The notes under the pieces were generated by a model. It did not search any database, was not told the origin of the DNA, and was given only the letters and a program-made list of their open reading frames with translations. The position numbers were made by a program, and so were the translations under genes. A stretch of DNA of 40,382 nucleotides from Tubiluchus corallicola (lineage: Eukaryota; Animalia; Priapulida). Shown one piece after another: positions 1-40,382 of this stretch. Location: positions 1 through 40,382 of the forward strand of contig JAQGDQ010001453.1 in assembly GCA_030141605.1 (NCBI GenBank), written 5' to 3'. Each line of letters begins with the position of its first letter. Position 1 is the first letter of the stretch.

Positions 1-32
1 GTAATTAATATGTAATCTGTACTTTTTTATAG

Positions 33-218
33 GATGAACTTTCACCTGGTTCAGTAGCATTTCAGATTTACGCTGTAGATGATTTGGATCATGATGAAAA
101 TGCCGAAGTTGAGTACAGAATTTTGGAAAATGGTCACCACACGTATTTCAACCTTGTATCTGGTCCTGGGATTCGTGACGTCACAGTGGCTAAAGAACTT
201 AGCGAGATTTATTATTAC
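33..218 (+). CDS. cadherin exon (DELSPGSVAFQIYAVDDLDHDENAEVEYRI...EIYYY)
   Basis: ttttatag acceptor, gtacgt donor, phase 0-0, cadherin A-x-D-x-D and Y-x-I motifs. Confidence 0.85.
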
Positions 219-3200
219 GTACGTTTAATAGCTAAATTGGAATTTCCTGGTGTTAAGTATGCACGGTTGCACTAATCTTTTATCTTTCTTTTCCGCTTCA
301 AATTCAAACTTGTAAATAAATGTTTAACCCAATCTGCTAAAAAAGCAATAGTCCAAGTAATGGCTTGAGCATTCTAAACAAGGTGTTTTTTGTGTATTTA
401 GGTGCAAGTAATGGCCCCCGAGCCACGTATTCTAAACAAGTACTTAGGTACAGGTAATGGCTCGAGCCAAGTATTCTAAACAAGGTGTTTTTTGTGTACT
501 TAAGTACAGGTAGCCACGCATTTTAAACAAGGTGTTTTTGTGTACTTGGGTACAGGTAGCCACGTATTCTAAACAAGGTGTTTTTTGTGTACTTCGGTAC
601 AGGTAGCCACGTATTTTAAACAAGGTGTTTTTTGTGTACTTGGGTACAGGTAGCCACGCATTTTAAACAAGGTGTTTTTGTGTACTTGGGTACAGGTAGC
701 CACGCATTTTAAACAAGGTGTTTTTTGTGTACTTCGGTACAGGTAGCCACGTATTCTAAACAAGGTGTTTTTCATGTACTTAGGTACAGGTAGCCATGCA
801 TTCTAAACAAGGTGTTTTTCATGTACTTAGGTACAGGTAGCCACGTATTCTAAACAAGGTGTTTTTCTTGTACTTAGGTGCAAGTAATGGCTCAAGATTG
901 TCCATCCTGTGAACCAGATGGTCAACTTTCTATCGAACGCAACATCACGATTAGAGTTGTTTATGATGAACTAGAGATTCCAACATTCGACAGGAATGAT
1001 GTAAGTGGTTAGAGGTTTAAAGGAAAACCGGATGATTGATTAGACTCAATCTCATTTTAATTTACTGTCCAAAATATGCATTTTTTACCTATTAAAGTTA
1101 ACAATTTTTCTAATATCTGAATAACAAGCTTGAAAAGTTAATTAAAGACAACTGAATACAGCTGTCACTTACGTCACAAACTAACCACAGTCAGATTATC
1201 CTCATTCTCGCGCATTGAGTCAAATGACCTCACTTTGAAGGCAAGAAGTGCAAAGAGTGGACCAAGTGCGCCGAATCTGCCATCTTGATATAAATTTTCT
1301 TATTTGTGATATAAGAATACCACAGTTGTGTGTTTAAATGCAGTGCAATCAATCGGAGCAGTTACTTCGTGGCAATAAAGACCTCACATTAAACTAAGCA
1401 TTGTTGTTTGGGTATCATCTCAATATATCAAACGAGTTTGGATTCATGTATTTTGGACTTGTATTGTGGTCCACAAAAGCCTTGATGATTCAAGGATGAA
1501 TTTGTGACTATAGATTCACAAGTAGATAATAGAAAATAGTTTCCTATCGACCGATGGTAAAACTCGCATAAATTCGTACTTGAACCCTGGACCCATTGGC
1601 CGCTGTCAACATTACAATATTCACATCTTCTTCTTCCCAACTTTTCCCTATTCGGGGTCGCCGTTGTGAATGGGTCTTTTCCACGCATTCCTGTTGTTGA
1701 CCATCTCTTCATTTATGTCTTCCCTTCCCACATGATCTTCACCGACTCTTCTTTTCAGGTGTCCGTACCATCGCAATCTTGCGAGGCTTCCACTACTTTT
1801 ACTGTTCCTCTGATATTATTATTTCTAATTTTATCTCTTCTTGTTATTCCCAACATCCATCTCAACATCCTCATCTCCACCACACCCATTTTCTTCTCTT
1901 CAGTCTTCTTTAGAGAAGCTGCTTCCAGCCCATAGATTAGAGCGGGTCTGACCATTTCTTCGTGGACTTTACCTTTAAGTCTCACCGACTCATTCATAGA
2001 AGGTTTTGGCGCACTTTTTGCAGGCGGATGCTCTTCCTGACCCTAACCCTCCCTATTTATCCGGGCTTGGGACCGGCACTGAGTTGGGCTGGCTTGCCTA
2101 CGCCATCCCCCCCCCCCAGTGGCTAGCTTAACATTACAATATTCACATATTGACTATAATAACTGCAAACAGAACTTACATAAATCACAATTCTGTGTAA
2201 CAACTTGGCATTTCTACAATTATGCATAAATATATTCAATAGTTTATACGTAGTACTTCTACGAGGGATTCAAAGTTTATAAAATTCATCATTTGTGTTA
2301 CTTTGCAGGTGCCTCCAGATCTGGAGTTGGAGGAGCATACAGCAGTTCCATACGTCTTAGACAAGAGCGGAAATCTTCCTCCGGCTTCTTATATTGATGA
2401 TGAAGTTGACGATAGTATTTGCTATGATGTTGTAGGTGAGTAAAATGGTTTCGCATTCAATTACTGCAGTTAAGTAATGAACACTGTCAACTCTGGTCAT
2501 CCAGCTAGGTGGCACTACAATCGCACTTGTGGCATACTGCTAATGAAAACACCAGTTGAAATAGTTGTTGTAGTTTTGTGATCAGATATGTGTATTTTGA
2601 ATGTTATTTTAAACTTTTAACACTAGATGGAGACACTGGTATTTATTTTTTATTACAATAGGTGGAGACACAGGTAATCAATTCAGAGCCGATGCTGTAG
2701 GAGACGGGAAGGAAAGATGGAACTTGACAAATGTCGTTGAAACGGACAGAGAAATAATCGAGAATTACGAGTGTAAGATTTTTTTGTAGAAGTTACTCCA
2801 CTGAAAGTATATCCGTTTTATGAGTTTGAATTTCTGATATCGAAAAGCTTAAACTTAGTCCATATTTTTTGAAGAATAGGGTAATTAAAAACTAAAAACT
2901 AAACTCAGATTTTTTTGTATTTTTTAACTTGTTTTTACCAAATCAAATCGCATGTATTAAATTTTGCTTTAAAAGGGATAAGTGTATTATAAAATTTTGT
3001 TTTAAAAGGGGTAAATGTATTATAAAATTTTGTTTTAAAAGGGATAAGTATATTATAAAATTATGTTTTAAAAGGGGTAAGTATATTATAAAATTTTGTT
3101 TTAAAAGGGATAAGTATATTATAAAATTTTGTTTTAAAAGGGATAAGTATATTATAAAATTTTGTTTTAAAAGGGGTAAGTGTATTATAAAATTATGTTT

Positions 3201-6200
3201 TAAAAGGTTTAAATGTATTATAAAATTTTGTTTTTCATAGATCATCTGTTGACCGTTTAGTGATACAGCAGCACATAAAAATCTTTTCTTATCCGTTTCT
3301 TTCCTAAAGTTTCTGTTTTTCTCTTTCTTTCTCGGTCATTAAATCGCGCATCACTTTTTTGGAAGTGGTCTTATCTGTGGCTCTTGTTTTTCAGTGGTTG
3401 TTCGTGCCAGGAATTGTAGAGCTGCCATAGATACGAGGGAGGTTCCCTACGATCCTGCGGATCTTACCCTCATACAGATAAACGTGAAAGTTTTAGACAT
3501 CAATGATCAGTCACCGGTCTTTGATTTGCAACTTTATGAAGCCGGAATGACGAGCGATTATAAACTAGACATGCTAGTCACAGATCAGATAAAAGTAAGT
3601 ACATGGCTGAGTGGTTACGTGCGCATGACTTGCATGACTACCTGGTTAAGATACTCGCTTTGAGAGGTTTCATTTCCTGTAGCGTTTCTTGTTGTTTGTC
3701 TCATCGCATCGTAGTAGATTGTGTACGAACACTACTGAGACACCTCTTGTGGTTCACTGGCTCAGTTTGAAGCTTGCATTGATCTTGAAACAAACATAAC
3801 TGTTGCATGACAGCAACATAATTGAGTAAGCCATGCTGTTGAATAATGGATTACGGCTTACAATGTGTGTTACGCATGAGCTCGATTAGTGATGACATCA
3901 TTGGGTAGCGTTCTCCAATGGCAGAAATCTTTCATAAGCATATTTTCAGTTTTTCAACATGCACATGAAAGTGAAGTAGTATATTTGGCATCAAACCTAG
4001 GGAAACGTTTACCATGGCTTCATTCATAAGCCTTTTCACAGATTTTTTTGTGTGCAAGCACAGTTGCCGCAGCATATCTTGACTACAACTGTCTCATGAC
4101 ATGTGGTTAAAGCAAAACTGTCTGTTCCATCAGTTCAGCAAAACAGTTGTTTTATGCATTAGTCTGTGTATAGAGTGATTTACTAGCAGAATCTTGCTTG
4201 GGAACAAGACAGTTGAACTAGGTAAGGTTCTAGCTAGCTGTTAAAACTGTTAGTAATACGATAGCATGGACTGCGAGACGTTGTCAAGTGTTCACAAAAG
4301 TGTTGTCTAGTACACTTAACCTTTGGCCTTTTCAACATCATCATTAATTGTTGGAACTGTGAAACGGCTTATGGTCAGCCAATTTGAAAGAAAGTTTGTC
4401 CTGGTTTCTCAGAAAGTTTGCATGAATTTCAGGTTGTATTTGCTCATTTTTCAGGCAACAAGTTCAGACTTACCACCATTTAATGTCATTACATACAGCA
4501 TTGTAGAAGATTCATGGAATTATGATGAACTGAATTATAATTATGAAGCAGAAACAAGCTTGTAAGTTACGTTTTAATTGTCTCTTGTAAACGATAAAAA
4601 ATTTAAGTTGCAAATTTAACTAAAGCAGGGGCGGAACTAGGGGGGAGCGAGGGGGCGCGCACCCCCTTGTCAAAATTTGCGCCCCTCCCCCTGCAAAATC
4701 GAACAAATAATTTTTTTTGCAGTGAAAATTGCAGTTTGCATGTAGTCATTTTCAATATGAATTAGAATTAGGTAAAAGATGTTTGGTAGCTTCAGTGTAT
4801 TATTTTCTTAAAACTTGTGTGTGATAAATTTCTGTAAATAACAATTTAGTTAGAGGCACATTAATAACGTTAGGTTAACTGAGAGTTAATTTTCTCATTA
4901 TTGCTATGTCCGCTACGCCGTCCTACACACGTGCTAATTATAGGCCTGCATGCAGTATAAAAGGGGTTAACATTGGCTTAACCATTATTTAACCACTTCG
5001 GATACCTCGTCCCCCCCCCCCCAGAAAATTTTTGCACCCCCCTGCTTGCCACATCTAGTTCCGGCCCTGAACTAAAGGCTGTTTGGACACTTGAAATTTC
5101 TCTTCTTTTGGTGAATGAGTTTTTTTTGCATTGGAATGTTCATTGTATTAATAAGTAATCTTAATGCGACATTTTTAATATGTTAGTTACTATTAGCATG
5201 ATGATAAATTTTTTAATTAAATTCTTTAACTTGTGAAACAATGATGTAGTTTGCAAATTTAGCTGTGCCGAGTAATAGTTGCTGTATTTGTTATACCAAG
5301 TATAACCAGTCATTTCAACCCTTGTTTTTTACTTTGTTACTTTCTTATGTTTATGGTCAGATACAAGTTACTGCACATATCCTCAGTTTTGCATTAAAGC
5401 ATAAACATTTTTATGATAGTGCTGCCACCTGTAGGTAGTTTTTGCTTATGAATTTAGTTGAGTTTCTGATTAAATAAGGTCTGTAGTATAAATTTATTTT
5501 GTAATTTTATCTAATGTAATTCTTCACAGACAATTTAGCAACTGCATTCTTGTTTATAGTAAGAACTCAAACAATTCTTCCCTCTTGTTTCTAGTTTTTA
5601 CTTAGTTTAGTTTTTAGTTTAGTTTATGGTTAAGTAAGCAGATAATGAATGCATTTAAATTGCTTCAGTTCATGATTTATTATTACAGAGAACCATTTAG
5701 AATTGACCCGGTCACCGCGGAGTTGTATTTGAACCACGAACCCCGTCTGGATGGGGCAGGAATTATAAAGTTCAAAGTACAAGCGGTGGACGATCCCACA
5801 CCTCCAGGGCCCCACACTGCAACGAGTGATGTTTGGGTAACTTGCACCTACATGATTTATCATAGTTTATTCACATCTGTGCTTGTAATGATATCAATTC
5901 ATGCTGTTAGTTCAGAACCGGGAAAAATATTAAAGGAAAACAGGATGATTTTTTGATAGTAATAGTCATAATAATAGTAATTTTATTTTACTCCATAATT
6001 ATACAATGATTTGACAATAAAATACACAAAAATACAAACGAACATGGGAGAAAGGCTGGCGAAAAACCAAAGGTTATCGAGTCAACCACCCTTCTCAAAA
6101 AGACAGTAAACAAAAGGACGCTAATGACAGCAGACACAACTATATTAAAAAATACATAAACGTGCAGAAATACAAAAACAAAAATACAACAACAGCAAAA

Positions 6201-9200
6201 AAAACAAAAATCAAAAACCATGACAAATTGATGAGCAACTCATTGAAAATACCTCACAATTGTTTCTGAGTGAAATCATTAAGTCCATTTTGCTGACTGT
6301 GTTGCCTGTAATATAAGAAGCATGTTCATTATTGTACATTATAGAAAGTGAATTTGCACCTTATAAAAAAATGTTTTTCAGCAAAAGTTACCACAAGAAT
6401 GTACATCTAATAGACAAAAAATTGATTTATTTGTAAGTTTTAAGAAGTGCCTTAGCGTACTGTTTATTTAGCCAATGCAGAGGTAAAGAAGTTATATGAG
6501 CAGGTAGGGAGTTCCATAATATCCTGGTCTTTTTTGAAGTATGGTAAAGTATACATTTCAATGATTATAATAATGCGAAATTGTTTCGGATATTTAAGTA
6601 ATAGGTTAAAAACTTAATTAACGACCAGCGAACCTAGTAAGTGACGACATCACAAGTGAACAATTTTAAACAGCACGAACATTTGATGAGCGTGTTGCAC
6701 ATGTCTGTGAAAGCAAAAATTTAACTAGATTGTTACCGTACAATGCTCAGTGGAATATTGAAAAACCCGGCAGATTTTGAGCTTAAAAATTAAAGTTCAA
6801 GTTTGCCGCTATGCTTACATGTGCTGTTAGACGCGTGCACCACATCACAACTGAACACCTTAGAATTAAGAGGTACAGCACCTGTTTTTCATGCAACGTA
6901 TATTCGAGATGCAGGCATTAGTGCTCATCTACCATGAATGGCAAAATGCCTGTAGCAGTAAAGAACTAGGTAATTAATACAGTTTTCTGCCACCAGGGTG
7001 TCAATGCTGTTGATACATTGAAAAAATAGAGGCTTGCAAACTTTTGTGGGTACAGGCAAATTTTTTAGCTGCCTGTCCACATTTATGGTAGAAAAAAATT
7101 GCTAAATTTGCTTAATGTTATTTAAAATTTATAAAAGTATAAATTTGTTAGACTAATATTATTATGTATTGCATGTGTTATTATGACACTATGTATAATT
7201 TCAAGTTTACACTATGTATGTTCTGTACTAGTTTAAGGTTTATGCTACTTATGTATGACTTGTTCTAGGTTTATCTTGTATCAGAAGTCAATCAACTAAG
7301 ATTCGTATCGGCATTAACTAAGGACGAGTTCAGAACCATACAGCAGGATTTCATAGAGTGAGTCAAATTTAAAGCATTTATTGTGTTACATTCAACTTTC
7401 TCAACATTTGCCACTAACAAAACTGTGAATCAAAAGCGTCCGTAAGTTGGCATAGCTGAAATTATCTTGTGATAGTTCAAAATAGAATGCAAACTTGTTC
7501 AAAAATTGGGTGAACATAATTTTTTTTCCAAGAACAAGTACTAACATTATTGGATATTTATATTCTAATTGTCAGTCTAATCACAATTATAATTATTGTA
7601 TTGCGAATAATATCAGAATGGTGATCTAAATCTTATATATCTTTCGTTTTCAGCAAACCAAATATACTTTGCTATGTAACTATTAACTTTAAAGATTTTC
7701 TTTTTATAGAAATTCTACATGGTATTAACTATCGCACGATAAAAGAATCTAAAGTGAATTAAAAAATGTACATGTACATGGCACATTAACACACGAGCAT
7801 GTTATAATATATAATGTATATTATATATAATGTTATTATCATGTTATATGTTATATAATATATATTATTTTATATATACATTAGACTTGTAATTATAATT
7901 ATAATTGTGGAAAACTTGCATTTTCAAACTCTGATACCAGCTCATGGAAGTAGTCATTTTGCTTGCAGTTATTTCTCCTGACAAGCCCAGATCTTCATCA
8001 GGAAGAGCCATCTACTGGTTTTAAACATAACTTCAATGTGCTCTTGCAATGTCCACAGCAACCACACTTTCGTATGTTGCTAAGTGTTTTGTAGAAACAC
8101 GACAAAAAACAATGGCTAACTTTAACAGTGATTTTCTCAGGTTATGTTTTTCAATGCATAGCCTGAACTTCAACGTGGATTATCTCAGCTTAGAAATAAC
8201 GTAGAATGCTGAACTTGGTATAAAAATGATTCTCATGAAATGGAGATTTAGCATATAGAATAACTAGAAAAGCTTAATTGCTGACTTATGGATGATTTTG
8301 TTGTGCAAGCACACACAGAATAATTCGCTGCAATTGTGATGCCATTTTTCTAATTGTTATCAAAATAAGCCTTTTCACAGTTCCTGTAATTGAATGTGAT
8401 CCTGAAAAGGTCAAAGGTTAAGTGTGCCAGGCATTTGTGTACACTTGACAACGCCTCGAAGCCTATGCTATTGTAATAATAGCAGTTTTAACAACTAGCT
8501 AGAACCTTACTTAGTTCATTTAGATAGATCCTGCAAGTAAATCACTCTATACAACAGACTAATGCATAATTAAGTAAAGTTCTCGTAAAACAACTAAGGT
8601 TACTGAACTGATGCTGCAGAAGGCTTTATTTTATACACATATCACATGACGGGTGTAATTAAGATGCGTTCCTGTCTTTTAAACTTTGACTTACAGCAAA
8701 AGCTTGTTACTTAAAATTAGTCCACATTGTAATTAAAGACTAAATATCATTTTGATGAGTTATTTATCTTTGCTTCAATTTTAATCATATTCTTATTAGA
8801 TTCACCTGTCGAAGTTCTAATTAGTTAATTAATTAATGGAAATTGAATTTTCGTCTGTTTTTGTAGTGAGCTGAGTCGACTAATTAATGCTGAAACGATC
8901 GTTGATTCTGTGACAAATTACGTTGATGAGAATGACGAAGTATCAGCTACTTTGTAAGTAACAATTTCTAGCTCCTTGTAACTTGTGCAGGTAACAGCGT
9001 GAATAGCTACAGTTCACAAATTTTGCTTTTCTGTTAAAATGTCTGATTTGTAAGACTTGCACAAAAGTTTATCAAGAACTTTAATTTAATATTTTCTGGA
9101 CTTGTACAAACGTTCACGTTTTATGGCACTTGATTAGTTCTCAAAATCACCACCAGGGCAGAATCATTTCTGATTTTTGTTTAGCAATAATTGGACTTTG

Positions 9201-12200
9201 TTTGTATAAAACTAGAAAGTTTAACATTCATGGAGTTGATAAGAATTTGGTCGAACTTCACCAATGAGCAAGAAGAAAGGACGTTGTGGTCATGCGTGGT
9301 CAATTGGTTATGTGTGCTGTAGCCTAGCAAGTGTGCGCGTGTGCTTGTGTGCGCATGCGCGAGCATTGTTACGCTACCTGTCGGTACAGTTTCCAGGATT
9401 GAAACAGGACTCCGGAAAACCTGGAGTCAAACTGACAAAGTAGAGCTGCTAGATGGTAGCATTAGAGCTTTGAATGGAATTTTTATGTTAATTGAATTTT
9501 TTGTAACATTTTCTATTCTTTGCAGGATATCAATCTACACACATTTTGTAAAAGACGGAGAAATTGCAGAAGCCGATGTGATTTATGAGTGAGTTTAAAC
9601 TAAACATGATCTTTGTATATTCTGCATGTGAATAGTTCAAGTACGTTTTTCAGAAATACAATCAGCACCGTTTATTAGATTCACGATTAATGTTACTGTT
9701 TTATATCATACCGATGAAAATAAATCTTATCTTATCTTATCTTATCTTATCTTATCTTATCTCATCTCATCTCATCTCATCTCATCTCATCTCATCTCAT
9801 CCTATCCTATCCTATCCTATCTACTACTATCTATCTATCTATCTACACACACACACACACACACACTATCCTATCCTATCCTATCCTATCCTATCCTATC
9901 CTATCCTATCCTATCCTATCCTATCCTATCCTATCCTATCCTATCCTATCCTATCCTATCCTACCCTACCCTACCCTACCCTACCCTACCCTACCCTACC
10001 CTACCCTACCCTACCCTACCCTACCCTACCCTACCTTATCTTATCTTAATAGACTTGATCGCTTAATTACTTATAAAAATCAGGTACGGGCCGCTCTTAT
10101 TCAAATGTACATACAAACTGTCAGTAATTGACTCAAATAATTCTGCCTGAGGTATTTAAAATAAAGCACTTGTGTTTTACGAAAGAACTTTTAACACTTT
10201 TATGTTTTCTTTACTTCACCTTTGTAGAAACAATGAAGTTAAGTTACTGTTTTGTTTGTAGGTATGTCTGTTTGTGATGCCCTAATAATACTAGCATCGC
10301 ATTTTTGCTTTGAATCTGTCACCAGCTCATCCGCTCTGATTAACCTCATTACTCAAGCATTTATGGAAACTAATTTTAAGTGTAAAGACCTAGTATTTAA
10401 AGCTCTTGCAACCGTTGCAGTACTTACTAAGCTGAAGAGTAATGACTCGTATTACTAACAAATGTTGCATCCATTGGTTAATGATTTAGTAAGTTAGTTA
10501 GTTCACAACACTCTCATCCCAAAGTGACTCTATTAAGCGGTGTCTATCGTATTGTAAAAAGTGAAACAATTTGGCTAGTGTTTAATCTTAACTTTAAAAA
10601 GCGTTTATCACATATGCTTGCTGTTGCGGTAATATAGCTTAAATCGTCCATTTAAACAAAAACAGTTTGCAAAGGCCGTAGAAAAAATCTCCTTCAATGA
10701 ATATTGTTAAATTGTACTTAAGCAGCATTGTTGTTTGTTTTTAGCAGCATTGTTGTTTGTATTTAAGCAGCATTGTTGTTTGTTTTTAGCAGCATTGTTG
10801 TTTGTTTTTAGCATTTTGAAACAGAATGACGAACAATTGAATCCATTCTATGAGGAATTCAGGATTACCGGTGTACAGGTCGGTATTTGCCTTTATAGCT
10901 TTTATAGGTATTGCTATTATAGCCTTAAAGGATTATTCCAATGCAAGTTTGTTTACATGTTGTTTATTGTCCATACTAGGATCTTGACCGGAAAGTGCAT
11001 TAACCCTTTGCTATTATAGCCTTAAAGTATTATTCCAATGCAAGTTTGTTTACATGTTGTTTATTGTCCATACTAGGATCTTGACCGGAAAGTACATTAA
11101 CCCTTTGCTATTATAACCTTAAAGTATTATTCCAATGCAAGTTTATTTACATGTTGTTTATTGTCCATACTAGGATCTTGACCGGAAAGTACATTAACCC
11201 TTTGCTATTATAGCCTTAAAGTATTATTCCACTGCAAGTTTGTTTACATGTTGTTTATTGTCCATACTGGGATCTTGACCGGAAAGTACATTAACCCTTT
11301 GCTATTATAACCTTAAAGTATTATTCCAATGCAAGTTTATTTACATGTTGTTTATTGTCCATACCAGGATCTTGACCGGAAAGTACACATCACATCTCCC
11401 ACACGAGTGTTTGTTCTTGCTTTGATCATAACCTGTGTACTTTTGCCCCTTATCATCGTCGTGCTTATATGCGTCTGGTGTGCAGAAGTAAAGAAGTAAG
11501 TCTCCAGTTAGCATTGCTATGCACTGCATGTGTTTAACACCCCGCGCAATGCACACTGCACGATCACCGCATTGCATGCACCATTTTTCTATTGTTAATT
11601 ATCACTGCCTGCACTGTGTTCTACTGAATCGACTAACTTTTGTTGTAGTTTTGACTTCGTGTCTCAAATTGATTTAATATGTATTTGATAAAAATACTTA
11701 ACTCAAGAAGAATGACTCTAAGATCTAAAATTTTTGAAATTGCTACATCATAAAATTATGAAACGCGTCGAACCGGAATCTTTGAGTGCAAAAAAACCTT
11801 TGAAACTAAACGAAACTTGAGCTGGTTCATATCTAAATACTGTTCAGACTTCACTTTGTCTCATTTATGAAAAATTCAACTTCATGTAGATGAAAACGAA
11901 ATTTTTTTGCCTTTGTCAAAGTGTATTTTTCTTTCTAATTAATCGAAGAGCTATTTAATTCAATATCTTTGGTCTTCCTTGATTGAGTCATAGAGCAGAA
12001 AATTCGGTGGTCAAGTATTTTTATCAATTTATTTATCAGCTAACTTCTTTTTAACTAACACTATAATTTATGCATGCATTCATTATTTTTGTTACCACTA
12101 GAGGGTGTACGTCGAGGAAGTGATACTTGTTGACCAATCGCACTCCTATCTGATTGCACTGATTATTTGCGTAGTCGTGCTGTGTCTTATTATAGTAATT

Positions 12201-15200
12201 TTATTGGCCATTTGGTATCACGAAGCACAGAAGTAAGTTTGATTGTGAAACTGCTATGTAGTTGTTTATAACATTGCCATTTTGCTTGTGTGTTGTTACA
12301 TAGTTAAGTTCTTGTACACAGAAATTAGTACACATTTACAGTAACACACTACAGACAGTTGTGAAAGACGTTCTTTTGTTGTTAGTCAAGTTTTCGTGGA
12401 CAGAAATTAGTACACATTTACAGTAACACACTACAGACAGTTGTGTACGTTCTTTTGTTGTTAGTCAAGTTTTCGTGCACAGAAACAGACAGTTGTGAAA
12501 GACGTTCTTTTGTTGTTAGTCAAGTTTTCGTGGACAGAAATTAGTACACATTTACAGTAACACACTACAGACAGTTGTGAAAGATGTTCTTTTGTTGTTA
12601 GTCAAGTTTTCGTGGACAGAAATTAGTACACGTTTACAGTAACACACTACAGACAGTTGTGAAAGATGTTCTTTTGTTGTTAGTCAAGTTTTCGTGGACA
12701 GAAATTAGTACACATTTACAGTAACACACTACAGACAGTTGTGAAAGACGTTCTTTTGTTGTTAGTCAAGTTTTCGTGGACAGAAATTAGTACACATTTA
12801 CAGTAACACACTACAGACAGTTGTGTACGTTCTTTTGTTGTTAGTCAAGTTTTCGTGCACAGAAATTAGTACACGTTTACAGTAACACACTACAGACAGT
12901 TGTGAAAGACGTTCTTTTGTTGTTAGTCAAGTTTTCGTGGACAGAAATTAGTACACATTTACAGTAACACACTACAGACAGTTGTGAAAGATGTTCTTTT
13001 GTTGTTAGTCAAGTTTTCGTGGACAGAAATTAGTACACGTTTACAGTAACACACTACAGACAGTTGTGAAAGACGTTCTTTTGTTGTTAGTCAAGTTTTC
13101 GTGGACAGAAATTAGTACACATTTACAGTAACACACTACAGACAGTTGTGTACGTTCTTTTGTTGTTGGTCAAGTTTTCGTGGACAGAAATTAGTACACG
13201 TTTACAGTAACACGCTACAGACAGTTGTGAAAGACGTTCTTTTGTTGTTAGTCAAGTTTTCGTGGACAGAAGTTAGTACACATTTACAGTAACACACTAC
13301 AGACAGTTGTGAAAGATGTTCTTTTGTTGTTAGTCAAGTTTTCGTGGACAGAAATTAGTACACATTTACCATAGCACACTACAGACAGTTGTGAAAGACG
13401 TTCTTTTGTTGTTAGTCAAGTTTTCGTGGACAGAAATTAGTACACATTTACAGTAACACACTACAGACAGTTGTGAAAGATGTTCTTTTGTTGTTAGTCA
13501 AGTTTTCGTGGACAGAAATTAGTACACGTTTACAGTAACACACTACAGACAGTTGTGAAAGATGTTCTTTTGTTGTTAGTCAAGTTTTCGTGGACAGAAA
13601 TTAGTACACGTTTACAGTAACACACTACAGACAGTTGTGAAAGACGTTCTTTTGTTGTTAGTCAAGTTTTCGTGGACAGAAATTAGTACACATTTACAGT
13701 AACACACTACAGACAGTTGTGTACGTTCTTTTGTTGTTAGTCAAGTTTTCGTGCACAGAAATTAGTACACGTTTACAGTAACACACTACAGACAGTTGTG
13801 AAAGACGTTCTTTTGTTGTTAGTCAAGTTTTCGTGGACAGAAATTAGTACACATTAACACACTACAGACAGTTGTGAAAGATGTTCTTTTGTTGTTAGTC
13901 AAGTTTTCGTGGACAGAAATTAGTACACATTTACCATAGCACACTACAGACAGTTGTGAAAGACGTTCTTTTGTTGTTAGTCAAGTTTTCGTGGACAGAA
14001 ATTAGTACACATTTACAGTAACACACTACAGACAGTTGTGAAAGATGTTCTTTTGTTGTTAGTCAAGTTTTCGTGGACAGAAATTAGTACACGTCCACAG
14101 TAACACACTACAGACAGTTGTGAAAGACGTTTCTGTTGTTAATTAGTCAAATTTTCTTGCTTTGAAATTGTATTCATTTACTGTAACACACTAAAAGCTG
14201 TTATAAAACAAACTAGTGTTAGTTTGCCAGTTTTTGTACAGAAAAATTGATGTTCATTTACCGCAAAGCCTAGCACAATACAAACAGTTATGAAAGACAT
14301 TCCGCTTTCATTCACAGGAGAGTAAAAGCAGTTGGAACGTGGTAAAGCAAAGCTGTCTGAATATGTATGGGGTCTATAAGCAGTAGAGACTTGGAATGAA
14401 ATTTGTTAATTTATGCCAGATTTGACAGAAGTGGTGTAGATTCTTTCCAAAAAGAAATGCTGCAAAACAAAAAAAACTGTGCGCGAAGTTTGAAAAGCAA
14501 TTTACACGATTTTTGCCTCTCTAAACTATTCACACTTTATATTATTTTTTTACTTATTTTGAAGTTTATTTCAGCACACACAGTGATGTTATATAAAAGG
14601 AGCAATTTACACTAAAATTTAAAAAACACTATATGTCATGCACTATTAAAAGAACTACTAATATATACAAAAAAAATATGATAAAAACACGTACAGAATT
14701 TAAAATTTCTTTTATTTATTTTGAAGTTTATTTCAGCACATACACAGTAACGTTATATAAATGGAGCAATTTACATTAAAATTTTAAAAAACACTATATG
14801 TCATGCACTGTTAAAAGAACTACTAATATATACAAAAAATATGATAAAAACACGTACAGAATTTAAAATTTCATAGTGTAAGTTAAAAAGCTGCTTTTAC
14901 TAAATCAATAAACTTGACCATCTCTTACATATTCTGCTGTATACAATGAAATTTGCAGACTTGGTGATTCGTTGTCTTAAACTGAGTGATGCAGTAGTAT
15001 CTAGAATGTTGTATGCTGTTTTGTGCACATATTATAGAAGATGGCGTATCATAAGCATAACATGTAGAAAACTTGTGAAGAGTATTGTTGTAAGTGATGC
15101 AGATCTTGGTTAAACTGTATGCTTTGAAATTGTTTTATGGTAAAATACCAACTTGTTTTTTTTTTGTGTTTCTTTATTCTGGTATCTTAGCTGGTTTATT

Positions 15201-18200
15201 TTCTTTATTTTGGTGTTGGTTGTTTTTGTTTTTGTTTGTTACATATCCTCAATGATGACAGCAACATGTTGTAAAATGTAAATAGTTATCAAAAAATGTT
15301 TCAAAATTATAGAACTGTAATGACGTATAATTTTTTGGAAGAAACTTGTAATTATAACTAGTTTATTTTTTTATAGTTTTTAGTTTATTGACTGTTTTGT
15401 TTAAGTCTTGGTAATTTGATATAATTTTCACCAATTTTTACATATCATATTGGTATGTTTTTAGGTACAAGAGAAAACTTCGTGCTGCTAATGCTATGAA
15501 TTTTGGTAAGAAACTTATTCTGCTAAGTTTATATGTATGTATTTTTGTACAGCGTAAGATCAGAATGAATATGTCCTTAAGTTTCTGTACAGAAAAAATA
15601 CATAAAGCTAATGCTAGAATCATTAAAGACGACAAAATAATACAAAATGTCCCTCATAAAGTTCAGACTTATTTCCCTGCAAACTTATTCTGTTGTAAAT
15701 TAGTTGATCAAGCCTTTAGGAAGAAACATTTCAGCGCAAATTAGATTGCATTATGAAATATGAAAATCACTGGCGATTGTAAATTTCTGTTACAGTAATA
15801 ACATTAAAATTCAATTTGTTACAGATAGATTTCAAAATTGTGATGAATATTATATGATATGAATATAAAATACAAATATCGATATTTTCAACTACATTTC
15901 ATAAAAATCTTTTGCCGTAGTTATGACTCTGAATGTTTTTTGAACTTTGTGTTCATACTTGCATTATTGTTCACAAGCAAAACAGTTTTTTGTTTGAAAT
16001 ATTGATCAGTTTTAAAAAACACCTTGAGACAAATGCAAGCCTCGCTCCGCTTAATTTCAGAAAGCTTGAACCTCTTGGAATTGCATTGTTATATGTGTAT
16101 GTGCGGTTGGCTGATGCATTGTTTCGGAGTTTAGTGGTCATATGATTTACAGCCGCATTGTTTGTGTATGATGTGTGGTTGGCTGATGCATTGTTTCGGA
16201 GTTTAGTGGTCATATGATTTACAGCCGCATTGTTTGTGTATGATGTGTGGCTGGCTGATGCATTGTTTCGGAGTTTAGTGGTCATATGACTTACAGCCGC
16301 ATTGTTTATGTATGAGGAAGTTAATTAAGGTCAATCTGCATTGATTTTAAAACATGTTCAGTCTTGTTTTACGTTGGGTTTTTAGCTTTTGTTACTATTA
16401 TATTGATTATAGTGCATTCAGTACTACTTGTAATTACTTGTAAAGGTAAGGACAAGTTATTTAACAAAGAAATTTGCGAAAAACTGTCTATAAGGCAGCT
16501 AATTTGTAAGGCAGCCCACTACTGTTTAGAAATTTTCAGACGTGATGGTAGCTGCAATTCATTTGAAAAGTAAGATGTAACTAGTAAACTTTGTGACTTT
16601 TCATAAGCACATTGTGGCTTGTGCATAAACACTTGCTGCTTAAGCTAATTCAGATTTCTCCAACTTATCTAATGTTTATGCAAAAATATCACAAAACTCT
16701 TTAAGTAATTGTTTGTAAAAACTGATTATATTTATGACGGAAGTTGATGGTGTGTTGCTGTTCTTCCGTCAATGACTGACGTCATTCCTGGAAAAATGGG
16801 GATTCAAAATAGGAGAGCATGAAATTGTCATTTTTATTATAATTTTATTACTAATTCTTTCGCAAACATTGAAATAAGTTTAACTTTCCGGAAAGCTTCA
16901 CCTTTCCCGAATCAGGGGCTCGATTACTATTTTGAAACTGAGGCTCATGTTTTCTTCTAATTGGAAATACTAGTTAGTTTAGACAAGTATGCGTAGCTTT
17001 GAGTGTCAGTCATTCGTGACGAGGTGTGCACTACAGTCTAAACGGGCTTCAAAGAATACAAGTTTACCCTAGGTAGAACACAACAAGTATGCGTAGCTTT
17101 GAGTGTCAGTCATTCGTGACGAGGAGTCCACTACAGTCTAAACGGGCTTCAAAGAATACAAGTTTACCCTAGGTAGAATAGAATAGATGTATGACGTATT
17201 GGTAGCTCGATATCAGAAGCTACAATGTGATCTAAGCCTGTATTTTTTGAAGTTCACTTTAGACACTAATTACAAGCAGTATAAGAATGCACTCATAATT
17301 TCCTAGCAAATTGCTTAATTATCATCTTAATTGTTTATTTCAGCTAAACGGGGTGAGTGATGCTGATTGGTAAATTATTGTGCCGACATTGTCACATGAT
17401 CACAGACAATGCAGACATTGTCACATGATCACAGACAATCACAGTCGTGAATAATAAAAATGGGTTGAACAATGCATTTTTGTTAGGGGTGAGCATTGAA
17501 CGTACGAGTTCGATTCGAACGAGTTTTTTCAGTTCGAACTCGATTCGAATGTAAAACTAGAGATTCGAGTAATTCAGCACTTCAATCACACATGTTCCTG
17601 ATCATTAAAATGATTGAAACATCATTCAATTAGCATAATTTCGCTGTGATTTCTGCACACAATTTTAAAGAAATTACTAGTCGTTTTATTGTAGAACAAA
17701 ATCTAGTGATATGCATGACCTTTGTACGACTAATTTTTACTGGTGGTTCGAAAATCTTTCAATCTCAATTCGAATTCGAAACATTGAAGTTTGGTTCAAT
17801 TCGAGTTCGAAAGTCACAAATTCGGTTCGATTCAAATTCGCTTTCTGGTAGAGAATGCTCACCCCTAATTTTTGTGCAATATCAATTATGTACATTTATG
17901 GATTGTTCAGCCTTTTGTGATTGGTCGCAATGATTTTTAAATGCCCAATAAGAAGTATGAGTGACCGTGTAGTTGTTCTGAGTCTTTCCATCACAACTTT
18001 GATCACATGATTTGTCTGAATCAGCCAATCACAACAATAACTGATCACGTGTTTGTTTGGCTCATCCAATCATGTGTTCTGGATATTCGTGCTGTGGTTT
18101 TAATCATGTGACAATGTGCTTAACGGTGCATTAGTGGTGTTGGCGTGGATGGGGTGCACTCTGGTGTCGGTTGCAGGAACTAACAACCACGTTAACATTT

Positions 18201-21200
18201 CTCACAATGCTTTGTCATCGTTAACAATTTCCACAATTAGTACAAGTCAGTAGACGCTGCTCTGCACAGTAACAATTCAGTCATTAACAATTACGTATCT
18301 TTAATAATCAGGGCAGTTTATTAGTAACTAGCAGTTAGAACACGGGGGGGGGGGGGGAGATTTTCATTTCAACACAGACATCTGTCATCTCCGATAACTA
18401 GTTTTGTTATTAATTACTGGTAGTAATGAGGAATAATTATGGGTAATTACTATACTTAGTGGTAATCAATGTCTAAGATAAGTATGAAAATATTAATACA
18501 TTATTTGAAATCGCTGTGTAGGCTGTGTGAGTTCAGCGCCATGTTTGGCCAATTTTAAACACTCTGGATGACACATATTCAGGTTTGTAGACACAGAGGT
18601 TTCTGTGCTACTTTGGGAAAAAAACTCAATGTATTTTGAGGAAATTTTTGTACGGTGCTCTGGTTTTGATGTTGAGTTTAGGAACTAATTTTGTTTTATT
18701 GATTAACACTAAATGAATTGAATGCACAATATTAGTTGTTGAGATTGGGTATTGTAGGCTTTAGCGTTTGCTTGTGCAAGAAATAACGTATTTTAGTTAT
18801 TTGAATTTCTTAATGTACTTGCAGTGAAAATTATTTATAAAGTTTAATTTGATTTAGTTAAAATGTTATTAACTGACTGAAAAACTTCTTAATCAAACAA
18901 CATCATTAATCATCTTATTTCATTGCACGTTAGATCATAGACTATTTCTATGTATTTCATCTTTTCAATACCTACATCACCTGTGTATCATTTCTTCTTT
19001 CTGAGGCCTTTTTATCCGTTTATTTGTCTCTTTGATTGTTATCATTGTCATTGTTATTGTTATCATTGTCATTGTTATCATTGTCATTGTCATTGTCATT
19101 GTTATCATTGTCATTGTCATTGTCATTGTTATCATTGTCATTGTCATTGTTATCAAAAAACGGTCATTGTTAACATTGATATTTCATTTAAAATTTCAGG
19201 TGAAACAATGGAAGTTGACTTGAATACATTGAAAACTCCAAACACAAATAAATACGCATACGAGGGGTAAGACTGTTACAGTACTTAAAACGTTGTATGT
19301 TTACATACACTAACTATGGCGGTACCTATGGTTTAATTTATCTAAACAGATTTAATGCTAATTTATTTGTTAAAAAATTGAAGAAAATGTGAGTTATAGT
19401 TGGTTTGGTATTGTTAATTAATTAAGTTGAATTGAAGTTGAACAGTTGTAAGTTGACGACAAGCTGTAATTTGATAAACAATTTTTGGTTGATAAGAGGC
19501 TGAGAAGTGAGTAAAACTTTCCATTTTGAAGGCATCTCATTATTCCTAAGACCAAAATCTTCCTCAAGTAAACTGGCACTTGAAGTACACATTATGCACT
19601 GAAAAATGTCATCTTGAGAAAAACGCTGTTAAGGTTAGCCATTGTTCTTTGTTGCGTTTCTACAAAACATTTAGAAACCGTACAAATGTTGGTTACTACA
19701 GGCTTTGCAAGAACCTTGAAGAAGATCTGGGTTTGGCAGAAGAAAAACCCTGAAGTAAAATGACAGCTTCCATGAGCTACTATTTGAGTTTGAAAATAGG
19801 AATTTTTTCAATTGCAGTACTAGTTTTTAGCCTGAAAAGTGGGTACGGAGATATAAAAATAGATTTTTGATATTTTTGAATATGTTCTTGATAACCTAAT
19901 GCTATAATACAAAAGTTCAATGTATATATAGCATTTGTTTAAAAAAAATTACATTTGACCAACTCTGAAGCATTCTACTTTGAAGCATCATAATGCAGTT
20001 TTAACTATGCCGACTCATGGATGGTTTTGGTTTGCAAGCACACAGTTAATTTTACGCAGTTTTTGTGATGTTTTCTCTACATGCTACAGTGCTGCCACCT
20101 ATAGTGTGATTTATTAAATTGCTAGTGAGTTCTTGAGATTGGTTTTCTTGTTTGCAGATCTAATCCTATCTGGATGGAGCAGGATTATGACAATCCGGGA
20201 TTTGAGGAGCACGAGCATGAGGATGAGGATGATTCAATCAGGTGACATATTCGTGTTGCGAAAATTTGAAATACTTAATTACCGTGACAGCAATGTGCAC
20301 CACACAGCTTCAATTACCAATAGACTATACAAAAATGCCCTTTGTACTGTTAGTTGTACTTAGTAATATTATTATTAGTAGCAATAATATTAGTACTGTA
20401 CTTTTTGAGCAGGTTGTTAGTACATTCATTATTATTAATTGTTGTTATGAATTTCTTGAAAACCAGAGATTGTTGTATCATTTTATCTGCAATTTGTAAA
20501 ATAGGAATTGTTTTAATCATCGTAAGAGTGTTTAATTTGATTTTTATATAGGCCTCTTACTTTTAGTTTAGAAAGTACTGTTTGTGTAATCTTACTTCTC
20601 TTTATTTTTATTCTAATGCTTTAAATTGTAAAAACAATTTGTATTTTAAACTTACTAGAAGTTCATTAACTGCTTTACTGTCTGTATGACCAGAATCTTC
20701 CGCCCTGAAAATGCTAATATGACTGGCCTGTACTGTCCTGTTTAATATGCAAATTAACTGCTATGTACACCAGTAGCAATAATATACACCACATGCCACG
20801 CACGTAATAGAGTTGTTGAGAATAGACAGTGGTGCTGTCCTCTATTGGCCAAAAAGTTAATGCATATAGGCCAGCAAATGACTAATGTGGGCAAAACTTG
20901 TAGAAAAGATTGCTGTTATTGCTTAATGTGCACAGCAGTCTGCTGTTTGGTTCTACTCTGCATTTTACATGATGCTTTAAATTATGCCGCTCAAAATAAA
21001 AACGAATCAGCGGCAGTAGTGGAAATTATGGGGGTTCTAGCAGCCATGGTGGTGACGATGACAGTTTTGACAGTAAAACTGATGGTGATGTATGAAAAGT
21101 TGAAGTCATTTCTGTAATCGCTAACAGTATAAATGAACAGTAGCAACATTTCGTTTTCTTAAAGTATTCCCCTACATCAGATACAGTGACAGTAAAGAGT

Positions 21201-22961
21201 TAAACAAAATGTTATTTTTGTTTTTTAGTCAAAATTCTTTAGATGAAAATAACATTGTGGACGAGGACAAACTGGAGTACAATAAAGCGCCACTAGATGG
21301 TGTTGACAGGATAAACGTGGATGATGTAAAACTTCGGAATAATTTGAACTTTTTATACAAGTAAATGTTTTTAAAATTAACATTTTTTTTAAATTAACTT
21401 TGATGAATTTGATAATTAAGAAACGGCACAAAGTGAAGTTTGTGGCTAGACGCTATTGCAGTTCTATGGCTTTGGCAGCTTCAAGATTAGTCCCTATTGC
21501 AGTTCTATGGCTTTTGGCAGCTTCAAGATTGGTCTCTATTGCAGTTCTATGGCTATAGCAGCTACAAGATTAGTCCCTATTGCAGTTCTATGGCTATAGT
21601 AGCTACAAGATTAGTCCCTTTTGCAGTTCTATTGCTATAGCAGCTACAAGATTAGTCCCTATTGCAGTTCTATTGCTAAAGCAGCTACAAGATTAGTCCC
21701 TATTGCAGTTCTATTGCTATAGCAGCTACAAGATTAGTCCCTATTGCAGTTCTATGGCTATAGCAGCTACAAGATTAGTCCCAATTTGCAATTCTGTGGC
21801 TATAACAGCTAAAAAAGTAGTCCCTTTTGCAGTTCTATTGCTCTAGCAGCTGCAAGATTAGTTCCTATTGCTGTTCTGTGGCTATAACAGCTATAGGATC
21901 AGTCCCTATTGCAGTCTATGGCTTTGAAAGCTTCAAGATTAGTCTCTATTGCAGTTCTATGGCTATAGCAGCTGCAAGATTAGTCCCTATTGCTGTTCTG
22001 TGGCTATAGCAGCTATAGGATCAGTCCCTATTGCAGTCTATGGTTTTGGCAGCTTCAAGATTGGTCTCTATTGCAGTTCTATGGCTATAGCAGCTACAAG
22101 ATTAGTCCCTATTGCAGTTCTATGGCTATAGTAGCTCAAGGTTTATGACTAGTATAGTTCTATCGTCCCAGCAGCTATAGGACAAGCACTATTATCAGTA
22201 TGTTATTCACTTGCAAATAAAGATAAATAGCTGACTGCTATCGTGTTTGTTTTTAATGACTGAATTTGAATAAAGCTGGATCTGATCAGTAAGTGGATGG
22301 GTGATGGTCAGGAAAATCACTGCTAGGCAGTTTTGTCAGTCACTAACTTCACTAAGAGAGGATCAGATAAGACACTCCAGACAGTTCAGTATCTCATCTT
22401 GGAGATTTATAATTTATGCTTGGAGATAATAGGTTAAATACCAATAATTGTCAACTTGATAAATGGGTCCTGAATATGAACTTGTGATGTGTGGGACTGT
22501 ATGAAAAATAATGAACTGAAAGATGATCAATGTCATGGTACCAGAAGTGAACAGCCAGGATCAGCATGGCAAACGAAACTACTTAGAGGCAATAGTGAAA
22601 CTCGTTCATTAACTGATCAATTTCACTCTTGTTGCCAACTTCATTTGCCAAGCACATGCCGTGACCATTCAGCTGTTGTCGAAAAGTCGAACCTGGGTTA
22701 CATTTACAGCATTTAGTGTGCAAGGTCAAGGTCAAGGTCAAGTTCACTTAGTCAATCAAATGAATCATGATATAATTCTAACAGAGTGTAAAATAATTTT
22801 CAGTTGTTTGTTTGTTTATTGTCTGATGAACATCCATCTTTTTTTGTTGCAGCAAAACCGGTGGAGACGTGAATCATTACGTCACTAATAACGGTCTGCA
22901 GCATCAGTACGAAGATCCGGAGGTGTTACAGGTGCCAAAATTACCCACTAGCTATCTTTGA
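33..22961 (+). CDS. Non-classical cadherin, CDH23/Cad87A/Cad88C-like (3' part of a spliced gene; 5' exons lie outside the window)
   Basis: GT-AG exons with consistent phases give one open frame: cadherin motifs (DLDHDEN, TDRE, VLDINDQSPVF), membrane-adjacent domain, TM, tail YKRKLRAANAMNFG...PNTNKYAYEGSNPIW...PTSYL*. The tail motifs resemble CDH23/Cad87A/Cad88C as I recall them; exact orthology is not established. Confidence 0.9.
352..892. repeat. 46-47-bp tandem repeat (~11 copies) overlapping the acceptor of exon 878
   Basis: aaacaaggtg recurs at 478, 525, 571, 618, 665, 711, 758, 805, 852. Confidence 0.92.
878..1000 (+). CDS. cadherin exon (VQVMAQDCPSCEPDGQLSIERNITIRVVYDELEIPTFDRND)
   Basis: tacttag acceptor, gtaagt donor, 123 nt, phase 0-0. 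Confidence 0.85.
1627..2129 (-). mobile_element. internally deleted non-autonomous RTE-clade LINE derivative with 19-bp TSD
   Basis: TSD aacattacaatattcacat at 1608-1626 and 2130-2148; (GAA)n 3' tail; peptide KGKVHEEMVRPALIYGLE...EMRMLRWMLGITRRDKIRN typical of the RTE ORF C-terminus; 5' UTR retained. Confidence 0.9.
2047..2129 (-). ncRNA. twister ribozyme core (P1-type, with long P3) at the RTE 5' end
   Basis: Minus strand reads U|AA GCUA GCC ACUG...CAGU GCCGGUCCCAAGCCCGG AUAAA UAGG GAGGG, matching the canonical twister core UAA-P2-GCC...GCCGGUCCCAAGCCCGGAUAAA-P2'-GAGGG. Confidence 0.85.
2309..2435 (+). CDS. cadherin exon (VPPDLELEEH...DSICYDVV)
   Basis: ctttgcag acceptor, gtgagt donor, phase 0-1. 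Confidence 0.85.
2662..2772 (+). CDS. cadherin exon (GGDTGNQF...ETDREIIENYE)
   Basis: caatag acceptor, gtaaga donor, phase 1-1, DRE motif. Confidence 0.85.
2952..3235. repeat. 33-bp tandem repeat (~8.5 copies)
   Basis: unit tattataaaattttgttttaaaagggataagta. Confidence 0.92.
3395..3594 (+). CDS. cadherin exon (LVVRARNC...VLDINDQSPVF...DQIK)
   Basis: tttttcag acceptor, gtaagt donor, phase 1-0, DxND-x-x-PxF calcium-binding linker. Confidence 0.92.
4125..4300. repeat. dispersed repeat copy; inverted relative to ~8435-8615
   Basis: tatgcattagtctg..gtatagagtgatttac..gtaaggttctagctag..gttaaaactg..cgttgtcaagtgt is the reverse complement of blocks at 8440-8570. Confidence 0.7.
4455..4561 (+). CDS. 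cadherin exon (ATSSDLPPFNVITYSIVED...ETS)
   Basis: tttttcag acceptor, gtaagt donor, phase 0-2. Confidence 0.85.
4626..5069. mobile_element. hAT-type MITE
   Basis: TIRs caggggcggaactag / ctagttccggccctg (14/15 match); 8-bp TSD aactaaag at 4618-4625 and 5070-5077. Confidence 0.9.
5689..5836 (+). CDS. cadherin exon (EPFRIDPVTAELYL...VQAVDD...SDVW)
   Basis: attacag acceptor, gtaact donor, phase 2-0, F-x-I-D-x-x-T motif. Confidence 0.88.
7269..7357 (+). CDS. cadherin membrane-adjacent-domain exon (VYLVSEVNQLRFV...QQDFI)
   Basis: ttctag acceptor, gtgagt donor, phase 0-2. Confidence 0.85.
7905..8160. repeat. dispersed repeat copy; inverted relative to ~19590-19812
   Basis: ttttcaaactc..agctcatggaag..gtcatttt..cccagatcttc..tgttttgtagaaac..aacaatggctaac is the reverse complement of blocks at 19590-19800. 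Confidence 0.7.
8867..8953 (+). CDS. cadherin membrane-adjacent-domain exon (ELSRLINAETIVDSV...VSAT)
   Basis: ttttgtag acceptor, gtaagt donor, phase 2-2. Confidence 0.85.
9526..9588 (+). CDS. cadherin membrane-adjacent-domain exon (ISIYTHFVKDGEIAEADVIY)
   Basis: ctttgcag acceptor, gtgagt donor, phase 2-2. Confidence 0.85.
   Translation, partial: DINLHTFCKRRRNCRSRCDL
9725..10048. repeat. compound microsatellite (TCTTA)n-(TCTCA)n-(CCTAT)n-(CTAT)n-(CA)n-(CCTAT)n-(CCCTA)n-(TCTTA)n
   Basis: directly visible. Confidence 0.97.
10718..10815. repeat. 22-23-bp tandem repeat ending at the acceptor of exon 10812
   Basis: agcagcattgttgtttgt(t/a)ttt x4. Confidence 0.85.
10812..10878 (+). CDS. cadherin exon (ILKQNDEQLNPFYEEFRITGVQ)
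   Basis: tttttag acceptor, cag|gtcggt donor, phase 2-0. Confidence 0.82.
10911..11387. repeat. 97-bp tandem repeat (5 copies) containing the acceptor and first ~20 nt of TM exon A
   Basis: ctattata recurs at 10914, 11011, 11108, 11205, 11302. Confidence 0.95.
11368..11495 (+). CDS. transmembrane exon A (DLDRKVHITSPTRVFVLALIITCVLLPLIIVVLICVWCAEVK)
   Basis: accag acceptor, gtaagt donor, 128 nt, phase 0-2, ~23-residue hydrophobic segment. Confidence 0.78.
12102..12232 (+). CDS. transmembrane exon B (RVYVEEVILVDQSHSYLIALIICVVVLCLIIVILLAIWYHEAQ)
   Basis: ccactag acceptor, gtaagt donor, 131 nt, phase 0-2, hydrophobic segment aligning with exon A. Confidence 0.82.
12300..14150. repeat. ~82-bp minisatellite (~22 copies)
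   Basis: unit cagaaattagtacacatttacagtaacacactacagacagttgtgaaagacgttcttttgttgttagtcaagttttcgtgga. Confidence 0.97.
14545..14872. repeat. ~160-bp tandem duplication
   Basis: ttattttgaagtttatttcagcaca...cacgtacagaatttaaaatttc occurs twice. Confidence 0.85.
15465..15505 (+). CDS. cadherin juxtamembrane cytoplasmic exon (KYKRKLRAANAMNF)
   Basis: tttttag acceptor, g|gtaaga donor, phase 2-1, basic stop-transfer motif. Confidence 0.85.
16083..16315. repeat. 72-bp tandem repeat (~3.2 copies)
   Basis: ggctgatgcattgtttcggagtttagtggtcatatga x3. Confidence 0.9.
16983..17178. repeat. ~101-bp tandem duplication
   Basis: acaagtatgcgtagctttgagtgtc...tttaccctaggtagaa x2. Confidence 0.9.
17344..17352 (+). 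CDS. candidate 9-nt microexon (adds AKR)
   Basis: ttgtttatttcag|ctaaacggg|gtgagt; consensus sites, phase 1-1, frame-preserving. Confidence 0.5.
17484..17867. mobile_element. hAT-type MITE with subterminal TTCGA repeats
   Basis: perfect 14-bp TIRs taggggtgagcatt / aatgctcaccccta; 8-bp TSD atttttgt at 17476-17483 and 17868-17875. Confidence 0.92.
19034..19154. repeat. (CATTGT)n / TATCATTGT simple repeat
   Basis: directly visible. Confidence 0.92.
19200..19266 (+). CDS. cadherin cytoplasmic exon (GETMEVDLNTLKTPNTNKYAYE)
   Basis: atttcag acceptor, gtaaga donor, phase 1-2, PNTNKY motif. Confidence 0.88.
20158..20241 (+). CDS. cadherin cytoplasmic exon (GSNPIWMEQDYDNPGFEEHEHEDEDDSI)
   Basis: tttgcag acceptor, ag|gtgaca donor, phase 2-2, G-x-NP-x-W motif. 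Confidence 0.85.
21229..21360 (+). CDS. cadherin cytoplasmic exon (SQNSLDENNIVDEDK...NLNFLY)
   Basis: ttttttag acceptor, aa|gtaaat donor, phase 2-2. Confidence 0.75.
21452..22142. repeat. 41-bp tandem repeat (~17 copies)
   Basis: unit ctattgcagttctatggctatagcagctacaagattagtcc. Confidence 0.93.
22853..22961 (+). CDS. cadherin terminal exon (KTGGDVNHYVTNNGLQHQYEDPEVLQVPKLPTSYL*), class I PDZ ligand
   Basis: tttttgttgcag acceptor, phase 2, TGA at 22959-22961, S-x-L C-terminus. Confidence 0.82.
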
Positions 22962-23151
22962 TGAACGGGAAATGTTTTGCAGGCCAAAGCATGAAAACCT
23001 AGAGTATTATGTGCCGAGATGCTTAGTTATTGTTGCACAGATTAAATTAATCGTGATCGTTTGTTTTATACATGTTGTAAATTTTGTAAATCTGTATTCA
23101 CGTGTAAATAGAAAATTGTTAATAATTTGTAAGCAGTGTTGAAATTTTAAT

Positions 23152-23157
23152 AATAAA
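23152..23157 (+). terminator. candidate polyadenylation signal of the cadherin gene
   Basis: AATAAA ~190 nt after the stop codon; the region is AT-rich so this is not unique. Confidence 0.4.
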
Positions 23158-25057
23158 TGATTAGTGGTGCGTAGTATGCAAACCAATGTAACCTTGCACT
23201 AGGTCACACTACTTGTCGCGAAATTATTTAGATGTATGGATGCCACTTGTTGTGAACATTTTAGTAATGTATATTAATTGTATCATTTGGGGGTGCTATT
23301 TTCAAAAAAGAGGGATCATAATTTGGTGTCGTATAGCAATCAGTTTGTATTTTTACATAATAGTATCATAATGTGCAGCAACTAAATTTCGTTGCAATGA
23401 GATTTAATTATCAGTCTTCAAATTACATGTATGGATGTGAATTATGCTTTTCTAAGTTATGCAGCACAATTATTGTGAGCAAAATCTTGCCAAATTATGG
23501 AAACATTGATTATTGCTAATACCATTTTTGCTCATTTACTAACTGCAAACCTGCGAGGACAATCGTGATCATGAAAATTATTTTTATTAGCAGCAAACTG
23601 TCAACAAGATACTGAAATTTGTAATTAAAATTGTGTTTCTCATACATTTTCTAATTTAATGTTTAATAAAACAGTATTTCGCAGAAACTATTTAAATTTA
23701 TTATTTGGTGCATAAGACAATTTACACCAGTTTATTAAAAGAATGACATAATTATCGCAATTTGAAAGTCACTGTGACATCAAACATTTTTTAAGGCATC
23801 AACAGCAAGCCAAGAGAATTGGCAAAGACATAGTTTTGAAAATGGTCATCATATGAATGAGTTAATTTATCACACATTAGCATGTATGCTACATACAAAT
23901 ATAGATATGTGACCAATTCCAATATAATGGGAACATAAATTCAGTAAATTAAGATCTATTTGTGAGAAATATCAATTAGGAATCTGAAAATTCATCTGGC
24001 AAGCCGTTTCATGGACTCACTTTGGTACGGAAGTATTTTGACAAAATTAAACGACTGAGTCAATTAGCTGACGGGTTTAGCACATTACTACTATAGGAGT
24101 ATGAGTCGTCATTCATCACCTTAGTATGCATCGTAAAGGATTTAAATGAGTTTTTGAGAATTAGTGTCAAAATTCCTATGTACAATTGTTATTTAAATGG
24201 ATTATATAATGTATATAAGTGGATTATATAATATCATATAATTTATATAAGTGGATTAATAAAAAAAGAAACTGAATATCACCACTAAAAATTAGAAAAA
24301 TTAGTTACTTCATTTTTTTACGAAGAAATTGATTTTTGAAATTCTCAAACTGATAAAAATGTTGAAAATCTGTTGCTGTATATATTCATGCAAAACACAT
24401 AGCGCTTGAACTGCAGTTGGTGATGACTTCGTAAAAAACAGCAGGAGATTCAAAAGGGAATCGCTGGTCAAGTGATTAAATGTTTAGCATCCAGAAAGGA
24501 GGTTAATTGCAGCAGACAAGTGGGCGACAGATTCAAGACAAACTGCTAGGCTAGCATATCAGCGCATCTGATGAACCACAACTGCTTATATAAACAAAGC
24601 TGTACGTATCATGACCGTTTCTATGTAAGGATGTGAAGATTGATGTAAAGATGGTCAACGTAAAAGCAGCAAAAGTTCTTTGGGTAAACAAGCATCTTAA
24701 GTGCGTAAACAAAAATGTTAATAAATAATGCAGAATTATTTGAGTCAATTACTGGCAGTTTTTGCATACATCTGAATAGGAGCGGCGCCCGTACCAAGCG
24801 ATTTTGAGTCAGTTAACCTTGAGTCTAACAAACGGTGGCTACTGCACTAAGCAGAAAAATCTAGACTTCTACCAATCAGATATAGCATGCATTTCAAAAC
24901 TAGTAGTTTATATGTTGACAAGATGATTGTGAGCTACACAAAGTTCTCTTACATTACAGTCTTACACAGACATATTTTTTTCATTCAGTATAGATAGTCG
25001 TCATCGATTTACGACCACAATTGGTTCGGGTGGATTGTAGTCGTAGGACGTTTATTC

Positions 25058-25355
25058 AAGTGGTACACCCCTACATGCAAGCCAGTGTGGTGGTGCACCC
25101 CTACATGCAAGCAAGCGTGGTAGTGCACCCCTACATGCAAGCAAGTGTGGTGGTGCACCCCTACATGCAAGCAAGCGTGGTAGTGCACCCCTACATGCAA
25201 GCAAGTGTGGCGGTGCACCCCTACATGCAAGCATGGTAGCGCACCCCTACATGCAAGCAAGTGTGATGGTGCACCCCTACATGCAAGCATGGTAGTGCAC
25301 CCCTACATGCAAGCGTGATGGTGCACCCCTACATGCAAGCAAGTGTGGTGGTGCC
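25058..25355. repeat. 26-30-bp tandem repeat (~10 copies)
   Basis: unit gtggtgcacccctacatgcaagcaagtgtg. Confidence 0.93.
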
Positions 25356-25538
25356 TATGATGAATTTATCGAAACAGATAAAGGTTTTAAGTCGTCAACT
25401 GCCTGTAGTGCAAAATATCAGTACATGGAATTTTCAGGTGAACATTTGCCCAAACTCAGACAAATTCATATTAATATAATTTTGTTCTTAGCACTGATCA
25501 CCTCTCTATGACTCTTTATTTTTTGAAACAGGTTTTTA

Positions 25539-26570
25539 TTACAGAGAAATAATTTCTTGCACATTCTCACTCTCAATGTTCACATGATTAACGGCAGTCC
25601 TGATCACATCTCCATGACTTGTTTTGTGCCGTAACAGACTTTTATTGTGTAGGAACGACTTCTTGCATTTATCGCACTTGTAAGGCTTAATCTTCCTGGT
25701 CATTTCATCGTGGTTTCTCATGTGTTTCAACAGGCTTTTGTTGTGTAAAAATGACTTTTTGCACTTATCACACTTGTAAGGTTTAACGTCCTTACATTTG
25801 TTCAATTGCGAATTAATGTCTTTGTTGTTTTGGTCACTGGCGCATGGTTTTCTTTTCGTATGATGAATCGACATATGTCCTCCCAAGCTTTGCTTCGAAG
25901 AAAACGGTTTGCCACATTCGTGGCAATTGTAATGTTTCAATGCACATTTGCCTGGTTTGGCACTGTTTTCTTTTTTGTGGCTCAAAGCCATATGTCCTCT
26001 CAAGCTTTGCTTTGAAGAAAATGATTTACCGCATTCTCGACAATTGTAAAGTTCCAATTCACTTGTCTGTGACTTTTCTGTTGCGTGTTTAGCTGTGGCA
26101 TGGTCTGCCAGAGATTTCTCTTGTGTAACCACGCGCTTGTAAGATTTCACCATGTGTTCTGATGGTTTCCGTTTTGTAAGATGGTGAGCAGCTACGTGTC
26201 CCCCAAGGTGTTGTTTTACCGAAAATGATTTGCCGCATTCGCGGCACTTGTAAGGATTTAATTCAAATTTTGAAATGGGTTTTGAAATTAAGTGTCCAGC
26301 AGGTTTATGCTTGACACGCGAAAGTACTTTACCAGACTTGACGCTTTTGTAAGGCTTTGGAATTGCACCGCTGCGATTAGTGTACTTGGAAATTGAGCTG
26401 TCATGAAAAGGAGAATTGCATTTGTAATGTTTCACATGTGAATGACTTCTCATGTGAACCACCAAACTGTACTCAGTGTAAAAAGATTTTGTGCATCTGG
26501 TGCACTTAAAAGGTTTGAAAGGTTTGCGAGCGAGTGTGGAAAGCAGATAGTGACCAGTGAACATTTTCAT
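25539..26570 (-). CDS. C2H2 zinc-finger protein, single coding exon, six recognisable fingers plus degenerate ones
   Basis: 343-aa ORF with C-x2-C-x12-H-x3/4-H fingers (CTRC, CREC x2, CHEC, CDKC x2) and KPYKC linkers. Confidence 0.88.
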   Translation of the reverse strand: MKMFTGHYLLSTLARKPFKPFKCTRCTKSFYTEYSLVVHMRSHSHVKHYKCNSPFHDSSISKYTNRSGAIPKPYKSVKSGKVLSRVKHKPAGHLISKPISKFELNPYKCRECGKSFSVKQHLGGHVAAHHLTKRKPSEHMVKSYKRVVTQEKSLADHATAKHATEKSQTSELELYNCRECGKSFSSKQSLRGHMALSHKKENSAKPGKCALKHYNCHECGKPFSSKQSLGGHMSIHHTKRKPCASDQNNKDINSQLNKCKDVKPYKCDKCKKSFLHNKSLLKHMRNHDEMTRKIKPYKCDKCKKSFLHNKSLLRHKTSHGDVIRTAVNHVNIESENVQEIISL

Positions 26571-26716
26571 TCAATGTTTAGATGTGCTTCATATAACCAA
26601 ACATGAATATCCAACAATGCTGTGCTCTGCCATTTTTGCTATATCAGTGACTGTTACATGGCACAGTTTTATCCTACTAACATTTTTTACTCCACTGTAG
26701 TTTGCATACCATGGAT

Positions 26717-26972
26717 CTGAAAGAAAACATACATCAGTCTTGATCAGACAAAACGTAACACTGCCGTCTATATGTGTTCACGATTTTTTTCCATATTTTT
26801 GTAGTTTTGACATCCCCATAAAATACCGCACCTCCTACTTTTTCTGGTCTATTGTTTGTCTTCACGCCTGCAGGCCAGAAAGCAGACCAACAGGCGTAAT
26901 ATGCACCATATTCCCATAATATTATAGGTTTTTAAGCGTTAAAATTTCAGATTAAAGTCATACATTACTTAC
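26717..26972 (-). other. probable 5'-UTR intron of the zinc-finger gene
   Basis: minus-strand gtaagt donor at 26972 and ttttctttcag acceptor ending at 26717. Confidence 0.55.
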
Positions 26973-27019
26973 CGTCACAACACACAAAAGGCTCCACGTG
27001 AATAACTGTGTTTACACAC

Positions 27020-27058
27020 TAATGCGCAAGCGCTGCCTCGCAGTGACGTAATGGCCCT
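27020..27058 (-). promoter_or_regulatory. candidate promoter motifs of the zinc-finger gene (NRF1-like tgcgcaagcgc, CRE/ATF-like tgacgtaa)
   Basis: motif cluster just upstream of the putative first non-coding exon. Confidence 0.35.
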
Positions 27059-27130
27059 AAACCTGTATTTTTAGTTTCTTTACATAATGTATGATTATAA
27101 TGTTGCAGCCACGGGAGTTTGTATAGATTA

Positions 27131-27688
27131 CAGTGTTCCCTCGCTACTTCGCTGTTCGTTTATCGCGGACTCGCAGGTTTTTAAAAATATTAATGTAAAA
27201 TATTCATCGCGGTCTTTTCGCTCTTTCGCGGGTTTTTGCGGTACTCCATCTAAAGTATTTTTGCACATGCGTAGTACGTATTGTACTGTAATGTATACAT
27301 TTGATGAATTTTCCAAAAAAAATCACAAAATGTATAAACATATATTAAAAATATTGATTCTAACATTAAAGAATATTATAAATCATAAAAATTACCATTT
27401 ACAGTAAATAGTGTATTTATTCGGCAGATGACAATGAAGCAAGACCATCGACATCGAGTGCTTCTCACACCAAGGGCTGGTTTGATAAATTTCAGAAGCG
27501 CTATGGACTTAAGAGTGTTCCTCTGCATGGAAAGACTGCCTCTGCCGATAAAGCTGTGTGGGGAGGGTTTATAAAAACTTGAAATAATATATAACTACTA
27601 AGATAAGTATAACGTCCATACTTCGCGGAAATTCATTTATTGCGGGTGGGCTTGGAACGGAACACCCACGATAAGTGAGGGGACACTG
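27131..27688 (+). mobile_element. Tigger/pogo (Tc1/mariner superfamily) internally deleted DNA transposon
   Basis: TA-flanked imperfect TIRs cagtgttccctcgct.. / ..agtgaggggacactg; internal remnant KGWFDKFQKRYGLKSVPLHGKTASAD (~27470-27555) typical of the CENP-B-type HTH region of Tigger transposases. Confidence 0.88.
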
Positions 27689-30600
27689 TATATAATAATT
27701 AATTACAGGCCTACAAATCTGTTTTTCATGTATGTTAAGTTGTAACAGAAAACAAGTTGCTTTCAATATTAAAAATATGTATGTTTGTTTTTATTGTATT
27801 TTCCAGCTATTTTTTATTAATCTTACCATTATCACCACCTATCAAACCGTCACTATCATCACTACCATCAGGTGTATTTTTCTTGTTCTCTTTCTTCTTC
27901 TTCTTCTTCTTGTTCCTATTCTTGCAGTTGTTGTTGTTGTTCTGTTTCTCTGTCTGTCTGTTGCTGCTGCTCTTTTTATTTTTCTTGTTTTTGTTTTTGT
28001 TCTTGTCCTTTTTGTCCTTAATTGTTGTCTCTGTCTGTTTGTCATTGTTCTTGTCCTTGTTGTGTCTGTCTGTTGCTGCTCTACTTCTTCTTTTTCTTTT
28101 GATTCCTCTTGTTGTTTTTCTTCAATCCTTCAGGAATCATCTTTTTCTTTTGGAAAGGTTAAAATTATTTATTGCATATGGGACTACACGTATGCAGGTG
28201 TTCGGTTTTTTCAAATGTCCTGATATCCCGAGGGGTGAGGTTTTTTAGGTGAATTAAAATTAGAAAGCTGCCCAATTGAAAAAAAAATCATAAAATGATG
28301 GCTTGTGTAGAACTTGCCTTGCCATCAAATGTATTCATATGCAGTAAGTGACAAAAAGCGATAATATTTTGTGGTCGCACAAACCCCTAAAACTAATGAG
28401 TGAGCCATTGTTTTAAGTATACAGTAAATAAAACAGTAGGCGGGGGTGGCGGCTGTGAGCATACGGAGAGAGTATTTATTTGGCAGCAATGCAAATAATT
28501 ATACTTCATTTACAACAATGCTAAAATAAAAGGTTATGCTAAATATAATGCTTTTTGTATGCAGAAACTGTAACAAAAATTTTTTTTATTAGTTTTCCAC
28601 TACCCTCCCCCGTCCTCCTGGGCCCCTATGGTAACTTGAATTTTTTGCATACTTTTGCTACAACGGAATTCGATGTTTAAAAACGCAATTGCTTGTGTCT
28701 ACAGTGACTTTTAGTGTGATGAAAACAATTATAATTACAGTGTATTGTCAGTACTAAATTTTTGATGCGTTTGAAGTTAAACAAATTTTAACCTATTTAA
28801 TTTTATGTGTTGAAAAACTGTGAGCAATTACTGTTTCTTATAATTAAAAATATGGCAGTGGCAGCTAATCGACGCCCTGATAGAAACGTGTTTGTTAATC
28901 TGACATTGATAAAAATGGGGTCAAGATTCCGGGGAAATATTGTGGACAATATAAATTGGTGCAGGCAATATGGTTTGCCATGAATGGACCAACAAATCGG
29001 CAAATGTTTGGAGATTATTTAATTGGATACATGTGGGATCAGCGTTTCGGTGAAACCGCATTTTTTAATTTTTGGTTTCAAGTCGCAGATCAACTGTACG
29101 TTGTTTAATTCTTCTTTTTAACTGAAGTTCACGAAATTTTGAAGTTACAATTGCGTTTCTTTATTGTTCTTTGATTGGTGTTTTGAGTTGTTGCATTCTT
29201 CATTACTGGCGAAATCTCGTTTACTACGTCTGCACAAGAAAACAAAAACACACAATTGTTGGAAATCAATGTTTATTCAAGTTCGATTAGAATGGATAAT
29301 CCACGTAGGAACTGTTTTAGCCGTAAACGTGTAATAATCGCTCGTTTTTTAATATGGATCTTATGAAAAGCTGACTCAGTAACTGCTTGTGGTGTGTTAT
29401 TAAATGCGTTGTTAAAATGTTGCGTGTTCTCGTTAATAGGACGTTTTCCTGTAATTATACATTTAGTTTAAACATCATTTATGGGAGTATACATGCAGAA
29501 TAAAAGTATCTGATTTGTTTAAATGCAAAAATTGTTTATTTACAATACATTTGGCATTTGAAAAAATATTGACACAATATACACAATAAGGAATATTTAC
29601 AGCACAAAGAATTTATGGAATGTATATAACAAAAATGAAAAAGATATTACACAAATTACAAGAAACCACACAAATTTATACATAATGAATATGAAAAAAG
29701 CATCAAATTAATCAAAAAATATCAATTCAGAAGGTTTATCAAAAGTAATTTACGAATTATTTTGGGGGGCGGTTACCAAAATCGGTTGTAAAAAATCGTG
29801 ACCCTACAAGGGTTAAGCAAAACGTACCATTTCATAATCAAACCAACTCTAGATAAACAAATAGGTGCCTAGCATTTAAAAAAAAGCGAAAAGTTCTTTT
29901 CTAGACACAGTTAACTTATGAATTCTTGACACACATACTAACATTACATGGGTAAACATAAAAACACTGAATATAGTGCCAGCTGTTACACTATGAGAAA
30001 TCTTACTTTCACGTGTTAGTTAGGCAACATGTGACCCGGCCACATTTCTATACAAAAATCATTAATGCAATTTCACACGAATCAAGACTTAAACAACTTC
30101 TTAAACAATCCATTATATAATGAATTTTACTAAATTTTTATTAGGAACATCCAACGTTTCTACTGCAAACTAGCAGTCATCATCAAGTGTATCAACAGTC
30201 ATGTGATCATTTTATCAAGCAATTTATTCACAATGGAGAAAAAGAATATCAAGTCAAAAAACTCCAATTTACATTTCTAGAGAATAACAATCTGTATTTA
30301 CATATTTACACAATTGTGTAGTTATAGCAGTGGTTATACTATGAGTTAAGCTGCTATATTATGTACTTATGAAGGCTCGGTAACTGGACCCATGGAGGAC
30401 TCCGTATTTTTCTTACGATCATTATTATGTTCATTAAAATATATGTAAAAAAATGTTCAAAACGTTCCAAATATGTTCAACTGAACATTTCTTTGATGTT
30501 CAAAAATGTTCATTCTAATATTGAGAAGAATTTAAAGCTGATTCAAGACAACTTCTCCTGTTATGAGCAAAAATATGCATTTTAATGTCAGCAACAAGGT

Positions 30601-30787
30601 AAAACTGATTCAACGCAGTTTCTCTTTGGAGGTTATAAGCAAAAATATTTATTTCAATGTTGGCAAGTTAAAAGCCAGTGCAAGACAGCTTTGTACTGGG
30701 AGGATGTGCCAAGTCAAAAGCAAGATGACCCAAATTTCTCTCGGGAGGCTTGGAGAATTACGTTTCAATTTGAACGTTAATTGCTAA

Positions 30788-30922
30788 AAACTATTTATTA
30801 AGCTGCAGTATGTTAAGTTAGTTGCACTGTATCATATACAAGGTGTGCACAAAAACTATTTATTAAGCTGCAGTATGTTAAGTTAGTTGCACTGTATCGT
30901 ATACAAGTTGTGCATAAAAACT
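30788..30922. repeat. ~65-bp tandem duplication
   Basis: aaaactatttattaagctgcagtatgttaagttagttgcactgtatc x2. Confidence 0.85.
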
Positions 30923-32904
30923 AACTATAAGATAGAGGGACCACGATGCTGATGATGCTGGGTGTTTGTGAGGCGGCAGTTACCGAGCCGATGAGGAGGA
31001 ATTTTCTGAAGAGCAGGGGGAGGGGGATTGAAAACAATAATCATAATTTCTATTTCTGGTGCTTTAATTAAAAAGCGTAATTGTTCATTAAGAAGCGTAA
31101 TTGTTTAAAGTACGCTCAAAACATTTTAATGATTTGAAGCATCAAAAGTGTTCATATTAGAATTGATCCCCCTCCCATGCCGATAGTGACCAGGCGGTGG
31201 GAAGCTAATTTTTAACAACATGGCGACACATATTTTAGCCATATTTAACTGATTGTATATTCAAACGTTATCTATACATGGACAGCCATGGTTACGATAT
31301 TAGGCAACATCTTTAAATTATGCAACGTGGCAAACTTGATGCCTATAGTCAAAATAACCGCTTGACTATATACAAGGTTGTGTGTCATAATAGCAATTAT
31401 TTTCATAGAAGGGGAGTACTGCAAGATTGCACATCATTGGTTTGTATTATAAGGCAGTTACAATACGCATATGTAAAACACACGTTAGACAAAATTATGG
31501 TTAAAAATACATCATGTCCAAAGAACAAAACAAGACTTTCAAAGGGAGGTATCCCAGGATATATTTTACATAATATGTATCCTTGTAAAGTTTAACGGTG
31601 CATTCAGACTAGCAATTCCCCCCCCCCCCCTCCCCATGTTAACTCGCCAAGTAACTGGCGAGTGTGCAAATTTTGAGAGAACACGCGCGACAAAAAACTC
31701 CCCGGTGTGAACGCTTCATTAGATTGTAAAGCTTAAACATGACAATGTGAAAATGTCGGAAATAAGGCATCTTCTAAAAATTCTTACTGTGTTTTGTCTT
31801 AGGAAAAACTTTCAAAGTTTGGTGCCTGTGCATTCTATTTTCTAGAAATTTGCACAATTCTCGCTTTCAGTTACTAGTAATTTAATAAAACAACTTATTT
31901 TTGCATTTCTGAGATAATATTTGTTGATAAGCTCTTTGAAGACAAGATTTTTAATCAAAATTCAGCCTTAACATTAAAAATTGCATTGCGCACTGTCAGG
32001 CCTCAAGGCACTTCATCTAACTTTACAAGCAATTAAATGTAAAACAGAAACCTGAGAGGTTAAAACTTCCAATTACTAAGAAATTTTTGAGATTTGCTTT
32101 AAATTGAAAGTGAATTTTGATCGTGCAAATATGTAAAATCAAACAATTTGTGATGGCGATTTAATATGACAAGCGTTTATGCATTTGGTGATTCATGTGA
32201 TTAAGATTGTTTAGGATGGATTACTCCTTCGCTGGCTTTATGAATCCATTGTGTAAATCTAAGTCAAGATCTCTCAACAAATTTTGCAAATGTCTCACAA
32301 GCTTATCCATCTGAATGCTGATCAATGTAATGCTTCCAAGCGGCCATTTTGTCCTTCGCCATTCAACAATCTTTTGGTGCAATAATTTTTTGTACCGTGA
32401 GATGGTTTTGTGTCTATGTTAAGATACGTGTGTATATTACCTCTATGCTATGTTTATTTTAGATAAGATTCTACTTGTAAACGTGTGCTTTAATTTTTTT
32501 TAGATGGGCGTATTTTGTTGTAGCTAATATCGTTTTTTACTTTATTAGATGTGTTTTTATTCACTCCTACTGCACCGTAAATGACTATAAAAAAGCTTTA
32601 GCACGAAGCGAGTCAACGTCAAGCTCTGAGCAGAGTAGGACCTCCAAGAATGGCAAATCGGGTGCTAATAACCAGTTTGTTCAATTCAACTGAGGTTTAT
32701 TTATCTTGTTCAATTGAAATTTTTTTTGATGATTTATGCTAATATGATGGATAAAAGCTACGTCACAATTTTTTTCATACACCCGTTTGAGTAGTGAGTT
32801 CGCACTTAAAACTAAGTTTTTAAAAAATCGTTTTTCGTCTTTTGGTTTTAAAAAACTTTATATCAGCTTTACACTGTATATATATATATATATATATATA
32901 ATAA

Positions 32905-35873
32905 TCTTTATTTGCCATTAAAAACATTGATAATCACTGATAAAAACTTTACAGAGATAATCAATCAGTGTTAGTTAATAAAAACTTACACTGCTAAAGG
33001 CAAATGCGTCAGTGCAATCTAAACTACTGTGCAGTAATGACGAATAAAATCAAACATATTTACAACTATACACAAAAAAATATAAAAAAAAACTATGATT
33101 TAATTAATATGGCCGTGGATATATAAATTCTGAATTAGTGTGTATGTTGTCGTACTGGTGTGATGGTATTTCATATCTGGTTAATATTAGTGATTTTAAT
33201 TTTGTTTTAAATGCTGATAGGGACTTGATTTGTTTAACCTGTAATGATAGAGAATTCCAAAGTAGAATTGCTTGTTTGATTACAGAGTTCGCTCCATAGT
33301 GGGTATTTGTCCTAATTTGTTTTAGATTGCTTGTTCTGGAATTAACGATAGGATTTGGAAAAAAGGTAAATCTGTTATTCTGGAATGGTTTGCTGATGTT
33401 GTTAATGTATTTAAATATAAAAAGCAGAGTAAAATATTCTTTGTGTGCTTCAATGATTGGGAATTTTAAAGTTTTTCTCAGGTTAGTTGTTGAAGCTTTG
33501 AATTTTTGTCTACCTGCCTTGTGTTTGTATGAGTACCCAGCTATCAATCTCAACGCATAGTTTTGAAGGAGATTTAATTTTAAGTAATTTTCTCTTTTGG
33601 TTTTTTGAAGTAGCGTACATCCATATAAGAAGTGTGGTAGAACTAAAGTTTCATATATTAGTGTTTTAGTTTCCTTTGTTAGTTGCCCTTTAACTTGTCG
33701 GAGATATGATGTGCTAGATGCCATTTTTGTGTATAAGTTATTAAAGTGATCATCCCATGAAAGATTATTGTCTACTTGTATGCCCAGGAATTTAACATTG
33801 TTAGTTTGTTTGATTACAGCATTATCTATTGTCAAAGTGGTTGATGATGCATCATTAGTATTTAATGAGGGTGACAGTATCATGAATTCTGTTTTGTCAT
33901 TATTCATTTTTAGCTTGTAATGACTAAATGCCATATTTATATTTTTTATATCTTCTTCTAAATAATTTATTGCAGTTTGGACATTTTCATGGGCTATGTA
34001 GATTGTAGTGTCATCAGCGTATTGCGTTATTTGTGAGTGTTTTAATACACTGGATATGTTGTTTATATATAGGCAAAATAATAACGGACCTAGTAGTGTT
34101 CCTTACGGTATACCTCTGTTTAACGTGGCCCAGTCAGAAAAGTTGGTTGTATCTAACTTTACTCGTTGTTGTCTATCTTTGAGATAATTTTGTATCAGTT
34201 TTAACGATATCGAATCTAATCCGATTTGTTTTAAATTATCGTAAAGTAGTTCGTGATTAATGCTATCGAAAGCTTTACTTAAATCCAAAAATGCTGCTGA
34301 AATGTATTGCTTGTTGTCTAAACTATGTCTCCAATTTTCTGTTGTGTGTATTAGGGCGTCTATGGTTGAATGGTGTTTACGGAAGCCAAACTGATGTTTT
34401 GATAAAAGTTCATGTTTATTTACATATGAATTTATCTGATCATAAATTTCCCACCTTTTCCCAAACTTTGCCGAAACAATGGATTACGGAAATTGGGCGA
34501 TAATTTATAGGATCACATTTTGGATCTTTTTTATGGATTGGAGTCACGTTTGCCATTTTACATACCGTTGGAAATTCGCCTCTCATAATTATCTGATTAG
34601 CAATGTAAGTCATATGCGGGGATATTACAGATGCACTATCTTTTAGAATTTTGATAGGAATATCTGATGGTCCACTCCCTTTGTTGGAACTTAGGTTATT
34701 TAATATGTCGTTAATTTCTCCTACTGTGACGCTTTTGAATGAGAATACTGTGTTAGACGATTTGTTTTTTAATTTATTAATTATATTATTGCTAATATGA
34801 GAAGCCACTCCCTTAAAATTTCCAAGATTCAGGAATATTGCATTTAGCGCATTGGCAATATCTTTGGGTTTTGTAATAACAGTGTTGTTGATCTTAATTT
34901 CGTCAACACGCGTTAGTTTGTTACGACATTTATTTATTACATTGTTAATAATTTTCCATTTTTCTTTAGTATTTCTTACGTTTTTACATTGTTGTTGTAT
35001 ATGTTTATTTTTCAAGCATTTATTAAGATTATTAAATTGATTTCTCTTTTTTTATAATTGTTATGATTGTTTTTAGTTTTGTTCTTTTCCCATATATTAT
35101 ACATTCTGTTTTTCGCTATTCTTAGTTTGTCAAGTTCAGGTGTTGTCCAGGTACTTTCGTTATTGAGTTTGCTTTGTTGTGGGATTTGCTTTACGTTTTT
35201 ATATGGTGCATGTACATTAAGGCAATATTCGACATTATATGTCAGAATATTAACTTGTGTATCTATTTTATCAGTCATATATACGGAGGTCCAGTTCATT
35301 TTTGCTAAGTCGATTAAGTATGAATGTTTGTTGTATTGGGCGTAGTCTCTCATTAAATGCCAGACTGAATTTTGGTTATTATTATGCTGTGGGGTCATTT
35401 TATCTACTAATATTATGAAATGATGATCTGAATAATCACACGGAAAAGTATCATATGCTACGAAATTATTGTTACTATTCGAAATGAAATGGTCGATTAC
35501 TGTGGCTGATGTTTTAGAAATTCGAGTAGGTTTATTGTTGTTAAGTATGTGGACATTATATTGTTTTAAGAGCTCTGTGTATGTTTTGTATGCCAGTGTG
35601 TTTGTAGCTAAAATATCAAGGTTGAAATCGCCCATTATAAGAACTTTTTTATTTTCGAAAACACTGCGTTCTAGTTCTTCACTAAAGTATTTGAAAAGTG
35701 TTTTGTGTTTGAGATTGGGTGGTCTATATATAGTTCCTATTACACAGTTCTCAATGCTGCACCAAACAGATTCAATCTTGCCGGTTCTGATGCCTTTCAT
35801 TTCTTGTGGTCTCAGGTGTGAAGGTATATACATCGCAACCCCTCCACCTTTCTTATTTTTACATCTTATTGTA
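32905..35873 (-). mobile_element. 5'-truncated decayed non-LTR retrotransposon, CR1/L2 group (APE endonuclease + reverse transcriptase)
   Basis: APE motifs GGGVAMYI, IYRPP, MGDFN, IDHF, SDH; RT motifs NYRPIS, QFGFR, LDLSKAFD, GIP*GTLLGP, YADD (~34010-34021); frameshifts and a stop; minus-strand AATAAA near 32907-32912 next to (TA)n. Confidence 0.93.
33104..35873 (-). pseudogene. LINE ORF2 (endonuclease-reverse transcriptase), disrupted
   Basis: split across ORFs 35012-35896, 34440-35015, 34103-34288 and 33104-33934. Confidence 0.9.
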
Positions 35874-37224
35874 GCAACGGCACGGATTCTGTGCATTACT
35901 TTAGTTGCTTCAATTATTTATTATTAATAGAGTTCTACTTTTCCAGCTTTTTATAAAAAATGCCGTTGATTTAAATGTTAAAAATCCAAGACGAAGTGTA
36001 TTTCTCTTTGATTAAAAAACGTTCATTTATAAGAATGTCAGTTTAAATAATCTCAGTCAATGATTTCAATTATAAATGCTATGGAATTATCCAAAAACTG
36101 CATTATGCCTGCTGAAGTATAAATGTAGCAGACTTAGCTTTTTTGTTAATCTTACTTACATATTCGTGCACGAGGCGCCATCTGTGGCGGGAATGTAAAG
36201 CTTTTGGTTTTGGTCAGTTTTTCACCTGCTAGTCACCTGTCTGTTTTACTCACCTGTGTTCTGAACAGTCAGGTTAATCCACTTTATGGGATATGTGGGA
36301 CATTTATGTACTGATTATGTTACAATAAAGCATTCAGTGGTGTTAACCTCTGTTGACAGTGTTTCTGTGACTACAATAAAGTGCTAATAAAATGTTGTTC
36401 ATTAAGTAACAGCATGTAGTACGATATGTTTAACTCTTATTTCAAAATTTGATTTTTTTTTGCATTAAAGTTGCACCAGTTTGCTAAATATCCAACAATA
36501 ATTTAAATAATAATTTAATTTAAATTTAAATTTAAACGGGTTATTAAATTGGTTATTGTGAGCTATTTAACAAATTGATGTCATCCTTGCTAAGTTGCTA
36601 CATTAAGAATTTGACAACTGCATGCAGTGTATGTCAGTCATGTTCTTTGGCTTATACGATTGTTTCTTTACTTTTATTTCGCAAGGATGACATAACTTTT
36701 CTCTTCAGCACATAGACGCAAAAAACTACAGATTTTTGAACTTTTTCGATGATCTGTTTCCATCCTAGGGTGTTATCTTCATAGCAGGCCAGAAAGCAAA
36801 GCTTTATAACTCCATGTACTCTATGCCGGCGTCCGGACGGAAAACCGAAAGTGCTCCTGCCAAAAAGCTGCCTCCACGAGGAGTTATTGAGAAGGAGAGC
36901 ATCCGCTCTCATGTTGACACACCTGTAATTCTCTCATTAAAACCAGAAAATTGTCAAATTAGAGGTCAAAGAAAACCTATTTATCAGGTGAAGCGGTAGC
37001 AAGTTTTAAATGCATAGAGGTTAAAGACAAAATTCTGCAGAGAATTTGACTCAAAATTTGTGATACATGCCCTGCTTGTGTTTGTTTTAGTTTAAAATTT
37101 TATGTATCATTTTTGGAAATAAAAAGTACATTATTATGTTGATTGTTTACGATAAATGTGTTGCTTTTTTTTATAAAAATATTGTATCAGTACTCCTAAG
37201 GTCGAGCATACTGTGAATTATTTT
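35874..37224. repeat. left arm of a ~1.35-kb inverted repeat
   Basis: reverse complement of 38982-40345 along its full length with scattered differences; mirrored ORFs 36652-36912/39293-39538 and 36814-36999/39206-39406. Confidence 0.95.
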
Positions 37225-38179
37225 ATTTATTTATATATTTTACTTTTCATTGAATAAGTTTTTCGTAATTTTTATAAAGGAACTAAAACATGAGAATGTT
37301 GTCACGTGTAGTTTCCAAAAATATTACTTCAACTGAAGCGCAAAAGGCCATGAATATTTTGTTTTATTAACTATATTTGCCGCTAACAGAGGGCAGTACA
37401 ATAACGAAAGCACGTGCAAGAACGTGAGGTATCTTATAAGCCGGCAGCGTAGTAGATGAACAACAGGAAATGTTAGACTGTCACGTGTATGTGCTTAACT
37501 ATATGATGATTTTAATGCTTTGTGTCCATCTGCCTAATGCAACCAAATGAAGAAATTACAATTAAATATTAAGTGCACAACGTAATTAACGTAACCATCG
37601 GACATATTTAAAGAGGAATAAAGCAAGAGATTTCTCTTTTTTGTACCTTGACTGAATTAAATGAAATTTCAACATTTATGATGGAGGATTAATTATATAG
37701 AAATAATTGTTTGGCACTTTCAAGTATAATTATTTAAGTTAATAATTGTCATTTCTGTATTATATTATATTGTATTGTATTGTATTGTTATTATATTCAT
37801 GTATGTATGTATTGTAAATATGTAATTAATTATATTTGTAAATGTACGACAACAATGGCAGCCGGCTGCGGTAGGACTACTGGTAGTTGTTCGTACGGTG
37901 GAAGAGGTTATACTGCAAAAGACAAAAGAACAACATTGAAGATCAAAACACTACTTGAATAAACGCGCATTGTTGCTAGTTGAGGGTCTCAGGTCGAGGG
38001 TACTATGTTCACACTCACTCACAATTGGATATTTAAAACTGGTTTAATTTACTGTCAGAGAAAGATTGAAACCAAACCTGTTTGAAATGCCACAAACCTG
38101 GCTTTAGTTAACAAACATTCTTTCACAATCGAATATTTTGTGTTTTAATAAAGTATAAAAGCATAGAAGGATTGTGTAC

Positions 38180-38267
38180 CAGACTTAGCCTTTTTTTGTT
38201 AATCTTACTTACAAATTCGTGCACGAGGCGGCATCTGTGGCGGGAATGTAAAGCTTTTGGTTTTGGT
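38180..38267. repeat. third partial copy of an arm segment (direct copy of ~36129-36215)
   Basis: cagacttagc..ttgttaatcttacttaca..ttcgtgcacgaggcg.catctgtggcgggaatgtaaagcttttggttttggt. Confidence 0.88.
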
Positions 38268-38503
38268 GATTAAGCAACACTGCCCAAGGCCACAAACTGG
38301 ATGGGAAGCGCAGCAGGTACAGGTGACTGAGCAGCACTGGCCAACGCCACAACCTGGATTAAACTTCGAAACAGCAAAAAGTCAGTAAGCAAAGAATTAA
38401 ACAGACGAGTAAGCAAACGTGAAAACAGCAAACAAAACGTACCACCTCCACCCATTTTCACAACATGCAATACATTGTCATTGTTTACTTTTTTATTATC
38501 AAA

Positions 38504-38975
38504 TGTTTTAGCCGTAAACGTGTAATAATCGCTCGTTTTTTAATATGGATCTTATAAAAAGCTGACCCAGTAACTGCTTGTGGTGTGTTATTAAATGCGT
38601 TGTTAAAATGTTGTTGAAAAGCTGACTCAGTAACTGCTTGTGGTGTGTTATTAAATGCGTTGTTAAAATGTTGTGTGTTCTCGTTAATAGGACGTTTGTC
38701 CTGTAATTATACATTTAGTTTAAACATCATTTATACAAGCATATACAAGCAGAATAAAAATATCTGATTTGTTTAAATACAAAAATTGTTTATTTACAAT
38801 ACACAACGAAAAATATCCAAGCAATAAGCAATTATGGTGTGGGGGGCGGGGAATCGTGACCCTATAAGGGTTAAGCAAACATACTAACATTACGTGAGTA
38901 AACATAAAAACACTCCAATTTACATTTCAAGAACAAGTCAAATCATTTCATCAAACTATTTACAATGGAGAAAAA
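38504..38975. repeat. condensed direct copy of ~29313-30285
   Basis: tgttttagccgtaaacgtgtaataatcg...tttacaataca matches 29313-29549; later blocks match ~29800, ~29935, ~30262 and ~30228. Confidence 0.85.
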
Positions 38976-38981
38976 AGTAAA

Positions 38982-40345
38982 AAAATAATTCACAGTATGC
39001 TCGACCTAAGGAGTACTGATACAATATTTTTATAAAAAAAGAAACACATTTAGCTTAAACAATCAACATAATAATGTACTTTTTATTCCCAAAAATAATA
39101 CATAACATTTTAAACTATAACAAAAACAAGCAGGGCATGTATCACAAATTTTGAGTCAAATTCTCTGCAGAAAGTTGACTTCAACCTCTATGCAATTAAA
39201 ACTTGCTACCGCTTCACCTGATAAATAAGTTTTCTTTGACCTCTAATTTGACAATTTTCTGGTTTTAATGAGAGAATTACAGGTGTGCCAACATGAGAGC
39301 GGATGCTCTCCTTCTCAATAACTTCTCGTGGAGGCGGCTTTTTGGCAGGAGCACTTTCGGTTTTCCGTCCGGACGCCGGCATAGAGTACATGGAGTTATA
39401 AAGCACTTTCTGGCCTGCTATGAAGATAACATGGCCTTGAGTTCATCCCTAGGATGGAAACAGATCATCGAAAAAGTTCAAAAATCTGTAGTTTTTTGCG
39501 TTTATGTGCTGAAGAGAAAAGTTATGTCATCCTTGTGAAATAAAAGTAAAGAAACAATCGTAAAAGCCAAATAAAATGACATACACTGTATGCAGTTGTC
39601 AAATTCTTAATGTAGCAACTTAGCAAGGATGACATCAATTTGTTAAATAGTTCACAATAACCAATTTAATAACCTGTTTAAATTTAAATTAAAATTAAAT
39701 TATTATTTAAATTATTGTTGGATATTTAGCAAACTGGTGCAACTTTAATGCAAAAAAAATCAAATTTTGGAATAAGAGTTAAACATATCGTACTACATGC
39801 ATGCTGTTACTTAATGAACAACATTTTATTAGTACTTTATTGTAGTCACAGAAACGCTGTCAACAGAGGTTAATACCACTGAATGCTTTATTGTAACATA
39901 ATCAGTACATAAATGTCCCACAGATCCCATAAAATTTATTAACCTGACTGTTCAGAACACAGGTGAGTAAAACAGTCAGGTGACTAGCAGGTGAAAAACT
40001 GACCAAAACCAAAAGCTTTAGATTCCCGCCACAGATGGCGCGCCTCGTGCACGAATTGGTAAGTAAGATTAACAAAAAAGCTAAGTCTGCTACATTTATA
40101 CTTCAGCAGGCATAATGCAGTTTTTGGATAATTCCATAGCATTTATAATTGAAATCATTGACTGAGATTATTTAAACTGACATTCTTATAAATGAACGTT
40201 TTTAAATCAAAGAGAAATACACTTCGTCTTGGATTTTTAACATTTAAATCTACAGCATTTTTTATAAAAAAGCTGGAATAATAGAACTCTATTAATAATA
40301 AATAACTGAAGCAACTAAAGTAATGCATAGAATCCGTGCCGTTGC
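38982..40345. repeat. right arm of a ~1.35-kb inverted repeat
   Basis: reverse complement of 35874-37224. Confidence 0.95.
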
Positions 40346-40382
40346 ACAAATTAGGACAAATACCCACTATGGAACGAACTCT
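40346..40382 (+). mobile_element. start of a second fragment of the same LINE (3' region of ORF2), running off the window
   Basis: acaaattaggacaaatacccactatggaacgaactct is 36/37 identical to the reverse complement of 33284-33320 (QIRTNTHYGANS). Confidence 0.85.

What the first reader, a model, noticed from the sequence alone, without database searches (positions are those of the whole stretch)
2041..2148. Twister ribozyme whose scissile U|A coincides exactly with the 5' end of an RTE insertion
Seen: on the minus strand the 19-bp TSD ends ...aatgtt and the element starts AAGCUAGCC-ACUG[P3]CAGU-GCCGGUCCCAAGCCCGGAUAAAUAGGGAGGG. Known: twister ribozymes cleave at U|AA just 5' of P2, carry this core, and have been reported at 5' ends of RTE-clade elements in schistosomes. 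Inference: the inserted copy is the complete 3' cleavage product, so self-cleavage defined the retrotransposing RNA. The target site restores a U at -1, but the 5' strand of P1 is lost and the first P2 pair is a G-G mismatch, so present activity is uncertain. It is antisense to the host gene and would not cut the cadherin pre-mRNA.
Basis: partly seen in the sequence, partly recalled or inferred. Interest (0 to 1): 0.78.

Follow-up and report, generated by a model that had tools for sequence, protein, structure and literature searches.

The report
Twister-headed mini RTE jumping element
This 503-base insertion is one slightly worn copy of an abundant shortened jumping gene that begins exactly where a twister-type RNA is predicted to cut itself, so self-cutting likely made its front end, as already published for a blood-fluke retrotransposon.

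Summary
A 503-bp minus-strand element (1627-2129) lies between exact 19-bp target-site duplications, and its first bases are the AA of a P1-type twister ribozyme. Rfam twister-P1 hits weakly (35.5 bits, E 6e-6, under the 67.2 cut-off). A model built from 20 other loci places the fold at 2130-2047 (60.7 bits, only hit). The element is not a lone truncated LINE. It joins an RTE-type 5' UTR to the end of the RT reading frame and a (GAA)n tail, and is highly repeated. Of 38 listed contigs from other copies, 31 leave the element at or within 2 bases of the AA (small, biased sample). Their consensus has an intact P2, so the G-G mismatch is not the family state. Published tests show twisters tolerate P1 and P2 defects, so this copy may still cut; untested. 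TSDs abutting the twister AA are published for Schistosoma Perere-3, and two-ended non-autonomous RTEs are known; the combination was not found in my paper searches. This scan noted it before in other genomes. A real, neat, but further example.

The parts
2130..2148 (-). Target-site duplication on the element's 5' side; supplies the U at -1 (2130) and a poor P1 5' strand
1608..1626 (-). Target-site duplication on the 3' side (exact 19-bp match)
1627..2129 (-). 503-bp two-ended non-autonomous RTE-type element
2128..2129 (-). AA of twister loop L1; predicted scissile bond between 2130 (U) and 2129 (A); first bases of the element
   Evidence: cleavage position from PMC8501958 sections 17 and 19
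2124..2127 (-). P2 5' strand GCUA (other copies' consensus CCUA); G.G mismatch at the first pair in this copy
2122..2123 (-). GC of the 2-bp pseudoknot, partner 2065-2066; intact
2077..2121 (-). Long P3 hairpin (45 nt) with a poly-G tract that varies in length among copies
   Evidence: -23 kcal/mol, z -2.6; indel tables
2061..2076 (-). P4/L4, identical to the Rfam consensus; CCC 2069-2071 pairs with GGG 2047-2049
2052..2055 (-). P2 3' strand UAGG
2047..2051 (-). GAGGG of L1 (general-base G at 2051, assignment recalled); intact
1989..2046 (-). Rest of the RTE-type 5' UTR (P1 3' strand UUAG at 2043-2046, then the CAGGAAG.GCAUCC motif shared with longer elements)
   Evidence: 82% over 111 nt to L084, 75% over 113 nt to L131
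1794..1988 (-). Remnant of the RT reading frame's C-terminal part, piece 1
   Evidence: 55% identity to full-length proteins
1654..1782 (-). Remnant, piece 2, in another frame after a deletion of about 16 nt, with a further deletion of about 30 codons at 1718-1721; runs to the last residues of the ORF
   Evidence: (loose ends)
1627..1647 (-). Short 3' UTR ending in (GAA)3 repeats
1001..2308 (+). Host intron of a cadherin-like gene that holds the element antisense (splice sites read by eye)

Best explanation
[quoted passage not shown] Shown: TSDs, twister fold, 5' boundary at the AA, internal deletions, high repetition, and clustering of other copies' ends. Inferred: copies have no promoter of their own and are transcribed by read-through from host DNA; the twister cuts N|AA, discarding the host leader; the partner protein recognises the RTE-derived 3' tail and primes target-primed reverse transcription; each new target supplies a fresh -1 base and a random P1 strand. 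Because the -1 base can be any letter and P1 is dispensable (published), most full-length copies would stay able to seed new copies, which would explain the copy number. This copy is about 2% diverged from the family majority and has all catalytic and pseudoknot positions intact; I put the chance that it still cuts in vitro at about 0.6. It lies antisense and would not cut the host pre-mRNA.
For: Fold: (P2 changes on both sides in 4 of 4 pairs across 20 loci; 95.9% of cells paired against 25-54% when slid). Family ends: loose ends, 12 of 15 (X1), 8 of 10 (X2), 11 of 13 (X4) at or within 2 bases of the AA, with diverging flanks (consensus agreement 0.57-0.72). Abundance: depth over the element 2,900-5,950 times the flank in X1 and 2,800-12,900 in X2 (rough, not a copy number). 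Head and tail joined in other copies: X2 record 14 and X4 record 20 bridge the junction, and X1 depth does not drop there. Partner present: loose ends at 1718, 1721 and 1983 carry the missing RT codons (translated by eye, matching the proteins). Long APE+RT elements headed by the same ribozyme: L080, L028, L012, L131 (Pfam for three of them). No tRNA and no B-box match inside the element. Precedent: PMC8501958 sections 18, 19, 21; PMC11662667 passages and section 33.
Against: No cleavage assay and no RNA evidence. The end sample is small and biased: 63, 22, 1 and 29 contigs were laid, rows give consensus letters rather than each contig, 3 rows were not shown, and X1 and X2 are one sample. Seven of 38 contigs end elsewhere: 3 stop 5-8 bases short, 3 run on to 2136 (the same loose letters in three runs, so one locus) and 1 to 2146. 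Head-to-tail depth is 0.8 in X1 but about 0.33 in X2 and 0.05 in X4, so many copies may be 5'-truncated or carry another head. Rfam's gathering score is not reached. The free minimum-energy fold forms P3 but not P2/P4 (pseudoknots are not modelled). A G.G first pair of P2 was seen in 0 of 98 parsed loci (the parser favours pairs). RTE-clade membership rests on architecture, not on a tree.
Confidence: 0.82

Rival explanations
1. The 5' UTR holds an internal promoter that starts transcription at or next to the AA; the twister is a vestige or serves only RNA stability or protein binding.
For: Some LINE 5' ends carry both promoter and ribozyme (Pr77 of L1Tc; search listing). DNA ends alone cannot tell a start site from a cut site. 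P1 pairing in 71 eukaryote-like loci is no better than shuffled (1.62 against 1.60 pairs).
Against: The boundary falls on the scissile bond to the base, here and in two unrelated families (27 and 12 copies). P2 keeps pairing through changes on both sides across families. No B box or tRNA head in the element. Perere-3 twisters cleave in vitro and in reporters (PMC8501958).
Confidence: 0.09
2. This copy is a one-off internal deletion of a full-length RTE made during its own insertion; the high depth comes from full-length and truncated LINE copies, not from a short family.
For: Depth is summed over short contigs and no contig spans the whole element. Head depth is much lower than tail depth in X4.
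Against: Contigs with about 10 other letters, hence other copies, bridge the head-tail junction; loose ends that carry the missing coding sequence are few (1 to 10 contigs per place); no insertion is listed near 1783-1793, so the frameshifting deletion appears shared by the majority (1 indel row and 279 loose-end rows not shown).
Confidence: 0.06
3. The ribozyme at this site has been adopted by the host to process an antisense RNA that regulates the cadherin-like gene.
For: The catalytic core carries none of this copy's 10 private substitutions.
Against: That absence is expected by chance (P about 0.5); the copy is one of very many; P2 has been hit by a mismatch.
Confidence: 0.03

Closest known systems
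T-variant twister ribozymes at the 5' end of Perere-3, Schistosoma mansoni (PMC8501958; abstract, sections 17, 18 part 1 of 2, 19, 21, 22 read; one supplement file searched)
   Same: P1-type twister core; TSD directly next to the cleavage-site AA; target DNA supplies -1 and the P1 5' strand; non-specific targets; short 3' repeats.
   Different: Perere-3 elements described there carry an APE/RT ORF; this family is about 500 bp and non-coding, has P2 CCUA/UAGG rather than CUCC/GGAG, a 45-nt poly-G P3 and a (GAA)n tail, and lies in another host.
Bipartite non-autonomous RTE elements such as RTE-N2_Lch, RTESINE1/2, WALLSI3, Bov-A (PMC5786205; parts 1-3 of 5 read)
   Same: Only the 5' and 3' ends of an RTE-type LINE, no small-RNA head, true 5' end kept. 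The paper suggests a 5' ribozyme may explain the kept end.
   Different: The parts read name no twister. The 3' part here is long (about 360 nt) and includes RT coding remnant with two further deletions.
R2 SIDEs of Drosophila (PMC3414825; abstract read)
   Same: 5' self-cleaving ribozyme joined to a LINE 3' end, cut out of a host co-transcript, mobilised in trans.
   Different: HDV-like ribozyme (class from PMC6765202 passages), rDNA site-specific, rare; here a twister, varied targets, very abundant.

Membership tests
Twister ribozyme, type P1 | Conserved L4/L1 core and both pseudoknots | tested here: met
Twister ribozyme, type P1 | Rfam RF03160 gathering score (67.2 bits) | tested here: not met
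   35.5 bits, E 6.1e-6; long P3 and missing P1 lower the score; custom model 60.7 bits
Twister ribozyme, type P1 | 4-bp P2 | tested here: inconclusive
   3 of 4 pairs in this copy; 4 of 4 by the other copies' consensus letters
Twister ribozyme, type P1 | P1 stem | tested here: not met
   2 weak pairs of 4; reported dispensable (PMC11662667 passages) and variable in T-variants (PMC8501958)
Twister ribozyme, type P1 | Site-specific self-cleavage at N|AA | not testable with these tools
   needs an in vitro assay
Retrotransposon T-variant | TSD directly adjacent to the cleavage-site AA | tested here: met
Retrotransposon T-variant | Other copies begin at the same AA with unrelated flanks | tested here: met
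   31 of 38 listed contigs; small, biased sample
Bipartite non-autonomous RTE | 5' end and 3' end of a LINE joined, no intact ORF | tested here: met
Bipartite non-autonomous RTE | Multiplied as a unit | tested here: inconclusive
   high depth and bridging contigs, but no assembly and no whole second copy seen
Bipartite non-autonomous RTE | No tRNA-derived head | tested here: met
   (5S and 7SL heads: no Rfam hit)
RTE clade | Parent with a single APE+RT ORF and tandem-repeat 3' end (features as given in PMC5850137 passages) | tested here: met
   relatives L080, L028 (one ORF) and L131 (two overlapping frames) carry Exo_endo_phos and RVT_1; (GAA)n tail here; this genome's own parent seen only as loose ends
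RTE clade | RT phylogeny with named RTE elements | not tested
   no named RTE reference came back; the label rests on architecture and recall

The most novel reading that the evidence does not exclude
The twister is the general 5'-end-making module of a whole branch of RTE elements in animals and plants, and because it needs neither P1 nor a fixed -1 base, any full-length copy in any transcribed place can seed new copies; this would explain why RTEs spawn abundant promoter-less two-ended parasites and why so many eukaryotic twisters exist.
Probability: 0.5. Interest if true: 0.55.

Novelty: new member of a known kind. Interest (0 to 1): 0.33.

Why it matters
It extends the one published biological role for eukaryotic twisters (Perere-3) to a short non-coding parasite in another host, and supports the idea that a 5' ribozyme lets a LINE derivative multiply without its own promoter. 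The family is a natural set of P1 and -1 variants on one core, easy to assay. It does not change a principle.

Tried and rejected
No whole genome is held, so copies could not be collected one by one. No second copy in the window. The exact 31-nt family core gave 0 matches in metagenome and viral contigs. No RNA holder listed; X6, RNA only by guess, gave one 35-nt contig match with unlike flanks: no evidence either way. Rfam's inner 5' strand (2093-2100) was rejected: two P2 mismatches and it breaks P3. Folding of the 5' UTR remainder and of the 3' tail was no better than shuffles (z 0.65 and -0.63), so no tail stem-loop is claimed. Pfam has no family for the RT end remnant. Protein searches gave no RTE-named reference. 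Four terms in the one held supplement file of PMC8501958 gave no hit; the supplement of PMC11662667 could not be read and may list this or a related ribozyme. Lack of private changes in the core is not evidence of selection.

Full report
Observation. An exact 19-bp direct repeat at 1608-1626 and 2130-2148 brackets 503 bp (chance about 3e-8). The first two bases inside are AA (2129, 2128), then GCUA, GC, a 45-nt hairpin, the P4/L4 core, AUAAA, UAGG and GAGGG. Rfam gave nothing at gathering thresholds and a twister-P1 hit at 35.5 bits, E 6.1e-6, by E-value; that alignment used an inner strand because the model has little room for a long P3. I aligned 20 twisters from other organisms, checked the structure on them (95.9% of 320 cells paired, all four P2 pairs with changes on both sides, 25-54% when slid) and built a model. 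It gave one hit in the window, 2130-2047, 60.7 bits, with the -1 base on the last base of the TSD. The core match is partly by construction; the 5' register is not.

What the element is. The first 141 bases resemble the 5' UTRs of longer elements (82% over 111 nt to L084, 75% over 113 nt to L131). L084 runs on into endonuclease codons; L080, L028, L012 and L131 have twister, then APE and RT (Pfam for L080, L028, L131). From 1988 the element matches the last 146 or so residues of such ORFs at 55% in the first piece, with a frameshifting deletion of about 16 nt and a deletion of about 30 codons, then a stop, a short UTR and (GAA)3. So it holds the two ends of a LINE and codes for nothing. There is no tRNA and no B box in it. 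The RTE label rests on single-ORF APE+RT relatives and the repeat tail (features as in PMC5850137 passages); no tree was built.

The family. No genome is held, so I laid public DNA contigs on it. In X1, depth over 1624-2087 is 2,900-5,950 times the flank; in X2, 2,800-12,900. The tool warns that this is no copy number, so I claim only 'very abundant, probably thousands'. Ten positions differ from 99% or more of the depth, about 2% over 472 nt, none in the core (P about 0.5 by chance). Contigs from other copies bridge the head-tail junction (X2 record 14, X4 record 20). A few loose ends at 1718, 1721 and 1983 carry the missing RT codons (translated by eye), so a longer partner exists. Against uniformity: head-to-tail depth is 0.8 in X1, about 0.33 in X2 and 0.05 in X4.

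5' ends. In one search (63, 22, 1 and 29 contigs laid; 3 loose-end rows not shown) the 5'-side loose ends were: X1, 12 of 15 at 2126-2130; X2, 8 of 10 at 2126-2131; X4, 9 of 13 at 2126-2130 plus 2 whose loose letters read through the same AA. Total 31 of 38, with X1 and X2 one sample. The rows at 2126 have consensus letters that read AA-C on the element strand and then diverge (agreement 0.57-0.58), in all three runs. So the family P2 is CCUA/UAGG, fully paired, and this copy's G at 2127 is a minority or private change. The rest: 3 stop 5-8 bases short, 3 run to 2136 (one locus seen in three runs), 1 to 2146.

Wider picture. A degenerate core pattern gave 139 matches in 137 loci (the metagenome scan stopped at 120 of about 280). 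Of these, 33 scored too low to parse and 8 were duplicates; 98 remained. In two families of 27 and 12 copies, agreement is 0.74-0.96 and 0.58-1.0 inside the element but 0.30-0.48 and 0.42-0.75 in the ten bases before the AA; the -1 base in the larger family is A 11, U 9, C 6, G 1. P1 pairing in 71 loci I judged eukaryote-like equals the shuffled mean (1.62 against 1.60), whereas in 18 prokaryote-like loci it exceeds it (2.44 against 1.77, range 1.39-2.17); labels were by eye, 7 loci were set aside and 2 lacked flank. Three of 39 had short TSD-bounded elements starting at the AA.

Mechanism. Inferred: read-through transcript, twister cut at N|AA, capture of the 3' tail by the partner's protein, target-primed reverse transcription, new TSD next to the AA. 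PMC8501958 showed cleavage for such variants with any base at -1 (section 19) and proposed this cycle (section 21). PMC11662667 (passages, section 33) found P1 and P2 imperfections and long P3 hairpins largely tolerated, while pseudoknot and catalytic changes were not. This copy has three stem mismatches and intact pseudoknots, so it may still cut; the G.G pair sits next to the general-base G (recalled) and was seen in 0 of 98 parsed loci, which tempers that. It is antisense in an intron of a cadherin-like gene.

Novelty. TSD beside the scissile AA is published for Perere-3; two-ended non-autonomous RTEs are reviewed in PMC5786205, which already suggests a 5' ribozyme as the reason they keep their true 5' end; ribozyme-headed internally deleted elements are known for R2 (PMC3414825 abstract). 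A twister on a two-ended RTE was not found in searches, which cover open-licence papers only; Repbase, Dfam and the unread supplement of PMC11662667 may hold examples. This scan noted the same arrangement in seven earlier findings from other genomes (unchecked notes, read after I had formed this view); none for this sequence or this genome. Verdict: real, well supported at family level, a new member of a known kind; interest 0.33.

Noticed in passing
L035, L063, L082: Short twister-headed elements of about 160, 236 and 306 bp with 11-15 bp direct repeats abutting the AA: 3 of 39 eukaryote-like loci with enough flank; control anchors 5-50 nt upstream gave 1 hit in 7 offsets.
   Followed up: partly
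L080, L012, L028, L131, L009, L011, L128 and others: 14 of 49 twister matches with 600 nt or more downstream are followed by RTE-like coding sequence (two of them are the queries themselves); none of the 17 I judged prokaryote-like by eye. Several lie in bacterial assemblies (L128, L129, L131) and look like eukaryotic contamination; L131's closest named proteins are from catfish.
   Followed up: partly
71 eukaryote-like loci: The P1 3' strand is almost always U/G-rich (UUGC 26, UUGU 23, UUGG 11), which could pair loosely with many target sequences; observed pairing equals the shuffled mean.
   Followed up: partly
L008, L043, L105: Twisters with no P3 and a full 4-bp P1, a different type in which the upstream strand is kept.
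   Followed up: no
window 2130-2146: Two other copies match this copy's target for 7 and up to 17 bases past the AA: possible target preference or alignment bias.
   Followed up: no
window 33104-35917: A second, broken LINE on the minus strand with APE and RT domains.
   Followed up: no
window 35869-37232 and 38975-40349: Inverted repeat pair of about 1.4 kb at 94% identity, perhaps a foldback or DNA transposon.
   Followed up: no
window 25539-26570: 343-residue C2H2 zinc-finger frame on the minus strand.
   Followed up: no
window 12301-14302, 21453-22140, 465-886, 10911-11387: Tandem arrays with periods 82, 41, 47 and 97; the 47-bp array seems to repeat the acceptor region of the exon at about 878.
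   Followed up: no
window 17462-17833: Cluster of five B-box-like matches; no tRNA called.
   Followed up: no

What the first reader, a model, noticed from the sequence alone, without database searches (positions are those of the whole stretch)
11368..12232. Tandem, mutually exclusive transmembrane exons in a CDH23/Cad87A-like cadherin
Seen: two paralogous exons (128 and 131 nt), both phase 0-2 and both ending aa|gtaagt, each encode a full TM helix (VLALIITCVLLPLIIVVLICVWCAE vs LIALIICVVVLCLIIVILLAIWYHE). Either alone joins in frame to KYKRKLRAA. Both together give TM-A plus KGCTSRK* (stop 12121-12123), a tail-less membrane form. Skipping both gives VQEKTSCC*, a secreted form. Known: mutually exclusive TM exons occur in Drosophila Dscam1 (17.1/17.2) and N-cadherin. 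I do not know of them in this cadherin subfamily. Inference: this is a TM/juxtamembrane switch that could alter trafficking, partners or palmitoylation (different Cys placement). The exons are ~600 nt apart, so exclusion is not steric.
Basis: partly seen in the sequence, partly recalled or inferred. Interest (0 to 1): 0.8.

Follow-up and report, generated by a model that had tools for sequence, protein, structure and literature searches.

The report
Two swappable anchors, cadherin-23-like gene
An invertebrate gene of the cadherin-23 family, whose vertebrate member forms the tip links of hearing cells, carries two old side-by-side copies of the exon for its membrane anchor and likely uses them one at a time, a switch known from fly Dscam1 and N-cadherin that would here swap a cysteine-bearing anchor for a cysteine-free one.

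Summary
Exons A (11368-11495) and B (12102-12232) are paralogous, phase 0 to 2, and the only two transmembrane-type exon candidates of that shape in the window. They sit in a cadherin-23-like gene. Synonymous sites between them are saturated while both stay intact, so both were under selection until recently. A relative's intron-less contig joins the upstream exon directly to A, with 7 of 8 listed changes silent. B is intact in a second DNA sample, but no B transcript was available. UGCAUG motifs downstream of A and upstream of B suggest an RBFOX-type switch; no docking/selector pairing stood out. A keeps cytoplasm-side cysteines (present in 19 of 23 homologues); B lacks them. None of 8 multi-member homologue clusters shows such a swap, and 10 paper searches found none for this family. 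The scan has noted the same kind of switch in other genes (nephrin, pseudo-ADAM, calnexin), not in this family. New member of a known kind.

The parts
33..218 (+). exon e1, cadherin repeat (gene's 5' part lies outside the window)
   Evidence: Pfam PF00028 E 0.003, 18.4 bits, below the curated cut-off; open frame in model
878..1000 (+). exon e2, cadherin repeat; acceptor is last unit of a 47-bp x 9 repeat
2309..2435 (+). exon e3
   Evidence: splice sites and frame
3395..3594 (+). exon e4, cadherin repeat with calcium-linker motif
   Evidence: 81 PDB cadherin-type hits at E<=10; 1508 hits at E<=0.001
4455..4561 (+). exon e5
5689..5836 (+). exon e6, end of last cadherin repeat
7269..7357 (+). exon e7, membrane-adjacent domain
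   Evidence: aligns to the PF23206-matching region of lamprey CDH23
8867..8953 (+). exon e8, membrane-adjacent domain
9526..9588 (+). exon e9, membrane-adjacent domain
10812..10878 (+). exon e10, common upstream exon, ends in phase 0
   Evidence: joined to A in contig of run X2
10911..11387 (+). 97-bp x 4.9 tandem repeat that copies A's acceptor and first 20 nt; decoy starts at 10980, 11077, 11174 (TAG) and 11271 (no AG) hit a stop after 7 codons
11368..11495 (+). transmembrane exon A: stalk with three basic and two acidic residues, helix with a proline, two cysteines at the cytoplasmic end
11515..11640 (+). candidate intronic regulatory block: TGCATG at 11525 and 11573, seven TGCAY, ACTAAC at 11632
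   Evidence: motif function inferred
12040..12101 (+). B acceptor region: branch-point-like motifs at 12050 and 12054, TGCATG at 12071, no other AG in the last 60 nt
12102..12232 (+). transmembrane exon B: stalk with three acidic and one basic residue, no cysteine in the last 10 residues
15465..15505 (+). exon e12, common downstream exon with the basic juxtamembrane motif
19200..19266 (+). exon e13, tail motif shared with CDH23
20158..20241 (+). exon e14, tail
   Evidence: joined to e15 in X2 contig
21229..21360 (+). exon e15, tail
22853..22961 (+). last coding exon, ends in a class I PDZ-type motif (S-x-L) and stop
   Evidence: junction itself not seen in RNA

Best explanation
Exons A and B are old tandem duplicates of the transmembrane exon of a cadherin-23-like gene and are likely spliced in a mutually exclusive way, which would give two full-length cadherins that differ only in the stalk, helix and first cytoplasmic residues. 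Shown: paralogy, intact frames and splice sites, saturated synonymous divergence, and the upstream-exon-to-A junction in a relative. Inferred: B is used in some tissue or stage; exclusivity is enforced largely by frame, because double inclusion and double skipping create premature stops that NMD would remove; the choice is likely steered by RNA-binding proteins, with an RBFOX-type protein at the UGCAUG sites favouring A (sites downstream) and disfavouring B (site 25-30 nt upstream of its acceptor, between branch point and AG). The likely effect on the protein is a change in palmitoylation and membrane sorting (A has cytoplasm-side cysteines, B has none) and in stalk charge; this last step is untested.
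For: Paralogy: score 59 vs shuffle maximum 34. Same phase, lengths differ by one codon; both give full frames. Over the last 28 codons pS 0.79 (saturated), dN 0.49, 10 of 13 identical residues use different codons, second positions 20 of 28 identical vs third positions 12 of 28. A neutral copy of B keeps frame and splice sites in 14% of simulations at 0.1 substitutions per site, 1.7% at 0.3 and under 0.1% at 1.0. X2 contig: 115 nt on exon A with 15 differences, preceded by 30 loose letters that match the end of e10 at 26 of 30 with four silent third-position changes; 7 of 8 listed changes in A silent, P about 0.001. X1 (DNA, reads through introns) holds B with no difference and donor intact, against 11 differences in 574 intron nt (P 0.08 for zero in 131; Fisher 0.23). 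B has branch-point-like motifs and an AG-free zone and the joint-best donor of the gene. The 150 nt after A is the only place in the window with two TGCATG or six or more TGCAY. Precedent: NMD dependence in 14 of 19 non-3n clusters and RBFOX control of exon pairs in C. elegans (PMC4165533, PMC3585155, passages).
Against: No transcript containing B was seen, and no junction into 15465 from either exon. B's acceptor has the lowest score of the 17 acceptors in a crude gene-derived matrix (-2.6 bits). The polymorphism contrast for B is not significant. B could not be checked in any other species. The motif counts are post hoc and their conservation is untested; one TGCATG upstream of B is within chance (P 0.07). 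None of 8 multi-member homologue clusters has a swapped transmembrane segment, so there is no support from deep conservation. X2's status as RNA is the tool's guess, although two intron-less joins fit it.
Confidence: 0.75

Rival explanations
1. B was once an alternative exon but has recently fallen out of use; the gene now always uses A.
For: Only A was seen spliced; B's acceptor scores lowest in the gene; a recently dead exon would still look intact in 34% of simulations at 0.05 substitutions per site.
Against: B keeps a perfect donor, branch-point-like motifs and an AG-free zone, has no difference in a second sample and survived a period long enough to saturate synonymous sites.
Confidence: 0.12
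2. A and B behave as loosely coupled cassette exons, and the double-inclusion (tail-less, membrane-bound) or double-skip (secreted) products are real regulated proteins.
For: The 606-nt intron permits A to splice to B, and both products can be read off the sequence. No structural lock on exclusivity was found.
Against: Stops lie 433 and 297 nt upstream of the last junction, the pattern of NMD substrates (rule recalled; C. elegans data in PMC4165533). B's transmembrane frame is conserved, which double inclusion would not need because it reads B out of frame.
Confidence: 0.06
3. Mutually exclusive pair whose choice is set mainly by competing RNA pairings (Dscam-type docking/selector) rather than by bound proteins.
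For: An 18-nt, 94% complementary stem 11685-11702 / 12010-12027; the same element can pair more weakly with the start of exon A; an element at 12036-12054 pairs with both A and B donors (-10.3 and -9.2 kcal/mol vs -3.7 to -5.0 for six other donors).
Against: The stem (-18.0) lies near the 10th percentile of 120 matched background windows; 1 of 15 region pairs beat all 25 shuffles and it needs a large loop; the block after A folds no better than shuffles (z 0.56). No covariation data.
Confidence: 0.1
4. Assembly artefact: two haplotypes or paralogous genes merged.
For: The region is rich in tandem repeats.
Against: A and B are 35% identical as protein, far beyond allelic; no other exon of the gene is duplicated in the window; a second DNA sample has contigs running from A's end into the intron and from the intron through B, though 32 nt between them are not bridged.
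Confidence: 0.02

Closest known systems
Drosophila Dscam1 exons 17.1/17.2 (TM1/TM2; PMC2566808, passages; PMC8042237, passages)
   Same: Two alternative exons encode the transmembrane segment of an adhesion receptor; one is used per transcript.
   Different: Ig-family receptor, unrelated gene; TM1 and TM2 are shown to sort to dendrites and axons, whereas nothing is tested here.
Arthropod N-cadherin exons 18a/18b (PMC2655722, passages)
   Same: A cadherin with a mutually exclusive exon pair that covers the transmembrane domain.
   Different: Classical cadherin; exons are 68-70 aa and include an EGF-like part; the isoforms showed no difference in localisation in that paper, which tempers the trafficking idea. 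Here the exons are 43-44 aa in a non-classical cadherin-23-like gene.
Vertebrate CDH23 (lamprey S4RP29, Sparus A0A671XG50; exon 68 splicing in PMC10927504, abstract and introduction)
   Same: Membrane-adjacent domain, single helix, basic juxtamembrane motif and conserved tail motif align at 25-29% identity, E down to 2e-21; alternative splicing tunes the membrane-anchored end.
   Different: The described vertebrate event is a cassette exon in the cytoplasmic tail, not a swap of the transmembrane exon.
About 1900-aa 'cadherin-23-like' proteins of arthropods, chiton and hemichordate (e.g. XP_035210793.1, XP_040572715.1, XP_064617448.1; 'Cad87A group' is my recalled label)
   Same: Best sequence matches (E 6e-31 over the membrane-adjacent region); the window's protein branches beside the arthropod set at 89/92 support.
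   Different: All sampled records carry one transmembrane version; the window's branch is very long, so placement is unsure.
C. elegans egl-15 5A/5B and unc-32 7a/7b (PMC4165533, PMC3585155, passages)
   Same: Mutually exclusive pairs with UGCAUG elements read by RBFOX proteins; NMD backs up non-3n clusters.
   Different: Elements there are tested genetically; in unc-32 the UGCAUG lies after the second exon, here two lie between the exons just after A.

Membership tests
homologous mutually exclusive exon pair | adjacent paralogous exons | tested here: met
homologous mutually exclusive exon pair | same phase, similar length, each restores the full frame | tested here: met
homologous mutually exclusive exon pair | both copies under purifying selection | tested here: met
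   A directly from a relative; B indirectly from saturated pS with intact frame and sites, which cannot exclude very recent loss
homologous mutually exclusive exon pair | each exon found spliced in transcripts | tested here: inconclusive
   e10>A seen in X2; one small contig set cannot show B
homologous mutually exclusive exon pair | double inclusion and double skipping rare in mature RNA | not testable with these tools
   no raw RNA reads served
homologous mutually exclusive exon pair | both exons present in related genomes | not testable with these tools
   no genome held; no related locus found
steric-exclusion pairs | branch point too close to the upstream donor | tested here: not met
   606-nt intron; branch-point-like motifs about 45-50 nt before B inside its AG-free zone
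docking/selector (Dscam1-type) control | competing intronic pairings above background and conserved | tested here: inconclusive
   best stem near the 10th percentile of background; conservation untestable
cadherin-23-like non-classical cadherins | tandem cadherin repeats | tested here: met
cadherin-23-like non-classical cadherins | membrane-adjacent (PCDH15-like, PF23206) domain before a single helix | tested here: met
   by alignment to the PF23206-matching region of lamprey CDH23; single short exons gave no Pfam hit
cadherin-23-like non-classical cadherins | juxtamembrane and tail motifs shared with CDH23, C-terminal PDZ-type motif | tested here: met
   the C-terminus is S-x-L where most homologues end T/S-E-L
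one-to-one CDH23 or Cad87A orthologue | repeat number and supported tree position | tested here: inconclusive
   5' part outside the window; end branch 4.18, no starred group holds it, no PCDH15/Cad99C outgroup in the tree

The most novel reading that the evidence does not exclude
This lineage has independently evolved an RBFOX-controlled, cell-type-specific switch of the membrane anchor of its tip-link-type cadherin: A makes a palmitoylated form and B a non-palmitoylated form with an acidic stalk, so sensory or microvillar cells and other epithelia would anchor, sort or shed the same cadherin differently, an invertebrate counterpart to hair-cell-specific CDH23 exon 68 splicing that acts in the membrane itself.
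Probability: 0.2. Interest if true: 0.65.

Novelty: new member of a known kind. Interest (0 to 1): 0.42.

Why it matters
It would be a first example, as far as my searches reach, of a transmembrane-exon switch in the cadherin-23 family, whose vertebrate member transmits force in hair cells. It gives a natural pair of proteins that differ only in 43-44 residues around the membrane, a clean test of what the anchor (cysteines, a proline, stalk charge) does for sorting, lipidation or shedding of these cadherins. It adds to a pattern in which adhesion receptors repeatedly duplicate the transmembrane exon. The mechanism class is well known and such genes are usually picked up by RNA-based annotation, which limits surprise.

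Tried and rejected
No whole genome is held. No RNA holder was listed for 11368-12232; 2 runs were served. The X2 contig ends at 11479, so the exon that follows A was not seen; the second lay showed 12 of 617 loose ends, none at 15465. Word-based protein searches with e4 and with exon B (longer proteins, up to 2000 aa) found nothing. Metagenome scan with the A/B alignment: 1 of 243 candidates passed, and it has in-frame stops and no cadherin motif, so it is chance. ESM Atlas with exon B gave only generic single-helix clusters under 0.9. No look-alike stretch among earlier scan findings. RNA pairing searches gave nothing above background. No third transmembrane exon and no duplicate of other exons; no better alternative last exon between 21361 and 27000. 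PMC2447487 was opened but the held text had none of the terms; bioRxiv 2024.08.06.606874 passages and PMC8373072 passages named no CDH23 transmembrane swap. No structure or complex prediction was run: no binding claim is made.
Full report
Observation. Both exons are at the stated coordinates with AG acceptors and identical GTAAGT donors, 128 and 131 nt long, entering in phase 0 and leaving in phase 2. Each encodes a 19-residue stretch with mean hydropathy 3.4 and 3.9. They are 35% identical as protein; the global score of 59 compares with a maximum of 34 in 2000 shuffles. A scan of both strands of the window for exons of this shape returns only A and B, and tblastn of all 17 exons against the window finds no other duplicated exon apart from partial copies of A's start in the upstream repeat.

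Gene. I modelled 17 exons on the + strand from 33 to 22961; the 5' part of the gene lies outside the window. With A or with B the frame stays open for 585 or 586 residues to a stop after an S-x-L motif. With both exons the frame shifts and stops at 12121-12123, 433 nt before the last junction; with neither it stops in e12, 297 nt before it. Exon e4 matches cadherin repeats. Of the 150 proteins listed, 5 also matched the membrane-adjacent region and tail: lamprey and sea bream cadherin-23, a copepod 'cadherin-23', and snail and hemichordate cadherins. A search with the copepod region gave 20 proteins, mostly about 1900-aa 'cadherin-23-like'. In a tree of 24 rows the window's protein sits beside the arthropod set at 89/92 support, on a very long branch and with no PCDH15 outgroup, so the family is clear and exact orthology is not (P0168 and duplicate isoforms were left out). 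'Cad87A group' is a recalled label; PMC10898740 (passages) lists cad87a and cad88c only as low-score CDH23 candidates, and PMC2600741 (passages) uses Cad87A as an apical-surface marker.

Selection and age. Over the last 28 aligned codons synonymous sites are saturated (pS 0.79) while dN is 0.49; 10 of 13 identical residues use different codons. In a simple neutral-decay simulation B stays intact in 34%, 14%, 1.7% and 0.03% of 4000 runs at 0.05, 0.1, 0.3 and 1.0 substitutions per site. So B was maintained by selection over nearly all of its history; only a recent loss remains open.

Independent data. Two runs were served. X1 is DNA by its contigs through introns: one silent change listed in A, none in B, 11 differences in 574 nt of the A-B intron (P 0.08, not significant). 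X2, guessed to be RNA, is a relative: one contig lies on exon A for 115 nt with 15 differences, and the 30 loose letters shown before it match the end of e10 at 26 of 30, all four changes silent. This is the 10878>11368 junction. Of the 8 differences listed inside A, 7 are silent (P about 0.001); the eighth is a first position whose third position lies in the unlisted zone. X2 also joins e14 to e15. Because A is much closer to the relative's A (87%) than to B, the duplication likely predates that split (inference). B and the junctions into 15465 were not observable in these data.

How exclusivity and choice probably work. Steric exclusion is out: the intron is 606 nt and B has branch-point-like motifs at 12050 and 12054 in an AG-free zone. 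Both exons are 3n+2, so wrong combinations shift the frame; in C. elegans 14 of 19 non-3n clusters depend at least partly on NMD (PMC4165533, passages). That the premature stops here trigger decay is inferred. The first 150 nt after A hold two TGCATG (expected 0.07, P 0.002) and seven TGCAY (expected 0.46); it is the only such site in the window (motifs chosen after looking). A third TGCATG lies at 12071, just before B (P 0.07 alone). The same paper describes RBFOX repressing from the upstream intron (egl-15) and promoting from downstream (unc-32; also PMC3585155, passages), which fits 'RBFOX present: A; absent: B'. This is a hypothesis. Against a pairing mechanism: the best stem (11685-11702 with 12010-12027) is near the 10th percentile of background, and 14 of 15 region pairs did not beat all shuffles.

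What the swap changes. A has two cysteines within 10 residues of the basic juxtamembrane motif, as do 19 of 23 homologues (one or more); B has none, like the two vertebrate CDH23, the snail and the scorpion rows. Such cysteines are typical palmitoylation sites (own knowledge; search listing only). A also has a mid-helix proline and a net-basic stalk; B's stalk is net acidic. Precedents point both ways: Dscam1 TM1 and TM2 sort to dendrites and axons (PMC2566808, passages), while N-cadherin 18a and 18b showed no localisation difference (PMC2655722, passages).

Novelty. In 8 homologue clusters with two or more members covering the helix no member has a swapped transmembrane segment; isoform differences fall elsewhere. 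This samples mostly arthropod annotations and does not exclude unannotated pairs. Ten paper searches (listings, with the passages named above, and abstract plus introduction of PMC10927504) gave no report of a transmembrane-exon switch in CDH23-type cadherins; the described CDH23 event is cytoplasmic exon 68. No supplements were read; exon catalogues could hold an example. Earlier unreviewed scan notes report similar pairs in nephrin, a pseudo-ADAM and calnexin of other genomes, which I did not test.

Verdict. A real, old, selected pair of transmembrane exons, about 75% likely a working mutually exclusive switch, with A shown spliced and B inferred. Known kind of mechanism in a family where I found no earlier report. 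Interest 0.42.

Noticed in passing
window 465-886, 10721-10813, 10911-11387: Three of the gene's 17 acceptors (e2, e10, A) are each the last unit of a tandem repeat (47 bp x 9, 22 bp x 4.2, 97 bp x 4.9) that copies the acceptor and the first exon bases, leaving rows of decoy 3' splice sites. Either a recurrent slippage at splice sites that the spliceosome tolerates, or an assembly feature.
   Followed up: partly
window 12301-14193: 82-bp x 21+ tandem array starting about 70 nt after B's donor and filling most of the B-e12 intron.
   Followed up: no
window about 25500-26550, minus strand: Open frame with many C2H2-type zinc-finger motifs (some degenerate), convergent with the cadherin gene.
   Followed up: no
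window 33107-35917, minus strand: Frames resembling endonuclease and reverse transcriptase of a non-LTR retrotransposon, broken by stops (family recalled, not searched).
   Followed up: no
window 1640-2042, minus strand: Fragment resembling the C-terminal end of a LINE reverse transcriptase in intron 2 (recalled).
   Followed up: no
window 12036-12054: Short element over B's branch-point region that is complementary to both A's and B's donor (-10.3, -9.2 kcal/mol) more than to six other donors; too short to judge without relatives.
   Followed up: partly
P0188, P0168 (Orchesella cadherin-23-like records): Two springtail records end with a short alternative tail soon after the helix, lacking the conserved tail motifs; could be intron read-through in the annotation.
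   Followed up: no
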